Shown here piece after piece: positions 1-64,000 of a stretch of 64,000 bases of DNA (position 1 is its first letter; each line of letters opens with the position of its first letter). The notes below the pieces were generated by a model that worked only from the letters and a program-made list of their open reading frames with translations, was not told where the DNA came from and did no database searches. The position numbers and the translations under genes were made by a program. Origin of the DNA: Hadesarchaea archaeon (GTDB lineage Archaea > Hadarchaeota > Hadarchaeia > Hadarchaeales > Hadarchaeaceae); NCBI GenBank assembly GCA_029259175.1, contig JAPDJH010000009.1, positions 18,123 through 82,122 on the forward strand, in the 5' to 3' direction.

Positions 1-202
1 ACGTCGCGATCGGTGACTATGCCCACCGGCTTTCCCTGCTCCACCACGACCAGACTCCCGACCCCGCGTTCGGCGAGCATCCGCGCCGCTTCAAAAACGC
101 TCTTCGAACTCTCAATCGTGACAACTTTTTTAGTCATAAAATCTTCTACGCTTACTACCATTCAGCCCCCACATTTCACCTCGGCGGCACTCCTTAAAAC
201 CC

Positions 203-628
203 TCACTTCCTGAACTCCTCGGAAATCCTCAAAATGTTGGTCTTCCAGTACGGCGTCTTTGTGATCGCTCCCTTGCGCTCCAGATTGTTCACCAAGGCAC
301 TGAGCTTGGACTTCGACATGTCGAGCTGTTTGCAGAGCTTGTCCTGCCGTGCCTCACCCCCTACCTGCAGGATGGCTTCAAACACTTTTCGCTCGTCCTC
401 CGACAGCGTCATGAGCGCAACGCGCAACGCTCGCTCACGCGCAAATCGATGGGAGACAATAAGTAGCACCGCAGCAATTCCACCGGCGACGCAAACCATA
501 ACCAGAACCGCCACCAAAACAGCAAAAAAATCCAAAGAAGAGGAAGAAAACAAGTAAAGGATCGCGCCAAGCGTTGCCTGAAGAGCCACCACTAGAGCCA
601 GGAGAGACGCGGCATCTCTGAATCTCAT
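203..628 (-). CDS. Membrane-anchored winged-HTH transcriptional regulator
   Basis: 141 aa. N-terminal hydrophobic helices (ALVVALQATLGAILYLF..., VLVAVLVMVCVAGGIAAVLLIV). C-terminal HTH-like 'LSEDERKVFEAILQ...LSKSKLSALVNNLERKGAI'. Last gene of a 3-gene minus-strand unit. Confidence 0.5.
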   Translation of the reverse strand: MRFRDAASLLALVVALQATLGAILYLFSSSSLDFFAVLVAVLVMVCVAGGIAAVLLIVSHRFARERALRVALMTLSEDERKVFEAILQVGGEARQDKLCKQLDMSKSKLSALVNNLERKGAITKTPYWKTNILRISEEFRK

Positions 629-655
629 ATCACCTTGACTATATGCTCGTCCAAT

Positions 656-889
656 TTAACGGTTTTTGCTGAAGAGCTTGGAAATCCCCCACAGCGCTCC
701 AGCGATCACCAGTGAGATCAGCGCCGGAATCATGAGAGCTACTGCCTTCGCCGTGGCGTCCACCGACATCGAGGCGACTGGCCAAGAAAGCAGGACCACA
801 GGCAAGATCACCGCTAGCACTATCGACAGAACGAGCTTGTTGGAACTCATTGCTCTCTCCCTCCTTACTTGCCCAGCCACTGCTTCCAC
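656..889 (-). CDS. Small integral membrane protein (2 TM), hypothetical
   Basis: 77 aa, two long hydrophobic segments. Overlaps the upstream gene by 25 nt. Confidence 0.35.
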   Translation of the reverse strand: MEAVAGQVRRERAMSSNKLVLSIVLAVILPVVLLSWPVASMSVDATAKAVALMIPALISLVIAGALWGISKLFSKNR

Positions 890-2220
890 GTGCTTTCGGC
901 CCGTTCCATGGTCTGCTGCATCAGCTGCACCGTTTGCTCGCTGATGCTGGTTATTTCACCGGATTCCCACGAGCTCTGGATGTTTTCCAAATCTGTTAGG
1001 GTGTCTTCCATCGCCGTCACGAGTTCGTCGAAGTCCAAGTCTTCCAGCGCCCCGATGTATTGCTGGCAAAGCTCTATCGCCTGTTGTAGTGTCTCTTCAG
1101 AGGAAGCCCTCCAAGCGTATCGATACGTTAAGCGTTGCGCCACCACAGGGAGCACGTTATCCGAAAGCGTGTCCTTCAGTTGCTCGATCCGCTCCAGAGC
1201 ACTTTCCAGCACATCTAAGTTGATCGCCCGAACGACCTGAGCCACGCTAACACCTTTGGAGAGGTTCTCCTTCACTTCGGCCGCCAAAGCTTTGAGCTCC
1301 TCCGCCGCCGCCTTGACCTCCTCGGCTATCTGGGCTATCGGAATCTCGCCAGCTTTCACTGCAGAGATCACTTCCACCATCCGCGAGCTCCGGGCTATAG
1401 CAAGCTCGATTGCTGGCTTTGCCTCCTCCGGCACGCGCTCGTACACGTTCTCCAGCACCTCTAAGTGTTTCAACACCATCTCTTCTGCAACGTCTAGCCC
1501 CGAGTTCTCCTCCGCCCATTGAACTACCTTCTCCAACCGGTTCTCGAGGATCTCAGTGACCCGCTCGCAAACGTCTGAACGCATCTGGTGTGCCACCTCA
1601 GCTATTTTGTCGAGCAGGTTATCAACGACACTCTGTTCAACCGTTTGAACGGCTTGCCACACTGGTAGCTTTTCTATCTGAGTTCGAAGCTCCTTCGCAG
1701 CGTTTTTGATCTCTTGGATGTGTGTCTTGAGCTGAGCCTTGTCTACCTTGCCGGCCTCGAGCTCCGAGAGGACCTCCGCACCTCTGGCACTCTTGTAGAT
1801 CGCCAATGCCAGCGCGGTCTTGGCCTCGTCCGGGACTCGCTCCAACAGATTCTCCAACATTGTGGTGTGCTTCATCACCGCCTCGAGTGCCCGCTCGAAC
1901 TTCGCATTGTCGGTCGCCCTAGCTACCGCCGAGCCGATCCGATCCGCTGCTTCGTCGACCAAACCCGCGTAACGCTCCGCCTTCCCTCGGTCAAGCATTG
2001 CTCTGAACTCCTGAACGCGCTCATCCGCAATGCTAATATCGAATCCTTGGCCTCCGGTGAACGCCTCCTTGATCCCCTCGCCTATCCGCTCCAGACCGTA
2101 GAACGGACTGTCCGGGAGAGTGTCCACTTGGTCAACGATCACAGGTGTGCTCACTCCACTCGCCGTCGCTATTACCACTATGGCCACAGCGATCGTCGCA
2201 ATCCCTCTTTCGCCGAACAT
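865..2220 (-). CDS. N-terminally anchored alpha-helical repeat protein (DUF5667-like 'LPDSPFYGLERIGE' region)
   Basis: 451 aa. N-terminal TM/signal segment (IATIAVAIVVIATASGV). Motif DTLPDSPFYGLERIGEGIKEAF. Clear internal duplication: ...LENLLERVPDEAKTALALAIYKSARGAEVLSELEAGKV... versus ...LENVYERVPEEAKPAIELAIARSSRMVEVISAVKAGEI... Confidence 0.5.
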   Translation of the reverse strand: MFGERGIATIAVAIVVIATASGVSTPVIVDQVDTLPDSPFYGLERIGEGIKEAFTGGQGFDISIADERVQEFRAMLDRGKAERYAGLVDEAADRIGSAVARATDNAKFERALEAVMKHTTMLENLLERVPDEAKTALALAIYKSARGAEVLSELEAGKVDKAQLKTHIQEIKNAAKELRTQIEKLPVWQAVQTVEQSVVDNLLDKIAEVAHQMRSDVCERVTEILENRLEKVVQWAEENSGLDVAEEMVLKHLEVLENVYERVPEEAKPAIELAIARSSRMVEVISAVKAGEIPIAQIAEEVKAAAEELKALAAEVKENLSKGVSVAQVVRAINLDVLESALERIEQLKDTLSDNVLPVVAQRLTYRYAWRASSEETLQQAIELCQQYIGALEDLDFDELVTAMEDTLTDLENIQSSWESGEITSISEQTVQLMQQTMERAESTWKQWLGK

Positions 2221-2451
2221 TGTCCATCCCCTCCTTTTTTGTTCGGGTGGAGCTCACCGCGCGGCCCCTGTCACCGCACGGATCATTGTTTTTTTACAGT
2301 GTTGATTTTCTTCAAAGCCCTATTTATCAAATCTCGCCGAACCGTTCATATCTCACATAAAAACAGAGATATTCTTCCAGAAATAACAAAAACTGAGAAG
2401 AAACACCGTTTTACCGTTCATAAGCTAAGCAAAACGCTTTAATTCAAAAAA

Positions 2452-3375
2452 TCACAAACGAATGAGCACAACTCTGCTCGCCTCTGCTTCGTCCGCAATA
2501 CGGGTCCCCAACCCCCGAGCCAGCTCCTGAGCAAACTCACGAATTTCAACATGAGAGGGCATGTTCTCAAGCTTGAGCCGGACGCGCGAGTATCCCACCC
2601 ACATATACCCCTTCACCTCGACGTAGTCCGGCTCGGCCAGGCGGATCAAGCGCACGTACTCGTGAGGCCGAACCATGTTGACCCCCTTCACCAGAGTCAG
2701 CCTCAGCGCACGCCGAGTATCAATCCCTTTCATGACTCTCAGGCTCTCCACAAAGCGTTCCCACCCATCGGGTCGTAGAGGATTGCAAACATTCTCGTAC
2801 GTGTGGCGGTCCGGAGCAACCACTGAAACATAGAGTTGTGTCGGCAGGGGCTTCAGCGCGGAAAGCACTTCGGGATGCAGCCCATTGGACACCACAAAAC
2901 TCGTCATCCCCCGACTCCTGCACTCTCTTACCAGCTCACCCAGCTTCGGATAGAGAGTGGGCTCGCCCGCCAGAGAAATCGCACAGTGCTTCGGATGCTG
3001 TGCCTCCTCGAGCTTCTTGCGATCAACCAGAGGATTTCCTCCAAAACCGCTCAGCAATTCGCGTTGGGCACGGATTGCCTCATCCAAGAGTGCCCCGGGA
3101 TCATCGACTGATCCTCTCCACACTGGAGTGGTAATCGACGTGTCCCTCCAGCAAAACACGCACTTGTGATCGCAGAAGGGGAGCGCCGGTGTGAACTGCA
3201 AACACCTGTGACTCCGCAAGCCGATTTCAGAGCCGTAGAACTGCTCCTTGTAACATACACCACGACCGACAAGACTGCGCTTGGTCCAGTGGCACACCTT
3301 CACGGCGCTGTGCCCTCTGCCCAGAACCCGATAGCCCGCGTTCTCCAGTCGGCTAATCTGGTCCGCGGAGAGCAT
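2452..3375 (-). CDS. taw1: tRNA 4-demethylwyosine synthase (radical SAM, Tyw1/Taw1)
   Basis: 307 aa. Characteristic 'CHWTKRSL...CYKEQFYG...SHRCLQFTP...CDHKCVFCWR' cysteine pattern and flavodoxin-less archaeal architecture. Confidence 0.8.
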   Translation of the reverse strand: MLSADQISRLENAGYRVLGRGHSAVKVCHWTKRSLVGRGVCYKEQFYGSEIGLRSHRCLQFTPALPFCDHKCVFCWRDTSITTPVWRGSVDDPGALLDEAIRAQRELLSGFGGNPLVDRKKLEEAQHPKHCAISLAGEPTLYPKLGELVRECRSRGMTSFVVSNGLHPEVLSALKPLPTQLYVSVVAPDRHTYENVCNPLRPDGWERFVESLRVMKGIDTRRALRLTLVKGVNMVRPHEYVRLIRLAEPDYVEVKGYMWVGYSRVRLKLENMPSHVEIREFAQELARGLGTRIADEAEASRVVLIRL

Positions 3376-4348
3376 GAACTCGGCTCAATCTTTGTTCCAG
3401 CAGCTTAAACAGTTCACGTTTGAGATCTTTGAACCTGCCACGACCGGTCATACTGGCCGCTCCCGCGTGCCCTCCGCCGCTCCCCTCAAATCTGTGCCCC
3501 AGCTCCTCCATCATTTCTCCCAAATGGATGCCCGTCTCCTCTAGGAAGTCCTCCCGCGCCCGCGCGCTGAGCTTGAGCTGGCCCTTGTCCTCCGCCCCGA
3601 CGAACGCCGCGTCCGCACCGATGCGAACCATCACAGCTGCCGCATCCGCCTCAAAGGAGCCGAGCTCCGAGCACAGAAAGTGGTAACCGTACATCCGCTT
3701 GAGCTCGGCCCGCTCTACGGCTTTCAGCAGCGCTATCCGTTTTGATCGGTCTTCCGGGAGCTTCATCGACGCAAGAACCCGGTTATAATCGGCCCCGCAC
3801 TTGATGAGCTCCCACACGGTTCTGAAGGTCTCGGGCTTGGCAAGCCTGAAGTGAGCAGTGTCGCTTATGATTCCCGATAAAAGCAAAGAGGCCTGCTCTG
3901 GGGACAGCGAAACACCCAGCTCGCGTGCGATATCGAATATCAGCTCTGACTCAGAGGCGTAGTGCTCAAACACCAAGTGAACGTTCACCGACTTTCTGGT
4001 CTCCTCGTTGGGGCGGTGATGGTCGATTACTAGAATCTCTCCTCTGAACTTCCTCACCTCCTCTCCGAAACTCCCTAGATGTCCAAACCCGGACGTGTCA
4101 ACAAGCACCACCGCATCACAGTTTAGAGAGGGATTGACATCAATCGTGTAGCCGAACTCTGAAAGAACGCTCCGGGCCAGCAGAGAAACGTCCTCAGCTG
4201 CCCCGGCCTTTACCTCGCGGCAAAACCTGCGCAAAATGTGAGCGAGAACCAGCGCGCTGGCGACACCGTCCGGATCCGCATTATGGTGACAGAGCACCAC
4301 CACCCGCTTGCCGCTCAAGCTGCGCAGAGCTTCAACCACTTCGCGCAT
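3353..4348 (-). CDS. DHH/DHHA1-family phosphoesterase (NrnA-like)
   Basis: Motifs 'VVLCHHNADPDGVASALVL', 'LVIDHHRPN', 'GGGHAGAAS'. Start placed at the internal ATG (MREVV...) at 4348, because the annotated longer ORF (to 4732) overlaps the prefoldin-beta gene with a low-complexity Ala/Gly/Pro N-terminus. Confidence 0.65.
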   Translation of the reverse strand: MREVVEALRSLSGKRVVVLCHHNADPDGVASALVLAHILRRFCREVKAGAAEDVSLLARSVLSEFGYTIDVNPSLNCDAVVLVDTSGFGHLGSFGEEVRKFRGEILVIDHHRPNEETRKSVNVHLVFEHYASESELIFDIARELGVSLSPEQASLLLSGIISDTAHFRLAKPETFRTVWELIKCGADYNRVLASMKLPEDRSKRIALLKAVERAELKRMYGYHFLCSELGSFEADAAAVMVRIGADAAFVGAEDKGQLKLSARAREDFLEETGIHLGEMMEELGHRFEGSGGGHAGAASMTGRGRFKDLKRELFKLLEQRLSRVHALRGPD

Positions 4349-4359
4349 GAAAGTGAGCC

Positions 4360-4725
4360 TTAACCAGCAACTCCTTGAGTCTGCCCGCCCTTCAAGGCCT
4401 GATCGAGCTTCTCCTGCATCTCCTTCAGGCGTTCGATCACGCGGTCCTGCTGCCGCGCCACCGTCTTTACTCTCAAATCTAGGGTCTCTTTTTCCTCCGA
4501 CAGACGCTTTTCCACCTCTTGCTTGTCCGACTTTATCAGCAAACCACCAACACTTCGATACACCACCACGTCCGCCGGGAGCTTCTGTAGTTCCTCCAGA
4601 GCTCGCTCCGCTTCCTTCAGCAGGAGCTCCAGCTGCTGTCGCTGGGCTATGAGCGCTTGTGCTTGCTGCTGGAGTTGCTGGTACTGCGCGAGCTGGTGCC
4701 GGAGCTGAGGCGAGAGCTTTTCCAT
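4360..4725 (-). CDS. pfdB: Prefoldin beta subunit
   Basis: 121 aa coiled-coil. 'LAQYQQLQQQAQALIAQRQQLELLLKEAERALEEL...VVVYRSVGGLLIK...' is a typical prefoldin-beta signature. Confidence 0.75.
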   Translation of the reverse strand: MEKLSPQLRHQLAQYQQLQQQAQALIAQRQQLELLLKEAERALEELQKLPADVVVYRSVGGLLIKSDKQEVEKRLSEEKETLDLRVKTVARQQDRVIERLKEMQEKLDQALKGGQTQGVAG

Positions 4726-4982
4726 CCTTCACACCCCTCTATTGCCTCCTTCGCTACTTTTATCAGCCTCACGAATGTATTTACCGCCGCGCGTAGCGCA
4801 GCTGTGTCTTTTGCTTCTACTCGCAGGCATAAAACCCTTTTCCCAACCCTCACCGAAACTGACGACCTGTCCGAATCTGATTTCGAGCACTCCGGGAGCA
4901 GCGCACGGCGCACGGCATTGGCTTTTCGCTGGTTTTCGAACTCCAAGCAAATCTCAGCCCAGGTCCGCACCGGCTTGACCAC
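4647..4982 (-). CDS. pcc1: KEOPS subunit Pcc1
   Basis: 'WAEICLEFENQRKANAVRRALLPE...VSVRVGKRVLCLRVEAKDTAALRAAVNTFVRLIKVAKE' matches the Pcc1/CTAG fold pattern. A low-complexity Ser-rich C-terminal tail overlaps the pfdB start by 78 nt. Confidence 0.6.
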   Translation of the reverse strand: MVKPVRTWAEICLEFENQRKANAVRRALLPECSKSDSDRSSVSVRVGKRVLCLRVEAKDTAALRAAVNTFVRLIKVAKEAIEGCEGWKSSRLSSGTSSRSTSNSSSKHKRS

Positions 4983-5460
4983 TCTCCCACCTCTCTATCT
5001 CGATCAAAGGACCTATGCGCAGCCGCTGCTCCAAGAACTCGATGCGGTCTCTCTCCACGCGCATAACGGGAAGCTCGGAATCGTTCGTCACCGGGAGGCC
5101 CGTAAGCTCGGACAAAACCTTTGCATAAGACCCCGCTGTTTCGGAGAAAATCCCCACAACTCGTTTAGAGATCCGAAAACCCAAGTCACGTGCCAAGACC
5201 ACGCGGGAAAGGGTGGGGGCGAACCAGGACCATCTCCAACCCTCTTCTTCCTTTGTCAGAAATCTCAGCTCCCGGGGTTCTGCCTGGACAGTGCATATGA
5301 TCAACACAGCTCGCTTGTCCAGCCTCTGCGCAAGCTCTATCAGCTTGCGAACCGTTTTTTCTCCACGCGGAAGATAAACAGACCCGGACAAAACTCGACT
5401 CAATTCTCTCCCCAGTATCCTAGAGCGATGCCCCGGTCTTCTCGAAGTGGTGATAAGCAT
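4954..5460 (-). CDS. Brix-domain ribosome biogenesis protein (Imp4-like)
   Basis: 168 aa. The 'MLITTSRRPGHRSRILGRELSRVL' N-terminus is typical of the archaeal Brix protein. Standard exosome-superoperon member. Confidence 0.7.
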   Translation of the reverse strand: MLITTSRRPGHRSRILGRELSRVLSGSVYLPRGEKTVRKLIELAQRLDKRAVLIICTVQAEPRELRFLTKEEEGWRWSWFAPTLSRVVLARDLGFRISKRVVGIFSETAGSYAKVLSELTGLPVTNDSELPVMRVERDRIEFLEQRLRIGPLIEIERWESGQAGADLG

Positions 5461-5467
5461 AGCTTGT

Positions 5468-5608
5468 CTAAACCACTTTCACTTTTTTGACGAGCTTCTC
5501 AGGCCGGACCTTGTATAAAACTCGGTAGCTGCAATAGGGGCACCTAAGCTTGCCCTCGGGCAGTTTTTCCACCAGCCGACCGCATCCACCGCACCTCAAC
5601 ACGCTCAC
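5468..5608 (-). CDS. rpoP: DNA-directed RNA polymerase subunit P (RpoP/Rpc10)
   Basis: 'LRCGGCGRLVEKLPEGKLRCPYCSYRVLYKVRPEK' zinc ribbon. Start set at the GTG (codon at 5606-5608) immediately after the L37ae stop. The longer ATG ORF has a non-conserved Gly/Ser-rich extension. Confidence 0.65.
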   Translation of the reverse strand: MSVLRCGGCGRLVEKLPEGKLRCPYCSYRVLYKVRPEKLVKKVKVV

Positions 5609-5615
5609 GACCCCC

Positions 5616-5843
5616 TCATTTTCTTCTCTCACCGGGCGTATAAGCCCGCCCGGCGAACTTGATCCCACACCGTCGGCACTGCCAGATCGCCGTCCCAACA
5701 CGCCTGAGTTTTTTAGCCTTGCAGTTGGGGCACTCGTACCACTGTTTTGCCTTGGCCTCCACCTCTGCGGCCCTGCGCCTCAAGGTGAAGCCATATCTCG
5801 GACCGTACTTGCCCGCAATCCCGACTTTTTTGGTTCGGCCCAT
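5616..5843 (-). CDS. rpl37ae: Ribosomal protein L37Ae (eL43)
   Basis: 'MGRTKKVGIAGKYGPRYGFTLRRR...YECPNCKAKKLRRVGTAIWQCRRCGIKFAGRAY'. Confidence 0.85.
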   Translation of the reverse strand: MGRTKKVGIAGKYGPRYGFTLRRRAAEVEAKAKQWYECPNCKAKKLRRVGTAIWQCRRCGIKFAGRAYTPGERRK

Positions 5844-5849
5844 CTCCGA

Positions 5850-6614
5850 CTACCCCAGCAGATTTCTGAGCTCAGCGCTTTTCTCTTTGGCGAGCATATA
5901 AGCTTTTTCCACTTCGTCTCGCGTGAAGTAGAACGGCCCTCCCTTCTGCATCGCACAGATGCTCCCGTCCTCCACCGTGGTTATGGTCAGCCTCGCGTCC
6001 ATCACCTGCTCTTCCTCGAGCGACGGATCAACCAACAGCTTTCCGTTTATCTTCGCCACCGTCACCGCCACGGGCTTTTTCTGAACAGGGAACCGCTCCA
6101 GCGTCCACGCATCGTCTTCGGGCGGCTTCACATCCCACAGCGCAGTTGTCGTGGCCAGCGCACACGCATCTATCAGATTTCCGTCATGGTCTAGGACGTC
6201 GATATCCACGAACACTGCCCACACTTCCTCTCCGGGTGTTATCGCCAGTTTGTCCAGGGCTATGGTCTCGGACTCCCGGATTCCGCGGTCTACCACGCGC
6301 GCGAGCTCGATGGCGTCTTCGGTGGGAGGACCGGGCTCAAAGGTGGGCGAAGCGAGCGGCAACAGCTCGGCGTTCACGACCAAAATGCCGTGCTCCGGCA
6401 GATCCGGGAAGGGCTCCCCCTTCTCCAATTTCACGCCCACGACCACCGTGGTGTTGCCTATTTGCACCTTGGCAGATCCGTTGGCGGTCTTGATCACGCC
6501 GCGCTCCACCTTGATGTCTCTGAACTGATTCAGCGCCCGCCCATCGACCCGCTTGTCTTGGCTCAGAAGACTCAGCAGATAGTCCCGCCGAACTCTGGCA
6601 ACTACCTCCATCAT
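5850..6614 (-). CDS. rrp42: Exosome complex component Rrp42
   Basis: 254 aa RNase PH-like. N-terminus '[51 protein letters not shown]'. Confidence 0.85.
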
Positions 6615-7333
6615 TCCGTCCCTCCCACGGCGTACTTCTCCTTCAACGCCCTGCGCTGAGCCTCGTAGATCTGCTCACATCCACGCATCGCCAGATCCAA
6701 CGCCCGTTTGAACTCCTCCTCTGTAAAATGACCGTCCATCTGAAGCAGGGTGATGGCTTTCTTCCGCGGCATCATCGCAACTGGCATATCGGTGGTCCCC
6801 CACTGATCCTCCGCTTTCATCAGATCAATCACTATGGTATTGTCAACTTTGCCTACCGCAACAGCGGAAACCAGATCTCTCATCGGAATGCCCGCATCAG
6901 CAAGGGCCACCGCAGCGGCATTTATTCCGGCCGTGCGTGTCCCGGCGTCCGCCTGAAGCACCTCTATGAAAACATCGATCACCGCCCGCGGATAGAGCTC
7001 GAGAAACAAAGCCGGTTGAAGTGCCTCCCGTATAACCTTGGAGATCTCTATAGATCTCCGATCGGGTCCAGGACGCTTGCGCTCTTCAACGGAGAAGGGG
7101 GCCATGGTGTACCTGCATCGCAGAACTGCAAAGTCGGGTTGTGCCTCGTGTCTCGGGTGCATTTCGCGCGGACCGTAAACAGCTGCTATCACCTTGTTGT
7201 TGCCCATCTCGATGTACGCTGAGCCGTCTGCCCGTCCAAGCGCTCCAGCGACGATCTTGATCGGTCGCAATTCTTCGGGTGCTCGCCCATCCAGTCGTTT
7301 GCCGTCCACTATGAGTTGCTCTGGCTTTTCCAT
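6611..7333 (-). CDS. rrp41: Exosome complex exonuclease Rrp41
   Basis: 240 aa RNase PH. '[43 protein letters not shown]'. Overlaps rrp42 by 4 nt. Confidence 0.85.
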
Positions 7334-8019
7334 TAATTCACCTCCTTTGTTTCTTCTAACATGAGTTTTATTCTGTCGGTGAGACCCGTCGTGTGGGCTT
7401 CGCGCTCTATCTTTTTGAGTGCATCGGTCACGCGAGCCACATCACCGTCGCTGCCCCATATCATTATTCTTCCGTTGTTCGCCACAAGCAACCTGCAGCG
7501 CCCAGACTTCTGGAGCACGCTGAGCATGGATCCCTTCTTGCCCAGCACGCGGGGGATCTTCATCGGCGAGATCTCGACCAGTTTTCCTCCCTTCAGTTTT
7601 CCCAAGCCCGGCTTTCCTCCCTCCAGCAAGACCTGCTTCTTTTCATCGACCCTTTTGACCCGGAGCACGACGACGTCCTTTACTTGCAGAAAGCGCTTCA
7701 AGTTTTCTCGGCCCGGAGTCACCTTGCGCTGCAGATAATCCTGAACCAACAGGTTCGCAAGATAGGGAGAATTGATGTCCACAATCCACCCTAGCGGGTG
7801 CACGTCCACTATCACTCCGATCACCAAGTCTCCCTCCTTGGGAACGTAGGGGCCCTGCAGAGGAATCACTCGAATTCGCCTCCCCTTGATGTCGACAAGT
7901 CCGACTACCGTAGAAAAAATTCTTTTGCCCTCGCGAAACACCCCGTCGGAGACCAGATAATCTCCTTCAGCCAGCTGCTGACCCGGGACCACCAACTCTC
8001 GATTTTCTACCATTATCAT
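7333..8019 (-). CDS. rrp4: Exosome RNA-binding subunit Rrp4 (S1 + KH)
   Basis: 228 aa. '[31 protein letters not shown]' N-terminal/S1 domain and a C-terminal KH-like region. Confidence 0.8.
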
Positions 8020-8711
8020 TCAACCACCTTTATCTCGACCTCCCCCTTGGTGACCTCGTTCAGTTTCTCATATACTTCCGATTGGATTCCCGCAGGAATT
8101 TCAAGTAAAACGATCCACGAGCCGTCGTTCATCCACTCCTCTTGTTTCAGCGTCCCCAGCTTGCGCACCACCGCCTGGGCCTTTCCCACATACGCGGGCG
8201 GGATCTTGGCGGCGATTTTGCGCATCTCAAACTTCAGCGGAAGGATGGGTTGAAGCGCCTTGACGACGCGGGGGATCTGCTCCTCAGCGCTTGCAAACTC
8301 GTCTATGTGGACCTTGGCCTCTCGGAGCGCCTCTTCAATCCTCGCTGGGGGGTGGGGGGTTCCGGTCTGGGGATTTATCGCGCGTCTAGCAATGATGGTG
8401 ACTATCTGCTTGAACTTTTCTTCGCGCATCTGGCGGCGTTGCTCGGTCGTGAGCTGCACCTCGCCGCGTTTTATGATTTCCTCGGCCACTTTGAACACGT
8501 CGGTCGTTCCAAAGACCTTTTTAATCGTCTCTTCCGAAGCCGCCTCTCCCCGCCTCGCGTTCTTGAAAATCTTATCTATGGCCAGCAGATTTCTGATATC
8601 CACGCTTTTTCCCTCTTTGAGATCCCGCGCCAAATAGGGGTCTACCAGAATCTCGAAAGTCGCACCCTGGTGGGAAAACCTCGCGATGACCGCGTCCTCC
8701 AGCCGCACCAT
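8016..8711 (-). CDS. sdo1: Ribosome maturation protein SBDS/Sdo1
   Basis: '[61 protein letters not shown]'. Start moved to the internal ATG at 8711, directly after the psmA stop. Confidence 0.75.
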
Positions 8712-8718
8712 AGGCCCG

Positions 8719-9471
8719 CTACTCCTTGGCGGACCTGGCCGGCTTCCCTTCAACCCTTTGGGCGTACTCTGCGATCTCGCTCTCACCGAGCTTGCGGAAC
8801 TTGCCGGTTTCAACGGGAATCACTGCCATCTCCAGCTTCTTGGCATCTAAAGGACGCTCAACGACCCTCGACAGAGCTTCCACCGCAAGCTGGATGGTGT
8901 CGTTAAGCGACAAGTCCTCAGAGTACTCTTTCTCCAAAAACTCAACGACCGTCTGCGCTCCTCCGCCAATAGCTTGTGACTTGTATGCTGCCACAACACC
9001 GCTCGGATCCGTTTCAAAAAGCTTCGGAGAGCCGTCACTGTCCACGCCTCCGATGAGCAGGCGAACACCAAACGGCCGAACCCCACCGTGTTGGGTGTAG
9101 AGCTGCTTTATATCCCCTATCCGCCTGGCAAGCGTTTGCACACTAATGGGCTCATCATATCGCAGGCGATTGATTTGAGCCTCGATGCGCGCCTGATCTA
9201 TCAGGACTCGAGCATCGGCGATCAAGCCGGACGCGGCTGCTCCAATATGCTCGTCGATTTGAAAGATCTTCTCGATCGATGTTTTCTCCACTAGCTTGCT
9301 GCGCAGTCTCTTTTCTGCGGCCAGGACCACCCCTTCTTTTACCTTGATACCGAGAGCGGTGAGTCCTTTCTTTACCGCCTCCTGAGCGTACTGGACTTGG
9401 AAAAGCTTTCCGTCCGGGCTGAAAACGGTGATTGCCCGGTCATAACCTGCTCCAGGAGGCACAAACGCCAT
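8719..9471 (-). CDS. psmA: Proteasome alpha subunit
   Basis: '[36 protein letters not shown]...'. 250 aa. Confidence 0.9.
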
Positions 9472-9520
9472 TTGCTCACCACCTCACAGCTCGCCTTTTA
9501 TCGTTCTCCGTCCGAGGTTT

Positions 9521-9778
9521 TTAACTTTTCCTAATGAATTTCTTGATGGCTCTCTTGATAGTGCCCGAAACACCCACCACTTGAAGCCCGAGTGCGTTCA
9601 ATCGCCGTTTCAGCTCTGGGAGCTGAAGGTGGGTACATCTCAAAACGACGAACCCCTCCACTCCCTCAAGCTTCACGCGCTGGAGGCCTTTGAACTCTCG
9701 CTGTAACAAAGACAACGAGGGCTCCGCGCTCGCCGGGTCTCGCCGGATCACCACATATCTGCGCCTGAGCCGCTTCAC
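9521..9778 (-). CDS. rnp2: RNase P protein component 2 (Pop5/Rnp2)
   Basis: 85 aa. 'MKRLRRRYVVIR...VLRCTHLQLPELKRRLNAL...VSGTIKRAIKKF' resembles the archaeal Pop5 ends. Sits at the Pop5 position of the exosome superoperon. Confidence 0.55.
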   Translation of the reverse strand: MKRLRRRYVVIRRDPASAEPSLSLLQREFKGLQRVKLEGVEGFVVLRCTHLQLPELKRRLNALGLQVVGVSGTIKRAIKKFIRKS

Positions 9779-10239
9779 GGGCTGGATCCCTCCAGAAACT
9801 CGAGCACCCGCCTAACGGCGACTTCGGGCTTGGCCGGTCGGGCAACGACCTTCAGCTTGATGTGGATGGCATCCCCACTTTCGGTGAGTGCGAGCTCGCC
9901 CTGACACGCGCGCTGTTTGTCAAGCCGGATGTAAAGAATGCAAGAGGAGTCAACCCGCTGGCTGAGGGTGGCCCGCAGGCGATGCATATCAACGAGCTTC
10001 TCCGTTAGCTCCGACCAGAGCTCTTGGGTTTGTTTTTTGTTCAGTCGCGCACTGAGCACTTTGATCGGATTGCCGAAATGACCGGTGAGAGAAGCCGTCG
10101 CTACGGAAACCGACGGGGGGAGAAAAACGCCAATCGCTCTTCTCAGCTTGGCCTCGTCCTCAGTCGCGTGGACGAAGACCTTGACCGTGGCAGAGCTAAA
10201 AGGAAATCCGGGAGAGAGCACCGGCTCACCGACTGCCAC
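9775..10239 (-). CDS. Conserved archaeal exosome-superoperon protein (possibly DUF54-type RNA-binding)
   Basis: 154 aa. 'VKVFVHATEDEAKLRRAI...' Sits between rpl15e and pop5, where other archaea carry an RNase P/exosome-associated gene. Identity not resolved by eye. Confidence 0.35.
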   Translation of the reverse strand: MAVGEPVLSPGFPFSSATVKVFVHATEDEAKLRRAIGVFLPPSVSVATASLTGHFGNPIKVLSARLNKKQTQELWSELTEKLVDMHRLRATLSQRVDSSCILYIRLDKQRACQGELALTESGDAIHIKLKVVARPAKPEVAVRRVLEFLEGSSP

Positions 10240-10247
10240 CGATAGCT

Positions 10248-10802
10248 CTACTGGATTCTACCACGCGAGCGAACACTTGGTCTCAATCGCTCGGCGCCCT
10301 TGCCTTTCCGCAACAGACCGCGCATGCGCTTGCCGGCACGCGTGAGGCCACGAAACACGCGTCCGCGGTGCTGTTTTTCTGCGATCCACCCTAGCTCGGG
10401 GTCGTTTCTGATCGACGGGTGGTTCGGATCCAGCATTATCACCTCGTAGTACTCATGGGTACCACCGGAGGCCACATGATAGGAGTTGAGCACCTCCAGA
10501 TTTGGAAACTTTCGGGCCGCGCGCTCCTCCGCTATGAGCTGCAGACTCTTCCGAGGGGTGAGCTTGCGAACGCCCTGCCGCTTGGGCTTGCGCCCGAGAG
10601 TGGGACGCGATCGTCTCCTGCCGCCCTTCCGCACGCGTACGCGAACGACCACCACTCCCTGCTTGGCTTTGTAGCCTAGAGCTCTCGCCCGGCGTATGTT
10701 GGTGGGCTTGTCAATCCTAACAATCGCCGGGCCCTTTCGCCACTTGGGCAGGCGATCCCTCAACAGCTGTCTGCGCATCTCCAGAGATAACCGTTGCTTC
10801 AA
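10248..10802 (-). CDS. rpl15e: Ribosomal protein L15e (eL15)
   Basis: '[67 protein letters not shown]'. Confidence 0.85.
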
Positions 10803-11719
10803 CTCTTCTCACCCTGCAGAACTCCTCTCAACTTGGAGGCTATTATAAGTGCTGCTGCGCGCTGGGCCTCCACGGTGGACGCTCCGATGTGGGGAGTCAA
10901 AACGGTGTTCGTGCACTCGAGCAACGGGCTGCCCACCGGCGGCTCACGCTCGTATACATCCAGACAAGCTCCAGCAATCTGGCCGGATCGGAGGGCCCGC
11001 GCCAGTGCCCGCTCGTCCACCACCGCTCCACGGGAGGTGTTTATGAGAACAGCGGTCGGCTTCATCAAGGCCAGCTCTTTCTCCCCAATCATGTGCTTTG
11101 TTTCCGGAAGCAGGGGCACGTGAATCGTGACGAAGTCCGACTCTGCGAGCAAATGCTTCAGCTCCACATACTCTGCGCCGATTCTGGAAGCGAACTCTTG
11201 GTTGGGTTTGATGTCGAACAGCAGCAGCTTCATCCCGAAGGCCTTTGCACGCTCGGCAACGGCCTGACCGATCCGCCCGGTTCCGATGATTCCCAGTGTC
11301 TTTCCATGCAGCTCGGCCCCCTGAAGCTTTTTCTTCTCCCAGCGCCCCGCACGCATGCTAGCATCCGCCTGCGGGATTCTGCGAGCAAAGGCCAGCATGA
11401 GGGCGAACACCAGCTCTGCCACCGCAATGGCCGGAGCCTCCGGTGCATTGAGCACCACGATTCCACGCTTCTTGGCTGCTTCGACATCTATGTTGTCGAG
11501 CCCCACGCCCGCCCGCGCGATCACTTTGAGATTCGCACCACTCTCGATTACGCGGCGGGTGACCTTGGTGGCGCTCCGGACCACAAGCGCATCACAGTCT
11601 TTCACCTTCTGGACCAGCTCGTCCTCGGTCAGCCCGGTGCTCACCTCCACCTCGGCGAATTCTTGGATCGCGCGCAACCCGTCTTCATGAATTGGGTCTG
11701 TGATCAGCACTTTGGGCAA
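10799..11719 (-). CDS. D-isomer-specific 2-hydroxyacid dehydrogenase (SerA-like phosphoglycerate dehydrogenase without ACT domain)
   Basis: 306 aa. NAD-binding '[28 protein letters not shown]', catalytic region '...[10 protein letters not shown]'. Confidence 0.75.
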
Positions 11720-11772
11720 CCAACCACCTCATTCTCTCGAACACCTTTCCTCTTTTAACTTTACCGAAGGGC

Positions 11773-12975
11773 TCATCTGCCCTTTGCGGCCACCACCCGA
11801 ATCACGTCGCCGTCTTGGAGCTGGTAGTCCTCGCCGAGCCTCCGCCGGCTCCTCGCGTCCACCGCATACAGGAAGGTCTCGCCGAGCTCGGTGTGTATGC
11901 GATAGGCGAATTCCCGAGCTGTGGTCCCGCGCGGCACCAAGAACGCGTCGGGAAGAACATTTCCCTTTTTGTCCGTAAGCTTGGTTTCGTCGTCAACCGG
12001 ATAGACCACTATCAGGCCTAACAAATCCCTAACGGCGCGGTCGATCACGTCCTGTACACCCGTTCCGCCCAAGCGATGCATCGCCTCTCGGATGTGCTGG
12101 AGGGCGCGCTTCTGCTCAGGAGACAGGACCTCCTCCTGACGGATCTGAAAATCCTTGCCACCCGGGGAGTACTCCACCAAGCCCTTCTCCGCAGCTCTCC
12201 TCAATGCGAGTTCGGCCTCGGCGATCGTGGGGATAACCAAATAACCCAATTCTTCGAGGCGCGGGATGTTCTCGGCGGCCGTCGGAAGATCCGCCTTGTT
12301 GGCAGCTATGAGTATTGGCTTGCTGAGCCTGCGGAGAACCGACACGAATCTCAGCAAATCATCGTCCGACCACCGCTCGGGATCCGATCGATCCACGCCC
12401 GATTGCTTCACCGCCTCCAACACGTGTGATTCTCGTATCCCGAGACCGGAGAAATTCTTCGCGATTTCTTTCACCAGATCCATCCGCTGGTACTTCATCT
12501 TCCGGGCAAAACTCTTCCAGTCTTTGGCCAGAATATCTCTCATCCAGAGATCGATCTCGCGTTCGAGAAAGCGCACATCAGTAACAGGATCGTGGCTGCC
12601 GGGTTCGCACGGCTTGCCCTCTCCGTCGGTCGCTCCAGCCGCATCAACTACGTGGATTAGTGCAGCGGCCATCCGGAGACTGTCAAGGAACTTGTTGCCG
12701 AGCCCCCGGCCCTCGTGAGCACCCTCGACCAGTCCCGCAACGTCGATTATGCGAATAGGCACATAGCGCACGCCGTCCTCACATTTCGAGTTCTGCGGGT
12801 TGCACTGCACTCCGAACTCCTTGCACGGGCATTTGGTCCTGTAATAAGTCACGCCCACGTTGGGATCGATAGTGGTGAACGGATATCCGGCCGTGGGGGC
12901 CTGGGCAAGAGTCACCGCATTGAAGAGCGTTGTCTTCCCGGTGTTTGGCTTCCCCACAATTCCGAGCTCTATCAC
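11773..12975 (-). CDS. Obg-like GTPase, Ygr210/PH0525 family with C-terminal TGS-like domain
   Basis: 'GIVGKPNTGKTTLFNAVT...YPFTTIDPNVGV' G1/G2 motifs, a Cys-rich insert (KCPCKEFGVQCNPQNSKCEDG), and a C-terminal 'DGDVIRVVAAKGR'. Confidence 0.7.
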   Translation of the reverse strand: MIELGIVGKPNTGKTTLFNAVTLAQAPTAGYPFTTIDPNVGVTYYRTKCPCKEFGVQCNPQNSKCEDGVRYVPIRIIDVAGLVEGAHEGRGLGNKFLDSLRMAAALIHVVDAAGATDGEGKPCEPGSHDPVTDVRFLEREIDLWMRDILAKDWKSFARKMKYQRMDLVKEIAKNFSGLGIRESHVLEAVKQSGVDRSDPERWSDDDLLRFVSVLRRLSKPILIAANKADLPTAAENIPRLEELGYLVIPTIAEAELALRRAAEKGLVEYSPGGKDFQIRQEEVLSPEQKRALQHIREAMHRLGGTGVQDVIDRAVRDLLGLIVVYPVDDETKLTDKKGNVLPDAFLVPRGTTAREFAYRIHTELGETFLYAVDARSRRRLGEDYQLQDGDVIRVVAAKGR

Positions 12976-13310
12976 TAAAGCTCGCCCCTATCGTAACACC
13001 CGGGTTTTCGCTTGGGTCCAAAGCTGCGCAAACCCTGCTCTACGAGCTGACGTCTGAGCCGGGCGGCGTATTCGGGAGTGATCTCTCCGCGCTGCTCCAA
13101 ATAGTTGATTATCTCCAGCGCCTGATCCTCGGTGTCGCACCGGCGGATGAACTCCACCGGGCCCGGCTCGTACCCGGAGTAACTGGAGGCTATACGCTCC
13201 CCCTCCTCGACGGAACTCCGAACGGATGAGATTCGGATGGTGCCCGATCCGCTGAGCTCTGCAGCGAGATGAGGAAAACGCCGCTTGAACTTCTCATCGA
13301 CTGGAATCAT
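12975..13310 (-). CDS. Conserved hypothetical small protein
   Basis: 111 aa, no recognisable motif. Lies between GTPase and GlmU-like genes on the same strand. Confidence 0.3.
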   Translation of the reverse strand: MIPVDEKFKRRFPHLAAELSGSGTIRISSVRSSVEEGERIASSYSGYEPGPVEFIRRCDTEDQALEIINYLEQRGEITPEYAARLRRQLVEQGLRSFGPKRKPGCYDRGEL

Positions 13311-13311
13311 C

Positions 13312-14595
13312 CTAGTCGCCGCCCCACTTCCGTCGATAAATCTTTGGCTTCATGTAAACAAAGGTGTTGGGCGGGATGTCCTCGTACACGTAGGTGCCCG
13401 GGCCCACCGCCGAGTTGGGACCGATCTTGACGCCCACGTTGATGGTGCAGTTGATTCCGGTCTTCACGTTGTCGGCGATTATGGTTCCGAGCTTTCGTCT
13501 TCCAGAACTCACGATTTTTCCTCCCACCTCCATCTTGATTGGACGCTCGTCCAAGCGGAGGTTGGCGATGGTGGTGCCGGCACCCAGATTGCAGTGGCTC
13601 CCGATCACGCTGTCCCCCACGTAGGAGAGATGGGCCACGTGGGTGTGGTCCATGATGATGGAGTTCTTGATCTCGACCCCGTTACCTATCCGGACGTTAT
13701 CACCTATGCTGGTAGCAGGGCGAATGTAGCAATTGGGGCCTATGTCGCAGTTTTTTCCGATGTAGGTGGGGCCCTGGATGTAGGAGCCGGAGCGGATCTG
13801 TGTTCCCTCACCCACATAGACCTCTCCCTCCAGAGTGACTCCCGGCTCGATCTTTCCGTGGATTTCCCCTTTCAGCTTCTGGAGGAAGTACTCATTCGCG
13901 ACCAGCAGATCCCATGGGCGTCCGATGTCAGCCCACAGGCTGAGGGGAGAGGTGTAAATCGAGCGCCCGCTCTTTATGAGAATATTCATGGAGTCGGTCA
14001 GCTCGTACTCGCCGCGCTTCGAAGGCTTGGTGCGCCTGATGGCGTCGAAGATGGCCGGATGAAAGATGTAGACCCCAGCGTTTGCGGTTCGGCTCCTGAT
14101 CCGCCTCGGCTTCTCGACGAGCTTGACGACCTTGCCGTCGCGCACCGTGACTATGCCGAACTGCTCGGGCTGGTCGACCTCGATGACCGCCATGAGGCCG
14201 CCGAAATCCCCATTGTCTTTGACCTCCCCGTAACGCTTGAGAAAGATATCGAGAGACTCCTGGTCGAAGAGGGTGTCGCCGTTGACCACCAGCGCGTGCT
14301 CTCCACCGACGAACTCCTCGGCGAGGGAAAGAGCGTCGGCGGTTCCACGCAGCTCCTTCTGTTCAAGGTAAGTGAGGTGGAGCTCCATCTGCGAACCATC
14401 ACCATAGCGCTCGATTATCTGCTCCTTGCCGAAACCGACGACGAGCGCGATCTCGCGGATTCCGGCGTTTTTAAGCAACAAAAGCACGTGGTCTAGGGCT
14501 GGCTTACCGGCAACGGGCAGAAGGAACTTGGGCTTGGTGAAGGTGAGGGGCCGCATTCGGGTTCCGAGGCCTGCGGCTAAGACCACCGCTTTCAC
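13312..14595 (-). CDS. glmU: Bifunctional sugar-1-phosphate nucleotidyltransferase / acetyltransferase (GlmU-like, archaeal)
   Basis: 'KAVVLAAGLGTRMRPLTFTKPKFLLPVAGKP' nucleotidyltransferase N-terminus plus long C-terminal hexapeptide (left-handed beta-helix) repeats. Start proposed at the GTG codon at 14593-14595. The ATG ORF extends to 14697. Confidence 0.7.
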   Translation of the reverse strand: MKAVVLAAGLGTRMRPLTFTKPKFLLPVAGKPALDHVLLLLKNAGIREIALVVGFGKEQIIERYGDGSQMELHLTYLEQKELRGTADALSLAEEFVGGEHALVVNGDTLFDQESLDIFLKRYGEVKDNGDFGGLMAVIEVDQPEQFGIVTVRDGKVVKLVEKPRRIRSRTANAGVYIFHPAIFDAIRRTKPSKRGEYELTDSMNILIKSGRSIYTSPLSLWADIGRPWDLLVANEYFLQKLKGEIHGKIEPGVTLEGEVYVGEGTQIRSGSYIQGPTYIGKNCDIGPNCYIRPATSIGDNVRIGNGVEIKNSIIMDHTHVAHLSYVGDSVIGSHCNLGAGTTIANLRLDERPIKMEVGGKIVSSGRRKLGTIIADNVKTGINCTINVGVKIGPNSAVGPGTYVYEDIPPNTFVYMKPKIYRRKWGGD

Positions 14596-14724
14596 GGATG
14601 TGCACCAAAAGGAATTGAAGGGGCTGTCTAATAAGGATGACCAGGCGAGCGAGGTTGAAAAATTTTTCAAGTGCTCCATTGAAAATCGTTTCAACAAGGA
14701 GGTTAAAGAAAATTCAACGAATTA

Positions 14725-16212
14725 ATGGATTTTTTCTCAAAAAACGCTTTTATAAGCGCTTTTTTGACCAAAAATGGTGCACACGTGTTCAGAACAATTG
14801 CAAAGATCTGGATTCTGGGGCTGATCTTGGCTTCGAGCGCCCTGCCCGCAGGCGGACAGCTCGAACGGAAGAACGTGGCGTTCGTTCAGGAGTTCGAGGG
14901 CTTCAAGCTCGTCGGACAGGTCGTGGATTCCGAAACAGGTGCGCCCATTCAGAGCGCGCTGATCAAGGCGGTGTTCAGCAACGGGCGAAAAGCGCTGAGC
15001 AGGAGCGACGCCCAGGGTCGGTTCGCGGTGGGCGTATGGGGAGAAGGGGAGACCTCGTACAGGTTGGAGATCTCGGCCCGGGGGTACGACTCCAAGACGA
15101 CGGAGGGGAGAGTAGTACTACACACGGCCGGAACGCACGATGTGGGCCAAATCGGACTTCACTACCATCCCTTCGACCTCTCGCTCTCGGAGCAGAGCAG
15201 ATCCCTGAGCAGGGAGCAGGGAGAGTCTTGGCCCAGCGTCGAGCTCACGGTCACCCTGGAGAACCGGAACGGGTACGACAACGCAGTCGAGCTCGGGGTT
15301 GAGGCCCCGGAGGGCATCGAAGCTGAGTTCGAAAACGCCAGGCTGCGCTTCCGCTCCCCTGTCTCGACCGTGCTCACGCTGACTCCCGGGAGCGCGCTGA
15401 GCTCGGGAACCTACACGGTGACGGTTAAGGCGTGCGACGCGTGGGGCAGGCTCGCGGCCAGCGCCTCATGCACGCTCACGCTCAGCACCCAAACCAAGCA
15501 AACGACCACGACGGGCGGATCCGGTGGCGGGTCGGGCTCCGGCGGCGGGTCGGACAGCTCCCCTCTGGTCATCAAGGTCGTGGACGCCGCGACCGGGAGC
15601 GGGATCTCGGGGGCGAGCGTGGTCCTGAAGCGGCAGGGGACGACCGAGGTGGTCGCGAGCGGGACGACCGGGCCGGACGGGACGGTGGAGTTCACCCCGC
15701 CGCGCGTGTGGGTGGACGCGTTCGTGAGCAAGTCCGGGTGGGTGGCGTACAACGCGTCCAGGCAGGCCGTGAGCACCGTGCACACATACTTCTACGCGGG
15801 GAGCGGGACGCGCACCTTCTACCTCTCGAACATCGGGGTGATAACCGGGCTGAAGGCGGAGCACACCACCCTCACCTTCACCCAAGTGAACGAGACTAAG
15901 CAAACCACCCTGACGGTTCAGGGGGACTACTCGAAGTCGGTGGACACGACCTACGACGTGTACTATTACCAAACCTACACCCCGAGGGAGGCGGTCTACC
16001 ACGTGTGGACCAAACCGACCTCGGTCTCGGGCTCCGGGCAGTCCTACACGTTCAAGGGGAAGTGTCTGGTCTGGCAGCCCCCGACGGGAATCAACTTCCA
16101 CCCGGGGGCGCACGGGTCCAGGCGCGTGGCGTGGAACTACTGGGGGTCGAGCTGGGCCGGCGAGCCGGGGGCGCAGACGACGGTGACGCTGAGGCAGAAG
16201 GAAGGATACTAA
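14725..16212 (+). CDS. Secreted/surface protein with two carboxypeptidase-regulatory-like (transthyretin-type) beta domains and a Gly/Ser linker
   Basis: 495 aa. N-terminal hydrophobic anchor. 'VVDSETGAPIQSALIKAV...DAQGRF' and 'IKVVDAATGSGISGASVVLK...TGPDGTVEF' domains. 'TTTGGSGGGSGSGGGSDSS' linker. Confidence 0.5.
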   Translation: MDFFSKNAFISAFLTKNGAHVFRTIAKIWILGLILASSALPAGGQLERKNVAFVQEFEGFKLVGQVVDSETGAPIQSALIKAVFSNGRKALSRSDAQGRFAVGVWGEGETSYRLEISARGYDSKTTEGRVVLHTAGTHDVGQIGLHYHPFDLSLSEQSRSLSREQGESWPSVELTVTLENRNGYDNAVELGVEAPEGIEAEFENARLRFRSPVSTVLTLTPGSALSSGTYTVTVKACDAWGRLAASASCTLTLSTQTKQTTTTGGSGGGSGSGGGSDSSPLVIKVVDAATGSGISGASVVLKRQGTTEVVASGTTGPDGTVEFTPPRVWVDAFVSKSGWVAYNASRQAVSTVHTYFYAGSGTRTFYLSNIGVITGLKAEHTTLTFTQVNETKQTTLTVQGDYSKSVDTTYDVYYYQTYTPREAVYHVWTKPTSVSGSGQSYTFKGKCLVWQPPTGINFHPGAHGSRRVAWNYWGSSWAGEPGAQTTVTLRQKEGY

Positions 16213-17423
16213 ACCATTCGGTCAACAAATGTGTAACCATTGAGTGGAACATTCTCAAATTCTTCGTAAAATTTCTCGATTAAATTCCAAGATTCATTGT
16301 CAAATTCACTAAGCTGAATCAAAACTTTAGTTGCGCCAATTCGTCCGGCTCCTGGTCCACCATGGGCTATGAGCGGACTCCCGTTCTCCTCCGGCTTCAG
16401 CGGGCGCACCCAGCGGTTCTCGCTCGGGATCCACCCGTAGCCCTCCGTCGCGTAGTCCCCGATCCGCACCTGGTTCTCGTTCTCCTCCGGGGCCAGGAAA
16501 ACCCCCTCCAGCACCACGGTCTCGCCGGGCTCCAAGGAACCGAGCGGGTGCCCCTCCTCGTCCAAGGTCGAAATCAGGGCTTTCGCCATTATGTTCTCGT
16601 CCTGGTATGGCTCCTCGACTGTCTTGAAGCGCAGAAACCTGGTTCCCTGTGTAATGACCCAGCGCCCGTTCTCGAACCGCTTTTCCAAGACTGTCTCATC
16701 TCCGCGCTCGATAGCAAGCCTCAACCATACCAGTCTGCTGTAGCGGTTGTTGCCGAGTTCGTTCGGATAGGTGGCCCAAACGGATGGACGCTCCCAGTAG
16801 AGAACGAGCGCCACTTCGTTTTCCTCGAGCCGGTACTCATACGCGTCCTCGTCGTACCAAGCCACGAACTCCCAGCGCTCCCCAGAGTAGACCTCCCGGA
16901 GGTGCTCCGCCTCCTCCGTGCCTTTAACTTTCCAACTCCACATCTGACTTCCCGGCCCAAACCTGTTGTCTGGAATTCCAACTGAGTAGTACCCAACGTG
17001 GGGCCAAGGGAGGTCGAGTTCAAGGCCGCTCAGCACCGGGTCCCCCTCCTCGCCCGCGTACGTGAACGCGCTCACGAAGTGGAAGGGCACCCAGCCCTCG
17101 GGGACGTTCTCGGGGGCGGAGACGGGGGCCGGCTCCCAGCCCGGGATCCCTGCTCCCGCGCTCCACCACACCCAGAGCGCACCCGCGAGCGCGCACGCCG
17201 TCGCGACCGCCGCGCTCCGCTTCGGAGTTCCCGGGCCGAACCCCGCGCTCGCAAACCAGGCGATTCCCAGGACGGCCGCGGCCTGGGCCCACCGCGGGAG
17301 CTCCCCGAACCCCGGGACGAGCGGGAGGAGGAAAAAGGCCGCGAGCCCGGCGACCGCGAAGATCACCGCCACCAAGAACACAGCCGCGACGCGCCAGTTC
17401 ACGGCAGACCCCTCCTCAACCAC
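16209..17423 (-). CDS. Membrane protein, hypothetical (N-terminal TM helices, large C-terminal domain)
   Basis: 404 aa. Four N-terminal hydrophobic helices, then a Trp/Tyr/Glu-rich soluble domain. Convergent with the secreted protein gene, 4 nt overlap. Confidence 0.45.
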   Translation of the reverse strand: MVEEGSAVNWRVAAVFLVAVIFAVAGLAAFFLLPLVPGFGELPRWAQAAAVLGIAWFASAGFGPGTPKRSAAVATACALAGALWVWWSAGAGIPGWEPAPVSAPENVPEGWVPFHFVSAFTYAGEEGDPVLSGLELDLPWPHVGYYSVGIPDNRFGPGSQMWSWKVKGTEEAEHLREVYSGERWEFVAWYDEDAYEYRLEENEVALVLYWERPSVWATYPNELGNNRYSRLVWLRLAIERGDETVLEKRFENGRWVITQGTRFLRFKTVEEPYQDENIMAKALISTLDEEGHPLGSLEPGETVVLEGVFLAPEENENQVRIGDYATEGYGWIPSENRWVRPLKPEENGSPLIAHGGPGAGRIGATKVLIQLSEFDNESWNLIEKFYEEFENVPLNGYTFVDRMV

Positions 17424-18517
17424 TCTCTGAAGAAAACGTCGTGTATCCTGCCCTCATCAAGCACCCCTTTGTGCTCAAGCGATTTAACCACGCGCTGTAC
17501 GTGGGACTGCGTTTTCAGCCCGTACCGCTCCACGAAATCGCTGGAGAAAATCGATACGCCCTCTTCCGCCGCAAGCCCCCTCAAAAATCTCCGCTGGAGC
17601 GGCGTCAGGTGATCCATCAGGTCCAAGTAGTTCTTCTGCTCGTGTGCTATGATCCTGTCGACGGCTTCCCGCACCTGAGACTCGCCCGTAACCTTTCTCG
17701 AGCTGAACCAGAGCTCGTAGCAGAGCTGCTGGGTGTAGTACGGGTGGCCGCCCGTCAAATCCAGTATGGCGTCCAGCGCCTCATCGCTTATCCGCCCGCC
17801 GGTCTTCTCGAACTTGTTGGCGATGAACTGCTTGAACTCCTGCCTGGGGATGGGGCCGAGCTCCATGGGCTTGCTGAACCTGTAGAAAGGCCTGCTCTCA
17901 TCACTGAACATGCGTGTCAGGATGTGACGCTTGCTCCCCATGAACACGTACGTGACGTTTCTGTGGCGCTGGAACTTCGACCTCATCAGCTTCTCGATAG
18001 CAGTCCCATTCAGATCGGACACGTCTTGGAATTCGTCGAACGCGAGCACCATGCGTCTGCCCTTCTTGCCCGCGAAGCTCTCTGCGAAATCGAGGGCTTC
18101 CCCGAGTTCCTCGTCGGTAATGTCTCTGGCCATCTCGAGCTTGACGTTCCCTTCCGGCGTGAAAACCACGCTGACCCTCAGACTCTTGAAGAACCCGGGC
18201 AGCTCGAGCACTGCCCTCTTTAACCTGTCCAGTTTGGTGTAGGCCGAGTTCACGATCGTCTCGATGATCCTTGTGGCCAGCGCGCGTTTTGAGTCCACGG
18301 CCGACACGTCAACCCGGGCGTGGTAGACATCCTTTCCCAACCGCGAGAACAGTTCCTCGACCAGCGAGCTCTTCCCCATCAGCCGCGGTGAGTAGAGAAC
18401 CACGCTTTTTCCAGACAGCAGGTCGCGTTTCAGCTCCTCGAGTTCCCGCTTCCGGTTGACAAAGTTCGCCCCCGTAACAATGGGCCCGTAAACGAACGGA
18501 TTCCTCATTTTATACAC
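17399..18517 (-). CDS. Archaeal AAA+ ATPase (Arch_ATPase family) with C-terminal wHTH (DUF234-like)
   Basis: 'NRKRELEELKRDLLSGKSVVLYSPRLMGKSSLVEEL' Walker A, 'RMVLAFDEFQ' Walker B, C-terminal 'RFLRGLAAEEG...VKSLEHKGVLD'. Confidence 0.65.
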   Translation of the reverse strand: MYKMRNPFVYGPIVTGANFVNRKRELEELKRDLLSGKSVVLYSPRLMGKSSLVEELFSRLGKDVYHARVDVSAVDSKRALATRIIETIVNSAYTKLDRLKRAVLELPGFFKSLRVSVVFTPEGNVKLEMARDITDEELGEALDFAESFAGKKGRRMVLAFDEFQDVSDLNGTAIEKLMRSKFQRHRNVTYVFMGSKRHILTRMFSDESRPFYRFSKPMELGPIPRQEFKQFIANKFEKTGGRISDEALDAILDLTGGHPYYTQQLCYELWFSSRKVTGESQVREAVDRIIAHEQKNYLDLMDHLTPLQRRFLRGLAAEEGVSIFSSDFVERYGLKTQSHVQRVVKSLEHKGVLDEGRIHDVFFREWLRRGLP

Positions 18518-18518
18518 T

Positions 18519-18566
18519 TCTGTATAATACGGATGTGTATAGGAATATTTATACTTTTTGGTCTAG
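18519..18566. promoter_or_regulatory. AT-rich divergent promoter region with inverted repeat TATACA-N4-TGTATA upstream of the AAA ATPase gene
   Basis: 'tttaTACACttctGTGTAtaatacggatgtgtataggaatatttatacttttt' read directly. The surrounding genome is ~60% GC. Confidence 0.3.
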
Positions 18567-18838
18567 TGGTCGTCTTGCGCCTCCAAAAGCTGGACCAACT
18601 CGAGAAGTTCTACGAGCGGCCAAATCCGGTGGGCGGTATCATAGCTGAGAGGAACCCGCGGTCTCAATAACCGGAAAGGTTTTGCACGCGCCCTCCATCC
18701 CCGCCAACAAAGCGCCCGCGCCTGCCAAGTGGTCAGAACAGCAGAAAGGAGCTTTGATCCTGACCGTCACCCTAGAGAACCACAACGGGTGCGACTACTA
18801 GCCAAAACCGCCGACTCTTCAGCCGGAACGGTGCCGCA

Positions 18839-20188
18839 TCACTTCTTTTTTACCACACTCTCCACCACGCCCGCCGCCCTGCGCAGCAATTCTTTCGCAC
18901 CCGCCTCGTCTTCGGCTTCGGCGGTTACCCTGATATACGGCTCCGTGCCCGAGGGCCTGACGAGCACCCATCCGCTCTCAGCATCAACCCGCACGCCGTC
19001 CGCCGTCGAAATCTCCCCCTTCGCCTCCCGCGGCAGGAGCTCCTCAACCTTTCGCATGACCTCTCCTTTTCGCTCGTTCGGGCACGCGATCTTTTCCCTC
19101 AGCGTCACATAGTCGGGCAGCTCGTCGACCAGCTCAGATAGCTTGCGCCCCGTCGACTCCAGCAGCTCCACCACCTTCAGAGCGGCGAGCGGGCCATCGG
19201 GCGCCAGATGAACCTCCGGAAAGATCCACGAACCGCTGGGCTCGCCTCCGAACACCGCCCTGTGCTCGACCACCGCCTGCGCCACTGCCACGTCACCAAC
19301 CCGAACGCGAACAACGCGGCCTCCCCGCTCCTCGACCGCGTCTTCCACGACCCTCGAGGCGTCGACCGTGGTAACCACCACGTCGCCCGGCTTTTTAACC
19401 TGAAAAGCGGCCATCAAAGCCAGCAACTTATCGCCCACAAACCTTCCCTTCTCGTCAACGGCACCGATGCGATCGGCATCCCCGTCGTGGGCCAGACCCA
19501 CACCAACTCCCAGCTCCCGCACCGTTTTCGCCAAAACCTGCAAGTTTTTCTCATTCGGCTCCAGCCCACGCGCGGGAAACAGCCCATCGGGATTGGAGTT
19601 CAACGCGATGACCTTGCACCCTCGCTCCCTCAGCAGCTGCGGAGTGACGACCGACGCCGCCCCATTGCCGCAGTCCACCACCACCGTGAGCGTACTCTCG
19701 AACCCCACCCTTTCAGCCATAACTTGCTCGTACCGCGAGAGCAAGTCGATTTCTCTACATGTCCCGATCTCGTCCCAGCCGACCGTCCGCCACCGGCGCC
19801 CAAAATAGAGCTCCTCAATCTTCTCCTCCTCAGCCGGTGTGTAGGCCATCCCGTCCCGATTCCAGCATTTCAGGCCGTTGTACTCAGGGGGATTGTGGGA
19901 CGCCGTTATCATGGCGCCCGACTTGGCCCCCACGAGCTTCGTCCCCAGCGCGAGGACGGGGGTGGGAACCATGCCTGCTAGCGCAACATCGCACCCCCCT
20001 GACAGCAAGCCAGCTACGAGCGCGTTCTCGAGCACCGGACCGGATAGCCTCGGGTCGCGGCCAACGACCACCGTCCCAGAATTGCCAAGAACGGTCGCAA
20101 TAACTCGGCCCAAATCCGCAAACAGCTCTGGCGTGATCTCCTTTCCAAATATCCCCCGAACACCGGACGTTCCGAAAAGCTTTCCCAC
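18839..20188 (-). CDS. glmM: Phosphoglucosamine mutase / phosphomannomutase (archaeal GlmM)
   Basis: 'GKLFGTSGVRGIFG', active-site 'TASHNPPEYNGLK', 'DGDADR'. Start set at the GTG at 20186-20188. The longer ATG ORF has an Arg/Ser-rich non-homologous extension. Confidence 0.75.
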   Translation of the reverse strand: MGKLFGTSGVRGIFGKEITPELFADLGRVIATVLGNSGTVVVGRDPRLSGPVLENALVAGLLSGGCDVALAGMVPTPVLALGTKLVGAKSGAMITASHNPPEYNGLKCWNRDGMAYTPAEEEKIEELYFGRRWRTVGWDEIGTCREIDLLSRYEQVMAERVGFESTLTVVVDCGNGAASVVTPQLLRERGCKVIALNSNPDGLFPARGLEPNEKNLQVLAKTVRELGVGVGLAHDGDADRIGAVDEKGRFVGDKLLALMAAFQVKKPGDVVVTTVDASRVVEDAVEERGGRVVRVRVGDVAVAQAVVEHRAVFGGEPSGSWIFPEVHLAPDGPLAALKVVELLESTGRKLSELVDELPDYVTLREKIACPNERKGEVMRKVEELLPREAKGEISTADGVRVDAESGWVLVRPSGTEPYIRVTAEAEDEAGAKELLRRAAGVVESVVKKK

Positions 20189-20201
20189 CCACTGGCCTCC
20201 T

Positions 20202-20810
20202 TCACGAAGCTGAACCCGGACGGGCAAGCAACTTGCTCTTGTAGACCTCCACTCGCCGAATCGGGTGAAAGCGCTTGGCCTCCTTGTAGATGTCCGCAGC
20301 GAGCTTCCCGAGCACCATCTCCTGTACAAACTGGTCGAAGTTGCGCTCGCGTGCTTTCGCCGTCACGACCTCCCGGATGGCCTTGCGTATCTGCTTGACC
20401 TTCGAGCTCTGAGCGCGTCCGAGCGTTATCGCCATGGCAGTCACGCGCAGCGTGTACCCGTCTTTCGTGGTCACCGTGGTTATGTCCTCAGCCTTTCTGC
20501 TCCTGCGCCTGATCTGACTCTTCACGTAATCGCGAGCCATTTCGTGCCCAACAAAATCCGTTTTTGCGTTCGTGTCATCCACCGTTCTGATTTGAAAGTA
20601 TAGCTTGATGTGCGACTTGGAAAAGTCGTTTATCAGATCGCCCAGAGTCGTCTCGAAAACCCTCCCGATGAGGTGCTGAGGATCGGACGCCGGGGTCTCC
20701 CCTATAGGGGTATTGCCGAACATGGAGGGCGCCAGCACCTCGTACCATGCCTTCTCACGCCAGCTCTTGACCCTCTTCCGTCTTTCTGCAGCCGACGCCA
20801 TCTCAACCAC
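20202..20810 (-). CDS. rps3ae: Ribosomal protein S3Ae (eS1)
   Basis: 'RRKRVKSWREKAWYEVLAPSMFGNTPIGETPASDPQHLIGRVFETTLGDL'. Confidence 0.85.
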   Translation of the reverse strand: MVEMASAAERRKRVKSWREKAWYEVLAPSMFGNTPIGETPASDPQHLIGRVFETTLGDLINDFSKSHIKLYFQIRTVDDTNAKTDFVGHEMARDYVKSQIRRRSRKAEDITTVTTKDGYTLRVTAMAITLGRAQSSKVKQIRKAIREVVTAKARERNFDQFVQEMVLGKLAADIYKEAKRFHPIRRVEVYKSKLLARPGSAS

Positions 20811-22293
20811 CCATTTGCCTGATTTTCTGACGGACGAGTTCGGGCCACGCCTCCATTTCCAATCCGTGCTGAGCCAAGAATCCCACGACCCAGCGGCTCG
20901 TCCCGAAACCGCAGCAGCCCGTCCACATCTCTCTCCCCTTCGCTTCCTTAATCTTAAAGCTCTCGGTGAACTTGGTGCGGTGAACGTTGTAAGAGCCTAT
21001 CTCGAGCCAATCCTTTTTGTACGGGAGCCAGACCTCGAGATCGTACGTGGCGACTTTGCGCGGGTCTGTGCTCGTCTCGCGTGTTCCCTCCCGCATGTAG
21101 AAGGGGGTCGCTTCCGTGACCCTCCACTCTATCTCCAAGTCATCGAGAATCTCTATACTGTGATCCAACACCTTGCCCCTCAGCTCCGCCACATCGTCCG
21201 GGCTTCCCAGCATCACAAACTCAATACGCCTGAACTCTTGGGTCCGGATCAATCCCTCCACGCCGCCGCCCTCCCAGCGGTAGGTCCACCCGCTGCGGTC
21301 GAACTGTTTGATCGGCGTCTGCTCAAGCGAAACGACCTTCCTCGAGAACTGCTGGTAGAAGGGCTCGCACTGCGCCGGGGCCAGCACATACGCCGGGTCC
21401 TTAAGAACCTTCCTCAGTTCATCCGCAGAAATCCTCTTCATCAGCTTGAGCTGCCGTTTGAAATTCTCAAAGCTCTCTGGATCGCGGGGCGGCGGAGAAA
21501 CGTAGTACATGCCCTCCGGAACGCCATCGAGATATCCGGGCATTCGCTGCATCACCTCCAGCGGAATCAGCTTCGGAAACATCACCTCCTCGAACCCCAA
21601 CGGTCTTGCCACGCGCTCGATGATGATCTCCTCCAAAGCGCGAAGCAAAGCAGTATAGGGGTGTAAGTAAATCCACTGCCCGCGGCCGGGGAACTCCACG
21701 ATCCAGCCCCGCTTCACTGCCTCCTCGAACGGATCGGTGGTGAACCGGTGCTCCCTGGGTTTGCTTTGCCTCACGACCACGATTTCTTCCTTGGCCTGCA
21801 CAACGGAGGGCTGCAACAGTTGCTCCACTGAGGACACCAGCCGATCGACCATCCGCCCGCGAATATCGGTCTCGGAGAGATCTGTGAGTCGCAGGATAAT
21901 CTGGCCACCAGAAATCTCACACCCAAGCTTTCGGAGTTCTGGCTCGACCGATGACGGGATCTCGCCAACCGAAAACACTATGGTATAAGTGGGTGCCCCG
22001 ATCTCCCTCAGACCTATCCGGTGGGCCCGACCGAGCTCGCTGGAAAGGGCCTTGCCAATCCGCAACAGGGCATCGTGGGCCCGCACGTATCTGCCGGACT
22101 CTATCCACACGCGAAGCTTGTTGCCCTCGATCTCCCATCTCCTCAGCCGAGCCGCTTCGTCCTCCTTGCCCTTGGGAGCGCCCTTCACCAACAGCTGTTT
22201 TGAATCTTCGAACACGCTCTTGACACGATCCGCCACGGCCGAGAGATCACGGCTGAAACCGAGCACGCCCTCTAGCTCAAACTTCACTTCCAC
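20803..22293 (-). CDS. serS: Seryl-tRNA synthetase, methanogen (atypical) type
   Basis: 496 aa. N-terminal 'KFELEGVLGFS...WEIEGNKLRVWIESGRYVRAHDALLRIGKALSSELGRAHRIGLREI' closely resembles the Methanosarcina-type SerRS N-domain as recalled. Class-II motif 2-like 'TQEFRRIEFVMLGSPDD'. Confidence 0.65.
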   Translation of the reverse strand: MEVKFELEGVLGFSRDLSAVADRVKSVFEDSKQLLVKGAPKGKEDEAARLRRWEIEGNKLRVWIESGRYVRAHDALLRIGKALSSELGRAHRIGLREIGAPTYTIVFSVGEIPSSVEPELRKLGCEISGGQIILRLTDLSETDIRGRMVDRLVSSVEQLLQPSVVQAKEEIVVVRQSKPREHRFTTDPFEEAVKRGWIVEFPGRGQWIYLHPYTALLRALEEIIIERVARPLGFEEVMFPKLIPLEVMQRMPGYLDGVPEGMYYVSPPPRDPESFENFKRQLKLMKRISADELRKVLKDPAYVLAPAQCEPFYQQFSRKVVSLEQTPIKQFDRSGWTYRWEGGGVEGLIRTQEFRRIEFVMLGSPDDVAELRGKVLDHSIEILDDLEIEWRVTEATPFYMREGTRETSTDPRKVATYDLEVWLPYKKDWLEIGSYNVHRTKFTESFKIKEAKGREMWTGCCGFGTSRWVVGFLAQHGLEMEAWPELVRQKIRQMGG

Positions 22294-22311
22294 TCTTCCG
22301 CCTCCTTCCCA

Positions 22312-22566
22312 TCAATCCTTGTGGTTTTTTTCCTTCAAAACGTTCTCAGCTGCTTGGGTGCAAGCAAGCAGATCGTCCAGTGTATTCAGAAGGGTCTCCA
22401 CCCGACCATCGAATTCGATTTCTGTTCTCACGGTGCTTCCCCGCTGTTCAGTGCTGACTCGAAAGCCCGGTGGTAGCCCCTCGTTATCGGGAGCCACCGC
22501 GCGCGCTATCGCTCGGGCCACGCGCTTGTTCTCATAAACACCGACCACTGTGGCTTTGATCCGCAT
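22312..22566 (-). CDS. Pcc1-like small protein (possible second KEOPS Pcc1/Pcc2 paralog)
   Basis: 84 aa. 'MRIKATVVGVYENKRVARAIARAVAPDNEGL...RGSTVRTEIEFDGRVETLLNTLDDLLACTQAAENVLK' follows the Pcc1 pattern (A..I..A..PD...V...G..L...I.A.D...L...L..L). Confidence 0.4.
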   Translation of the reverse strand: MRIKATVVGVYENKRVARAIARAVAPDNEGLPPGFRVSTEQRGSTVRTEIEFDGRVETLLNTLDDLLACTQAAENVLKEKNHKD

Positions 22567-22575
22567 AACAATGCC

Positions 22576-23829
22576 TCAGAACGTGCCCGGACGCACGGTG
22601 CCTACTTCCTTGCCCTCCCGCGTGACCTTCATCGAACCGAACTGGACTACTTTGATAGCGTCCACATCCGTCACGGGAGTGGTAACAACCATCTGTCCCC
22701 GGGCAAAATCGATCTTCTCGATTATTCCCAATCCTAATATTTCATTCTCATCGGAGGCCAATCCCACTATGACGTTCTTCTCCTCTCCCTGCACAATGAC
22801 CTTTATCGGCCCGTGCTGTGCTGCGAGCTCCTCTATCTGCTTTGGACTCATCCGCCACTTGCTCACCAGAATCGTGAACTCCGGGACCCGCTCCGCATAC
22901 AAGATGTTTTCTCCGAACTTCTCGGGATTGAGTGGAACCCCGGTCCTCACGTATGTGCGCTCGAAACGCACCTTTGACAGATTGAGCACTACACTTTTTG
23001 CGCTCTCGAAGTACTTCCCCAACAAAAGGGCTCGCAACTCGGCCCGCTCCGATGGGTTCCGCTTCCTCACCTTCGCAGAAACGGTGAGCTTCCGGATTTT
23101 GTGTGAGGGTAGGCACGAAAGGAGGTGCTCGAGCTCTGTCTGGCGCTGGAGGGCCACCACATAATCCGGATTCACAAGCTCCGCCGTGTAGAGCTGCAGA
23201 CTGCGCCCAGCGCCGCCAGCGACCCACCCGGGGGTGTTCACCAGCACCAGATCCGCATATTTCAGACCACGCTCAACCAGCCACTTCATCCCTACTATGA
23301 ACTCCAACATGTGGCCCGAAGGAGACATGGATCCAACGAAGTACAAGCTACGAAGCGGAACCTCGTAGAGCTGGGCAACCGGGCGCTCGAAAACTCCCAA
23401 TCCCATGGTGGTGGGCGGACCGATATCGGCTTGACCAACATCGCTGTCTACCGCAGCCATCCGAATGCCATGAGCAAGCAAGCGGTTTCCGAAGTAAGTG
23501 GTCAGAAAGGTTTTGCCCACGTCTACACTTCCGATCACCAAAACAACTCGTGGTCTGGTCTCTATCACCTCCTTCAAAAACGCGTCCCAGTCTGAAGGAA
23601 TCGTGCGGCCCGGGAGTTTCTCAACGACTCCACCGGCCCCCAACGTGTACTCTATTTGCGCGTCCGTTTCCGCCTCCAGAGGCACAGATTTGGCTCGAGG
23701 GATGGTAATCCGATCTCCCTTTTCTCGAAGCCCGCCCGAGACCAGAATCTTTCCTTCTTTGACCTCCAGCGATATCAGCCCTTCTATGCGATAAACCTCA
23801 CCGGCTTTTAGATCAAGCCGCGGCATCAT
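22576..23829 (-). CDS. Polynucleotide 5'-hydroxyl kinase, Clp1/Grc3 family
   Basis: 'VVLVIGSVDVGKTFLTTYFGNRLL...AAVDSDVGQADIGPPTTMGL' P-loop/Clp1 motifs. Start at the ATG that overlaps the upstream stop (ATGA). Confidence 0.65.
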   Translation of the reverse strand: MMPRLDLKAGEVYRIEGLISLEVKEGKILVSGGLREKGDRITIPRAKSVPLEAETDAQIEYTLGAGGVVEKLPGRTIPSDWDAFLKEVIETRPRVVLVIGSVDVGKTFLTTYFGNRLLAHGIRMAAVDSDVGQADIGPPTTMGLGVFERPVAQLYEVPLRSLYFVGSMSPSGHMLEFIVGMKWLVERGLKYADLVLVNTPGWVAGGAGRSLQLYTAELVNPDYVVALQRQTELEHLLSCLPSHKIRKLTVSAKVRKRNPSERAELRALLLGKYFESAKSVVLNLSKVRFERTYVRTGVPLNPEKFGENILYAERVPEFTILVSKWRMSPKQIEELAAQHGPIKVIVQGEEKNVIVGLASDENEILGLGIIEKIDFARGQMVVTTPVTDVDAIKVVQFGSMKVTREGKEVGTVRPGTF

Positions 23830-24251
23830 TCCACCTCGAAGTCCAGCGAAGGCCATTCCTTGCGTAGGATCTCACGGTTGATGCGTTCGACTTCCACGAT
23901 GTCCGATTTTTTCACCCGGACTTTCTCGGACACCGGCACCACCACAACCTCCTGCACTTCCCCAAGTGCGATCTCATCATCTCCGATCTCGGCAACTTTC
24001 CCGGCGATTGTCTTTCCATCCCGGGTTTTGAGCACTACCTCCTCCTCTGGCCGGATTTCTTTCACGTCGGTCTTCTGAACTATCTTCTCTAGACACATAG
24101 AAACGATTCCAGGATAAATTGGGATCTTTCTGTACATGTCGTGGAACTCGCTCAGAATGATCTCCACGAGCACCGGATTGCCGCGATAGCGCTCAAGAAG
24201 ACGAACCAACACCTCTGTAAGCTGCTGGAAATCGCTTTGCTCTAACGTCAT
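23826..24251 (-). CDS. Hypothetical protein, translationally coupled to the Clp1-like kinase
   Basis: 141 aa. Helical N-terminal half, beta-rich C-terminal half 'VVLKTRDGKTIAGKVAEIGDDEIALGEVQEVVVVPVSEKVRVKK'. Confidence 0.35.
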   Translation of the reverse strand: MTLEQSDFQQLTEVLVRLLERYRGNPVLVEIILSEFHDMYRKIPIYPGIVSMCLEKIVQKTDVKEIRPEEEVVLKTRDGKTIAGKVAEIGDDEIALGEVQEVVVVPVSEKVRVKKSDIVEVERINREILRKEWPSLDFEVE

Positions 24252-24302
24252 GCGACCAACACCACAATATGAAGGAGTTTTATAAACACTGTGGGTCTCG
24301 GG

Positions 24303-25691
24303 TTATTCGAGGCCAAAAGCTTCCGCAAGTTTTAGTTTCTCCGGCTCCAACTCTCCCCGATCCAGCGCCTTCGCGACTTCAATCAGCTGCTCAATCGCGA
24401 AAAGAAGTTCATGCATCACGGCGTACATCGGAACGGGCTTGTCAGCGAGCAACTCTGCTGCGCGTGCATGTCCACCTCCCCCGATACCTGAATACCCCGG
24501 GTATCGGCTCTGCAATCTGCGCGCGACCTCAAAACATATCTTACCACAGTTGATTATTCCTCCACCGCCGCGCATCGAGATGTGTACGCCGCGTTCTTTG
24601 GGGCAAAAAACGATCACCGCCGCATGGGGGTGGCCGCCCCTGCGCTTGAAAACCTCCAGTTTGGTCGAGGCAACAAACGGCAGAATGGCCGGAAAGGGAG
24701 CACGCTCCATGGCCTTCGCTTCACGCGCAAATAGCAAATAAATGCCCACCCCACGAACCTCTCCGAGGTACACGGGATTTTCTGTTCTAGCTTCCAGCAG
24801 ATCCCAATCTTCCTTGTACTGCTCGAATACCGTAGACAGAATCATCCCCTTTGGCTTGGTTCCGAGAAATTCACGAACCGTTCTTATCTGTTTAGGATCG
24901 ACTCCACGATCCACTAGCTCCAGCAGAAACTCGAGCACCAAGCGCGGGCCAGACACAACATCGATGTTCAGCATGTCCTTGTAGAAATGGGCAATCGTTC
25001 CGACTTGGAGAACTTCTCCTATCTGGTTGATGAGGGCAGTGCGCGTTCTGTCGACGATATCATACATGGTCGGGCGCCCGCTTCTTACTTCCAGCAAGTT
25101 CGGAAACACAGAGCGCACATAATCCAAAAATGGTTTCGTGAACTCGGCGGCGGTTTTTCCTACAGGATCGAAGGCAAAGTCGCCTCTGCACCCAACCAAC
25201 GCCGCAAAATCATCGTATCGATCAACTTCGGTCAGCTTTTTTGCAATCATGTGGCACAGCAAGGCACAAGCAGATGCGTAATCGGAGTTCTGCACAGTGG
25301 GATTGAAGAGCAGACACTTCTGGGGGCGGCCATCGAGCTGGTGATGGTCGATTATCACTATCGGCTCAATGTGCTTGAGCAGGGAATCATAATACTCAAA
25401 TGTGCCCTTATCAGAGATTATCAGCATGTCGAAACGGCCTTCTTGTTCCAGCGCTTCGACTAGGGTTTGCTCCCAAAGCTTAAAGTGCTGAGGCATGCGC
25501 ACTACGACTTCGGCACCCTTAAGTCGCTCCAGCATCCGCTTCAGAATGAAAGCGCTAGTGATGCCATCAAGATCGTGATGCGAAAATATCAGAACACGTG
25601 GATTTTGTTTGAGGTCCCGAATGGCCTGTACCACGCTCGGAAAGCCAGAGTTTCGCTCGTATAAGTCCTCAATCTGTTGCTGATACCTCAT
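24303..25691 (-). CDS. RecJ-like DHH/DHHA1 nuclease paralog 1
   Basis: 'VLIFSHHDLDGITSAFIL', 'VIIDHHQLDG', 'GGGGHARAAE'. Start moved to the internal ATG at 25691 so that spacing to the DHH motif matches the paralog. The track ORF to 25841 overlaps the upstream gene by 173 nt. Confidence 0.6.
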   Translation of the reverse strand: MRYQQQIEDLYERNSGFPSVVQAIRDLKQNPRVLIFSHHDLDGITSAFILKRMLERLKGAEVVVRMPQHFKLWEQTLVEALEQEGRFDMLIISDKGTFEYYDSLLKHIEPIVIIDHHQLDGRPQKCLLFNPTVQNSDYASACALLCHMIAKKLTEVDRYDDFAALVGCRGDFAFDPVGKTAAEFTKPFLDYVRSVFPNLLEVRSGRPTMYDIVDRTRTALINQIGEVLQVGTIAHFYKDMLNIDVVSGPRLVLEFLLELVDRGVDPKQIRTVREFLGTKPKGMILSTVFEQYKEDWDLLEARTENPVYLGEVRGVGIYLLFAREAKAMERAPFPAILPFVASTKLEVFKRRGGHPHAAVIVFCPKERGVHISMRGGGGIINCGKICFEVARRLQSRYPGYSGIGGGGHARAAELLADKPVPMYAVMHELLFAIEQLIEVAKALDRGELEPEKLKLAEAFGLE

Positions 25692-27093
25692 GCGAGCCCT
25701 CCAACGACTTATCCAAGAGAGATAAGAACTCTTCGATTTCAGATGGCGGAATTCGAGCAGCAGCAGCGACGTCATGGCCCCCTCCAACTCCTCCGGCTCT
25801 TTCTGCTGCAGCTTTGATTGCCGCCCCGAGATCCAGCCCACCCATCGCTAGTGCCGGTGTTGAACGAGCAGAAACTTTGATCTCCCCCGTTGGTGTTTTG
25901 CTGAAAATCACGATCGGCTTATCCATCCGAACGAGGCCCGATTCGATGAGCAGAGAGACCGCCTCCCCAACCAACGCCGGGCGGACACCGTCTCCTCCAT
26001 CCAAAACTCTAAGATTCTGACGTTCTCTAACAGACCCCAGCCGGTTCACCAGATATTCCAAGGCTCTCAGCATTTCTTCTTGATAGGTGGTAAGCAAAGA
26101 CGTGGCCTCGTGGAAAGCTGTTCGGTCTCCTATCAGGGCTGAAAGACCGATTTCTGGTTTGTTAAGACTGCCGCAAGCATCGAGCAACGCCGAACACTCA
26201 CGGAAAGTTAGAGAAAGCAAATGAAATCCGGCCACGGGCTGATGAATAGAACCCCACAGCGTGTGTCGGAACTCCTCAGCCTTCGCAGCCTCCCCGGCCC
26301 GAGCCACCAACAGGTCCGCCAGCGCCTTTTCTTCTTCCATGTCCAGCTGGCTGAGCATCGTTGAGGGCTTCAGATCCAATTCCTCAAGCACTTGCTGGCA
26401 TACGGTCGGGTGGCCGGAAAGGCCCTTGATGAAAGGTCTGATCGAAAGTCTCAGGGTTTCTACGAGCGGTCGAAAAGACCGGCCCACCAGCCGCAGACCT
26501 TCCCGAGTTTCGACAAATCCCAGATCCACGGCCCGCTTGTATAACACATCGTTCACTCCGGTAAAACCGGAAAAGAACTCCTGTCGGTCGCCGATAGCTC
26601 CGATGAGAGCAACCACGATGAGCGAACGAAAGCGGGGGTCTAGGTTTTCAACCACCACATAAGCAGCGCTGCTTCCACTGACGTCCTTCGCACCGTTCAT
26701 TCCAATAGAGTGAGGATTCAAAACCGCGAGATTTGGGTGCTCGTGAAACTCGCCCGGATGATGATCGATTATGATCACATCCCGATGTTTCGCGAGCAGG
26801 CTCTTGTGAATTGCCTCGAGTTGGGCCGAACCCTGATCAAGAAAAACGAAGAGCTCGTATTCCTCCTGTCCCAGCTCGGCGATTTCTGCAGGCTTTTTCG
26901 GTCTGCTGAACTCGATTGAAAAAGGGACATCATAAAATCTCAGACACTCTGCCAGAATCATGGTTGCGGCAATTCCGTCGGTATCTCGGTGCGCCACTAT
27001 TTTGACCGAGCGTTTTTGCTCGATCCGATCTTTCAGAAAATCAGCGACTCTCGAACCCATCCGCAAGAATGTCCGAACATCCGCCTTTCCCAT
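25669..27093 (-). CDS. RecJ-like DHH/DHHA1 nuclease paralog 2
   Basis: 'KIVAHRDTDGIAATMILAE', 'VIIIDHHPGEF', 'GVGGGHDVAAAAR'. Confidence 0.6.
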   Translation of the reverse strand: MGKADVRTFLRMGSRVADFLKDRIEQKRSVKIVAHRDTDGIAATMILAECLRFYDVPFSIEFSRPKKPAEIAELGQEEYELFVFLDQGSAQLEAIHKSLLAKHRDVIIIDHHPGEFHEHPNLAVLNPHSIGMNGAKDVSGSSAAYVVVENLDPRFRSLIVVALIGAIGDRQEFFSGFTGVNDVLYKRAVDLGFVETREGLRLVGRSFRPLVETLRLSIRPFIKGLSGHPTVCQQVLEELDLKPSTMLSQLDMEEEKALADLLVARAGEAAKAEEFRHTLWGSIHQPVAGFHLLSLTFRECSALLDACGSLNKPEIGLSALIGDRTAFHEATSLLTTYQEEMLRALEYLVNRLGSVRERQNLRVLDGGDGVRPALVGEAVSLLIESGLVRMDKPIVIFSKTPTGEIKVSARSTPALAMGGLDLGAAIKAAAERAGGVGGGHDVAAAARIPPSEIEEFLSLLDKSLEGSHEVSATD

Positions 27094-27178
27094 CGTTCTC
27101 CCTTTCTTTAGGTTATCTTCTTTCTTCTACTCAAGCTCCTAATAATTTTTCGATATCCCGCTGCGAGCGCTCCAAAAA

Positions 27179-27568
27179 TCACTTTACCAAGAGAGCTGCT
27201 CGCTCTCGGTCGTATCTCCAGTCCTTGGGAAGCATCCCTTTCCGCTTGTAATACCGAGCGAGCCGGTTTATTCGGGATTCTAAAATCTCCAAGGCCCGTT
27301 TGCTTTTGAAGTCCTTTCGGTGCTTCGCCAAGTGCTCGTAGAGCGTCACGGCGCGCTTTATAACATTTGCCAAGTCTTCGGGCAAGGAGGGCTGCAAGTT
27401 CCTCTCTTTAAGAATTTGCAAAATGCTCTTCCCCGTGACTACTTTCACTTTTGGTACTGCGTATTGATCCCGCAAAATCAGGCCTATCCTGCTGGGAAGT
27501 ACTCCCTCCTTCGCCAGCTTGACCACGAGTTCCTCCACCTCAGAAGGCGACAGCTCTGTTTGCGCCAT
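27179..27568 (-). CDS. rps15: Ribosomal protein S15 (uS15/S13e)
   Basis: 'LPEDLANVIKRAVTLYEHLAKHRKDFKSKRALEILESRINRLARYYKRKG'. Confidence 0.85.
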   Translation of the reverse strand: MAQTELSPSEVEELVVKLAKEGVLPSRIGLILRDQYAVPKVKVVTGKSILQILKERNLQPSLPEDLANVIKRAVTLYEHLAKHRKDFKSKRALEILESRINRLARYYKRKGMLPKDWRYDRERAALLVK

Positions 27569-27577
27569 ATCTGCCCC

Positions 27578-28140
27578 TCAAATTTCCCTGATTTCTCTCC
27601 CTTTAAACCATTCCATGAAAGCGCGGAGGGCCCTTCCACGATGCGAGAACTTGTTCTTCTCTCCAACGTCCATTTCGGCAAACGTTTTTCCACCGCCGCC
27701 CTCTGGCTCGAATATGGGATCAAAACCAAATCCCTTATCGCCCCGCGCTTCTGTGGAGATTTTCCCGGGACAAACCCCAACAAAGAGAACCGGGTCGCCT
27801 CCTGGCTCGCAGTACCCAACGACTGAGCGGAATTCAGCTCTTCGGTCATTCACCCCCTCCAGAAGCCTCAGAATACCAGCATTTCCGATGGTCAAAAACA
27901 CATATTTGGAATAAGGGCCGGGAAATCCGCCCAAGCGATGCACGAACAAACCTGCGTCTTCCACAAAGCAGGCGGCTCCGAGCTTGGAGGAGACCTCCCG
28001 AACACCTCTGCGAACTATCTCCTCCAAGGAATCCGACTGAATTTCCGTGTATCCTGTTTTTTCTTGGACGATTTCTATACCGAAGAGAAACGCCAAAGCT
28101 TTTGCCTCGAGAAACTTGTGGTCATTGCCTGTAACAAAAA

Positions 28141-28150
<10 letters not shown>
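27578..28150 (-). CDS. Non-canonical purine NTP pyrophosphatase (Ham1/RdgB)
   Basis: 'MALIFVTGNDHKFLEAK...GFGFDPIFEPEGGGGKTFAEM...KFSHRGRAL'. Confidence 0.8.
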
Positions 28151-29810
<1,660 letters not shown>

Positions 29811-29894
29811 TCAATATAGCGGGCCCCTCTTTAAACGCGTATGGTTAACGACAAAAGGTTTTATTTAACATCAATGTTCAACAACTGGGGGCTC

Positions 29895-30842
29895 ATGAAA
29901 GTCAGGGTTTTGAACATCCTTCCGGTCGTTGGAGTCTGCATACTGATCTCCGCATATATAATGGTCCAAAGTCCGCCACGCCTTTTGGTGGCCACCACCA
30001 CCAGTCTCTACGATACGGGATTGTTAGACCTGATAGGCGAAGCATATTTTGAAAACACTGGACACCGAGTTGGGTTCATCGCAGTTGGCACGGGACTGGC
30101 ACTCGAGCACGCCAAGCGGGGGGATGTGGACGCAGTTTTTGTGCACGCACCAACTCTAGAAAGCGAAATTCTGCAGGAAAACGCGTGCGGCTTGCGAAAA
30201 ATAATCGCATACAACTACTTCGTAATCGTGGGGCCAGCCAACGATCCAGCACACATTGCTGGCCTCTCCCCCACCCAAGCCATGCGCCGAATAGCGGAAA
30301 CAGGGAGCCTTTGGGTTTCGCGTGCCGATAACTCGGGCACCAACAATAAAGAAATCGCGCTATGGGAGGGAGCCGGATATGAGTACGAAAACTTGCGATC
30401 AAAGGACTGGTTTTTCGAAACAGGAACAGGAATGGGAAACACGCTCCTAGTAGCAAATGAAAAAGGAGCTTACACGTTAAGCGATACCGGCACGTTTCTC
30501 AAATACAAAAAGGAAAACCTGATCACGCTTGAAAAACTCGTGTCTGAAAGCGAGGAATTGCTCAATGTGTACAGCGTGATGGTGGTAAACCCAGAAAAAC
30601 ACCCATTCGTAAAATTCGAACTCGCGGCGGAATTTGTAGAGTTCCTCATATCGCCCGGAGTTCAACAGCTAATCGCAGAATTCGGGAAAGAAGAATTCGG
30701 AGAAGTTCTCTTCTATCCCGCTGTGGAAATATTGGAAAACGAAAACTCCGCTGTCGCTCAGTGGATAAAGGAAACAGCATTTATGGACAACTCTGAGTGT
30801 CCGCCCCATTTGAGGTTCGGAAGAGCGGATCTCTATGAGTGA
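29895..30842 (+). CDS. wtpA: Tungstate/molybdate ABC transporter substrate-binding protein (WtpA/TupA-like)
   Basis: Signal/anchor 'MKVRVLNILPVVGVCILISA', periplasmic-binding-fold motifs 'VATTTSLYDTGLLD', 'DAVFVHAP'. Start at the internal ATG at 29895. Confidence 0.7.
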   Translation: MKVRVLNILPVVGVCILISAYIMVQSPPRLLVATTTSLYDTGLLDLIGEAYFENTGHRVGFIAVGTGLALEHAKRGDVDAVFVHAPTLESEILQENACGLRKIIAYNYFVIVGPANDPAHIAGLSPTQAMRRIAETGSLWVSRADNSGTNNKEIALWEGAGYEYENLRSKDWFFETGTGMGNTLLVANEKGAYTLSDTGTFLKYKKENLITLEKLVSESEELLNVYSVMVVNPEKHPFVKFELAAEFVEFLISPGVQQLIAEFGKEEFGEVLFYPAVEILENENSAVAQWIKETAFMDNSECPPHLRFGRADLYE

Positions 30843-31473
30843 GGGCCTGATCCCAATCGTGCTTCGATCGCTTATGGTCTCAGGAACAGCCACAGTACTG
30901 GCGGCGACTTGGAGCTTACCCATAGCAGTAAAAATCGGGACAACACACTTTCGCGGAAAAAAGATAGTAAGGGACTTCTTCAATGCGATGATCGGAATTC
31001 CCACCGTCGCGCTGGGCCTTGTGTTGTATTTGCTTCTCTCACGGGAAGGAGCGCTAGGATTTCTAAACTTGCTGTACACTCCCTCCGCCATTATGCTTGG
31101 ACAGGCGCTTCTAATAACGCCGCTGATGATCAGCTTCCTCATGCATGCTATCGAGGAAGTAAACCCGTTGATAAAAGAGACGGCCCTCACCTTGGGTGCG
31201 AGCGAACGGGAAGCGAACAGAGTCGTTCTAAGAGAAGCCAAAAAAGGAAGCGTGTTGGCCACTGTTGCTGGATTCAACCGGGCTATATCTGAACTCGGTA
31301 TTGCGCTCATGGTAGGAGGAAACCTCGCAGGAACAACGCGAGTAATGACCACTGAAATCTCTCGGGTCGTATCAGGCGGAGATATCGAGCTAGCAATCCA
31401 GTTAACCATCGTGCTTCTGAGTATCGCCTTCACATCAACACTTATTTTAAATCGGTTGAGGGGGTCCGAATGA
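30835..31473 (+). CDS. wtpB: ABC transporter permease (WtpB)
   Basis: 212 aa polytopic, EAA-like loop 'ETALTLGASEREANRVVLREA'. Confidence 0.7.
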   Translation: MSEGLIPIVLRSLMVSGTATVLAATWSLPIAVKIGTTHFRGKKIVRDFFNAMIGIPTVALGLVLYLLLSREGALGFLNLLYTPSAIMLGQALLITPLMISFLMHAIEEVNPLIKETALTLGASEREANRVVLREAKKGSVLATVAGFNRAISELGIALMVGGNLAGTTRVMTTEISRVVSGGDIELAIQLTIVLLSIAFTSTLILNRLRGSE

Positions 31474-32183
31474 CTCCCATCCTTGAAGCCCATAAGGTGT
31501 GGAAGAGTTTTGGCTCGATTCGAGCGTTGAGAGGGATAACGCTGGACATATCGGAAAACGAAACGGTGAGTATTATCGGACCGAACGGAGCCGGGAAAAC
31601 TACTCTGCTTCGCATCCTGGCATTGCTGGAAAGACCAGACAAGGGATGGGTGCGCTACAGAGGAGAGAAAGTGGAAAGCGGGGAGAAGCACCGTGGAGAA
31701 ATCACCATGGTATTTCAAAACCCTGCATTCTTCACCGGCACTGTAGCTGACAACGTTGGATATGGACTGAAAATTAGAGGGATGGACAAACAAACGATCC
31801 GGCGAAAAGTCCGTGAAGCTCTCAGGGCTGTAAATCTCGCGGGTTTTGAAAAAAGAAAGATCAAAGCATTATCGGGAGGTGAAAAACAAAGAGTCGCGCT
31901 GGCCCGAGCGTTATGTATCGAACCGAGAGTACTCCTTCTCGATGAACCCACAGCGAACTTGGATCCGCCAAACTGTGAGAGAATAAGGAGGGTCCTAAAA
32001 AGAATCAAGAAAAATATCACGGTTGTAATAGCGAGCCACCATCTGGGGCTGGCAAAAACTGTAGCCGACCGAGTAGCGTATATCCACCAAGGCAAGCTCT
32101 TGGAAATCGGCTCTCCCGAACAAATCTTTGGAAAGCCCAGACACCGCCTCACAAAGCTGTTCGTGGAGGGCAAACTAGTTTAA
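31470..32183 (+). CDS. wtpC: ABC transporter ATP-binding protein (WtpC)
   Basis: Walker A 'GPNGAGKTTLL', signature 'LSGGEKQRVALARAL', Walker B 'LLLDEPTANLD'. Confidence 0.8.
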   Translation: MTPILEAHKVWKSFGSIRALRGITLDISENETVSIIGPNGAGKTTLLRILALLERPDKGWVRYRGEKVESGEKHRGEITMVFQNPAFFTGTVADNVGYGLKIRGMDKQTIRRKVREALRAVNLAGFEKRKIKALSGGEKQRVALARALCIEPRVLLLDEPTANLDPPNCERIRRVLKRIKKNITVVIASHHLGLAKTVADRVAYIHQGKLLEIGSPEQIFGKPRHRLTKLFVEGKLV

Positions 32184-32213
32184 GTTATAGGCTTTCAAAC
32201 CAGAAAAATTTGG

Positions 32214-33485
32214 ATGCTCCTAAAGCTTTTTCGAAAAGGTGAGCAGAAGCCAAAAGTCAAGGCAATCAATTTCAAGGATGTGGGAAAGGAAGTCGAAAAA
32301 AGAAAAACCGAACAGCTGGAGAAATTCAAAAATTTCGCGAAAGAACCTCTTCGAAAGCTCCAACATCAAAGAGCCGAAATTTTGAAAGTCCTGAAACAGT
32401 TGAAAGAGAGCGAAGTAAGCGAGGAAATCCACCCGGGTTTGTATAGGGCAAGCATCGAAGCCAGACGTCTGTTGGTAGAAAAAACGACACGAGTGCTTGA
32501 GGAGGTCAAGATAGGAGAACTAAAAGCCCTGGACGATATTACCACGCTCAAAGAACGGCTTGAAAGAATTTCGACACAAACAGCGCATGCGATTCTCGCT
32601 CACGGGAAAAGACCATCTATTGTTTTCGGACGAGAAATGCGCGCTCTCAAAACAGCAATTATCGAGTTTCAGCAAACGGTGAACGAAATCACCAAAAAAA
32701 TTGAGGAAATGAGTCCAGTGATCGAACAACTAAATCTCTTGAAAGCCAAAACAGAGAGCTATCAGCAACTAAAGATCGAGATGATAGAAAGAGAAAAACA
32801 ACTGGCAACCCTGCGAAATCGCAAAAAAGAACTGGAGGCTGAAGCGGAGAAAAAACAGAAAGAAGCGGAAATCTTTGCTCGTAGCCCGCACTATCGGGAG
32901 GCCGAAGAACTAGCGAAAAAAATCAGGGAGGTTGAAGCGGAGATCGCCCGTATTCAACATGAATTTGAAACACGAGTACATACCGTAAATCGGCTGTTAC
33001 GCAAGATACGGAAAGTCGTGGAAAAAGAACTCTCGCGAGAAAGGCGCCTTCTGATAAGTGTTCTGATTCACGAACCCGCCAGCGTTTTGGACACCGAAGA
33101 AAAGGCTCGTGCGGCTCAATCCTTGTTAGAAGTCGTTTTAACAGTTGCAGAGAGCGAGCAAATCGAAAAGGACAAGAAGAAACAGGAAAAAATGATGGCC
33201 GAACTTCGAAGGCTTATATCCGAAAAAACAATTGAAAGCACATTTAATAGAATAAGATCGCTCCAAAGCGAAAAAGAAAAGCTGTTGGCTCGGTGGGAAA
33301 AGGAACCAGAACTCGAATATGCACGAATTAAGTCTGCGGCCAGAGAATTGGAAGAACAAACAAAGCAAATAGAAAAAGAAATCCAGCTGATGGAATCCAT
33401 GTCTCACGGGGGAAAAGTCAACCAGCTACAAGAAGAAATCAAGCAAATCGGAAAAGAACTGGGAATGGAGATCACTTTTTCTTGA
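32214..33485 (+). CDS. Lys/Glu-rich long coiled-coil protein, hypothetical
   Basis: 423 aa, almost entirely heptad-like charged helices (e.g. '[49 protein letters not shown]'). The 3' end overlaps the S27ae stop convergently by ~14 nt. Confidence 0.45.
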
Positions 33486-33648
33486 ACTCGGTATATCCGC
33501 ATCGTCCGCATGCCAGACGATTCCCATGATCGGCCAAAAAAACTCCATCTCCACATCTCGGGCATCGCTGACGCAAGCGTTTCAGCTTTCCGTCCTTAAC
33601 CTCATACAGTTTGGCCTTGCGCGCCTCTGGCGATTTTTTCTCGGCTAT
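33472..33648 (-). CDS. rps27ae: Ribosomal protein S27ae (eS31) with no canonical start codon
   Basis: Reverse-strand translation gives '[58 protein letters not shown]', classic S27ae with a C4 zinc ribbon. The frame is closed 8 codons upstream by TGA with no ATG/GTG/TTG in between. The first conserved codon is ATA, overlapping the S24e TAG stop. Confidence 0.55.
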
Positions 33649-34052
33649 GGTTCTCCCTCCTTCTTTTCTTCCTCAGGTGGTTTCTGCTCTTCCTCCTTCT
33701 TTTCTTCTTCGGATGGTTTCTGCTCGGCTTGTTGAGGTGGCTTTTCTTCGACCTGCTGCTCACCACCTTCTTTGAGCAAACCCATCCGCTTCAATAAATA
33801 TGGGGGCTCGAGTGAACGCATTTGATCCTCGTTCTGATAAACGCGCGCAATCCCCGATGACTCCGCCTTACCATGCAGACTGGCTATCTTCTCAATCACT
33901 ATCAAGTCGGGAGTGGCTTGGAGTAAAGAAGCAAGCTGATCCCGAACTTCGAGACGTTTGGGAGTTGGGGCACTTGGATGAGATATCCTGAAATTGACCT
34001 CCAATCTGCCCAGCACTGGATTCTCCTTTTTCTCCACAATCTGGAGCTCCAT
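33645..34052 (-). CDS. rps24e: Ribosomal protein S24e (eS24) with KE-rich C-terminal extension
   Basis: '[44 protein letters not shown]...[22 protein letters not shown]', then a '[17 protein letters not shown]' tail. Confidence 0.8.
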
Positions 34053-34091
34053 ACGAACCCCATATCATACGGGACTGGCTTAAAAAAGTAG

Positions 34092-34436
34092 TTACCGAAT
34101 CTTGCCAGCCACATTTCTGGCGAGAGCTGTCGCGATAAGAATGACTATAACCATCACCGTAGCCAGAACAGCGACGGGCAGCACAGGACTGGAAAATTCG
34201 GAAACCGAATAACTAATCAGCAACAGAACAAAAGCCAGCAGATGTAACATTCCGAAGGTTTGAGGATAAAGAGGAAGTACAAGCACAGCCGTGACGGAGG
34301 AAATCACAGCCATAAAGGCTGAAAGCAAGCCAAGCACGATCTGCCAAGGGGACTCGTACGGAGATGCCTGGGCCGCGACCGGAGATGCCAGAACCAACAG
34401 CAAAAAAACAGCAACTAAGCATGTTCCCCTTTTCAT
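34092..34436 (-). CDS. Small integral membrane protein (3 TM), hypothetical
   Basis: 114 aa, three hydrophobic helices. Confidence 0.35.
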   Translation of the reverse strand: MKRGTCLVAVFLLLVLASPVAAQASPYESPWQIVLGLLSAFMAVISSVTAVLVLPLYPQTFGMLHLLAFVLLLISYSVSEFSSPVLPVAVLATVMVIVILIATALARNVAGKIR

Positions 34437-34933
34437 TCACTCACCTTTTCAAACTGCTTGAAAAACTCCATAAATTTTTGTTTTGATTGTTCAGACACTC
34501 TCACAATTACCATTCCCTCGCGAGGCTGTCCGTAAACGATCACCGCGCCGACCGGTGTTTGCTGAACAGCCGGGATAACCGCCAAGTCCTCCTCTCCCTC
34601 GACCACTATCTTCAAAGGTCTTTCTGGACGGGTAAAAGCCTCAAAAAGTTCGTTGGTAAGAGTGCCCGCGGGATTTCTGACTCGAACCTCTGGTGCTTGC
34701 CATTTCTGGACAATAGCTTTCACCTCCGGAGAGGAACGATCACGCATTACCTTGAAATCGACAACTGCGATATCCGGGGGCACTCCCTCCCGAATAAAAT
34801 GAGCGGTCACCACATCGCCGATAGTTATCAGGACCACGGGGCGCCGAGTTCTAAGCCATTCTGGAATTTCAGAAACAAGTTCACCCAGCGGCCGTCCGAG
34901 CACCGGTCGAAGACGGTCGGGAAGACGCCACAT
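34433..34933 (-). CDS. GTP-dependent dephospho-CoA kinase (DUF359 family)
   Basis: 166 aa. 'VVLITIGDVVTAHFIREGVPPDIAVVDFKVMR' matches the archaeal DUF359/COG1909 dephospho-CoA kinase family. Confidence 0.6.
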   Translation of the reverse strand: MWRLPDRLRPVLGRPLGELVSEIPEWLRTRRPVVLITIGDVVTAHFIREGVPPDIAVVDFKVMRDRSSPEVKAIVQKWQAPEVRVRNPAGTLTNELFEAFTRPERPLKIVVEGEEDLAVIPAVQQTPVGAVIVYGQPREGMVIVRVSEQSKQKFMEFFKQFEKVSE

Positions 34934-34956
34934 GTGCTCAACAACCGCTTTTACAG

Positions 34957-37815
34957 GTGGAAGAAAAAGGTTTGGGTGTGAGCGAGGTTCTGGATCTGCT
35001 GCCCCCGGTCATCAGAAAAATTGCAGAAAAGCAAGGAATCAAAGAACCGACGCCGCCGCAAGAACTTGCCATCCCGCCGATTCTCGAAGGGAAACACGTG
35101 CTGGTAATCGCCCCAACGGGGAGTGGCAAAACTGAAGCAGCGATGCTTCCCATTCTGAGCAGGCTCATCGAGGAAAAGGATAGACCGGGGATCAAGGCAG
35201 TATATGTGGCGCCTCTAAGAGCGCTCAACAGAGACATGCTACGACGTTTCGAAAGGTGGGCTGAGGAACTCGACATCTCGGTTACTGTCCGGCACGGGGA
35301 CACCACTCTCGCTGAGAGAAGAAAACAATCCAAGCAGCCCCCAGACATGCTTATCACTACTCCAGAAACTCTGCAAGCAATCCTCCCCGGAAAAAACTTT
35401 AGGAAACACCTAAGCGCCGTGCGATGGGTGGTAGTGGACGAAGTGCACGAATTGTATGGGGACAAGAGGGGGGCTCAACTCTCAATTGGTCTGGAACGCT
35501 TGGTCGAGTTGGCCGGTGAATTCCAGCGGATTGGCCTTTCAGCCACTGTTGGCGAACCCAGGCGGGTTGGCAAGTTCTTGGTTGGAGCCCATCGCGAAGT
35601 GGTGATCGTTAATGCCACACACGAAAAAGAAATGGAAATTGTAGTCGAGACACCGAGTGTTACTCCGCTAGACACTGAGCTAACCGAGAAGCTTGGTGTG
35701 GACCCACTAACAGCTGCACGCATTCGCAGAGTGAAAGAGATAATCCAACAACATCCCGGATGTCTCGTATTCGTCAACACCCGAGAGACGGCCGAGTTCT
35801 TAGGCTCCAAGCTCCGGTTGCTGGAGATTCCCATCAGCGTGCATCATGGGTCGCTCGCACGAGAAACGAGGCTCGCCGGAGAACAAAAGTTCAAAGAGGG
35901 AGAGCTAGAAGCGCTTGTATGCACTTCCTCTATGGAATTGGGACTAGATATCGGGCGCGTCTCGCTGGTGATCCAGTATTCGTCGCCGAGACAGGCCGTG
36001 AGAGCAATCCAGCGAATTGGACGGGCTGGACACAAAACTTGGAGGGTTTCCAGAGGAATCATACTAGCCACTAGTCCCGAAGATGCGCTCGAATCAGCTG
36101 TCATAGGGCGCCGAGCAAAAAACGCGTTATTAGAAGCGGAAAAAGCGCACGAACAGGCTTTGGATGTGTTGGCTCACCAAATTGTTGGAATCGTGTTGGA
36201 CAAAGGGGAAACACAAAGGGAAGAGATACTCAGCATAGTTCAGCGGAGCGCGTTTTATGAAGGAATGAGTGAGCGTAGGTTCGAGAGAGTGTTGGGACAG
36301 TTAGAATCCCAAAGACTCATAACAAACGCTGGAGAAAAAATCAAAGCTCGGAGAAAAGGATTCGAATACTATTATACCAACCTTTCGATGATCCCAGATA
36401 CCGTTCGATACCAGATAAGAGAACTCGCGAGCAGGCGAAAGATTGGTCACCTTGACGAAGAATTCGTGAAAGCCAACCTCTATCCCCAGACCACATTTGT
36501 GTGTAGTGGAGAAACTTGGAAAGTCCTAGAAATCAACGACGAGAAAAAAGTAGTACTCGTGGAAAAACATGACGACCCTACGGGGGCAATTCCTGCATGG
36601 GAGGGAGAGCTGATCCCTGTGAGTGAGCAAACAGCTAAAGATGTGGCGCGTTGGAGAAAAAACATTGAAACCCTTCTACGAGGCGGAAAAACCAAAGAGG
36701 AAGTAGTCCAGAGAATCAGAGCTGAGCTACCACTGGCCCAAGAAGCGGCCGAGTGGATAGTGGACGAAATCGCGGAGCTCTTGAATGACCGATTCCCAGT
36801 TCCAACAGACAAACGTGTGGTGCTCGAAACAGTGGGGAATTATGTTGTGATCCACGTGCCCGGAGGAACAGTAATCAACAGAACGCTGGGGTGGGTTCTC
36901 GGAGAATTGCTCACGGCTCGCATCGGATCTAGCGTGCGTGTGAAGACGGATTCATACCGCATAGCTCTCGGCTTTCCTGCCAGTGGTCAGCCGTCTTTGG
37001 TTCGGGAATTGTTGCAACAGCTAGATAAAACACACATCCAAACAGTCAGCGAGCTGACCATCAAAAAAAGTGCTGCGTTCAGATGGAGACTCCTGCAGGT
37101 AGCTAAACGCTTTGGAACAATTCGGAAAGATGCCGATCTCTCCTCTGTCCCTATTCACAAACTAATAGACTCGCTCGCTGAGACACCCGTGTTTGAGGAG
37201 ACCTATCGGGAAATGATGACGGATCGGCTGGATTTCGAAGGCACAGCGAACATGTTGAATGAAATAAAGAAGGCTGAAGTAGTTGAAGTATTTCGTGGAG
37301 AGCCCTCCATTTTGGCTTGGTATTTGCTCAACCAACTAAGCGGAGGAGAAGTTATAATTCCAAAGCGGGCGGAACGAGAGATTCTGGCCATGGTAAAACA
37401 CCGGTTAGAGAACAGTATGATTACGCTAGTCTGCTTGAACTGCCTGAAGTGGAAGCAAACTACCCGGATTAAAAGGGTGGATGAAAAACCGCGGTGCAAG
37501 AACTGTGGAGCCCGACTACTTGCGATCGTTCCCCGTGGAGAAAGACACGTGATAGGATTGCTAAAAAAGCGCCGGGAGGGAGCAAGCCTAAGCAGGACTG
37601 AAATGGAGGTGGTAAAACGAGCAGAACGGACGGCTTCGCTGGTACTCACTCATGGACGGAAAGCCCTAATCGCTCTCGCTGGCAGAGGGATAGGATGGAA
37701 AACCGCCAGCAGAATTCTCGCTAAAAGCTATAAAACAGAAGATGATTTTTACAAAGAAATCCTGCGTGCAGAACGCACATATGCCAGAACTCGCAGATTT
37801 TGGGATCACAAATAA
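34957..37815 (+). CDS. lhr: Lhr-type large SF2 helicase (archaeal Lhr-like, with C-terminal Zn ribbon)
   Basis: 952 aa. 'VLVIAPTGSGKTEAAMLPIL', 'VVVDEVHE', 'HHGSLARETR', plus C-terminal 'CLNCLKWKQTTRIKRVDEKPRCKNCGARL' as in Lhr-family proteins. Confidence 0.75.
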   Translation: MEEKGLGVSEVLDLLPPVIRKIAEKQGIKEPTPPQELAIPPILEGKHVLVIAPTGSGKTEAAMLPILSRLIEEKDRPGIKAVYVAPLRALNRDMLRRFERWAEELDISVTVRHGDTTLAERRKQSKQPPDMLITTPETLQAILPGKNFRKHLSAVRWVVVDEVHELYGDKRGAQLSIGLERLVELAGEFQRIGLSATVGEPRRVGKFLVGAHREVVIVNATHEKEMEIVVETPSVTPLDTELTEKLGVDPLTAARIRRVKEIIQQHPGCLVFVNTRETAEFLGSKLRLLEIPISVHHGSLARETRLAGEQKFKEGELEALVCTSSMELGLDIGRVSLVIQYSSPRQAVRAIQRIGRAGHKTWRVSRGIILATSPEDALESAVIGRRAKNALLEAEKAHEQALDVLAHQIVGIVLDKGETQREEILSIVQRSAFYEGMSERRFERVLGQLESQRLITNAGEKIKARRKGFEYYYTNLSMIPDTVRYQIRELASRRKIGHLDEEFVKANLYPQTTFVCSGETWKVLEINDEKKVVLVEKHDDPTGAIPAWEGELIPVSEQTAKDVARWRKNIETLLRGGKTKEEVVQRIRAELPLAQEAAEWIVDEIAELLNDRFPVPTDKRVVLETVGNYVVIHVPGGTVINRTLGWVLGELLTARIGSSVRVKTDSYRIALGFPASGQPSLVRELLQQLDKTHIQTVSELTIKKSAAFRWRLLQVAKRFGTIRKDADLSSVPIHKLIDSLAETPVFEETYREMMTDRLDFEGTANMLNEIKKAEVVEVFRGEPSILAWYLLNQLSGGEVIIPKRAEREILAMVKHRLENSMITLVCLNCLKWKQTTRIKRVDEKPRCKNCGARLLAIVPRGERHVIGLLKKRREGASLSRTEMEVVKRAERTASLVLTHGRKALIALAGRGIGWKTASRILAKSYKTEDDFYKEILRAERTYARTRRFWDHK

Positions 37816-37861
37816 TGAAGTTCTTATTATGGCATAACGCATTAATGGAGGAGGGAGATTC

Positions 37862-39121
37862 GTGGCGCGAGAGAAAACCATTCACGACCCTGTTCACGGA
37901 AGTATGCGACTCGGAGGAATCGTGCTCGATCTAATCGACACTGTGGAAGTGCAGCGCCTTCGTGGGATAAAACAACTGGGGCTCGCAAATGTTGCCTTTC
38001 CCGGAGCAAATCATTCCAGGTTCGAGCACGCCTTGGGTGTTGCTTACGTTGGGGGCCGCGTTGCCCAGGAGCTCGGGTTGGACGAACACGAGCGTAACCT
38101 GCTTCAAGCAGCGGCGGTCCTGCACGATGTGGGACACGCCCCATTCTCACACACTCTGGAGCACCTCATGGTCCACAAGCTGAAAATGGATCACATGGAG
38201 CTAACAGGGGAGATAATAGGAGGGAAAATCGATATCGAGAAATGCAGAAATGTCAAAATTCGAGCACCCCGAGTATTCAAAGTGTTGGAAAAATGGGGAA
38301 TCGCAGCAGATGAAGTCGCACAACTGTTGATCGGAAAACACAGGCAAAGATATCTAGGAGAGTTGCTACATAGTGAGGTCGATGTGGATCAGATAGACTA
38401 TCTTCTTCGGGATTCGCATTACACGGGTGTCGCGCTAGGAATGGTAGACGCAGATAGACTGATTCGAACGCTTGCGATCTCTAACGAAAGATTGTGTATT
38501 CTGGAGAAGGGTGTTGAAGCCGTTGAAGGAATGCTCACTGCCCGCGGGCTGATGTACAGTTCTGTATACTATCATCACACAGTACGATCGGCAGAAGTGA
38601 TGATGAGTAACGCCGTGGACTGGGCGCTCGACCACGACACAGACGGGAGGTTGGAAAATCTATTTTTGATGAACGATTCGCAGCTGGTGGAGGCTTTATG
38701 GGAAATAGGAGGATATGCTGCCCAAATGATGGCTCGGATCGAGTACCGGCGGCTATTCAAGACCGCCTACATGGAGCCACGTAGAGAGCTAACTGCGGGA
38801 GAAAAAAGAGAATACTTAAAACGGTTTGGAGAATTCTCCAAGATAAAAGAGATCCAAGCCGAGATTGCTGATAAAGCAAAAGTAGATTTTGGAACTGTGC
38901 TCTTAGATGTTCCAGTGGTAGACATTATCACTTCGGAGCCGCGAATCCAGAAAGTAGAAATGCCCGTGCTCTCAGAGGGCAAACTGAAAAAACTAACAGA
39001 AGTCTCATTGATTGCCGAAGCACTAAAACGCAGACAAGCGCCGCGTTATCTGGTTCGGGTACTAACGGAACCAAAGCTTGTATCTCGCGTAAAAAAAGCT
39101 GCAACTAAAATTCTGGGTTAA
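37862..39121 (+). CDS. HD-domain phosphohydrolase (dNTP triphosphohydrolase-like)
   Basis: 'HSRFEHALGVAYVGGRVAQELG...AAAVLHDVGHAPFSHTLEH' HD motif, 'DQIDYLLRDSHYTGV'. Confidence 0.7.
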   Translation: MAREKTIHDPVHGSMRLGGIVLDLIDTVEVQRLRGIKQLGLANVAFPGANHSRFEHALGVAYVGGRVAQELGLDEHERNLLQAAAVLHDVGHAPFSHTLEHLMVHKLKMDHMELTGEIIGGKIDIEKCRNVKIRAPRVFKVLEKWGIAADEVAQLLIGKHRQRYLGELLHSEVDVDQIDYLLRDSHYTGVALGMVDADRLIRTLAISNERLCILEKGVEAVEGMLTARGLMYSSVYYHHTVRSAEVMMSNAVDWALDHDTDGRLENLFLMNDSQLVEALWEIGGYAAQMMARIEYRRLFKTAYMEPRRELTAGEKREYLKRFGEFSKIKEIQAEIADKAKVDFGTVLLDVPVVDIITSEPRIQKVEMPVLSEGKLKKLTEVSLIAEALKRRQAPRYLVRVLTEPKLVSRVKKAATKILG

Positions 39122-39657
39122 CTTCGGAGGGCGCGCCACCCCAGCTCGGTGGGTTTGAGCGATCCATCCATGTATCCGAGAATCTGTAAGCGGCGGATTT
39201 GTCCTTTAGCAACCGCGAGCGGTACACCGACTTCGGCAGCCGCCCGTTCGATGGTAAGCCCGCGCTCGAGCCCACGCATGAGACCGCGGCCCACCTCGCC
39301 CACTAAAAACTCATCGGCTATACGCTCCTTCACGGCAGGATCCAGCTTAGCACGGTTCAAAATTTTCCGTAGCAGTCCGGGTCCCGGTGGCATTCTATAT
39401 TTTTTGTACAATGTGCGTTCACTGATTTTTGAACCAGCGATCGCACTTCGCAGTGATTCTAGATCTCTAACCAGTTCGAAGAGTGACGGATGAACTGGCA
39501 TTGGTGCACCTTCGCTCTGCTGTGCTTGGAGCCTGCGGCGCAACTCACCGAGTTCTTGTTCGAGCTGTCGCTGACGGACGATTCCACCACGACCGAAGAG
39601 CATGAGGGCCAATAGAGCGATTATCACCAGCATCAGAAATATATCGACCAGCCACAT
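39118..39657 (-). CDS. Membrane-anchored wHTH regulator (second copy of this architecture)
   Basis: 'MWLVDIFLMLVIIALLALMLF' TM helix, then a coiled region and C-terminal 'AAAEVGVPLAVAKGQIRRLQILGYMD'. Start at the internal ATG at 39657. The longer ORF overlaps the divergent promoter region. Confidence 0.45.
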   Translation of the reverse strand: MWLVDIFLMLVIIALLALMLFGRGGIVRQRQLEQELGELRRRLQAQQSEGAPMPVHPSLFELVRDLESLRSAIAGSKISERTLYKKYRMPPGPGLLRKILNRAKLDPAVKERIADEFLVGEVGRGLMRGLERGLTIERAAAEVGVPLAVAKGQIRRLQILGYMDGSLKPTELGWRALRS

Positions 39658-39751
39658 ATCACCGCTCAACCTAACGCGTTGAAATTTAAAAAGATGCGGG
39701 GTGAAAACGGGTAGGTTTTTATAGACCACTGCCCTAACTCTCTCGACCGCT

Positions 39752-40222
39752 ATGCGTGTGGCTGTGCAAGGACTCGGGACCGTGCCAACCACTGTGCTCA
39801 TGGTGCTAGAACAGGAGAAACCCGATGTCTGCTATGTGATATGTTCGGACTATCAGATGAACCACGTGGCAAAAGAAGCTGGGTTTGAAAAACCAAATCG
39901 TGAGCTCATAAAGGAAAAGGCTGAGGAACTGGGAACAAAGATCGAGTTCAAGCTATGTGATGTTTTCAATCCAGTATCCGTTGGTAATGTCGTTGGTGAG
40001 ATCCTCAACAAGCTAAACCCAAAAGAGGATGAGGTGGTGGTGAACTACACAGGAGGAACAGCAGTGGTACGACTGCTGCTGGGGACTATGGGCGTGGTGC
40101 TTTCAAGTATAATGAAGGCGAAGGTTGTATACGCGATAAGCTATTCAGAAGGAATGGAGATCTCTGAAGACCACACGGAAGCTTTGAAAGCGATTTTCGA
40201 ACGTCTCCGGATCATTAGCTAA
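39752..40222 (+). CDS. Minimal CARF-like Rossmann-domain protein (stand-alone, no effector domain)
   Basis: 156 aa. 'MRVAVQGLGTVP...DVCYVICS...DEVVVNYTGGTAVVRLLLGTMGVVLSSIMKAKVVYAISYSEG' matches the CARF/Csx1-N-terminal pattern (core 'TGGT(K)' motif followed by a small hydrophobic helix and 'VxY'). 6-nt gap to the downstream ThrC-like gene. Confidence 0.4.
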   Translation: MRVAVQGLGTVPTTVLMVLEQEKPDVCYVICSDYQMNHVAKEAGFEKPNRELIKEKAEELGTKIEFKLCDVFNPVSVGNVVGEILNKLNPKEDEVVVNYTGGTAVVRLLLGTMGVVLSSIMKAKVVYAISYSEGMEISEDHTEALKAIFERLRIIS

Positions 40223-40228
40223 CGGTCG

Positions 40229-41476
40229 GTGGCGGTCTTGTTTGTAAAGGAGTTGCGGTGCCTCCGATGCGGTCACCGGCACCGGCCCGAGGATAAACCG
40301 TACGTTTGCGAAAAATGTGGAGGTAAAATCGAAGTTCAGTACGACTATGAGCAAATCAGAATATCTAGAAAAACTCTGGAAAAAAGAAAAAGGGGTGTCT
40401 GGAAATACGTCGAACTCTTACCGGTAAGGAATCCAGATCGTGCTGTCACTTTAGGGGAGGGAGGTACTCCGCTCATCAAAGCCGCGCGACTCGGGAAAAA
40501 ACTTGGACTCAAACATCTTTACCTCAAAGACGAAACCCGGAATCCAACGGGATCTTTCAAAGATCGGCTCATGACAGTTGGTGTGACAAAGGTCTTAGAA
40601 TTCGGAGCAAAAACGGTAGTTACGGCGTCCAGCGGAAATGCTGCTATTTCTCTCGCCGCATACGCTGCAAAAGCGGGACTCGAGTGCTACACCTTTGTGC
40701 CCGAACGTGCTCCCGAAAGCAAGCTGGCTCAGATTTCAATACACGGTGCAGTGGTGGTGAAAGTAAAGGAGAAAGAGCGGGGTGATCCCACGTATGAACT
40801 CATGATCGAGTCTTGGAAAAGATTTGGGTGGCATCCGATTCCGAGTGCTGGAGCGTTCAACCCCTACCACTGGGAGGGTATAAAAACGCTGGCCTATGAG
40901 GTGTGTGAAGGTCTAAAATGGAGCTGCCCGGACTGGGTATTTGTGCCCACCGGAGCAGGAACTTTGCTGTCCGGGTGTGCAAAAGGCTTTTCCGAACTCA
41001 AAAGACTCGGCTTGACCAAAAACATGCCACGGATTGTCGCGGTGCAGGCAAAAGGGTGCGCTCCACTGGTACGGGCATTTAGGCAAAACATCCCGTATGA
41101 GCGGATAGAAACTTGGAGAAAACCAAAAACTGTGGCTGGAGGGCTCATAGATCCGTTCCCGTGGGATGCCGACACGGCAATCGAAGGGATAAGACGCTCG
41201 GGAGGAGATGCCGTAGCGGTGAGCGATAAAGAGATCTTGCAAGCGGAAAAAGAGCTTGCACAAATGGAAGGTGTTTTTGCCGAGCCTTCGGGTGCCGCAG
41301 GGGTGGCAGGGTTGAAGGCGCTTATAGACGAAGGAAAAGTAGACGCCTCGGATACAGTGGTTGTCGAGGTAACGGGAGGGGGGCTAAAAGATGTGCAAAC
41401 AGCGCTGGAGATCTCGAAACGGCCTAGAACGATTTCACCGTCCATTAAAGCGCTTTCCAAGCTCATCAAAATCTGA
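40229..41476 (+). CDS. PLP-dependent threonine synthase family enzyme with N-terminal zinc ribbon (threonine synthase or cysteate synthase-like)
   Basis: 'LRCLRCGHRH...YVCEKCGGKI' Zn ribbon, 'GSFKDRLMTVGVTK' PLP lysine motif, 'TASSGNAAISLAAY', 'GGGLKD'. Confidence 0.7.
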   Translation: MAVLFVKELRCLRCGHRHRPEDKPYVCEKCGGKIEVQYDYEQIRISRKTLEKRKRGVWKYVELLPVRNPDRAVTLGEGGTPLIKAARLGKKLGLKHLYLKDETRNPTGSFKDRLMTVGVTKVLEFGAKTVVTASSGNAAISLAAYAAKAGLECYTFVPERAPESKLAQISIHGAVVVKVKEKERGDPTYELMIESWKRFGWHPIPSAGAFNPYHWEGIKTLAYEVCEGLKWSCPDWVFVPTGAGTLLSGCAKGFSELKRLGLTKNMPRIVAVQAKGCAPLVRAFRQNIPYERIETWRKPKTVAGGLIDPFPWDADTAIEGIRRSGGDAVAVSDKEILQAEKELAQMEGVFAEPSGAAGVAGLKALIDEGKVDASDTVVVEVTGGGLKDVQTALEISKRPRTISPSIKALSKLIKI

Positions 41477-41491
41477 GCGTTCGGGGAAAGC

Positions 41492-41923
41492 ATGAATCGA
41501 AACATATACAGATTGCTAGCGCTGTTTGGGAGTATGTTGGCTTTGGTGGGCTTTTTCCAAGAGTGGATCACCATTAAAGCGTTCGGACAGACCATTAGTT
41601 ACTCCGGATGGTCGGCTATACAGAATGGGGCTCTTACCCCCTATTTCGAACTGCTAGGGGCGTTTTTTGGATTGCTGGCCGCCTTCTTATTGCTGGTGCG
41701 GCCGAGGCCTTATCTTAGGCTCTTGTTAATGATCACCGGAATGTTTGTGCTCATAGGGGTGGGTCTGGGAACTGCCGCATTGGAGTTAGAGCAAGCATTC
41801 GAATTTGAAAGCTTTGGAATTCTCGTAGGATGGGGATGGGGAAGCATCCTAACCATGGTGGGAGGAGTGATGCTTCTGATATCCTCTCTGGGTGTAGAAC
41901 ACATAGCAACTGCGTACTACTAA
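41492..41923 (+). CDS. Integral membrane protein (4 TM), hypothetical
   Basis: 143 aa hydrophobic. Confidence 0.4.
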   Translation: MNRNIYRLLALFGSMLALVGFFQEWITIKAFGQTISYSGWSAIQNGALTPYFELLGAFFGLLAAFLLLVRPRPYLRLLLMITGMFVLIGVGLGTAALELEQAFEFESFGILVGWGWGSILTMVGGVMLLISSLGVEHIATAYY

Positions 41924-41947
41924 AAAAAGGGAAAACTCTGGCCGGGG

Positions 41948-43000
41948 CTAACGCATTACCATAGCCATGACAGCTTTCTGAACGTGTAAGCGGTTCTCGG
42001 CCTCCTCGAAATAGAGCGAGCGCTCGTAGGAATCCAAGACCTCATCCGTTACCTCTTGGCCACGATCGGCAGGCCCGCAGTGCATGTAATAGGCGCGGTT
42101 GGTGACATCCAGCAGCTCGCGGGTGCAGATCCAGTCCTTGAACTGCTCCTGGTAGCGCTTGGCGCCCTCCTTGTCGACTTGGCTGTTGTGTGGTGGGAAG
42201 AAGCTCTTGGGAGACCATGCCTTGGGATAGACAAAGTCGGCGCCCTCGAAGGCTTCCTTCATATCGTTGACTATTTCAAAACTTCCCCCGTAGCGATCGG
42301 CGTTCTCGCGCGCGGCTTGGATAACGCTGTCTTCTAGCTCGAATCCCTTGGGGTGGGCCAAGACTACATCCATTCCGAACTGGGTGGTAATGAGGACTTC
42401 GCTCTGCGGAACCGCTAGAGGCTTGAGACCCCCTGAATAGGCGTAGGACACCACGAATTTCTTTCCTTGTAGATTTGGCTCAGCTTCGCGAGCTGCCATG
42501 ATGTCCGCGAGAGCCTGAAACGGATGATAGAGATCATCCTCCATGTTGAGCACCGGAATGTCGGCCCACCGCGCGAATTCCTCTATGATGCGATGTCCAC
42601 GACCGATGACCCATTTTGCAGGATCTCCATAAATGCGTATGGCTATCGCATCACCATAGCGACTGAGCACCCGAGCAACGTCCGAGATGGCCTCGGTGGC
42701 ATAGGGGACCATGTCTTCTGGGAGAGTGGGAGTGTAGAGGTCATTCGGGCTAAGGAAGTGTCCGTGACCGCCGAGCTGATAAATGCCCGCCTCGAAAGAG
42801 TTCCTTGTGCGGAGGGAGCGATTATAGAAGATCATGAACAGCGTGCGACCGGATAGATAAGTGGTGGGTTCCCGTTTTCGAAAGCGTTGTTTGAGATCTG
42901 CTGCCGCGTCAAGGATCGCTTTGATTTCCTCTTGGGTGAAGTCTTGGGTGTTGAGGAAGTCCTTGCCGGCCATCCTCCCCACATACGATGGTGTTGCCAA
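41948..43000 (-). CDS. Divergent ornithine/aspartate-carbamoyltransferase-family protein (unknown specificity)
   Basis: 350 aa. 'FYNRSLRTRNSFEAG' (cf. STRTR), 'HPFQALADIM' (HPxQ), 'MHCGPADRGQEVTDEV' (cf. HCLP). Motifs are present but atypical. Confidence 0.55.
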   Translation of the reverse strand: MATPSYVGRMAGKDFLNTQDFTQEEIKAILDAAADLKQRFRKREPTTYLSGRTLFMIFYNRSLRTRNSFEAGIYQLGGHGHFLSPNDLYTPTLPEDMVPYATEAISDVARVLSRYGDAIAIRIYGDPAKWVIGRGHRIIEEFARWADIPVLNMEDDLYHPFQALADIMAAREAEPNLQGKKFVVSYAYSGGLKPLAVPQSEVLITTQFGMDVVLAHPKGFELEDSVIQAARENADRYGGSFEIVNDMKEAFEGADFVYPKAWSPKSFFPPHNSQVDKEGAKRYQEQFKDWICTRELLDVTNRAYYMHCGPADRGQEVTDEVLDSYERSLYFEEAENRLHVQKAVMAMVMR

Positions 43001-43133
43001 TTTTCCACCTGCTAATTCCAGAGAGCCCCTAAATTTAAAGGTGATGGTGCAGGACCGCTGGCCGCTGAGATCAGCTTACACGACCAAATAAAGAACTCAA
43101 AAATGAATAAACCACCAAATTCCCAAAAGTAAT

Positions 43134-43817
43134 GTGACGTCAATGAAGCTCATTTATGATGGAAAGACAAAGCGGGTCTTTCGTCGCGGGCGATTCCTAG
43201 TTTTTCGCTTCAAGGATACTGTGCTCGGCCACTCTCCGGGTAAACCCGATCCGGGAGGAAACCGGGTTATTGGCCGTCTCCCAGGAAAGGCCGAGTTAGC
43301 CACTGCCACTGCCGTGTTTTTCTTCAAGCTTCTTCATGGCCATGGTATTCGCACTCACTTTGTCCGACAGCTTTCACCAATAGATATCGAAGTTTTCAAA
43401 ACAGAACCGATTCCGTTGGAAGTGATCTACCGCAAGTCTGCTTATGGGAGTTTCTTGCGCCGATATCGCGGTTTCGTGAAACCTTTCTGCAAATTGGATA
43501 TGGTGGAATTCACGCTAAAAAGTGATGAGCTGGGAGATCCGCTGATAACTCGCTCGGCGATCGAGCGCCTTCGAATAGCCACCCAAAAAGAGCTCCAAAA
43601 CATGGAGCAAACCACACGTCGCGCGGCGAGGGTTCTCGCTACAGCGCTTGCAGATCGGGGGCTTGAATTGGTTGATTTCAAGCTGGAGTTCGGACGTTAC
43701 GCTAAGAGACTAATAGTGATCGATGCGCTCAACGCGGATTCGATGCGCGTGGCTGATAAGCGCAGACGGATTCTCGGTCACCGCGAGCTGGCACGTCGGC
43801 TGGGTGTAAGCAAATGA
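43134..43817 (+). CDS. purC: Phosphoribosylaminoimidazole-succinocarboxamide synthase (PurC/SAICAR synthetase) family
   Basis: 'LIYDGKTKRVF', 'IPLEVIYRKSAYGSFLRR', 'LVDFKLEFGR'. Confidence 0.7.
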   Translation: MTSMKLIYDGKTKRVFRRGRFLVFRFKDTVLGHSPGKPDPGGNRVIGRLPGKAELATATAVFFFKLLHGHGIRTHFVRQLSPIDIEVFKTEPIPLEVIYRKSAYGSFLRRYRGFVKPFCKLDMVEFTLKSDELGDPLITRSAIERLRIATQKELQNMEQTTRRAARVLATALADRGLELVDFKLEFGRYAKRLIVIDALNADSMRVADKRRRILGHRELARRLGVSK

Positions 43818-44542
43818 AAGTCATCGATACGCACGCACATCTGGAGGAGCTAAACGATGTACAACGGGCTCTTGCAGAAGCGCGCGAGGCAGGAGTGATA
43901 AAGATTGTTGGAGTTGGATCGGATAGCAAATCCAATCAACGAATACTAGCGCTTGCAAAACAGTTTTCTGAGATGGTTGTGCCAGCCCTCGGCCTCCACC
44001 CGTGGAATCTTGAACACGACCCAGCTGAGGAAATCAAATTCATTGAAGTTCACATCGATGAGTGCATCGCTCTTGGAGAAGTCGGGATGGACTACTGGAT
44101 CGATCGGGATCAAGAGCTCCAGCGAAGAACCCTCGAAACAATTCTGAAAATAGCTGTAGAACACGACAAACCTGCAATTCTTCACAGCCGGGGCGCGTGG
44201 CAGGACGTGTTCGAGCTCGTTCGGGAAAGTAATATAGAACGGGCGATCTTTCACTGGTACAGCGGACCAATAGACTTGCTTCACCAAATTCTGGATTTAG
44301 GGTACTATATCTCCGCTACTCCAGCAGCCGAGTACAGTCGACACCACCAGCGCGCAATCGTCGAAACACCCATTGAGCGCATAGTGCTGGAAACCGATAC
44401 ACCGGTTAACTATCGGGGGATGGAAGCCAGGCCTGTGCACGTGCTTCGCAGTTTGAATGCGGTCGCAAAACTGAAGGAGCTCTCCCCGGAAGAAGTGGCT
44501 GAAATCACCACGCGTAATGCAATCCAGGTGTTTCGCCTGTGA
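43814..44542 (+). CDS. tatD: TatD-family metal-dependent hydrolase
   Basis: 'MKVIDTHAHLEE', 'ALGLHPWN', 'LHSR', 'FHWYSG', 'LETDTP'. Confidence 0.8.
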   Translation: MKVIDTHAHLEELNDVQRALAEAREAGVIKIVGVGSDSKSNQRILALAKQFSEMVVPALGLHPWNLEHDPAEEIKFIEVHIDECIALGEVGMDYWIDRDQELQRRTLETILKIAVEHDKPAILHSRGAWQDVFELVRESNIERAIFHWYSGPIDLLHQILDLGYYISATPAAEYSRHHQRAIVETPIERIVLETDTPVNYRGMEARPVHVLRSLNAVAKLKELSPEEVAEITTRNAIQVFRL

Positions 44543-44584
44543 AAAAGGCAAAAGTTATAACACCCCTATACTCACCTTCTAAAG

Positions 44585-45079
44585 ATGAACAAATCGAATG
44601 CTGACCAACGCGTGCTCCTCTACGATCCACAGCGTTGTACCGGTTGTCGTTGCTGCGAGATGGCGTGTGCCTATCAGAACTTCGGCTCGCTCACGCCAAT
44701 AAAAAGCCACATCCGGATAATCGCGAGCGAGGATGGAATCCACCGCGATGCCGTGTACTGCTGGCACTGCGAGGAACCGGTGTGTGCCGCGGCATGTCCG
44801 GTGGATGCGATAGAAAAGGACGAGCGCACGGGCTGGGTGCGGGTGAATCCGCTTAAATGCATCGGCTGTCGATCGTGCACATATGCATGTCCTGTGGCTG
44901 CCGCATGGTTCGATGAAGATCGGCGGACGGCTGCGAAGTGCACCTTCTGTGACGGGGATCCGCTCTGTGCCCGTTTCTGCTCGCCACAAGCCATACGAGT
45001 CGCCACCCGAGCGGAGGCCTCAGCCGCGCTCAAACAAATTCTCGGAGGTGCCGCGAGTGGAGGCGGAACGAGTCCTTAA
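44585..45079 (+). CDS. Polyferredoxin, four [4Fe-4S]-type Cys clusters (HycB/DmsB-like electron-transfer subunit)
   Basis: 'CTGCRCCEMAC', 'CWHCEEPVCAAACP', 'CIGCRSCTYACP', 'CTFCDGDPLCARFCSP'. Confidence 0.75.
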   Translation: MNKSNADQRVLLYDPQRCTGCRCCEMACAYQNFGSLTPIKSHIRIIASEDGIHRDAVYCWHCEEPVCAAACPVDAIEKDERTGWVRVNPLKCIGCRSCTYACPVAAAWFDEDRRTAAKCTFCDGDPLCARFCSPQAIRVATRAEASAALKQILGGAASGGGTSP

Positions 45080-45701
45080 AGCTGCTGGAGCAATCCAGGT
45101 GGTAAAAAAACGTGATCGAAAAGTGGAAGCCGCGATCAGGCCCGACCGTATACGGACGGTTGCAAGCAAGTTGTGTTCCCATGGCGCACGTTTCATCATC
45201 ATTGCCGCGGCGGATTCGGGGCTCGATATCGACTTGATCTATCACTTTGATTTGGATGGGCTAGTAGTTGCTGTAAAAACGAGAGTGCCTAAAGAGTCCC
45301 CAGAAATCGACTCAATAAAGGATATAGTGCCCGGAGCTGAATGGGCTGAGCGCGAAGCTTCAGATCTCTGCGGTGTACGCTTCCGCGGGGGCACAAACGA
45401 GCCATTGGTTCTTCCCAAAGAGGGTGCTCTGGAGACTCCTCCTCTCACGCGAGCGTTTCGGGTGCTGCCAGCCGAGGTGGCCCCCGTGGCGGAGTCCATT
45501 GCGAGCGTTGGGGCAACAGCCCCGCTGACTTCGCTTATGGAGCGCCGACGCCAAGAGGCAGGACTCGAGGCCAAAGCACCCATGGTCTACGCCACCGAAA
45601 AGGGGACTAAGGAATTGACAGAACTGATCAAGCAAGCCAGCTTCACCGAGCGCGGAGGGTTCGATCCCGAGCGTAAAAAGTTGAGAGGTGTGTACAAGTG
45701 A
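45049..45701 (+). CDS. NuoC/EchD-like 30 kDa hydrogenase subunit with C-terminal extension
   Basis: '...DSIKDIVPGAEWAEREASDLCGVRFRGG' NuoC signature. Start uncertain (GTG near 45049). The ATG ORF from 44883 overlaps the ferredoxin gene. Confidence 0.6.
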
Positions 45702-46567
45702 AGGAGTACGCTGTCTACTGGGGCTGCATGATTCCTCATCGTCTGCCCTCGATAGAAATCGCGGCCAGATATGTGCTCGAAAAGCTTGGTGTTCGGGTGC
45801 GCGAGGTTGAAAACTACACTTGTTGCCCGGATCCGATCATTGGGCGATTTATCGATAGAAAAACTGCCCTGACACTTTCTGCACGCAATCTAGCACTGGC
45901 CGAAGAACTGGGTCCAGAACTTCTAGTTCTCTGTAATGGGTGCTTCGAGACACTGATCGAAGCCGTAGAGGCTCTGCACGATGAAAACACGCGCACTGAA
46001 ATTAACCAAATCCTAGAAAAAGTTGGCAGGAAATACCAAGGAGCTATACAAGTCCGCCACGTGGTAGAAGTGCTGCACGACGATGTTGGGCTAAACCGGA
46101 TAAAAGAGGTCGTTCAGAAGCCATCGAGGGTCAAGCTCGCCGTCCACTACGGATGTCACCTTTTCCGCGAACCCAATGGTGGGGACATCTGGAGGAAACC
46201 AAAACAATTCGAAGAGCTCCTGCGTGTGATCGGAGGCAATCCAGTACTGTGTGACCACAACAGGCTGTGCTGCGGTTTTCCGACGTCACATGTGGATCCG
46301 GAGTATTCGTTGCGCATGAATCTGTTGCCTAAGATGCGGTGCTACAAACAACTAAAAATAGAAGCTGTGGTTACTGTGTGTCCAGCATGCACCATTCAGA
46401 TGGAAACTGGACAGCGCATGCTCCGCAAGTTTGGCTTGGAGACCTCCGTTCCGATAGTTCACTTGATGGAGCTCATGGCACTTGCTTTTGGAATGAGGCC
46501 CCAAGAGCTTTCGCTCAAGGTTCACCGCAGCCCCGTCGAGGATTTTGCTAGGAGGGTGTTCGGATGA
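45698..46567 (+). CDS. HdrB-like protein with two CCG domains
   Basis: 'NYTCCPDPIIG...LCNGCFETL' and 'CHLF...RLCCGFPTSH...VCPACTIQM' duplicated Cys-rich CCG motifs. Start codon overlaps the NuoC-like stop (ATGA-type coupling). Confidence 0.7.
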   Translation: MKEYAVYWGCMIPHRLPSIEIAARYVLEKLGVRVREVENYTCCPDPIIGRFIDRKTALTLSARNLALAEELGPELLVLCNGCFETLIEAVEALHDENTRTEINQILEKVGRKYQGAIQVRHVVEVLHDDVGLNRIKEVVQKPSRVKLAVHYGCHLFREPNGGDIWRKPKQFEELLRVIGGNPVLCDHNRLCCGFPTSHVDPEYSLRMNLLPKMRCYKQLKIEAVVTVCPACTIQMETGQRMLRKFGLETSVPIVHLMELMALAFGMRPQELSLKVHRSPVEDFARRVFG

Positions 46568-47697
46568 GCGAAATCGCGCGCTACGGTCCATATCATCCCA
46601 TCCACCTTGAGCCGGAGGTCTACGAGGTTCATGTTCGCGAAGGCAGGATTTCGGATGTACGTATCGAGCAGGGCTTCACTCACCGGGGGATTGAGCGCCT
46701 TCTAGAGCAGCAGTCAGTGAAGCACGGGGTTCTCTTGGCAGAACGGGTCTGCGGATTGTGCTCTCAGGCCCATGCGGAGGCCTACTGCACTGCGGTGGAA
46801 AACACGCTCAAAATCGAGCCGCCGGAGCGTGCGGCACATATTCGAACGCTTGCTTTCGAGCTCGATCGAATCCATAGCCACCTCATGTGGTTCGTGCTTT
46901 TGTTTCACTCCGTGCGCGACACTGAGGCATTAACCGTGGTGCTGAACCGGCGAGAACGGCTGATGGATCTAATCGAATCGCTGTTCGGGAATCGGGTTCA
47001 CTTCTCCATCAACACTCCGGGTGGGGTAAAACGTGACTTGCCCGCAGATGCGGATCAGCTTGTGCGCCGAACGATGGAGCACGTGCGCAATCTCGCAGAT
47101 TTCGTGAAAAACAAGGTAGAAGCGCACTCGCAACGACTGAGTGGAATCGGTGTATTGCCAAAAGAGAAAGCTAGAGCTTACGGGGTTGTAGGACCTGTGC
47201 TCCGCGGGTCGGGGATCGCCAGCGACATAAGGCGGGACGATCCGTATCTGATCTATGACGAATTGGAGTTTGACATCCCGACGGAGGACTCCTGTGACGT
47301 ACTGGGACGAACGCGTGTGCGGGTTGCCGAGCTCTACGAGTCCATCCGGATAGTTGAGCAGACCGTGAAAAGAATGCCGGTAGGCGAACTCTCGGTGGAG
47401 TTCCCATTCCCGTTGACCAATGAGGACTGCGGGCGAGTGGAGGCTCCCCGTGGAGAGCTCATCTACTTCGCGCGGCTGAGGGGGACCAGCTTTCCGGATC
47501 GTGTGAAGCTCAGACCGCCCACCTATGTCAACGACCCAGCCGTCGCCGAGATGCTCAAAGGAGAACCACTTGAAAATCTGCCGCTAGTCCTCGAGAGCAT
47601 CGACCGCTGCATTTCATGCACTAATCGCGTGACAGTAATTGATGAACAAAACGGGCATGTCAAAAAAATCTCGCTGGAGGATCTGGTGCGATGGTAG
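46564..47697 (+). CDS. Group-4 [NiFe]-hydrogenase large subunit-like protein (EchE/NuoD-type) with intact Ni-Fe ligand motifs
   Basis: 377 aa. 'GPYHPIHLEP' N-terminus. L1 motif 'RVCGLCSQAH' (RxCGxCxxxH) and C-terminal L2 'DRCISCTNR' (DxCxxCxxR), followed by a 22-aa tail. Confidence 0.75.
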   Translation: MSEIARYGPYHPIHLEPEVYEVHVREGRISDVRIEQGFTHRGIERLLEQQSVKHGVLLAERVCGLCSQAHAEAYCTAVENTLKIEPPERAAHIRTLAFELDRIHSHLMWFVLLFHSVRDTEALTVVLNRRERLMDLIESLFGNRVHFSINTPGGVKRDLPADADQLVRRTMEHVRNLADFVKNKVEAHSQRLSGIGVLPKEKARAYGVVGPVLRGSGIASDIRRDDPYLIYDELEFDIPTEDSCDVLGRTRVRVAELYESIRIVEQTVKRMPVGELSVEFPFPLTNEDCGRVEAPRGELIYFARLRGTSFPDRVKLRPPTYVNDPAVAEMLKGEPLENLPLVLESIDRCISCTNRVTVIDEQNGHVKKISLEDLVRW

Positions 47698-48548
47698 ATG
47701 AGCTCCGAGTATATCGGTTCAACGCGGGGTCGTGCAACGGTTGTGATATTGAGGTCGTCAGTGCTCTAGCGGAGCACTACGGTCTTCAAAACGTCCGGGT
47801 GGTAGAAGAGGTGGAAGAGGCAAACACCATGGTAGTTGTGGGTGTCGTAACGACGAAGACCGAGTCCCATCTGAGAGCAGCTTATGAAAAACTCCAAGAT
47901 CCCAAGCTCGTTATTGCCGTGGGGACGTGTGCCGTTTCGAGTGGAGTGTTCGATGGCTCCTACAGTGTCCGGAATCCGCCTGAGACATACATCCCAGTGA
48001 GAGCATATCTAAACGGGTGCCCCCCTAGCCCTCACTCGATCGTCTCAGCTCTCCGCGCCCTTATGGCCCGCCAAGACTCCGAGTGGACAGCGCCCAAGGG
48101 CTACAGGGGATTGCCGGTGGTCGATGCCGAGAAATGCACCGCGTGCGGAGCTTGCGCTATCGCCTGTCCCGCTAGCGCTATCGAAATCGAAGAAGCCGAC
48201 GAAGGCAAAATCGTGCGCTACTTGCACGATCGCTGCATCAGTTGTGCCACCTGCGAGCTCGTGTGTCCGGAGGACGCGGTGAGGCTGAAGGAAGAGCGTC
48301 ATCCGCTGGTGGCGGAACGAGAAAAAGCTAGGGTGGAAACGAAGTTCACAACGGTGCAGTGCCCGGTGTGTGGTAGTGGGCACATAACGGAACGGCATCT
48401 GGACGTGATTGTTGAACGGCTGAAAGAAAAAGAGGCGCTGAAAGCCGCTGCTCAGGAACTGCGCGAGCGATCGAAGCTCGAGAGGACTTGCAAGATAAGG
48501 CAGTTGGCTGTGGGCAAGCAATTGCTTTTTAAGCTCGGCTATGGATAA
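47691..48548 (+). CDS. Group-4 hydrogenase small subunit (HycG/EchC-type) fused to 2x[4Fe-4S] ferredoxin domain (EchF/NuoI-like)
   Basis: 'GSCNGCDIEV' (hydrogenase-type CxxC rather than NuoB CC), 'GTCAVSSGVF', 'NGCPP', then 'CTACGACAIACP' and 'CISCATCELVCP', plus extra 'CPVCGSGH'. Confidence 0.7.
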   Translation: MVDELRVYRFNAGSCNGCDIEVVSALAEHYGLQNVRVVEEVEEANTMVVVGVVTTKTESHLRAAYEKLQDPKLVIAVGTCAVSSGVFDGSYSVRNPPETYIPVRAYLNGCPPSPHSIVSALRALMARQDSEWTAPKGYRGLPVVDAEKCTACGACAIACPASAIEIEEADEGKIVRYLHDRCISCATCELVCPEDAVRLKEERHPLVAEREKARVETKFTTVQCPVCGSGHITERHLDVIVERLKEKEALKAAAQELRERSKLERTCKIRQLAVGKQLLFKLGYG

Positions 48549-48577
48549 TCCATTTTGCGGCTGGGGGGAAGGACGAG

Positions 48578-49609
48578 ATGGCTCTCAAAACCGCTCGATC
48601 GCTTTTCGATCTTGTTGGAAATACTCCTCTTATCCGGATCAACAAGATACCCGAGCGCTGGGGGTTCGGAGATCTGGAACTCTACGGTAAGGCCGAGTTC
48701 ATGAACCCCTCGGGTAGTCTCAAAGATCGTATCATCGCCAAAATCCTTTCGCAGGCAATGAAGGACGGCAGGTTGAAACCGGGGATGACCATAGTGGAGA
48801 GCACGACGGGAAATACTGGGATCTCCACTGCCATGTTCGGTGCCCACCTGGGGCTGAAAGTCATGATTGTGATTCCGGCGGGCATGAGCGCTGAGCGGAT
48901 GAAGACGTTGAAGGCCTTTGGGGCTGAAATCGTTCACGTTCCGGGAGGGGAATCGGATGTGGACTTGGCTGTGGAAAAGGCACGGGAGATCGCGAGGTCC
49001 GATCCGGATCGCTACTTTTTCGTTGACCAGTTCAACAATCCGGCCAACGCGGAGGCTCACTACGAAACCACGGGGCCGGAGATATGGGAGCAAATGGGGG
49101 GTAGGATAGATGCTTTCGTTGCGACCGCGGGGACCGGGGGAACCATCACGGGGGTCGGGAGGTATCTGAAGGAGCGGAACCCGCGCGTCAAGGTCTATGT
49201 CGCTGAGCCGGCCGAGTGCCCGCTGCTTTCCAAGCAGCGCTGGGGCAGCCACAGGATTGAAGGTATCGGGGACGGTTTCATTCCGTCGATTCTGGATCTC
49301 TCCGTTCTGGACGGGGTCATCACGGTGTCGTCCGATGAGGCGATCGAGATGACCCAGCAGCTGATCCGGGAGGAAGGGCTTTTCGTCGGGATCTCGAGCG
49401 GGGCCAATGTCAAGTGCTGTTTGAAGCTCCACCGGCGGCACCCTGAGCTCAGGCGGGTTGTGACCATGCTCAACGACCACGCGTTCAGGTACTTCTCCAC
49501 GCGGCTTTTCGGTGTGAGAAAGGAGCTGAAGGTCCCGGAGCGGCCCCATCCGATCAGCGTCACCCCCGAACAGCGAAGACATCTCTCGCGGCTGGAAATC
49601 ATCGAGTAA
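48578..49609 (+). CDS. cysK: Cysteine synthase / O-acetyl(phospho)serine sulfhydrylase family PLP enzyme
   Basis: 'NPSGSLKDRI' PLP-Lys motif, 'STTGNTGIS', 'GTGGTITG'. Confidence 0.75.
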   Translation: MALKTARSLFDLVGNTPLIRINKIPERWGFGDLELYGKAEFMNPSGSLKDRIIAKILSQAMKDGRLKPGMTIVESTTGNTGISTAMFGAHLGLKVMIVIPAGMSAERMKTLKAFGAEIVHVPGGESDVDLAVEKAREIARSDPDRYFFVDQFNNPANAEAHYETTGPEIWEQMGGRIDAFVATAGTGGTITGVGRYLKERNPRVKVYVAEPAECPLLSKQRWGSHRIEGIGDGFIPSILDLSVLDGVITVSSDEAIEMTQQLIREEGLFVGISSGANVKCCLKLHRRHPELRRVVTMLNDHAFRYFSTRLFGVRKELKVPERPHPISVTPEQRRHLSRLEIIE

Positions 49610-49749
49610 AAAACGTACGGGATGCTGACTCAAATTGCCTGAGGAGTCGATTGGCCACTGTACCATTTTTTTCAGATTTCGAAACGTCCGCAAACCACAG
49701 TCCCGTCAGCGATGGGGCTTAATACCGGGCGCTGCTTATCTTTTTCTGG

Positions 49750-49876
49750 GCCGGGGTAGCTCAGATGGTTAGAGCGCCAGACTCATAGCCTCGAAGCGCG
49801 GCTGTGAGTGCTGATCCCGCGAGATGATGGGTGAGAAATCTGGAGGTCGCGGGTTCGAGTCCCGCCCCCGGCACCA
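49750..49876 (+). tRNA. tRNA(CAU) (elongator Met or Ile2) with 50-nt intron after position 37, CCA encoded
   Basis: Acceptor GCCGGGG/CCCCGGC, D-arm GCTCAGATGGTTAGAGC, anticodon stem CCAGA/TCTGG with loop CUCAUA, intron 49788-49837, T-arm GCGGGTTCGAGTCCCGC, ACCA. G1:C72 and the anticodon stem are not initiator-like. Confidence 0.7.
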
Positions 49877-49937
49877 TCCCGCTCACAAAACCATATCACC
49901 GTTTAAAAGAGGAAGAACTTTTGTTCACCAAGTGGAC

Positions 49938-51128
49938 TCATTCGCGTAAAACCTTCTGCAAAAACGGAAGTGAGACCAGCCCCACAACAACAAACATCAG
50001 AAACGGTGCCGAAGGACCACACCAGTCAGCGATGACCCCACCAACGCCCGGGAAGATACCCCACCCGGCCATGCCCACGGAGTTGAAGATCCCCAGCACT
50101 AGCCCTGGACTGCTTCGCTCACCGAGCTTCGAAATGCTGCTGACCACCGCAGGGTAGACTGCACCCTCGGCCACGGCCAAAAGTAAAGAAAACAGTAGCA
50201 ACACCGGGTAGGTGGTCGCAAGGGCGAGACCCAGCGAGACGAACGCGGACGCGCCTATACTCGCCACGATCATCCGCTTGGCCCCGAAGCGATCCGAGAG
50301 ACCGCCGAGCGGTGCGAACACCACTCCTCTCACCACGGTAAACACAGTTATCAGCGTGCTGGCCTCGAACTCCGTGAGGCCCAGATCCACTACAGCATAC
50401 GCTGGCAATAAGGTATGAAAAATCGCGACCACTCCGATGTAGATCAGAGTGGCAAAACACAGTGGAAGCAAGCGGACAAAATCGGGTCGTTTCAATACCC
50501 TGCGCGGCGGCTTGAACTCGGTCATCAGAACCGGAATTACCGAGCAGATTGCTAGCGCGGCGCTCCACAAGAAAACCCAACGAGCACCAAACTCGGGATA
50601 AGCCCATCCAGCAAATATCGGACCGATACCAAACGCTGCGGCCCACGACGTCCCATAGAGACCCATAGCACGGCCGCGTTCGTGCTCGCCGGACAACTCG
50701 GCAATGGCCGTCTGCATGTTGACCCACACAGGTGCCTCAGCCAACCCCTGATAGAGCCGGACGAGCAAAAGCTGGGTCACGGAGCTGCAGAAGGTATAGA
50801 GATAGAAGGAGAATGAGGTCATGACATAACCAAGAACAATGAACCGTCTGCGGCCAAAGCGATCACCCAGCACGCCCGCTGGAATGGAAAAGATCACGTC
50901 AAAAATCACATACATCGTGCCTATTAGACCGATCTCTGTGTATGACGCCCCCAGCTCCTTCGCAGCATAGATGGGGAGCAACAGCGCCACCGCTCCCATC
51001 GCGAGAGATACCAAAAAGCTGCCGATAAGCAGACGGCGCATCACACCAATCTTTCCCGTTAGGTTAATACGTTTTTGAATCCATTCTCTCACGATGTTGA
51101 AAACACCCATTGTGGTGGTGAACTTCAA
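49938..51128 (-). CDS. MFS transporter
   Basis: 396 aa, 12 predicted TM helices, 'GDRFGRRR' MFS motif. The true start may be the internal ATG at 51041, to avoid a 35-nt divergent overlap with the TIM gene. Confidence 0.7.
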   Translation of the reverse strand: MKFTTTMGVFNIVREWIQKRINLTGKIGVMRRLLIGSFLVSLAMGAVALLLPIYAAKELGASYTEIGLIGTMYVIFDVIFSIPAGVLGDRFGRRRFIVLGYVMTSFSFYLYTFCSSVTQLLLVRLYQGLAEAPVWVNMQTAIAELSGEHERGRAMGLYGTSWAAAFGIGPIFAGWAYPEFGARWVFLWSAALAICSVIPVLMTEFKPPRRVLKRPDFVRLLPLCFATLIYIGVVAIFHTLLPAYAVVDLGLTEFEASTLITVFTVVRGVVFAPLGGLSDRFGAKRMIVASIGASAFVSLGLALATTYPVLLLFSLLLAVAEGAVYPAVVSSISKLGERSSPGLVLGIFNSVGMAGWGIFPGVGGVIADWCGPSAPFLMFVVVGLVSLPFLQKVLRE

Positions 51129-51771
51129 GACTTATCCCGAGTCCACCGGCGAACGCGCGGTTCAGCTGGCAAAAATTATCGAACAGGTTGCACAGGATTA
51201 CTCAGCGTCGGTTGCAGTGTGCCCACAACACGCTGACATATACCGGGTGTCCAGAGAAGTGAGTATTCCAGTTCTGGCACAACACGTAGATCCCCTCAAG
51301 CCCGGGCGAAACACCGGGTGGGTAACGCCCGCATCCGTAAAAGCGGCGGGGGCTGTGGGAACGCTGATTAACCACTCCGAGCACAAGATTCCACACGACC
51401 AAGTAAAGCAAGTGGTGGATCTCTGCCGAAGCAAAGAGCTAGTCACCATCGTGTGCACGGCCGATGTGGAGGAGAGCAAAGGGCTGGCGGCACATTCGCC
51501 GGATTTCATAGCGGTAGAGCCTCCTGAGCTCATCGGGACCGGAATACCGGTGTCTAAAGCCAAACCGGAAATCGTGAGCGGTTCAGTAAAAGCCATTCAA
51601 GAGGTGAATTCATCTGTTCAAGTGCTGTGTGGGGCAGGAATAACTACCGGAGAAGACGTTGCGAAAGCTGTAGAACTCGGAACCGTGGGTGTGCTCGTCG
51701 CCTCAGGCATTGTGCGAGCAAAGGATCAGCGCGCAGCCATCGAAGACATGGTTCGCGCTCTCCCGAAGTGA
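51094..51771 (+). CDS. tpiA: Triosephosphate isomerase (archaeal type)
   Basis: 'IVVVNFKTYPESTG', 'INHSEH', 'IAVEPPELIGTG', 'LCGAGI...GVLVASG'. Confidence 0.8.
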   Translation: MLKTPIVVVNFKTYPESTGERAVQLAKIIEQVAQDYSASVAVCPQHADIYRVSREVSIPVLAQHVDPLKPGRNTGWVTPASVKAAGAVGTLINHSEHKIPHDQVKQVVDLCRSKELVTIVCTADVEESKGLAAHSPDFIAVEPPELIGTGIPVSKAKPEIVSGSVKAIQEVNSSVQVLCGAGITTGEDVAKAVELGTVGVLVASGIVRAKDQRAAIEDMVRALPK

Positions 51772-51804
51772 TTTTAAGACTGTTCGCTACCCAAGGAGAA
51801 TTGG

Positions 51805-51879
51805 GCCGCCGTAGCTGAGCCTGGTTACAGCGGCCGCCTTGTAAGCGGCAGATCGTGGGTTCAAATCCCACCGGCGGCT
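51805..51879 (+). tRNA. tRNA-Thr(UGU)
   Basis: Acceptor GCCGCCG/CGGCGGC, anticodon stem GCCGC/GCGGC with loop CTTGTAA, T-arm GTGGGTTCAAATCCCAC, discriminator T, CCA not encoded. Its 3' end is repeated twice downstream. Confidence 0.75.
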
Positions 51880-51881
51880 CA

Positions 51882-52112
51882 TTACAACTTCTCCAACAGC
51901 TCAAAGAACCTCTCTCGGGTAAGCTCCGCCTCCCGGATTATCGCCCGCACGAGCGCTGGCTTGATCTCCCTATCCGGATGGACCGGGATAACGGTACGCA
52001 CGTTCTCTTTCATCAGGATAACGTGGGGACCCTTCCTCCTAACAATTCGAAATCCTTCATGGATCAATATCTTGATGAGCTTCTCAGCTGGAACAGGCCC
52101 GATTTTAGGCAT
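51882..52112 (-). CDS. hicA: HicA toxin (mRNA interferase)
   Basis: 76 aa. 'KLIKILIHEGFRIVRRKGPHVILMKENVRTVIPVHPDREIKPALVRAIIREAEL'. Confidence 0.7.
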   Translation of the reverse strand: MPKIGPVPAEKLIKILIHEGFRIVRRKGPHVILMKENVRTVIPVHPDREIKPALVRAIIREAELTRERFFELLEKL

Positions 52113-52359
52113 GAACCTCTACTTTTTGTAATCCAACAACTGACTGCGCCATTTTGAGAACTTCTGATTTCTCCTCTTCATCAAGGGTTTCCAAGTAGAG
52201 TTCGATTGCCTCCTCAACATTTTTCATCAACTCTTCGAGCGTTTCGCCTTGCGTGTGGCACCCTGGCAGGGAAGGAACAAACGCCACGTAACCGCCCGTC
52301 TCATCCTTTTGAACCACTACATCGAACATCAATCTCTTGGCCATGTCTTTCCCAACCAC
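52105..52359 (-). CDS. hicB: HicB antitoxin
   Basis: 84 aa. 'MFDVVVQKDETGGYVAFVPSLPGCHTQGETLEELMKNVEEAIELYLE'. 8-nt overlap with hicA. Confidence 0.7.
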   Translation of the reverse strand: MVGKDMAKRLMFDVVVQKDETGGYVAFVPSLPGCHTQGETLEELMKNVEEAIELYLETLDEEEKSEVLKMAQSVVGLQKVEVHA

Positions 52360-52452
52360 TCTATGTAAACCAGAGTATAAAATCTATGGGAAGTTCCAGC
52401 ACGAGCAATCGTCCGTGTTTGACAAGCAGTAGGGAATAGACAAGAGGAATCT

Positions 52453-52490
52453 CTGTCCTTCCTCTTTCATTAAGACCACCGGCGGCTCCA
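52453..52490 (+). repeat. Direct repeat A of tRNA-Thr 3' end (att-like site)
   Basis: 'ctgtccttcctctttcattaagaCCACCGGCGGCTCca'. The last 13-15 nt match the 3' end of the tRNA-Thr at 51805-51879. The whole 38 nt are near-identical to repeat B. Confidence 0.55.
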
Positions 52491-52517
52491 CGAACACAGT
52501 AAATTATTTAAATTTTG

Positions 52518-52529
52518 AAACAATTGTTT
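52518..52529. promoter_or_regulatory. Perfect 12-bp palindrome AAACAATTGTTT in AT-rich promoter 5 nt upstream of the wHTH-MNT start (putative autoregulatory operator)
   Basis: Read directly. Embedded in 'taaattatttaaattttgAAACAATTGTTTtaaatATG'. Confidence 0.4.
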
Positions 52530-52534
52530 TAAAT

Positions 52535-53083
52535 ATGAAACATCTAGACGAAAAGGCTTTGAAGGTGCTCACCTACTTCTTTGAGAACCCGCGAGAAGAA
52601 GTTTACCTGCGGGAACTGGCACGCCGGCTACGGATGAGCCCAGCAACTGTTATGCGAGCCCTACGTCTCCTCATTAGAGAAGGCTTGATAACCAAGCGCC
52701 CGGAGAAGCACGCCACCTATTTCAAGGCCAACCTTAACCCATACTTCAGAGAGTTGAAGAAAGCGCATACGGTTTCCAAAGTCTTGCGCTCCGGAATTCT
52801 TGAACTCATCAACGAGAAATCGGTAGGTCTAAGTTCAATACTGCTCTACGGGAGCGCCGCTAAAGGCGAAGACGATCGGGGAAGCGACTACGACTTTCTG
52901 GTGATTGCCGCAAGATGCGCCCTGAGAAGCAGTGAACTCTCGAAACTTCTAGGGAGAGAGGCCACCCTACAGGTCTTCGACGTGGCGGGCTGGAAACGAG
53001 TAGCAAAGCGAAACCGAGCATTCTACCTAGACGTTATAAGCAATTCCATTGTCCTTTATGGTGGAAAGCCGGTGATCGATTGA
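52535..53083 (+). CDS. wHTH-fused minimal nucleotidyltransferase (MntA-like antitoxin)
   Basis: N-terminal 'VYLRELARRLRMSPATVMRALRLLIREGLI' wHTH, then 'LLYGSAAKGEDDRGSDYDFLV' GS-x9-DxD NTase motif. Confidence 0.7.
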   Translation: MKHLDEKALKVLTYFFENPREEVYLRELARRLRMSPATVMRALRLLIREGLITKRPEKHATYFKANLNPYFRELKKAHTVSKVLRSGILELINEKSVGLSSILLYGSAAKGEDDRGSDYDFLVIAARCALRSSELSKLLGREATLQVFDVAGWKRVAKRNRAFYLDVISNSIVLYGGKPVID

Positions 53084-53520
53084 CGCTTAGGGATTGTCTT
53101 GCGCAAAGGAAGTTGCGCAGGATACGGCCGGATCCGCTCAAAGCCCGCAAATCGCTGGAAGCTGCGTCTGCAAAACTGAAAAAGGCCAAGGAACTCCTCG
53201 CCGATGAGCATTACGATGCAACCCTTCTGTACGCGTACACGAGCATGTTCAGCTCGGGAAGAGCTCTCCTTTACAAGGACGGCATCCAAGAGAAATCCCA
53301 CTACTGTTTGGCTAGGTATCTAGAGGAGAGGTACGTGAAGAGAGGAAAGTTGAATCCAAAGATCATCACCTTCCTCGACTCTTTCCGTGAGGAGCGGCAC
53401 GCGATAATGTATGGGTTCGAGGAGGTTGAAATCCGGCGCGAAGAGGCTGAGGAAGCCATCTCGGTTGCGGAAGAATTCCTTGGGAGAGCTAAAGAACTCG
53501 TGGGTAAGCGTACGCGCTGA
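53080..53520 (+). CDS. HEPN-domain protein (HepT-like toxin partner)
   Basis: 146 aa all-alpha. 'SFREERHAIMYG' R-x(3-4)-H HEPN-like motif near the C-terminus. 4-nt overlap with the MNT gene. Confidence 0.55.
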   Translation: MTLRDCLAQRKLRRIRPDPLKARKSLEAASAKLKKAKELLADEHYDATLLYAYTSMFSSGRALLYKDGIQEKSHYCLARYLEERYVKRGKLNPKIITFLDSFREERHAIMYGFEEVEIRREEAEEAISVAEEFLGRAKELVGKRTR

Positions 53521-53599
53521 ATGAAGAAGCTTGCTATTGCTTATCGTCTTTGGTTCTCTGCCGTGGTTTCTGTCCTTATACTTTTGATAGGAAGCCCAC

Positions 53600-53673
53600 T
53601 AGTGGCTCCACTATATTTTTTAATAAATAGTTAACTTAATATATAGTTAAGTTTTAGGAATAACGGTGTTGAG
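53600..53673 (+). promoter_or_regulatory. AT-rich promoter with TATA-like box and direct repeat ATAGTTAA(N9)TAGTTAA upstream of the 305-aa MNT-fusion gene
   Basis: 'ctatattttttaataaATAGTTAActtaatataTAGTTAAgttttaggaataacggtgttgagATG'. GTTAAC is also palindromic. Confidence 0.35.
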
Positions 53674-54591
53674 ATGTGGCCTGCTGAATGGCTAGCAGAG
53701 AAATACTTTGAGATCAAAGAGCTGCCGCGAATAGTCGATCGAAACATGGTTGCAAAAATTTGGAAAACTAACAAAAACTACGCGAGTGTCACCTTGCACG
53801 AGATGCGCGAAGCTTTACTTATAGACAGATTGAAGAGAGGAGCATATCTATCGGTACCGCCTGAGAAATGGCTGCCGGTGCACTCGTTCCTGATGCGAAC
53901 TCCAGAAATCGCTCCAGCTCTATCTAAACTATTACAGGACTCGATGAACGATATTGAGTGTCTGGTGCTCTATGGCTCGCGGATTTGGGGGGGAGATGAG
54001 CTAAGCGACTGGGATTTCTTCACCGTTGTTTCCTCCGAAAAGTCGAAGAATGCGATGAGGACCAAACTCCTCAAAATCAGGCAAACAAATCTTCGACTTG
54101 ATGTGGAGATATTGTCTGTTCAAGACTTCGAGTTTCTCCTACGCAAAGACCCGATTTTTCTCAAACTCGTAGCGTGCGAGTGCAGGCCCATAGTAGATAC
54201 TGGTATTCTTGGAATTGCCAAGGCAATCGAGATTAAACCAGAACACGTTGCCGTTGAAATGTTGGCCGCGAAAGAAAATATTCTACAGGGCATGGCATGC
54301 GCGCGACGAGGCGAAAGCAGTATCGCCTGCTACTGGCTCACCCGCGGGATCCGGCGAACGCTTGCTGCGGCCCTCTCCATGTGTGAAAACTTCTCCGGGA
54401 AAGCTTTGGAAGAGGAATTCAAAGCACGTTTTCCTCAGTATGAGCAACTTCGGGTGATCGTTAAAAAAATTGGCTTGGAACGAGAAACACATATACCAAA
54501 AAAATTCCTTAGAGAACTTGTTAACAGAACAATAGTCGAGTGGGAACTGGTAGCAAAGGAGTTGCGCAGATGGGGAAAAAGCGCAAAATAA
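53674..54591 (+). CDS. wHTH-nucleotidyltransferase fused to a C-terminal ~170-aa helical domain (possible degenerate HEPN). Single-chain MNT-HEPN-like protein
   Basis: 'VTLHEMREALLIDRLKRGAYL' wHTH-like, 'LVLYGSRIWGGDELSDWDFFTV' NTase motif, long helical C-terminus without a clear Rx4-6H. Confidence 0.5.
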   Translation: MWPAEWLAEKYFEIKELPRIVDRNMVAKIWKTNKNYASVTLHEMREALLIDRLKRGAYLSVPPEKWLPVHSFLMRTPEIAPALSKLLQDSMNDIECLVLYGSRIWGGDELSDWDFFTVVSSEKSKNAMRTKLLKIRQTNLRLDVEILSVQDFEFLLRKDPIFLKLVACECRPIVDTGILGIAKAIEIKPEHVAVEMLAAKENILQGMACARRGESSIACYWLTRGIRRTLAAALSMCENFSGKALEEEFKARFPQYEQLRVIVKKIGLERETHIPKKFLRELVNRTIVEWELVAKELRRWGKSAK

Positions 54592-54848
54592 AGAAACCAG
54601 CAGCGCTTCTGGCACAAAGAAAAGCACACTTGCAACTTGCAGAGGAATTTTCCAAACTCGTACCAACTGAAGTAATTAAACATTGGGAAAAAGAGGCCGA
54701 GCGCTTCGAACGCGAAGCTAGACGGCTTATGACAGGGTTACCCACGAGCTACCTAGAAGAAATAGAAAAGATAAGTGATGAAGAAGCGAAAAAGCTCTTA
54801 CGAAGGAAGCGAAAAGAGATAATCTAGACATTCGCGTAGCGAATCTTC

Positions 54849-54888
54849 TGTCCTTTACTTTCATTAAGGATCCCACCGGCGGCTCCAC
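54849..54888 (+). repeat. Direct repeat B of tRNA-Thr 3' end (att-like site)
   Basis: 'ctgtcctttactttcattaaggATCCCACCGGCGGCTCca'. 16 nt identical to the tRNA-Thr 3' end, with CCA encoded here but not in the intact gene. Confidence 0.55.
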
Positions 54889-54935
54889 AAAAAATAGTTT
54901 ATAGGTAAGGATTTCTTACATTAATTAGTGATGGG

Positions 54936-55187
54936 ATGAAAGGAAGCGTGGTAAAAATTACCTCAAAAGGACAACTTACCCTCCCCGTGGAAATCCGGAG
55001 AGAGTTAGGGGTTAGGAAAGACGATTATCTTTACGTCACAAGAGCTGGTGAGCTAATTCTGATGAAGCGGATCGGAGTGAATCCTAAGGAAATTTTAGAT
55101 ACCTTTCAGCAAGTCGCAAAGGAGAGCGGGCTGACGAGAAAAGAACTAAACCGGGTCATCCGCGAGATCAGGCGGGCAAAAGAATGA
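54936..55187 (+). CDS. vapB: AbrB/SpoVT-family antitoxin (VapB-like)
   Basis: 'VKITSKGQLTLPVEIRRELGVRKDDYLYV' swapped-hairpin motif. Confidence 0.7.
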   Translation: MKGSVVKITSKGQLTLPVEIRRELGVRKDDYLYVTRAGELILMKRIGVNPKEILDTFQQVAKESGLTRKELNRVIREIRRAKE

Positions 55188-55606
55188 ATAAAAAGCCAAG
55201 AGTTTTCTTGGACACGAACGTTTTGATATCGGGAATGGTATTCAGAGGAAACGAGAGGAAACTGCTGGACGCGATTATTGATAACCGATTGAAACTGGTA
55301 ATAAGCGACGATGTTTTGAACGAAACAGAAATGGTCTTCAGGAAAAAATTCCCGCAGCACCGTGTTCTTTTCCCGTTATTTTTGCAGCTCGTGAAGCACG
55401 AAAGAATACCGAGAAAAGCGTATAGAAAAGCCGAAAAGACATATTCTGGACTCCTCCGTGACAAAACAGACGCCCACATCCTTGCGGCCGCTGTCGTGGG
55501 CAAGTGCGATTATCTAATTGCCGGCGACAAAGAACTCCTTTCCCTGAAGAAAGTTGGTCTCACAAAAATAATTCAAACGTGGGAGTTGCTGAGAGAATTG
55601 AAATAA
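55184..55606 (+). CDS. vapC: PIN-domain ribonuclease toxin (VapC)
   Basis: 'VFLDTNVLISG' and 'AHILAAAVVGKCDYLIAGD' PIN acidic residues. 4-nt overlap with vapB. Confidence 0.8.
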   Translation: MNKKPRVFLDTNVLISGMVFRGNERKLLDAIIDNRLKLVISDDVLNETEMVFRKKFPQHRVLFPLFLQLVKHERIPRKAYRKAEKTYSGLLRDKTDAHILAAAVVGKCDYLIAGDKELLSLKKVGLTKIIQTWELLRELK

Positions 55607-55665
55607 ACGTGTGCTCTGTCTCCTCGCGCTTCAGCAAAAACTAAAAACCACACCACCCATCAGAA

Positions 55666-57792
55666 GTGTTGGTGAAGAGACTCGCTCTCCTAGCTGGAGC
55701 AATCCTCATCATTCTCGCCATGGCTCTCCACACTGGAGAAAAGAAGGGAGTTGAGCTGCCCCCGCCGGAGGAGAACCTCGTGCCTTCTCCATCCCAGCAA
55801 GGGCCCGCATGGGAAAACGAAATGGAAGAGATTTTGGTCCAAGTGTTCGAGAGCTCCTATCGAACGGCCGGGCCAGCAGTCGGAGAGTTCGAGAACGGGC
55901 AAGCAGCTGATCTCGTGCTTTTTCAACACGGGTTTGACAACTCCGGAGGCCCACTGAGCTTCAATCACCCCATGGGTCTGACAACCGACGGGCAGAGACT
56001 GATCCTGGCAGACACGCGCAACAACCGCGTTTTGATCTGGAACGAACTGCCCGACTCAAACACCGTCCCCGACCTCGTGCTCGGCCAGCCTGATTTCTAT
56101 CACAACGTTCCCGGCGACGGTTTGGACGAAATGAACTGGCCGGTGGGCGTGGCGACCGATGGCACCAGCCTCGCGGTCGCGGACACGATGAACAACCGCG
56201 TTCTGGTCTGGCTCGACTTCCCCACCGAAAACGGAGAGCCAGCCGACCTGGCCATCTACGGTCCACCCGACCAGCCCATCGGTGGCCCTTGGGGCGTCTA
56301 CTTCCTCGATAACAGATTCATAGTCGTGAGCACTTGGGGCAACTCGGGTGTCTACATCTGGAACCACATCCCCTCAGCCGATGAGCCACCGGATCTTGTG
56401 CTCACGGGCGACGGAATGATGGGAACGCCGCGGCAGGTGTGGAGCGACGAACAAAGACTGGTCGTTGTGGATCACAACATCGCGCTCGAATCTGGGGGAT
56501 CCCAGCCCGGCATGCTTTTCTGGCTGGACTTTCCGACTGCTGACGAGCCACCCGACTTTTACATGACCGGAATGCTGTGGGGACCAGCGATGGACCACCA
56601 GGGGCGCTTCATGGTGCTCAACAACTACGGCCTAGCGATATGGAACGATTTCCCCGCAGGACCGGACGACGAAGCAGATCTGGTCATAGGCTCTCCAATG
56701 ATTGCAGAGTGGATCAGGCGACAGGAGTACCGCTTCGACGATGGAGATGGATCGAGCATTGTTCCTGCGGGCGACCGGCTGTACATCTCGCTGTACAATG
56801 CCAACATGGTGGTCGGCTACCGGTCCTTGCCTGCTTCGCCGGACGATCTGCCAGACTTCGCCTTGGGATCGACGAGTATTTGGATAAATCCGATGGAAAA
56901 CAAGGGTTTCTTCGAGAACCCCGTTCCCGCCTCGGATGGGGAGCACCTCTTCGTGGCCAGCGGATTCAGCAGGCGTCTGTGCGTCTGGCGCAATATTCCC
57001 GATGAGAGCGGTGCAACCCCCGATGTGATCTACACGTTTCCAAATCTTGAGCCCACCAACGTTTGGGTGGAAAACGGAAAGCTGGCGCTCGGAACGAACA
57101 GCTCAATCGTCTACATCTGGAATCACTTGCCCCTAGCAGGCGAACTTCCAGATGTTGTTCTCAACCTAGAAAACATCTTTGCCCCTCCGGAGAGCGATTC
57201 AGCCGAAACCGGCATCATCCCCGTGTGGGTTTGCCTGGCCAAAAACCGGCTGTTCGTTTGGGAGGTCGGGGGGACGATTCTGGTGTGGAACGAGGTGCCC
57301 ACAGAGCAAGAGGACCCGGATCTCGTCATCCCCACCGATCTCCCGATCTCGTGGCTGTGTGTGGACGACGATCGCCTAGTCGTTACGACAAGGGACGATG
57401 AGGTCAGGGTGTATGACCTAATTGACCTCCTCTCCCTCCAGCCCCCGGCTACCGAAAAACTGAGCAAAGAGGGGGCTCCCCAGATCGAAAATGCTCTGCG
57501 TTTGGTATTGAGAAGGGATGCGAACAGGGAGGAGTTTAGAGCCCCCACCGGTGTCCACTCGCGAGAAAACAAGCTCTTGCTAGTAGACCTAGAGCTGAGC
57601 GAGGTGTTTATCTGGAACGGATTCCCCACCCAGAACGACCAGCCACCGGACGCCGTTTTGGGGAGTAAAATGGAGTGGGCAACCAACAGCAACACATTCT
57701 TCTGGCCAGCGATGGTGTGGTACGATGGAGACCACCTCTGGGTCGGGGAAACCAAATTCTCGAACAGACTTCTGAGATTCTCGCCCTCATAG
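55666..57792 (+). CDS. Membrane-anchored NHL-repeat beta-propeller protein
   Basis: 708 aa. N-terminal TM 'LALLAGAILIILAMAL', repeated 'NNRVLIWNELPD...DLVLGQPDF', 'NNRVLVWLDFP', 'VYIWNHIPS' NHL-like blades. Confidence 0.55.
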   Translation: MLVKRLALLAGAILIILAMALHTGEKKGVELPPPEENLVPSPSQQGPAWENEMEEILVQVFESSYRTAGPAVGEFENGQAADLVLFQHGFDNSGGPLSFNHPMGLTTDGQRLILADTRNNRVLIWNELPDSNTVPDLVLGQPDFYHNVPGDGLDEMNWPVGVATDGTSLAVADTMNNRVLVWLDFPTENGEPADLAIYGPPDQPIGGPWGVYFLDNRFIVVSTWGNSGVYIWNHIPSADEPPDLVLTGDGMMGTPRQVWSDEQRLVVVDHNIALESGGSQPGMLFWLDFPTADEPPDFYMTGMLWGPAMDHQGRFMVLNNYGLAIWNDFPAGPDDEADLVIGSPMIAEWIRRQEYRFDDGDGSSIVPAGDRLYISLYNANMVVGYRSLPASPDDLPDFALGSTSIWINPMENKGFFENPVPASDGEHLFVASGFSRRLCVWRNIPDESGATPDVIYTFPNLEPTNVWVENGKLALGTNSSIVYIWNHLPLAGELPDVVLNLENIFAPPESDSAETGIIPVWVCLAKNRLFVWEVGGTILVWNEVPTEQEDPDLVIPTDLPISWLCVDDDRLVVTTRDDEVRVYDLIDLLSLQPPATEKLSKEGAPQIENALRLVLRRDANREEFRAPTGVHSRENKLLLVDLELSEVFIWNGFPTQNDQPPDAVLGSKMEWATNSNTFFWPAMVWYDGDHLWVGETKFSNRLLRFSPS

Positions 57793-57982
57793 AAGCGGGT
57801 GTCCCGCGCCCGGTGGAACCTGAGCCATCGCCTCGTCTCCTCAGGCGCATGGCAGGCGCGGGCATAGAAAATTTTTCTTTCTCACTAAAAAGGGTTACAA
57901 GTCTATAACACTGTCCACAAACATGCTGAGTATGATCCAGTCGTCTATAAGTGTAGTGTGCTCATCCGAAAGTATTCTGATC

Positions 57983-58783
57983 CTAAAAAGCTGATTCACA
58001 CTTTAGACCTAGAACTTTAGATTTCCGCTCGATTTCTTTTTTTACACTTCTCCACCACTCTGGCGTTTGCAAGATCTTTTTTATCTTAGCAACTTCCTCC
58101 GCGCCAAATACTCGTTCAAGTCTCTCGAGCACACCCGTTTTTACGTTGAGCTTATCATACATCACATAACTTCCACTAGACTTGGCTTCTCGCAACACTT
58201 CTTCGATTTGCTCGGGCGAATCGTTCACACCTGGGATTATAGGGCCCAAGAACAGCCACGTCTCCACATTACGCTCTTTGAATTCCTTCAGAACCTGAAC
58301 ACGTGCATCGGGATCCGGCGCACGAGGTTCAATTTTAGAAACGACATCTGCATCCAGCGTGGTAACCGTCACGCCCACTTCGAATTTCTCCCCCCGGATA
58401 AGATCCCGATCGCGCAACACCAGATCAGATTTGGTCTGAATGCAAACACCAAAACCCGAATCGCGGAGAACCTCCAAACACCGTCTGGTAAGCTCCACCT
58501 CTTTTTCAATTGGCTGGTAGGGATCACAGACTGTAGAAACACCCACCACCCCCGGCCGCTTACGTCTCACTTCAGCCCTCAGCACCTCAGCCACATTCTC
58601 CTTAAGCCAAACATCCTGTCCCCACCTCTCCACCAGTTCGGCATCTCTCAGAATAGCTGGAGAGTAACAGTAGAGACAGCCGTGCTCACATCCGCGATAG
58701 GGATTAAGAGCATAATCCAGTCCCGGAAGTCCGCTTTTCGATAGCGCGCTCTTGCACCGCATCAGGTGGTACCTTGCTTTCAT
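57983..58783 (-). CDS. Radical SAM protein, SplB-like ('DNA repair photolyase' COG1533 family)
   Basis: 'LNPYRGCEHGCLYCYSPA' CxxxCxxC cluster motif in the position typical for spore-photoproduct-lyase-like enzymes. Confidence 0.6.
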   Translation of the reverse strand: MKARYHLMRCKSALSKSGLPGLDYALNPYRGCEHGCLYCYSPAILRDAELVERWGQDVWLKENVAEVLRAEVRRKRPGVVGVSTVCDPYQPIEKEVELTRRCLEVLRDSGFGVCIQTKSDLVLRDRDLIRGEKFEVGVTVTTLDADVVSKIEPRAPDPDARVQVLKEFKERNVETWLFLGPIIPGVNDSPEQIEEVLREAKSSGSYVMYDKLNVKTGVLERLERVFGAEEVAKIKKILQTPEWWRSVKKEIERKSKVLGLKCESAF

Positions 58784-60096
58784 GTCAAGAACTCCGTTAT
58801 TCGTTTTTGATGTAAAACACGCCTAAGCATCCAACTGTGCTTTATCCATTCTCCAAGAGGAATAGTCAGATGGCTCATAGCATGCTCCAACGCCTCGCGT
58901 AGAGTGTCAAACCGTGCTGGTTTCTGCCGCACCATCGCCCTCACACTTTCTCTAACATTCCACACGCCCACCGGCAATATATATCCGGGATGAATCTCAC
59001 GCAACACCAGCACCGCAGCCTGACGTTTTTCTCTTACCAGCTGCTCACACACGGCCAACCTGCAAGAATAGTAACATCCTCCCACTTCGGGATAGGTCGT
59101 TCTCCCCCAATACTCTTCGTAGTCTCCCATCATCGCTGGTTTAGCGGCAAATCTGTCCGGATTCCATGTGGTCCCCGGAAACCAGGCCTCTATCCACTCG
59201 TAACTCCAGCTCTCAGGAAAGAAGATCCCGACAAATCGATTATCAAGGTGGCGAAAAGCGTAGACCCTGTACTCATCGATCACCGGATAGGTCTTCACCT
59301 CGTCCATCAACCGCTGGGACACGATCGAGTCCACGGCAGTTATGCTCCAACGTGTTGGAACTAGACGTCTGCGCTCTTGGACTCCAAACATCCCGAGACT
59401 AAACGCGCGCTGAATCCTGCTGATCTCAACCCCCTGCGAATACAGCTCCCAAACGGCGTCCGCGGCTTTGAGATCCCGGTCATAAAACGTCCGCTCGAGC
59501 TTGTGATCGGAACCACCCACACTCGCTCGAAAGCTGCGCATGGGGGCTGAAGGGCCAAAAGGAGGGATCTCATTTCCGAGTGTCAGAACTGCACTTGGTT
59601 TGCGTTCTAAAACCAGCTCGGCATCCGCAGGAGTGCGGCTAAGCAACATCTCTTGAAGTGTCTCAAGAATGCGGCTACCCGTAGCCGCATCACGAACATC
59701 AGCGCGTGTTTTTCCGCGAATCAGCGAAAAACGAAAATCAATTATTTCCTGAATGTCACGGCCAAGCCATTGCTCGGGAGTATCAAGTATCGATGTATCC
59801 CCCCTTATTGGCGGAACCATTGGCCCTACTAAAACCTTCGGATATCCTATTCGGCCTACAAAGACTCCTGGAGGGCTCGATCCTTCTACTATCGAGGAAT
59901 TGATTTTCAATGATGTTTTCACAAGCGAGCGGGCGCGGGCAAGAACTGGGCAACGCAGCTTGCCGCATAACATGCGCCCGCCCTTGCAGTGCAAACACAC
60001 CGCACCGGAACGCGTGCTCACCACTTTGAAACTCGTGAGTTCCCGAGCGATGTTCGATGGAACAACATCGGCGAGCCAGCTCATAGCCCGATTCAT
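58780..60096 (-). CDS. Nre-family (NreA-like) putative DNA repair protein with N-terminal Cys4 zinc ribbon
   Basis: 438 aa. 'CLHCKGGRMLCGKLRCP' N-terminal zinc ribbon and conserved Trp/Tyr-rich C-terminal region. Assignment from memory of DUF650/651 proteins, not verified. Confidence 0.4.
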   Translation of the reverse strand: MNRAMSWLADVVPSNIARELTSFKVVSTRSGAVCLHCKGGRMLCGKLRCPVLARARSLVKTSLKINSSIVEGSSPPGVFVGRIGYPKVLVGPMVPPIRGDTSILDTPEQWLGRDIQEIIDFRFSLIRGKTRADVRDAATGSRILETLQEMLLSRTPADAELVLERKPSAVLTLGNEIPPFGPSAPMRSFRASVGGSDHKLERTFYDRDLKAADAVWELYSQGVEISRIQRAFSLGMFGVQERRRLVPTRWSITAVDSIVSQRLMDEVKTYPVIDEYRVYAFRHLDNRFVGIFFPESWSYEWIEAWFPGTTWNPDRFAAKPAMMGDYEEYWGRTTYPEVGGCYYSCRLAVCEQLVREKRQAAVLVLREIHPGYILPVGVWNVRESVRAMVRQKPARFDTLREALEHAMSHLTIPLGEWIKHSWMLRRVLHQKRITEFLT

Positions 60097-60229
60097 GCGC
60101 TGCCCCTCTCTTCCTACGTGTCACCAAACTTTGTTTATTTCTTCACACCACACCAAAAATAATCCATCTGCGCGTTAGGGCCACCGTATAGGTCTTATAC
60201 ATCGAGAATCCTCTTTTTTCTTGGTTTGA

Positions 60230-61237
60230 ATGATCGACTACGATCTCGAACCCCACACAGTCGCCCGATTTTTGAAACAACACCGAGCAAAGCGAGTAGG
60301 AATCCAGCTCCCAGCCGGTCTGCGCCCTTTCTGGCCCAAGATCGCACACACCGTGCGCAAAAGTGGTTCCACACCTTTATTCCTCAAAACGTGCTATGGT
60401 GCATGCGACCTCGCGGATCTCCAAGCCAAACAACTCGGATGTGATGTGCTCCTGCACTACGGTCACGCAGATATGGGGCTTCCGACCCTAGTTCCAACCC
60501 TCTATGTTGAAGCCCGCGTGAAGAGAATCACGCTGGGAGCCATAGGGCTCTTCGCCAAACGAGTCCACGGGTCCCGGATCGGTCTCTTCACGACCGTACA
60601 GTATGTCGAACATCTCCCACGGATTGTAGAAAAACTGAGGGAACTCGGTTTGAAGCCAGTCATTGGAAAACCCGGGCCCAGGACCAAGTACCGCGGCCAA
60701 GTGCTGGGTTGTGATTTCAGTTGTGTCAAACAGATATCAAAAAAATGTGAAGCTTTGCTTTACGTCGGGACGGGAAGATTTCATCCTCTCGGGTGTGCAA
60801 TCGCGACTCGCAAGCCCGTGTATATCGCCAATCCGCTCACAGGAAAGCTAAGCCAAATCGGTGGCTTGAGCGAGTTTCTTCAAAGCCGCAAAGCCGCCAT
60901 TTCTAAAGCTGCTAGTGGCCGTCGGTTCGGTGTGATAGTCTCAACCAAGCGAGGACAAGCCCGTTATGCGTTGGCCCTCCAATTGGTGGAAAAGCTTATC
61001 ACCAATAGAAGAACCGCAGAGCTCGTAGTACTTGACGAGGTACTTCCAGAACACTTAGCTGATTATTCCTTCGACGCCCTGGTGTGTACGGCCTGTCCTC
61101 GCATACCGATCGATGATTCTCCGCGATACGAAGTACCACTGCTAACCCCTTTCGAGCTTTCCGTCATGCTAGGAGAACGTCCGCTCGAGGATTACCAAAT
61201 GGACGAAATCGTGCGAACAGATTTTGGAAAGATTTAA
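60230..61237 (+). CDS. dph2: Diphthamide synthesis 2-(3-amino-3-carboxypropyl)histidine synthase Dph2
   Basis: 'GIQLPAGLRP', 'YGACDLAD', conserved Cys in each of three domains (CDF, CTAC). Confidence 0.75.
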   Translation: MIDYDLEPHTVARFLKQHRAKRVGIQLPAGLRPFWPKIAHTVRKSGSTPLFLKTCYGACDLADLQAKQLGCDVLLHYGHADMGLPTLVPTLYVEARVKRITLGAIGLFAKRVHGSRIGLFTTVQYVEHLPRIVEKLRELGLKPVIGKPGPRTKYRGQVLGCDFSCVKQISKKCEALLYVGTGRFHPLGCAIATRKPVYIANPLTGKLSQIGGLSEFLQSRKAAISKAASGRRFGVIVSTKRGQARYALALQLVEKLITNRRTAELVVLDEVLPEHLADYSFDALVCTACPRIPIDDSPRYEVPLLTPFELSVMLGERPLEDYQMDEIVRTDFGKI

Positions 61238-61269
61238 GCCTTCTAGAAGCAGGGGAGTATGGGACAAGC

Positions 61270-61848
61270 ATGGAAGTCAAGACCGGAGACTTTGTTCTGC
61301 CAGGAGACTTTCTAGCCACGGCAGAAGAATTCGTGCCTGGAGAAGGAGCTTACGAAGAGAACGGAAACATCTACTCGTCAACAGTTGGAATGGTGCTGGT
61401 AGATATCCGCACCAAAAAAATCTCCGTGTTCCCCAAAACCAAAACACCACCAACTCTGAAAATCGGAGATATCGTGATCGGACGAGTAGAAGAGGTGCGT
61501 GACCAATTTCTAACGGTTTCCATCGCCGCTCTCGTGGGAAATGAAAACAGAGAACTGCCGCCACCGAGGCTGGCCCTAATTCATATCTCCAAGGTTCAAG
61601 CGGGCTTTGTTAAGGATTTGAGTAAGCTTTTCAAGCCAGGAGACATCATCAAAGCGAAGGTTCTGAATGCGCAACCAGAGTTAATACAGCTCACCACCAT
61701 CGGGAGGGAGCTCGGCGTGCTCGTTGCTTTCTGCTCCCGTTGCCGCTCCCCTCTAGATCGAGAAGGGAACAAGTTGAGATGTCCTTCGTGCGGATCGGTC
61801 GAGACCAGAAAGCTGTCCGTGCACTACCGACAGGAAGTAGCAAAATGA
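61270..61848 (+). CDS. csl4: Exosome subunit Csl4 (S1 domain + zinc ribbon)
   Basis: 'VLPGDFLATAEEFVPGEGAYE', S1 'IGDIVIGRVEEV...', 'CSRCRSPLDREGNKLRCPSCG' Zn ribbon. Confidence 0.8.
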   Translation: MEVKTGDFVLPGDFLATAEEFVPGEGAYEENGNIYSSTVGMVLVDIRTKKISVFPKTKTPPTLKIGDIVIGRVEEVRDQFLTVSIAALVGNENRELPPPRLALIHISKVQAGFVKDLSKLFKPGDIIKAKVLNAQPELIQLTTIGRELGVLVAFCSRCRSPLDREGNKLRCPSCGSVETRKLSVHYRQEVAK

Positions 61849-62045
61849 AAAAGCAACTCACCATCAAAACCGGAAGTCTAGCTCAGATGATCCAGACGCT
61901 TGAGAAACTGGAGACCCTCAACGTGGATTTAGACGCCGAAGGGAGAGGAAAAACCATCACTCTCACCCTATACGGCGACAAAGCAGACATCAAACGCGCG
62001 CTCCACAAGTTGCGCCAGATCCGCGAATCGAGCAAGGATTTATAA
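61845..62045 (+). CDS. Small hypothetical protein between csl4 and rpoL
   Basis: 66 aa from the ATG overlapping the csl4 stop ('MKKQLTIKTGSLAQMIQTLEKLETLNVDLDAEGRGKTITLTLYGDKADIKRALHKL'). The longer track ORF (61740) lies inside csl4. Confidence 0.3.
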   Translation: MKKQLTIKTGSLAQMIQTLEKLETLNVDLDAEGRGKTITLTLYGDKADIKRALHKLRQIRESSKDL

Positions 62046-62077
62046 AAACCGGGTTGGAGTGAAGGAAGGGGGTCCTC

Positions 62078-62362
62078 GTGGAAATAGAAGTAGTAAAAAA
62101 GGAAAAAAACGACCTAACACTACGAATCGAAGGTGAAACCCACACGCTGATGAATCTCCTGTGCTCCGAACTTTACGCGGACGATAGCGTGAAAGTCGCG
62201 TCCTACACCCTCGAACATCCGTTGACACGGGTGGTACTGTTTCATTTGAAAACGGCTGGCAAATCGCCTGAAAAAGCTCTCAGCTCTGCTACCGACAGGA
62301 TCGTCGAAAAGCTGGAGGAACTGAAAAAGGAATTTCAGACAAAACTGAAAAGGCGCGAATAA
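62078..62362 (+). CDS. rpoL: DNA-directed RNA polymerase subunit L (RpoL/Rpb11)
   Basis: 'LRIEGETHTLMNLLCSELYADDSVKVASYTLEHPL'. Confidence 0.7.
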   Translation: MEIEVVKKEKNDLTLRIEGETHTLMNLLCSELYADDSVKVASYTLEHPLTRVVLFHLKTAGKSPEKALSSATDRIVEKLEELKKEFQTKLKRRE

Positions 62363-62399
62363 AGTTTTACATCTCTGCGTTCAACTCTTTTACGATCCC

Positions 62400-62990
62400 A
62401 TGCGCCACTTTCACATCAAGCCAGAAATCCGAGTGCTAGGGGTTGACGACGGACCCCATAGTGGTTCTCATCCGGTGCCACTAGTGGGGGTCGTGTTTCG
62501 GGGTAATCGATGGTTTGAGGGGATTCTAAAAACCGAAATCACGAAAGACGGGATGGACGTCACCGACAAACTTATCGAAATGGTGAAAACAAGCCGACAG
62601 TTGGGGCAGCTCCGTATCATCATAACTGATGGAATCACGTTTGCAGGGTTCAATGTGTTGGATATTCGCCGAGTTTTTAATGAACTTGGTCTTCCCGTCA
62701 TAGCCGTTTCACGCACTAAACCCAACATGCGAGATATCAAAAAAGCACTCAAGAATCTGCCCGATTGGCCAAGGAGATGGGACATCATCCGGCGCTCCGG
62801 TAAAGTCTACGCCCTCAGGCCTCTCAGGGGCACTCGTCCGATATATGTCCAGCCAATGGGGATTGATCGAAAAACCGCCAAACAAATCGTTGAGCACACG
62901 CGTGGACGAAGTTCTATTCCCGAACCTGTGCGTGTAGCTCATATGGTCGCAACTGCAATAGTGAGAGGGGAAAGTCATGGCGGGGCATAA
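62400..62990 (+). CDS. DUF99/UPF0215-family protein
   Basis: 'IRVLGVDDGP...VVFRGNRWFEGI...IIITDGITFAGFNVLD' matches the archaeal DUF99 pattern as recalled. Confidence 0.5.
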   Translation: MRHFHIKPEIRVLGVDDGPHSGSHPVPLVGVVFRGNRWFEGILKTEITKDGMDVTDKLIEMVKTSRQLGQLRIIITDGITFAGFNVLDIRRVFNELGLPVIAVSRTKPNMRDIKKALKNLPDWPRRWDIIRRSGKVYALRPLRGTRPIYVQPMGIDRKTAKQIVEHTRGRSSIPEPVRVAHMVATAIVRGESHGGA

Positions 62991-63576
62991 ACTCCTACGC
63001 AAATTAGCCAGCTGGTTAACTCGTCATTCGACTGTGAAAGAAATAGTCGAAACCGTTCTCTTTATAGTGGCCCTTTATTTTCTCATCGTCGGCGTTCTGA
63101 TTCTTGCGTTCAACACCTCCTCTTACTGGATGGGGGTGGTTTCCAACAGTATGAAGCACGAAGAGTGGGTGGACTGGAAGCTGTATTTCCAAGATCAAAG
63201 CATGCGCCAATTTCTGCTCAGTCAGTCGAACCTCGAGTACATAAGCGAACAAGACCACCTCTACGACCCCGACCATTTTCCAATTCAAGGAGGATTCACG
63301 CGAGGAGACCTGTTAGTGATTCGCGGTGTAAACTCCATCTCGGAGATATCCGTGGGTGATGTAATCATCATCGAAAGACCAAACGACATCCCACTGACTC
63401 ACCGGGTTTTCGCTGCTTGGGAGGAAAACGGGAAGATAAGATTTACGACGAAGGGCGATTACAATTCGTATTTGCTTAGCGACGACATGATAGTTTATCC
63501 GGAGCAGATAATCGGCAAAGTGGTTTATGTAATACCAAAGCTCGGAAACATATCCGTGTGGTTCCAGGGGAGATGA
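62977..63576 (+). CDS. Signal peptidase I (archaeal Sec11/S26 type)
   Basis: N-terminal TM, 'VVSNSMKH' catalytic Ser box, 'GDLLVIRG'. Confidence 0.7.
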   Translation: MAGHKLLRKLASWLTRHSTVKEIVETVLFIVALYFLIVGVLILAFNTSSYWMGVVSNSMKHEEWVDWKLYFQDQSMRQFLLSQSNLEYISEQDHLYDPDHFPIQGGFTRGDLLVIRGVNSISEISVGDVIIIERPNDIPLTHRVFAAWEENGKIRFTTKGDYNSYLLSDDMIVYPEQIIGKVVYVIPKLGNISVWFQGR

Positions 63577-63580
63577 ATCC

Positions 63581-63970
63581 ATGCGAAAACCAGCCGTTAC
63601 TGTGGACATCATAATAAGAACTCCGAGAGGGGTGGTGCTGGTAAAGCGAAAAAATCCGCCTTTTAAAGGCATGTGGGCGCTTCCTGGAGGGTTTGTGGAG
63701 TACGGAGAGCGGGTGGAAGACGCCGCCGTCCGAGAAGCTCTGGAAGAAACTGGCCTCAAAATCCGGTTGAAAAAAGTTGTCGGAGTGTATTCAGACCCAA
63801 ATCGTGATCCGCGAGGGCACGTGATCAGCATATGTTTCCTCGCAGAGCCCAGCGGAGGCGCCCTGAAAGCGTCCACTGATGCGATGCGGGTAAAAACCTT
63901 CAAGAAAATCCCTTGGAAAAAGTTGGCCTTTGACCATGCCAAGATTTTAAAGGATGCGGGATTTAGGTGA
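63581..63970 (+). CDS. NUDIX hydrolase
   Basis: 'GGFVEYGERVEDAAVREALEETGL' Nudix box. Confidence 0.8.
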   Translation: MRKPAVTVDIIIRTPRGVVLVKRKNPPFKGMWALPGGFVEYGERVEDAAVREALEETGLKIRLKKVVGVYSDPNRDPRGHVISICFLAEPSGGALKASTDAMRVKTFKKIPWKKLAFDHAKILKDAGFR

Positions 63971-64000
63971 TGAGATGCAGCGGACTTGTCCGAAGTGTGG

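Follow-up and report, generated by a model that had tools for sequence, protein, structure and literature searches.

The operon at positions 44,585 to 48,548 of a 64,000-nucleotide stretch of Hadarchaeota DNA (the window) encodes what is, in our moderately confident view, a five-subunit cytoplasmic complex, in which a group-4 (FHL/Mbh-type) [NiFe]-hydrogenase is reduced to its peripheral arm through loss of the membrane module and is connected to HdrB. The proposed reaction, H2 + R-S-S-R' → R-SH + R'-SH, would proceed without ion translocation and without bifurcation, and presumably in the direction written. A soluble H2-linked disulfide reductase, as suggested in the initial annotation, is the best-supported reading. 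None of the five proteins has a predicted transmembrane helix (Kyte-Doolittle 19-residue means peak at 1.48), membrane-subunit genes are missing nearby, and both HdrB and the [NiFe] site are present. The fully membrane-less, fused form seems to be undescribed in the literature searched.

Operon layout and subunit identities

Gene calling places five overlapping genes on the plus strand, exactly where the initial annotation had them (Table 1). The first two overlap by 23 nt, and the sequence GGAGGTG is located 8-14 nt upstream of the GTG start of the NuoC-like gene. A TATA-like hexamer 24-29 nt upstream of the ferredoxin (Fd) ATG, inside the 42-nt gap that follows tatD, is a candidate archaeal promoter from which the transcript would be near-leaderless. 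The proposed subunit inventory was borne out by motifs read directly and by Pfam matches for every product: Fer4_11 (Fd), Complex1_30kDa (NuoC-like), two CCG domains (HdrB-like), Complex1_49kDa and NiFeSe_Hases (large subunit), and Oxidored_q6 and Fer4 (small subunit). Pfam searches likewise returned TatD and a PALP/CysK-like gene as the operon's neighbours, matching the flanks first assigned.

Table 1. Coordinates of the operon's genes and sequence features within the window.
Feature	Position	Strand	Details
TATA-like hexamer TTATAA	44556..44561	+	read directly from sequence; A-rich stretch before it
Fd (HycB/CooF-type ferredoxin) gene	44585..45079	+	164 aa
NuoC-like gene	45057..45701	+	214 aa; start codon GTG per gene caller
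HdrC-like C-terminal arm of NuoC-like subunit	45468..45698	+	residues ~138-214, ~75 residues
HdrB-like gene	45698..46567	+	overlap with NuoC-like gene, 4 nt
Large-subunit gene	46564..47697	+	overlap with HdrB-like gene, 4 nt
L1 Ni-Fe motif RVCGLCSQAH	46744..46773	+	residues 61-70; ligands C63, C66
L2 Ni-Fe motif DRCISCTNR	47602..47628	+	residues 347-355; ligands C349, C352
C-terminal extension of large subunit	47629..47694	+	22 residues; aligns with HycI-cleaved peptide of HycE (7z0s_E)
Small-subunit gene	47691..48548	+	overlap with large-subunit gene, 7 nt
Small-subunit domain (HycG/MbhJ/NuoB-like)	47691..48080	+	MbhJ 6cfw_J, E = 8e-23
Fused HycF/NuoI-like domain	48081..48548	+	2x[4Fe-4S], 8 Cys; HycF 7z0s_F residues 25-159, E = 1e-14; PRK12387

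The large subunit scores 216 bits against HycE (7z0s_E) and 203 bits against MbhL (6cfw_L), compared with at most 166 bits against the MBS subunit 6u8y_L (annotated as NuoD) and complex I NuoD chains. Both Ni-Fe ligand motifs are intact, as originally claimed, and their four cysteines are invariant among 28 orthologs. Two non-ligand positions set the L2 motif apart from the canonical [DE][PL]Cx[AGST]Cx[DE][RL] (P to R and D to N), and these deviations are kept in the Hadarchaeota branch. Alignment with membrane-bound forms reveals no obvious deletions. The C-terminal extension had been overlooked at first reading and is missing from the NC10 orthologs; given its resemblance to that of HycE, a maturation protease is probably required, and its gene must lie elsewhere. 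The small subunit is a HycG-type domain fused to an EchF/NuoI-like domain, as first described. It carries the CNGC motif, four cysteines (C15, C18, C80 and C110) provide for its proximal cluster, and three more conserved cysteines (C224, C227 and C267) lie in the tail of the HycF/NuoI-like domain.

The HdrB-like subunit, correctly identified as a protein with two CCG domains, matches solved HdrB (5odc_B) over its full length with 219 bits (E = 7e-64). All 10 CCG cysteines are present and are kept in 17/17 related loci. TIGR03288 matches with 252 bits, under the NCBIfam equivalog cut-off of 345, and the match to SdhE is weaker at 126 bits. Judged by these similarities, the subunit appears to be a full HdrB, far closer to genuine HdrB than to any other CCG family.

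The Fd subunit had been called a 16-Cys polyferredoxin. Sixteen cysteines do fall in four [4Fe-4S] motifs, all kept in 17/17 related loci; the total is 17, and the protein's HycB/CooF nature had been missed. Of solved proteins, the AOR Fe-S subunit 8c0z_C is closest to it (E = 1e-28), and WOR5 6x6u_B, HDCR HycB3 and FHL HycB are further relatives. We predict that it is a four-[4Fe-4S] electron-transfer protein of the HycB/CooF/AorA type.

The NuoC-like subunit (NuoC/EchD/MbhK-like) stands as annotated in its N-terminal part, and its HdrC-like tail is an addition to that description. Positions 5-143 of the family profile match NuoC chains of MBS, MBH and complex I (E ~1e-14). Positions 142-219 of the profile (A2) match residues 106-183 of the 184-residue HdrC 5odc_C (E = 4.8e-12) and also 8rvu_c (E = 3e-10); the window's single sequence alone reaches E = 2e-3 against HdrC. 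With a tail-only HMM, each HdrB-linked locus proved to carry an HdrC-like module directly upstream of hdrB, as part of NuoC in some and as a small ORF of its own in others. By profile comparison, the tail and the C-terminal arm of HdrC are homologous, and the tail probably acts as the docking arm for HdrB. An AF2 model of the subunit is confident over residues 1-110 (pLDDT ~90) and of low confidence in the tail, as expected of a partner-dependent arm.

Membrane-less relatives in three phyla

We refer to loci that encode Fd, NuoC with the tail, HdrB, the large subunit and the small-HycF fusion, and that lack NuoH and NuoL, as type A. They occur in Hadarchaeales (L003), a JGI metagenome contig (L005), Bathyarchaeia (L007 and L012-L014) and NC10 bacteria (L036; the contig of a second NC10 locus, L027, ends within the first gene). 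Archaeal loci have the window's gene order, and in NC10 the small-HycF fusion comes first. At least nine loci in three phyla share this membrane-less five-gene layout amid unrelated genomic neighbours. Their large subunits group as a clade in a neighbour-joining tree (bootstrap 99/100). The clade is rare, is found in Hadarchaeota, Bathyarchaeia and NC10 bacteria, and is accompanied by neither NuoH nor antiporter genes. The N-terminal RKKSPW segment, present in all membrane-bound forms compared, is missing from type A small subunits, whereas E88 and H154, putative proton-path residues of HdrB, are kept throughout type A.

The nearest clusters of a different build (L015-L017, L021 and L023, from Bathyarchaeia and Asgard) share the exact window order of Fd, NuoC with HdrC tail, HdrB and large subunit, and retain NuoH and antiporters, with HycF and the small subunit encoded by separate genes. 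Set beside these sister clusters, the type A loci, with their RKKSPW segment gone, bear signs of having lost a membrane interface. Their large subunits are 39-41% identical to that of the window, as are their HdrB proteins (39-41%). Ehd-like large subunits adjoin the window's clade in the tree; the grouping of all HdrB-linked large subunits as one clade is weak (bootstrap 18/100).

The window and 10 kb beyond each end (~84 kb of contig) contain no NuoH, NuoL, Mrp, hyp or hycI genes, which extends beyond the window's edges the earlier observation that no membrane subunit or maturation protease lies nearby. HycI, HypA, NikR and ZIP genes are found near the clusters of relatives, a sign of a real Ni enzyme.

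Predicted electron path and alternative readings

Electrons would leave the [NiFe] site of the large subunit and pass through the proximal [4Fe-4S] cluster of the small-subunit domain, the two clusters of the fused HycF/NuoI-like domain and the four clusters of the HycB-type ferredoxin. HdrB, held by the HdrC-like arm of the NuoC-like subunit, would be the terminal module of the wire. We infer this order of clusters, and place the ferredoxin between HycF and HdrB by analogy with FHL and HdrABC. The complex is presumably soluble. FdhF, CODH, HdrA and flavoproteins are not encoded with the cluster, and its sole catalytic sites are [NiFe] and HdrB. Hadarchaeota are mostly non-methanogenic. The substrate in this host is probably not CoM-S-S-CoB, and may be a protein-bound or small-molecule disulfide. 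Electron transfer from H2 to disulfide is exergonic, but only modestly if CoM-S-S-CoB has an E0' of -281 mV (PMC12054007), and an uncoupled enzyme would thus be sensible at low H2. Several points count against the proposal: an uncoupled H2:disulfide reaction wastes energy, membrane subunits could be encoded beyond the ~84 kb of contig inspected, the type A cluster of L003 has a Mbh-type membrane hydrogenase close by, the HdrB score is under the equivalog cut-off, and the large subunit shows no obvious deletions.

It is possible, though unlikely, that the Fd subunit is an entry port for reduced ferredoxin or a docking oxidoreductase, in which case the complex would work chiefly as a ferredoxin:disulfide reductase that evolves H2 as an overflow valve, instead of taking H2 up. 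Group-4 enzymes characterised so far usually oxidise low-potential donors and evolve H2, and the closest solved relatives of the Fd subunit (AorA, WOR5 and HycB) are wires between catalytic modules. However, donor modules (FdhF, CODH, AOR) are absent in all nine type A loci, and with HdrB ending the wire the complex already has all that an H2:disulfide enzyme needs. The literature on Ehd and Drh also proposes H2 oxidation (PMC9723716).

We consider it slightly less probable still that this is an ordinary, Ehd-like membrane-bound energy-converting hydrogenase whose NuoH-like and antiporter-like genes lie elsewhere in a genome viewed in part. Every described relative is membrane-associated, the large subunit shows no obvious deletions against membrane-bound forms, and in L003 a Mbh-type membrane hydrogenase lies 1.3 kb upstream of the type A cluster. 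That Mbh-type cluster, however, has its own complete small/large/NuoC/Fer set. The recurrence of the membrane-less layout across phyla, the loss of RKKSPW together with the HycF fusion, and ~84 kb of contig free of NuoH and Mrp genes also argue against membrane attachment.

The sub-cut-off HdrB score, the SdhE match, and the GcvH-like carrier and dihydrolipoamide-dehydrogenase-like genes near related clusters (GcvH was raised by Kohtz et al. as a possible disulfide carrier for Ehe; PMC9723716) could suggest that the subunit acts on another substrate, as do the CCG proteins SdhE/TfrB, LutA and GlcF, or that the module joins a larger bifurcating assembly with HdrA elsewhere, but this is very improbable given the far greater full-length similarity to genuine HdrB, the retention of E88, H154 and all 10 cysteines, the lack of a flavoprotein partner common to type A clusters and the absence of GcvH from the 64-kb window. 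The earlier suggestion of a link to bifurcation finds no counterpart in the gene content, as HdrA, MvhD and flavoproteins are absent from the cluster, the window and related type A loci.

Relation to described hydrogenases

HdrB-coupled group-4 [NiFe]-hydrogenases have been predicted from genomes as Ehd, Ehe, Ehg, Drh and Ehd-like complexes, all described as membrane-associated (PMC9723716, PMC6046458). The initial claim that the combination matches no described hydrogenase type was therefore overstated. Drh, for one, already lacks an antiporter. To these archaeal enzymes the window adds a soluble-looking, compact five-gene variant. Ehd and Ehd-like complexes, from Methanomethylicia, Bathyarchaeia and Culexarchaeia (Borrel 2019, Kohtz 2022, PMC9723716), share with the window a group-4 large subunit whose Ni-Fe cysteines are intact, encoded next to hdrB and to a ferredoxin gene that bears the label 'hdrC' and is the counterpart of the window's Fd gene. 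They have NuoH-like, antiporter-like and separate HycF-like and small subunits, whereas the window has no membrane genes and a small-HycF fusion without RKKSPW. The Methanomethylicaceae Ehd (L075) has NuoC joined to the large subunit, with an ORF of its own for the HdrC-like tail.

Drh, the 'disulfide-reducing hydrogenase' of Methanocella (Lyu & Lu 2015; PMC6046458), likewise combines a group-4-type hydrogenase with HdrB. Its proposed role is the direct reduction of a disulfide by H2, with no ion gradient being formed (PMC9723716, PMC6046458), and it is upregulated in syntrophic low-H2 coculture (PMC6046458). Its eight genes, drhG-F-D-E-C-hdrB-drhH-drhB (PMC9723716 Suppl. File 5), include DrhB, which from the Ech-style lettering would be an EchB-like membrane subunit, and the complex is called 'putative membrane-associated'. 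Drh is set apart here by gene list and description; Methanocella is absent from the 79 distinct loci kept in our genome scan and from the NuoC-plus-tail profile search list. Its small and F subunits are separate genes, its gene order is unlike the window's, and its host is a methanogen that produces CoM-S-S-CoB.

Among solved structures, the soluble arm of E. coli FHL (HycB-HycF-HycG-HycE; 7Z0S) and P. furiosus MBH (6CFW) are the best relatives of the window's large, small and HycF-like parts, with the same kind of [4Fe-4S] wire and, in HycE, a like C-terminal extension. The Fd subunit is clearly related to FHL HycB, its top match being AOR 8c0z_C. Unlike these complexes, the window has neither FdhF nor membrane subunits (HycC/D, MbhM/H), its NuoC domain forms a protein of its own that bears an HdrC tail, and HdrB is terminal. 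MvhADG-HdrABC (5ODC) also links H2 oxidation to HdrB, and the C-terminal arm of its HdrC is homologous to the NuoC tail. Its hydrogenase belongs to group 3 (3c), whereas that of the window belongs to group 4. The window lacks the HdrA, FAD and MvhD of that complex, which argues against flavin-based bifurcation, and the HdrC ferredoxin domain of HdrABC is replaced by the four-cluster HycB-type protein.

Composition of the cluster and group-4 membership

The operon at positions 44585-48548 comprises five overlapping genes (table below), and its coordinates, Pfam domains and overlaps agree with the composition first proposed for it. A TATA-like TTATAA lies 24-29 nt 5' of the first ATG. Rfam and tRNA scans returned nothing within the operon, and Pfam assigns the flanking genes to TatD and PALP/CysK-like families, as the initial annotation had them. 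No hydrophobic stretch compatible with a transmembrane helix occurs in any of the five proteins (19-residue Kyte-Doolittle mean ≤1.48). The absence of nearby membrane-subunit and maturation-protease genes was borne out, with no NuoH, NuoL, Mrp, hyp or hycI gene in the 64-kb window or within 10 kb past either end. The CysK-like PALP gene, which starts 29 nt past the small-subunit stop on the same strand, may be co-transcribed with the operon; this neighbour is not kept in related loci.

Coordinates of the five-gene operon, its surroundings and selected genes at related loci (L handles)
Locus	Feature	Coordinates	Strand	Length	Assignment or remark
Window	Ferredoxin (Fd)	44585-45079	+	164 aa	Fer4_11
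Window	NuoC-like	45057-45701	+	214 aa	Complex1_30kDa; GTG start, GGAGGTG upstream; 23-nt overlap with Fd
Window	HdrB-like	45698-46567	+	289 aa	CCG x2; 4-nt overlap with NuoC-like
Window	Large subunit	46564-47697	+	377 aa	Complex1_49kDa + NiFeSe_Hases; 4-nt overlap with HdrB-like
Window	Small subunit	47691-48548	+	285 aa	Oxidored_q6 + Fer4; 7-nt overlap with large subunit
Window	Cysteine-bearing tail of small subunit	48360-48548			residues ~224-285
Window	CysK-like	48578-49609	+		PALP
Window	tRNA	49750-49873	+	124 nt	Rfam, 63 bits
Window	tRNA-Thr(TGT)	51805-51880	+
Window	Toxin-antitoxin island	~51880-55600			HicA/HicB, HTH + HEPN, MazE + PIN
Window	ORF	18839-20329	-	496 aa	no Pfam family on record
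L090 (same contig)	SepRS	14476-16053
L003	Mbh/Mrp-type hydrogenase	1-5352
L003	HycI, ParA/Mrp-like, HypA	14055-15685
L005	ZIP metal transporter	12021-12746
L005	NikR	14680-15081
L007 (L007/L008)	GcvH-like	5211-5804
L014	GcvH-like	16689-17393
L043	GcvH-like	8018-8479
L079	GcvH-like	4273-4722
L036 (NC10)	Dihydrolipoamide-dehydrogenase-like	11236-12810
L027 (NC10)	Dihydrolipoamide-dehydrogenase-like	3631-5241

By definition, group-4 hydrogenases are membrane-bound converters of energy; they are related to complex I. The best solved relatives of the large subunit are HycE of formate hydrogenlyase (FHL; 216 bits) and MbhL (203 bits). Lower scores go to 6u8y_L, the MBS subunit annotated NuoD (166 bits), to complex I NuoD chains (≤166 bits) and to group 1 enzymes (~58 bits, over the N-terminus only). 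The large subunit is therefore nearer to HycE and MbhL than to NuoD or groups 1-3. Its L1 motif, RVCGLCSQAH, is canonical (CGLCSQAH fits C[GS][ILV]C[AGNS]xxH), and its L2 motif, DRCISCTNR, contains both cysteines and departs at two non-ligand positions from the quoted consensus [DE][PL]Cx[AGST]Cx[DE][RL] (PMC7886697). Both motifs had been called intact, and 28 orthologs all share C63, C66, C349 and C352. Since all four Ni-Fe cysteines are invariant, an Ehr/Fpo-like non-hydrogenase is ruled out. The 22-residue extension past the L2 arginine aligns with the C-terminal peptide of HycE that is cleaved by HycI, so a maturation protease is probably needed, and none is encoded nearby. We looked in the large subunit for deletions marking a lost membrane interface and found none that was obvious. 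The small subunit is short and has a proximal four-cysteine cluster only (CxxC...C...CP), as in group 4. Integral membrane subunits of the NuoH/EchB-like and NuoL/EchA/Mrp-like kinds are absent from the cluster, from the window and from the 10 kb past either end.

The N-terminal half of the small subunit matches MbhJ (E = 8e-23) and HycG and carries the proximal cluster (C15, C18, C80, C110); residues ~134-270 match HycF (7z0s_F residues 25-159, E = 1e-14) and contain two [4Fe-4S] motifs, in agreement with its description as a HycG-type protein fused to a 2x[4Fe-4S] domain. In this small::HycF fusion the NuoB C-terminus runs into "PxG(F/Y)R", with which the HycF-like protein begins. The fused protein is rare, with about 10-12 full-length matches among 1.84 billion 50%-identity representatives. 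In loci with the membrane-less layout of the window (type A), the small subunit lacks the N-terminal "(R)KKSPW(I/L)xH" that is kept in all membrane-bound relatives, both HdrB-linked (type B) and non-HdrB. Three extra cysteines in the HycF-like tail (C224, C227 and C267; CPVCGSGH...C) are kept in 9/9 orthologs of type A and may make up a further metal site. The Fd subunit belongs to the four-cluster wires of the HycB/CooF/AorA family, with 8c0z_C as its best match (E = 1e-28), followed by WOR5, HDCR HycB3 and FHL HycB. It had been described as a 16-Cys polyferredoxin; 16 cysteines do lie in four motifs, which are kept in 17/17 loci, but the total is 17.

The HdrB-like subunit and an HdrC-like arm on NuoC

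The HdrB-like subunit aligns end to end with the solved HdrB 5odc_B (219 bits, E = 7e-64). All ten cysteines of its two CCG domains (C10, C42, C43, C79, C82 and C153, C191, C192, C228, C231) are present and are kept in 17/17 loci, as the initial assignment of two such domains implied. TIGR03288 matches at 252 bits, under the 345-bit NCBIfam equivalog cut-off. The protein also keeps E88 and H154, which by numbering would be equivalent to the HdrB residues named as a proton path in the M. maripaludis structure (PMC13518236).

HdrC, the partner of HdrB, is represented only by its C-terminal arm, fused to NuoC, a homology missed in the initial annotation. The NuoC-like protein is ~70 residues longer than ordinary NuoC/MbhK. 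In a profile built from 12 orthologs, positions 5-143 match NuoC chains, and positions 142-219 match HdrC in its C-terminal region, outside the ferredoxin domain (5odc_C residues 106-183/184, E = 4.8e-12; 8rvu_c, E = 3e-10). As a single sequence, the window protein matches HdrC at E = 2e-3, with a weak match to TIGR03290. With a tail-only HMM, the module is recovered immediately 5' of hdrB in each of the HdrB-linked hydrogenase loci analysed. The tail is fused to NuoC in type A, in the membrane-bound type of Bathyarchaeia and in one Asgard locus; it is a stand-alone 96-aa ORF in L079, and in L043, L075 and L078 short separate ORFs of 120-189 aa beside hdrB carry it at their C-terminus. In the HdrABC structure of Wagner et al. 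2017, the matching part of HdrC reportedly lies on HdrB, and we infer that the NuoC tail docks HdrB. The ferredoxin-domain role of HdrC is presumably taken over by the four-cluster Fd subunit. An AF2 model of the NuoC-like protein has a confident core (pLDDT ~90) and a poor tail (53-76, few helices), which fits an arm that would fold on a partner; with the tail at low confidence, the model gives no structural confirmation of the arm. The NuoC+HdrC-tail fusion suggests a concrete mechanism of module recombination, in which a docking arm travels with HdrB.

Relatives and previously predicted HdrB-linked hydrogenases

Relatives of the large subunit at 43-99% identity fall into roughly 50 clusters at 90% identity, with source names in Hadarchaeales, Hodarchaeaceae and Bathyarchaeia. 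Kae1 similarity assigns the host to Hadarchaeota, its best named relatives (76% identity) being Hadesarchaea/Hadarchaeales. Layouts were compared using precomputed Pfam contexts, a scan of one genome per GTDB species and phmmer synteny maps. Type A loci have Fd, NuoC+tail, HdrB, large subunit (375-378 aa outside NC10) and small::HycF, in this order except in NC10 and without NuoH or NuoL. They occur in Hadarchaeales (L003), a JGI metagenome contig (L005), Bathyarchaeia (L007, L012-L014) and NC10/Methylomirabilota (L036), and no NuoH/NuoL-type membrane subunit lies within ±10 kb in L005, L007, L013, L014 or L036. Adjoining genes vary by locus. Type B loci, found in Bathyarchaeia (L015-L017, L021) and Asgard (L023), have Fd, NuoC+tail, HdrB and large subunit, then NuoH and separate HycF-like and small subunits, with antiporter genes nearby. 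Gene arrangement has diverged further in L078, L079 and L075, the last being the Methanomethylicaceae Ehd locus.

In a neighbour-joining tree, type A large subunits form one clade (bootstrap 99/100) containing a Hadarchaeota branch (99/100) and a Bathyarchaeia+NC10 branch (92/100). The bacterial clusters thus nest in an archaeal clade beside Bathyarchaeia, which suggests inter-domain transfer. In L036 the genes are reordered, with small::HycF first, and the 361-aa large subunit has no C-terminal extension; in L027, the second NC10 type A locus, the contig ends inside the first gene. All HdrB-linked large subunits lie on one side of the tree, and because the bipartition uniting them has a bootstrap of 18/100, we do not claim their monophyly. 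We relate type A to Ehd-like clusters on the basis of the gene order and the NuoC+tail that they have in common.

Some type A neighbours concern nickel. In L005 a ZIP metal transporter directly follows the cluster and NikR lies 3 kb downstream; in L003 the stretch 3-5 kb downstream encodes HycI, a ParA/Mrp-like protein and HypA. In some genomes, then, the cluster is accompanied by nickel-supply and maturation genes, which fits a real nickel enzyme. In the L003 MAG the type A cluster coexists with a membrane-bound group-4 hydrogenase of the Mbh/Mrp type, which lies 1.3 kb upstream with two opposite-strand genes in between. Another Hadarchaeota locus, L045, has Fd, NuoC (201 aa), large and small (193 aa) subunits and no hdrB, with nuoH and nuoL on the opposite strand.

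The window system belongs to a known kind, the HdrB-associated group-4 hydrogenases predicted from genomes, and its description as an undescribed hydrogenase type was overstated. Kohtz et al. (PMC9723716) cover Ehd of Methanomethylicia (from Borrel 2019), Ehe of Culexarchaeia, which comes with GcvH, SdhA, CdhA and HdrA2B2C2, Ehg of Nezhaarchaeia, accompanied by FdhF, HdrA and MvhD, Drh of Methanocella, and an 'Ehd-like' cluster that includes Bathyarchaeia sequences; every one of them is described as bound to or associated with the membrane. Ehg is expressed in a cultured Methanonezhaarchaeia strain (PMC12700198), and Qi et al. 2021 reported hdrB2 inside "fpo" operons of some Bathyarchaeia. Ehd, Ehe and Ehd-like clusters share with the window an hdrB and a ferredoxin ('hdrC') gene inside the group-4 cluster, and the 'EhdD/hdrC' counterpart in L075 matches the window Fd at 120 bits. 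They differ in having antiporter and NuoH-like subunits (found in L015-L017, L021, L023, L075, L078 and L079), which are absent in the window. In the tree, which contains no Ehe or Drh references, type A lies beside L075 and type B, with weak support (18/100) for the uniting bipartition.

Drh ("disulfide-reducing hydrogenase", Lyu & Lu 2015) is "putative membrane-associated"; it lacks an antiporter, keeps DrhB, and is proposed to reduce CoM-S-S-CoB by H2 without building a gradient (PMC9723716, PMC6046458). It is upregulated in low-H2 syntrophic coculture (PMC6046458). Judging from the Ech-style gene names, DrhB (gene list, PMC9723716 Suppl. File 5) would be an EchB-like membrane anchor, whereas the window has no EchB/NuoH-like gene. 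Methanocella is not among the 79 distinct loci kept from the one-genome-per-GTDB-species scan or the matches listed by the NuoC+tail profile, so Drh is set apart by its published description only. Three traits set the system apart: it has no membrane module, its small::HycF fusion is truncated at the N-terminus, and its NuoC bears an HdrC arm, the last being common to the membrane-bound Bathyarchaeia and Asgard forms. In the literature accessible outside subscription journals, we found neither a membrane-less, HdrB-linked enzyme of group 4 from Hadarchaeota or Bathyarchaeia, the five-gene form included, nor a description of either fusion.

Proposed reaction, substrate and genomic surroundings

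Apart from the [NiFe] site and the non-cubane clusters of HdrB, the operon encodes no catalytic centre, and seven conventional [4Fe-4S] clusters lie between these two. The soluble H2-linked disulfide enzyme of the initial annotation is plausible. In the most likely mechanism, by analogy with FHL (HycE-HycG-HycF-HycB) and HdrABC (HdrC-HdrB), electrons would pass from the [NiFe] site to the proximal cluster, through the two HycF-domain clusters and the four clusters of the HycB-type subunit, and on to HdrB, which the NuoC tail would anchor. The net conversion, H2 + RSSR' -> RSH + R'SH, would take place in the cytoplasm and involve neither ion pumping nor flavin-based bifurcation. The E0' of CoM-S-S-CoB has been put at about -281 mV rather than -138 mV (PMC12054007). 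At such a potential the driving force from H2 would be modest, and almost nil at low H2, so an uncoupled H2 scavenger or thiol-regenerating system would be sensible.

It is possible that the four-cluster subunit is instead a port for reduced ferredoxin, making the enzyme mainly a ferredoxin:disulfide reductase or an H2-evolving valve, but no donor module is conserved. A weakly supported reading is that HdrB acts on a non-disulfide substrate or within a larger HdrA-containing assembly. Membrane genes encoded elsewhere in the genome are unlikely, given a layout conserved in three phyla, the lost N-terminal segment of the small subunit and the small::HycF fusion. Bifurcation, also raised initially, is unsupported and was rejected, since HdrA, MvhD and any such flavoprotein are all absent; MvhADG-HdrABC differs in having the HdrA flavoprotein and MvhD, neither of which is found in the cluster, the window or type A loci.

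For H2-dependent disulfide reduction, neighbouring genes may hold a clue to the substrate. GcvH-like (lipoyl-carrier) genes lie near HdrB-linked hydrogenase clusters of several archaea (L007, L014, L043 and L079), and in both NC10 loci the cluster is directly followed by a flavoprotein gene for a 524-aa pyridine-nucleotide-disulfide oxidoreductase resembling dihydrolipoamide dehydrogenase. GcvH has been raised as a possible disulfide carrier for Ehe (PMC9723716). Both lipoyl-type genes were searched for in the window and are absent, so this clue is a lead only. We put forward tentatively, as a proposal that could well prove wrong, that type A is the first truly cytosolic group-4 class, a five-subunit membrane-free H2:disulfide oxidoreductase of non-methanogenic Hadarchaeota and Bathyarchaeia that was passed to NC10, whose NuoC captured an HdrB-binding HdrC arm and whose substrate is not CoM-S-S-CoB but another disulfide, possibly a lipoyl/GcvH-type carrier. 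Were this true, it would offer a compact and manageable system for finding the 'orphan' disulfide of Hdr-containing non-methanogens, and would bear on which disulfide Hdr-type enzymes use in non-methanogenic archaea. A conserved lineage in which the membrane arm has been lost and the peripheral arm is connected to HdrB would show the modularity of this machinery and provide a natural example of a free-standing group-4 peripheral arm. A soluble five-subunit enzyme would also be a far easier target for expression, activity assays and cryo-EM than the predicted 9-15-subunit membrane complexes Ehd, Ehe and Ehg.

Several features of the surrounding DNA lie apart from the operon. The 124-nt tRNA recognized by Rfam was missed by ARAGORN and is probably an intron-containing archaeal tRNA. 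A tRNA-Thr and a toxin-antitoxin island follow it, and the 496-aa ORF lies in a G+C-rich (~0.60) stretch. On the same contig, ~4 kb beyond the window start, is a gene for O-phosphoseryl-tRNA synthetase (SepRS), a marker usually tied to methanogens and their relatives.

Follow-up and report, generated by a model that had tools for sequence, protein, structure and literature searches.

Integrase-less toxin-antitoxin cassettes arrayed at tRNA-Thr(UGU) in a Hadesarchaea archaeon are probably moved by a recombinase supplied from elsewhere

The pdif modules of Acinetobacter plasmids are small, recombinase-free segments, often carrying toxin-antitoxin genes, that are bounded by short sites (XerC/XerD dif-like inverted pairs); a host recombinase acting in trans presumably moves them. 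Integrons and CALINs, including archaeal ones, are built of short cassettes that each end in a conserved recombination site (Ghaly et al. 2022, PMC9668308). They are enriched in toxin-antitoxin modules with promoters of their own, differ in cassette order between genomes, often lack an integrase, and take in cassettes at one fixed primary site (PMC9668308). Cis-mobilizable elements (CIMEs), known from Streptococcus and other bacteria, sit between att sites at the 3' end of a tRNA gene and carry neither integrase nor transfer genes; they stack in tandem and, through accretion-mobilisation, are movable by the integrase of a neighbouring or incoming element (PMC5704250); usually they are single and consist of kilobases of decayed ICE/IME backbone. 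Archaeal elements with SSV- or pNOB8-type integrases also integrate at tRNA 3' ends, between direct repeats, in what has been called 'gene capture' (She et al. 2001 and 2004, as cited in PMC3718332). Tandem arrays of such elements are known for non-suicidal integrases, and chromosomal remnants persist (Badel et al. 2020, PMC7253208; Krupovic et al. 2019, PMC6563490), with an integrase or its int(N)/int(C) remnants overlapping att. The smallest cryptic element reported from Thaumarchaeota measures 2.6 kb and includes an integrase (Krupovic et al. 2019, PMC6563490).

Here we describe an array at a tRNA-Thr(UGU) gene, within a 64,000-nt stretch of DNA from an uncultured Hadesarchaea archaeon (Hadarchaeota; GCA_029259175.1, JAPDJH010000009.1:18123-82122; hereafter the window), that has features of all these systems. 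Downstream of the tRNA gene the order is hicAB, site A, wHTH-MNT and HEPN genes, site C, genes for a 305-aa and an 85-aa protein, site B, and vapBC (Table 1). The behaviour proposed below for these cassettes resembles that of integrons or of cis-mobilizable elements. Integron-like traits are the short, site-terminated cassettes rich in toxin-antitoxin genes, their shuffled order, the absence of an integrase and entry at one fixed site. Unlike in integrons, the primary site is the 3' end of a tRNA gene rather than attI, no IntI lies nearby, cassettes end in an arm joined to a tRNA-identical core that forms no attC hairpin, and every cassette, judged from its sequence, is a self-expressed two-gene module. 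The array shares with CIMEs the att boundaries at a tRNA 3' end, the lack of integrase and transfer genes, the tandem stacking and, possibly, mobility through an enzyme of another element; it differs in being archaeal and in consisting of single-operon units of 0.6-1.3 kb, up to four to an array, and we found no parental autonomous element bearing the site in IMG/VR, PLSDB or the JGI metagenomes. The tRNA 3'-end position, direct repeats and tandem arrangement are also those of archaeal tRNA-targeting elements, but this array is free of int remnants and its arm does not form a conserved ORF. As in pdif modules, the units are small, recombinase-free and bounded by short sites; here, however, the sites are directly repeated, tRNA-derived and chromosomal.

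Table 1. Features of the tRNA-Thr(UGU) array, in window coordinates
Feature	Position	Strand	Evidence
tRNA-Thr(UGU), intact; anchor and primary attachment site	51805..51880	+	ARAGORN; Rfam RF00005, 70.1 bits
hicA toxin gene, cassette 1; stop codon abuts tRNA end	51882..52112	-	Pfam HicA_toxin 6.6e-16
hicB antitoxin gene, cassette 1	52105..52359	-	Pfam HicB_lk_antitox 5.5e-13; 52105-52344 (79 aa) per gene callers
Site A: arm tctctgtccttcctctttcattaag + core (a)CCACCGGCGGCTCCAC; ends cassette 1	52447..52493	+	nhmmer E 7e-10
wHTH-MNT nucleotidyltransferase gene, cassette 2	52535..53083	+	Pfam HTH_IclR/MarR + Polbeta/NTP_transf_2
HEPN gene, cassette 2	53080..53520	+	Pfam HEPN 3.4e-17
Site C: arm tctgtccttatacttttgataggaag + diverged core CCCACTAGTGGCTCCAC; ends cassette 2	53565..53613	+	nhmmer E 3.9e-11
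Promoter/operator-like element AATAGTTAACTTAATATATAGTTAAG, cassette 3	53626..53651	+	Nearly invariant in six loci
305-aa protein gene, cassette 3	53674..54591	+	Pfam Polbeta, weak
85-aa Lys/Glu-rich partner ORF, overlaps end of 305-aa gene, cassette 3	54570..54827	+	Conserved beside homologues
Site B: arm ttctgtcctttactttcattaagg + core ATCCCACCGGCGGCTCCAC; ends cassette 3	54844..54890	+	nhmmer E 4.5e-11
vapB, AbrB/MazE-type antitoxin gene, cassette 4	54936..55187	+	Pfam MazE_antitoxin 9.6e-9
vapC, PIN toxin gene, cassette 4	55184..55606	+	Pfam PIN_3 2.1e-18

A sequence-only reading of this DNA had proposed that the last 16 nt of the tRNA recur at A and B, and that A and B share some 25 further nt. 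Both observations hold. The 16 nt in question are ATCCCACCGGCGGCTC (51865-51880), in a gene that does not encode CCA; this 16-mer occurs exactly at 51865 and 54870, with 14 of 16 positions matching at 52473, and the exact 13-mer CCACCGGCGGCTC is found at 51868 (tRNA), 52476 (A) and 54873 (B). With up to two mismatches allowed, the 13-mer has nine matches against 2.3 expected, a count reached in none of 100 shuffles. A further exact 13-mer, at 10933, is a chance match, since it lies inside a coding ORF and has no arm. The arm of ~25 nt precedes the core in both A and B, and its segment TCTGTCCTT has just three occurrences in the 64-kb window, where 0.62 would be expected. The third occurrence revealed a site that the earlier reading, with two downstream repeats only, had missed: the diverged copy C (tctgtccttatacttttgataggaagcccactagtggctccac), between the HEPN gene and the 305-aa gene, whose core at 53595 has three mismatches.

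Each site spans ~45 nt, with an arm (~25 nt; consensus tctgtcctt-tactttca..gaag) followed by a core of 16-19 nt identical to the tRNA 3' end, (AT)CCCACCGGCGGCTCCA(C). The arm is found in cassettes only and is absent from the tRNA; the repeats are att-type, as had been suggested, each combining a copy of the 3' end of the tRNA with a stretch of element DNA. Using a profile built from seven copies (nhmmer), we detected nothing in the window below E 0.06 beyond A, B and C, no terminal site after vapC (55607-55665, E<=100), and no full arm-plus-core match in ~185 kb of Hadarchaeota DNA outside tRNA-Thr arrays. Orientation of the arm relative to the core is constant even where the genes are inverted (hicAB; HepT-MNT in locus L041), and hence the arm belongs to the site and not to gene expression. 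By inspection of the sequence, the copies share no reading frame through arm and core: A and B differ by a 1-nt indel that shifts the frame, and a stop codon interrupts C. An SSV-type (suicidal) integrase element was considered and rejected; int(N)/int(C) over the att repeats was not seen, nor a frame conserved among site copies.

Sites A and B run on as ...GGCTCCAC, so that CCA is encoded, whereas the tRNA gene reads ...GGCTCATTAC. Because the tRNA-Thr genes of four relatives (L002, L024, L038 and L041) encode CCA, the CCA-bearing copies look ancestral and the present post-discriminator sequence of the window appears to derive from the junction, in agreement with the earlier suggestion that the 3' end of the intact gene is element-derived. 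Relative to the orthologous junction of L038, the window is without 9 nt (CAGATTTTG).

The 3' ends of tRNAs are cleaved by some HEPN toxins and are modified by some NTase toxins. Together with the CCA in the copies, this would suit a repeat that acts as a functional RNA or regulatory element, either a terminator or a tRNA 3'-end mimic that serves HEPN, NTase or PIN toxins as decoy or substrate. We consider such a role very improbable: the fragment has no complementary 5' acceptor strand and no stable fold, the sites flank HicAB, VapBC and ParE-type cassettes besides those with NTase/HEPN genes, their orientation follows the tRNA rather than the genes, and they mark the exact edges of blocks of homology between genomes. 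Least probable of all is a fragment of a classical integron, an attC cluster without integrase such as has been described from Archaea, Hadarchaeota among them, even though such clusters are also short, site-terminated cassette arrays rich in toxin-antitoxin genes and often have no adjacent integrase (PMC9668308). Folding sites A, B and C as single-stranded DNA, for either strand, yielded no attC-like hairpin (z -0.17 to -0.90 versus shuffles) and none that was shared; moreover, the insertion point is the tRNA 3' end rather than attI, and the conserved part is a tRNA-identical core with a one-sided arm.

The three downstream sites bound single-operon cassettes of 608, 1120 and 1277 nt, and vapBC makes a fourth unit. 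Cores lie at both ends of cassettes 1, 2 and 3, whose only genes are of toxin-antitoxin type; each unit is one such operon of 0.6-1.3 kb, and intergenic gaps in the array are at most 175 nt. All ORFs in 51881-55606 belong to toxin-antitoxin-type families, except the 85-aa ORF (Pfam). The gene content is otherwise as the earlier reading gave it; that overlapping ORF had not been listed. As adjacent small genes of the named families, HicAB, MNT-HEPN (NTP_transf_2 match 23.9 bits, above the cut-off of 21) and VapBC are predicted to be type II toxin-antitoxin modules. The 305-aa protein is predicted to comprise an N-terminal region, an MNT-type NTase and a HEPN-like helical domain. In Pfam its NTase match is weak, Polbeta scoring 21.6 bits where the cut-off is 26.9, and PDB profile matches are to HalB and MNT. 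A structural model with a mean pLDDT of only 61.6 gave Foldseek matches to ANT/LinB and, for the C-terminus, to HEPN-domain proteins (probability 1.0, target TM-score 0.6-0.69); the conserved columns of the C-terminal region include no invariant His, such as a catalytic Rx4-6H motif of HEPN would have. The 85-aa ORF follows every 305-aa homologue examined (56-91% amino acid identity), has no Pfam family and is not integrase-like. The promoter/operator-like element upstream of the pair is also kept in the distant loci L026 and L027.

Similar arrays occur at five related Hadarchaeota loci, at tRNA-Thr(UGU) or tRNA-Thr(CGU). A relative lacking the insertion supplied the comparison that had been proposed: in L002, TIM and tRNA-Thr(UGU) are followed directly, 20 nt on, by the next native gene, which is QueE-like. 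At the same site L001 has a single DUF7557+ParE-like cassette and then a decayed core, and L022 carries other cassettes. G+C is 46.8% in 51881-55606 versus 54.8% and 52.3% in the flanks; every array is lower in G+C than its flanks. The low G+C and the empty site in L002 support the view that the island is foreign DNA. Sequence comparison further shows that cassettes cross between lineages by horizontal transfer: amino acid identity to L038 is 96% for HicB, 89% for MNT and 81% for HicA, against 40-58% for six flanking housekeeping proteins. Recent transfer is not required for every shared cassette, since the 305-aa protein of L022 (71% identity) is not above housekeeping (TIM 82%, partial match).

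The sites coincide with the ends of shared blocks. Window 52476-53505 matches L041 9942-10971 (80%) and starts exactly at core A; 53605-54889 matches L041 7762-9044 (78%), and 53592-54888 matches both L022 400-1699 (76%) and L024 2412-3673 (78%), so that the blocks shared with these three loci end at 54887-54889, in site B. In L022 and L024, the block with the 305+85 pair begins within the 3' end of the tRNA gene. There the 305+85 cassette takes the first place, whereas it comes second in L041 and third in the window; it adjoins TIM at tRNA-Thr(UGU) (window, L022) or FBPase at tRNA-Thr(CGU) (L024, L041). The order is HepT-MNT, 299+85, HTH-MNT+HepT, MNT-HEPN in L041 and 306+86, DUF7557+ParE, MazE+PIN in L022, and MNT-HEPN and 305+85 are thus reversed relative to each other between the window and L041.

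We found no member of the Phage_integrase family among called genes of the window (~2.3-64 kb) or of any related array, in keeping with the earlier statement that no integrase or integrase fragment is present, and no annotated tyrosine recombinase within ~50 kb upstream or 8 kb downstream of the array. The sequence-only reading took the locus for two decayed elements. Its att-type repeats, foreign island and missing integrase are supported; its two integrations, successive or nested, with later loss of the integrase are not, given three sites, single-operon cassettes, boundaries that recur in other genomes, differing orders and a second tRNA-Thr gene. In its general form, this explanation has successive integrative elements (plasmids or viruses with a tyrosine integrase) entering at tRNA-Thr, each later deleted down to an addiction module and attR. 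Direct repeats of a tRNA 3' end, low G+C and a relative's empty site are its classic signature, toxin-antitoxin genes resist deletion and could bias what survives, and bacterial cis-mobilizable elements are thought to arise in this way (PMC5704250). We nevertheless judge it unlikely. All cassettes in the six arrays are exactly one operon, with the core as left edge and the arm at the right; the ~17 cassettes contain no integrase gene, pseudogene or other backbone remnant; and the junctions of one cassette are identical in four genomes, which independent random deletions would not reproduce. Because these cassettes are uniformly integrase-free, discrete non-autonomous cassettes fit better than independent decay.

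The array is therefore probably best read as four integrase-less cassettes that are moved site-specifically by a recombinase supplied from elsewhere. The enzyme would act on the core and is probably a tyrosine recombinase, since most sites can be read as a 7-bp spacer flanked by the halves of an imperfect 6-bp inverted repeat (GAAGCC|CACCGGC|GGCTCC). Two directly repeated cores would recombine, releasing a cassette or cassette block as a circle with one arm-plus-core site, and the circle would insert by recombining with the tRNA 3' end or any resident core. Each insertion would rebuild the tRNA and push older cassettes outward. The recombinase could be the product of a host gene, or of an autonomous element that is present only transiently, collecting cassettes and leaving them behind (accretion and cis-mobilisation). 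Each operon would have its own promoter, and the toxin-antitoxin cargo would select against cassette loss.

An alternative dispenses with a dedicated enzyme and has homologous or microhomology recombination, between the short repeats and the two tRNA-Thr genes, duplicate, delete and move cassettes. Cores plus arms offer 16-45 nt of homology and both tRNA-Thr genes share their 3' ends; two-cassette blocks are common to different tRNA-Thr loci; the window's right flank is syntenic with that of L038 and its left flank is not, suggesting exchange at the tRNA or array; and in L043 an MNT-HEPN cassette sits between 65-nt direct repeats of the thiS 3' end (98.5% identical), as in a Campbell-type insertion. 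However, the arm is conserved across unrelated cargo and genomes, which points to the constraint of a protein-binding site, 13-19 identical nt are very short for efficient recombination, and the first acquisition of arm and core by each cassette is left without an account; we hold this explanation to be improbable. Even with site-specific movement, cassettes may frequently travel as blocks, or through recombination of one tRNA-Thr locus with another, instead of singly, because two-cassette blocks recur in constant order (hicAB then MNT in the window and L038; 306 then DUF7557-ParE in L022 and L024). The events may be old, since A, B and C have diverged from one another and the core of C has its three mismatches. 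Contigs of the same strain from five samples carry an identical array, and there is therefore no sign of ongoing movement in this population.

More tentatively, these loci could represent a cassette-capture system of Hadarchaeota, not described before, in which a tRNA 3' end serves as the fixed insertion site and a dedicated recombinase encoded elsewhere excises, reshuffles and exchanges 0.6-1.3-kb toxin-antitoxin cassettes through ~45-nt arm-plus-core sites, possibly also in other archaea (at tRNA-Gly or other tRNA variants). If so, integrons would have a functional analogue whose evolution was independent of IntI and attC, and the mobility of toxin-antitoxin genes, noted for so long, would have a concrete vehicle.

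The last 16 nt of the intact tRNA-Thr(UGU) gene, ATCCCACCGGCGGCTC, occur again exactly at 54870-54885 (site B) and with 14 of 16 matches at 52473-52488 (site A), and a 13-mer, CCACCGGCGGCTC, is identical at all three positions. At both downstream sites, this tRNA-identical core is preceded by a common arm of about 25 nt, tctgtcctt..ctttcattaag. The sequence-only reading, which described two downstream repeats with a shared arm, was thus right about A and B but missed a third copy, C, that was revealed by the third occurrence of a 9-mer, TCTGTCCTT (three occurrences in the 64-kb window versus 0.62 expected). A profile derived from seven copies and run over the whole window detected A (E 7e-10), C (E 4e-11) and B (E 4.5e-11), and no further arm-plus-core copy below E 0.06. 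A fourth exact 13-mer at 10933 lies inside a dehydrogenase coding ORF and has no arm, and we consider it a chance match; a sequence after vapC at 55613-55660 that by eye resembles a decayed fourth copy was undetected by the profile even at E<=100. A and B encode CCA (the core continues ...CTCCAC), whereas the tRNA-Thr gene instead reads ...CTCATTAC.

The sites divide the island (51881-55606) into units that we term cassettes, each consisting of one toxin-antitoxin-type operon, the first three with a terminal arm-plus-core site. The order is tRNA, hicAB, A, MNT-HEPN, C, 305+85, B, vapBC and an NHL-repeat gene, with core-to-core lengths of 608, 1120 and 1277 nt. The G+C content of the island is 46.8%, as compared to 54.8% and 52.3% for the flanks; vapBC shares the low G+C of the other cassettes, and no distal site is recognisable after it. 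The NHL-repeat gene (55666-57792) occupies the position held by a QueE-like gene in relatives, and contains internal direct repeats of ~24-55 nt, with six copies of a GT.T..ATCTGGAAC...CCC unit, that reflect beta-propeller blades.

Features of the island at tRNA-Thr (window coordinates)
Feature	Position	Strand	Basis or remark
tRNA-Thr(UGU), intact	51805-51880		ARAGORN and Rfam
hicA	51882-52112	-	Pfam
hicB	52105-52359	-	Pfam
wHTH + MNT-type nucleotidyltransferase gene	52535-53083		Pfam
HEPN gene	53080-53520		Pfam
Site C	53565-53613		tctgtccttatacttttgataggaag-CCCACTAGTGGCTCCAC; follows the stop codon of the HEPN gene and precedes the 305-aa gene
305-aa protein gene	53674-54591		Weak NTase match in Pfam
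85-aa ORF	54570-54827		Overlaps the end of the 305-aa gene
vapB (AbrB/MazE-type)	54936-55187		Pfam
vapC (PIN)	55184-55606		Pfam

The 305-aa protein belongs to a small family of 19 clusters, whose profile matches HalB (a nucleotidyltransferase) and MNT antitoxins in the PDB (E 4e-4 to 1e-3); the MNT protein of the neighbouring cassette aligns to its N-terminal region at 25-32% identity. Its AlphaFold model is of moderate confidence (mean pLDDT 61.6), with a well predicted C-terminal helical domain. Foldseek returned nothing at E<=0.001 for this model, the best matches being the two-domain adenylyltransferases LinB and AAD(9) at E of about 0.01; the C-terminus matches HEPN-domain proteins with probability 1.0 and target TM-scores of 0.6-0.69. 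Hence, the nucleotidyltransferase and helical parts of the proposed wHTH-MNT-helical fusion are reasonable, but the N-terminal wHTH is unconfirmed, with low pLDDT and no Pfam match. Since the 85-aa ORF is present beside every homologue examined, we conclude that it is a genuine gene partnering the 305-aa gene. In front of the latter, an element with the sequence AATAGTTAACTTAATA(T/A)ATA(G/A)(T/C)TAAG is almost invariant between the window (53626-53651) and five other loci, even though the protein homologues are only 44-51% identical. This element is probably a TATA box together with a putative autoregulation operator, and it had no match in IMG/VR.

Comparison with related archaeal genomes identified both empty and filled versions of the site. 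The TIM gene upstream of the tRNA encodes a protein with 71-72% identity to TIM of two Candidatus Hadarchaeota MAGs. At one related locus (L002), a QueE-like radical-SAM gene comes immediately after the TIM gene and a tRNA-Thr(UGU) that encodes CCA (ggcggctCCActc); an unoccupied relative therefore exists, as the earlier reading had anticipated, but there the tRNA adjoins the QueE-like gene and not the NHL gene. At the same position, locus L001 has a single small DUF7557-antitoxin + ParE-like cassette, with a decayed core immediately preceding the QueE-like gene. Locus L022 carries an intron-bearing tRNA-Thr(UGU) after TIM, followed immediately by a 306+86 cassette with a full arm-plus-core site, a DUF7557+ParE-like cassette with a second site, a MazE+PIN cassette, a decayed core and the QueE-like gene. 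Arrays are also found at tRNA-Thr(CGU). At L024, where this tRNA lies beside FBPase, it is followed by a 306 cassette, a site, a DUF7557+ParE cassette and another site; at L041, by an inverted HepT-MNT, 299+85, a site, HTH-MNT+HepT, a weak core, wHTH-MNT+HEPN and a site; and at L038, by an inverted hicAB, a truncated site fused to an MNT ORF and a MazE remnant. The fusion at L038 is an example of cassette decay: a deletion (10013-10060) joined the truncated arm-plus-core (…cccaccggcg) directly to the MNT gene at about codon 6, giving a 193-aa ORF that reads through the site, and the HEPN partner was lost.

Homology blocks detected by blastn between these genomes start and stop at the cores, and junction alignments agree. 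Window 53592-54888 aligns to L022 400-1699 and L024 2412-3673, with the left end of each block corresponding to the tRNA 3' end; 52476-53505 aligns to L041 9942-10971, from core A onward, and 53605-54889 to L041 7762-9044. L041 and the window have the MNT-HEPN and 305+85 cassettes in opposite orders. Two pairs of cassettes recur in the same order (hicAB then MNT in the window and L038; 306 then DUF7557-ParE in L022 and L024), suggesting joint movement of a block or exchange between arrays at the two tRNA-Thr genes. The cassette proteins of the window and L038 are 96% (HicB), 89% (MNT) and 81% (HicA) identical, but six housekeeping proteins of the syntenic right flank are only 40-58% identical, indicating transfer of cassettes between Hadarchaeota lineages that are only distantly related; the accession series suggests that both lineages were recovered in a single study. 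Contigs of the same strain from five samples all have the identical array, with no polymorphism among these near-identical strains, and A, B and C are diverged from one another, such that the window array may be old and static. Two independent Logan assemblies (L009 and L011) break at one point, with position 1 at window ~53068; the break falls within the 3' part of the MNT gene, close to where the L038-type cassette homology stops (53117), and is likely due to a graph branch from a co-occurring related strain.

Analogous arrangements occur at other targets. At L027 (5649-5726, 9901-9927 and 11165-11200), 27-36-nt copies of the tRNA-Gly(GCC) 3' end bracket cassettes, and at L026 (5832-5926, 6659-6690 and ~7690-7715) the brackets are a 32-nt copy of the 3' end of an intron-containing tRNA and an inverted fragment of another tRNA. 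In both of these more distant archaea the cargo includes the 306+85 cassette and other toxin-antitoxin cassettes, and the Thr-type arm is absent. MNT-HEPN and 306 are also adjacent at L027, but its HEPN partner has no BLAST similarity to that of the window, and we do not regard the pair as a conserved unit. In the MAG that contains L001 (GCA_040755315.1), a wHTH-MNT+HEPN cassette, 68-69% identical in amino acid sequence to that of the window, is inserted in the thiS 3' end (L043) between 65-nt direct repeats (9866-9930 and 11007-11071; 98.5% identity). This cassette, too, has no integrase, and its promoter is preceded by a remnant similar to the tRNA-Thr core. An intron-containing tRNA is also present in the window itself, between a PALP-family gene and an MFS transporter gene (49750-49873, + strand; Rfam tRNA, 63.4 bits); default ARAGORN missed it, and intron mode gives a 50-nt intron and a doubtful anticodon. 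Such intron-mode anticodon calls are unreliable for intron-containing tRNAs, and were not used for tRNA identity.

We considered whether the sites belong to a known class of element. Integrons have been described in Archaea, Hadarchaeota included, with attC and IntI and without tRNA involvement (PMC9668308). A, B and C fold no better than shuffled sequences on either strand (z -0.2 to -0.9) and share no common hairpin, which argues against attC sites. Nor is the arm a decayed tRNA, since nine arms, locally aligned to the remainder of the tRNA, scored no better than shuffles (p 0.48-1.0). An SSV-type int fragment was rejected because arm plus core has no conserved reading frame: A and B differ by a 1-nt indel, and C has a stop codon. 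The arm-core orientation is constant despite inverted cargo (hicAB, and HepT-MNT at L041), indicating that the arm belongs to the site and not to transcription of the cargo. We detected no member of the Phage_integrase family among called genes at ~2.3-64 kb of the window, and gaps between genes of the island are at most 175 nt, leaving no room for an integrase remnant. We found no autonomous element with this site in IMG/VR, PLSDB or one JGI metagenome scan. The arm pattern had no match in IMG/VR and 10 chance matches in JGI metagenomes, with no core following any of the 10; the core with CCA matched only unrelated bacterial phage DNA in IMG/VR; and searches of PLSDB plasmids and IMG/VR with the 305-aa and MNT proteins gave nothing relevant.

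The low G+C, the empty site and the lack of Phage_integrase genes uphold the earlier view that the repeats are att-type sites flanking foreign DNA without an integrase. That view took the island for two decayed integrations; a better description is a series of separate, non-autonomous toxin-antitoxin cassettes with the tRNA-Thr 3' end as insertion site, an arrangement that recurs across Hadarchaeota. We found no published account of such arrays in the literature searched. Most cassette sites form an imperfect dyad (GAAGCC or GGAGCC, CACCGGC, GGCTCC), with AAATCC as the left half in the tRNA. Tyrosine-recombinase cores usually consist of two half-sites around a 7-bp spacer. Cassette-specific sequence starts right after GGCTCCA(C) and arm-specific sequence ends before CCCACC, which places the exchange within this 16-19-nt segment. 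Recombination of two direct cores would release a circle with one arm-plus-core site. This circle would be inserted by recombining with the tRNA, or with a core already in place, and the tRNA would be restored in the process. The tRNA-hicA junction of the window has 9 nt fewer than the orthologous L038 junction (CAGATTTTG), which accounts for the missing CCA. Because the arrays encode no recombinase, we infer that the enzyme must be supplied from elsewhere, as for cis-mobilizable elements (CIMEs) and CALINs, integron attC clusters without an integrase. In bacteria, CIMEs move when an incoming element joins them by accretion (PMC5704250).

The right flank of the window (57983-64000) is syntenic with that of the L038 array (L038 11954-20582), sharing radical SAM, Nre, diphthamide synthase, ECR1, RNA polymerase L and EndoU genes; the L038 array itself lies at tRNA-Thr(CGU) after PolD and tRNA-Ser. 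The left flank (41000-51880), with TIM and tRNA-Thr(UGU), matches L001, L002 and L022, which have the QueE-like right flank. Since the two flanks match different loci, synteny seems to break at the arrays or tRNA-Thr genes, and the arrays may thus play a part in genome rearrangement. Few prokaryotic genes are as mobile as toxin-antitoxin modules, but movement of bare two-gene units is rarely visible. Here, both the mobile unit (one operon and one 45-nt site) and the target (the tRNA-Thr 3' end) are explicit, and the genome comparisons reveal occupied and unoccupied sites, reshuffled cassettes, and transfer between lineages that share only about 50% identity in their housekeeping proteins. Should a recombinase acting in trans be discovered, the arrays would represent an integron-like gene-capture platform in Archaea based on a tRNA gene, and would provide a tractable recombination site for an uncultured phylum.
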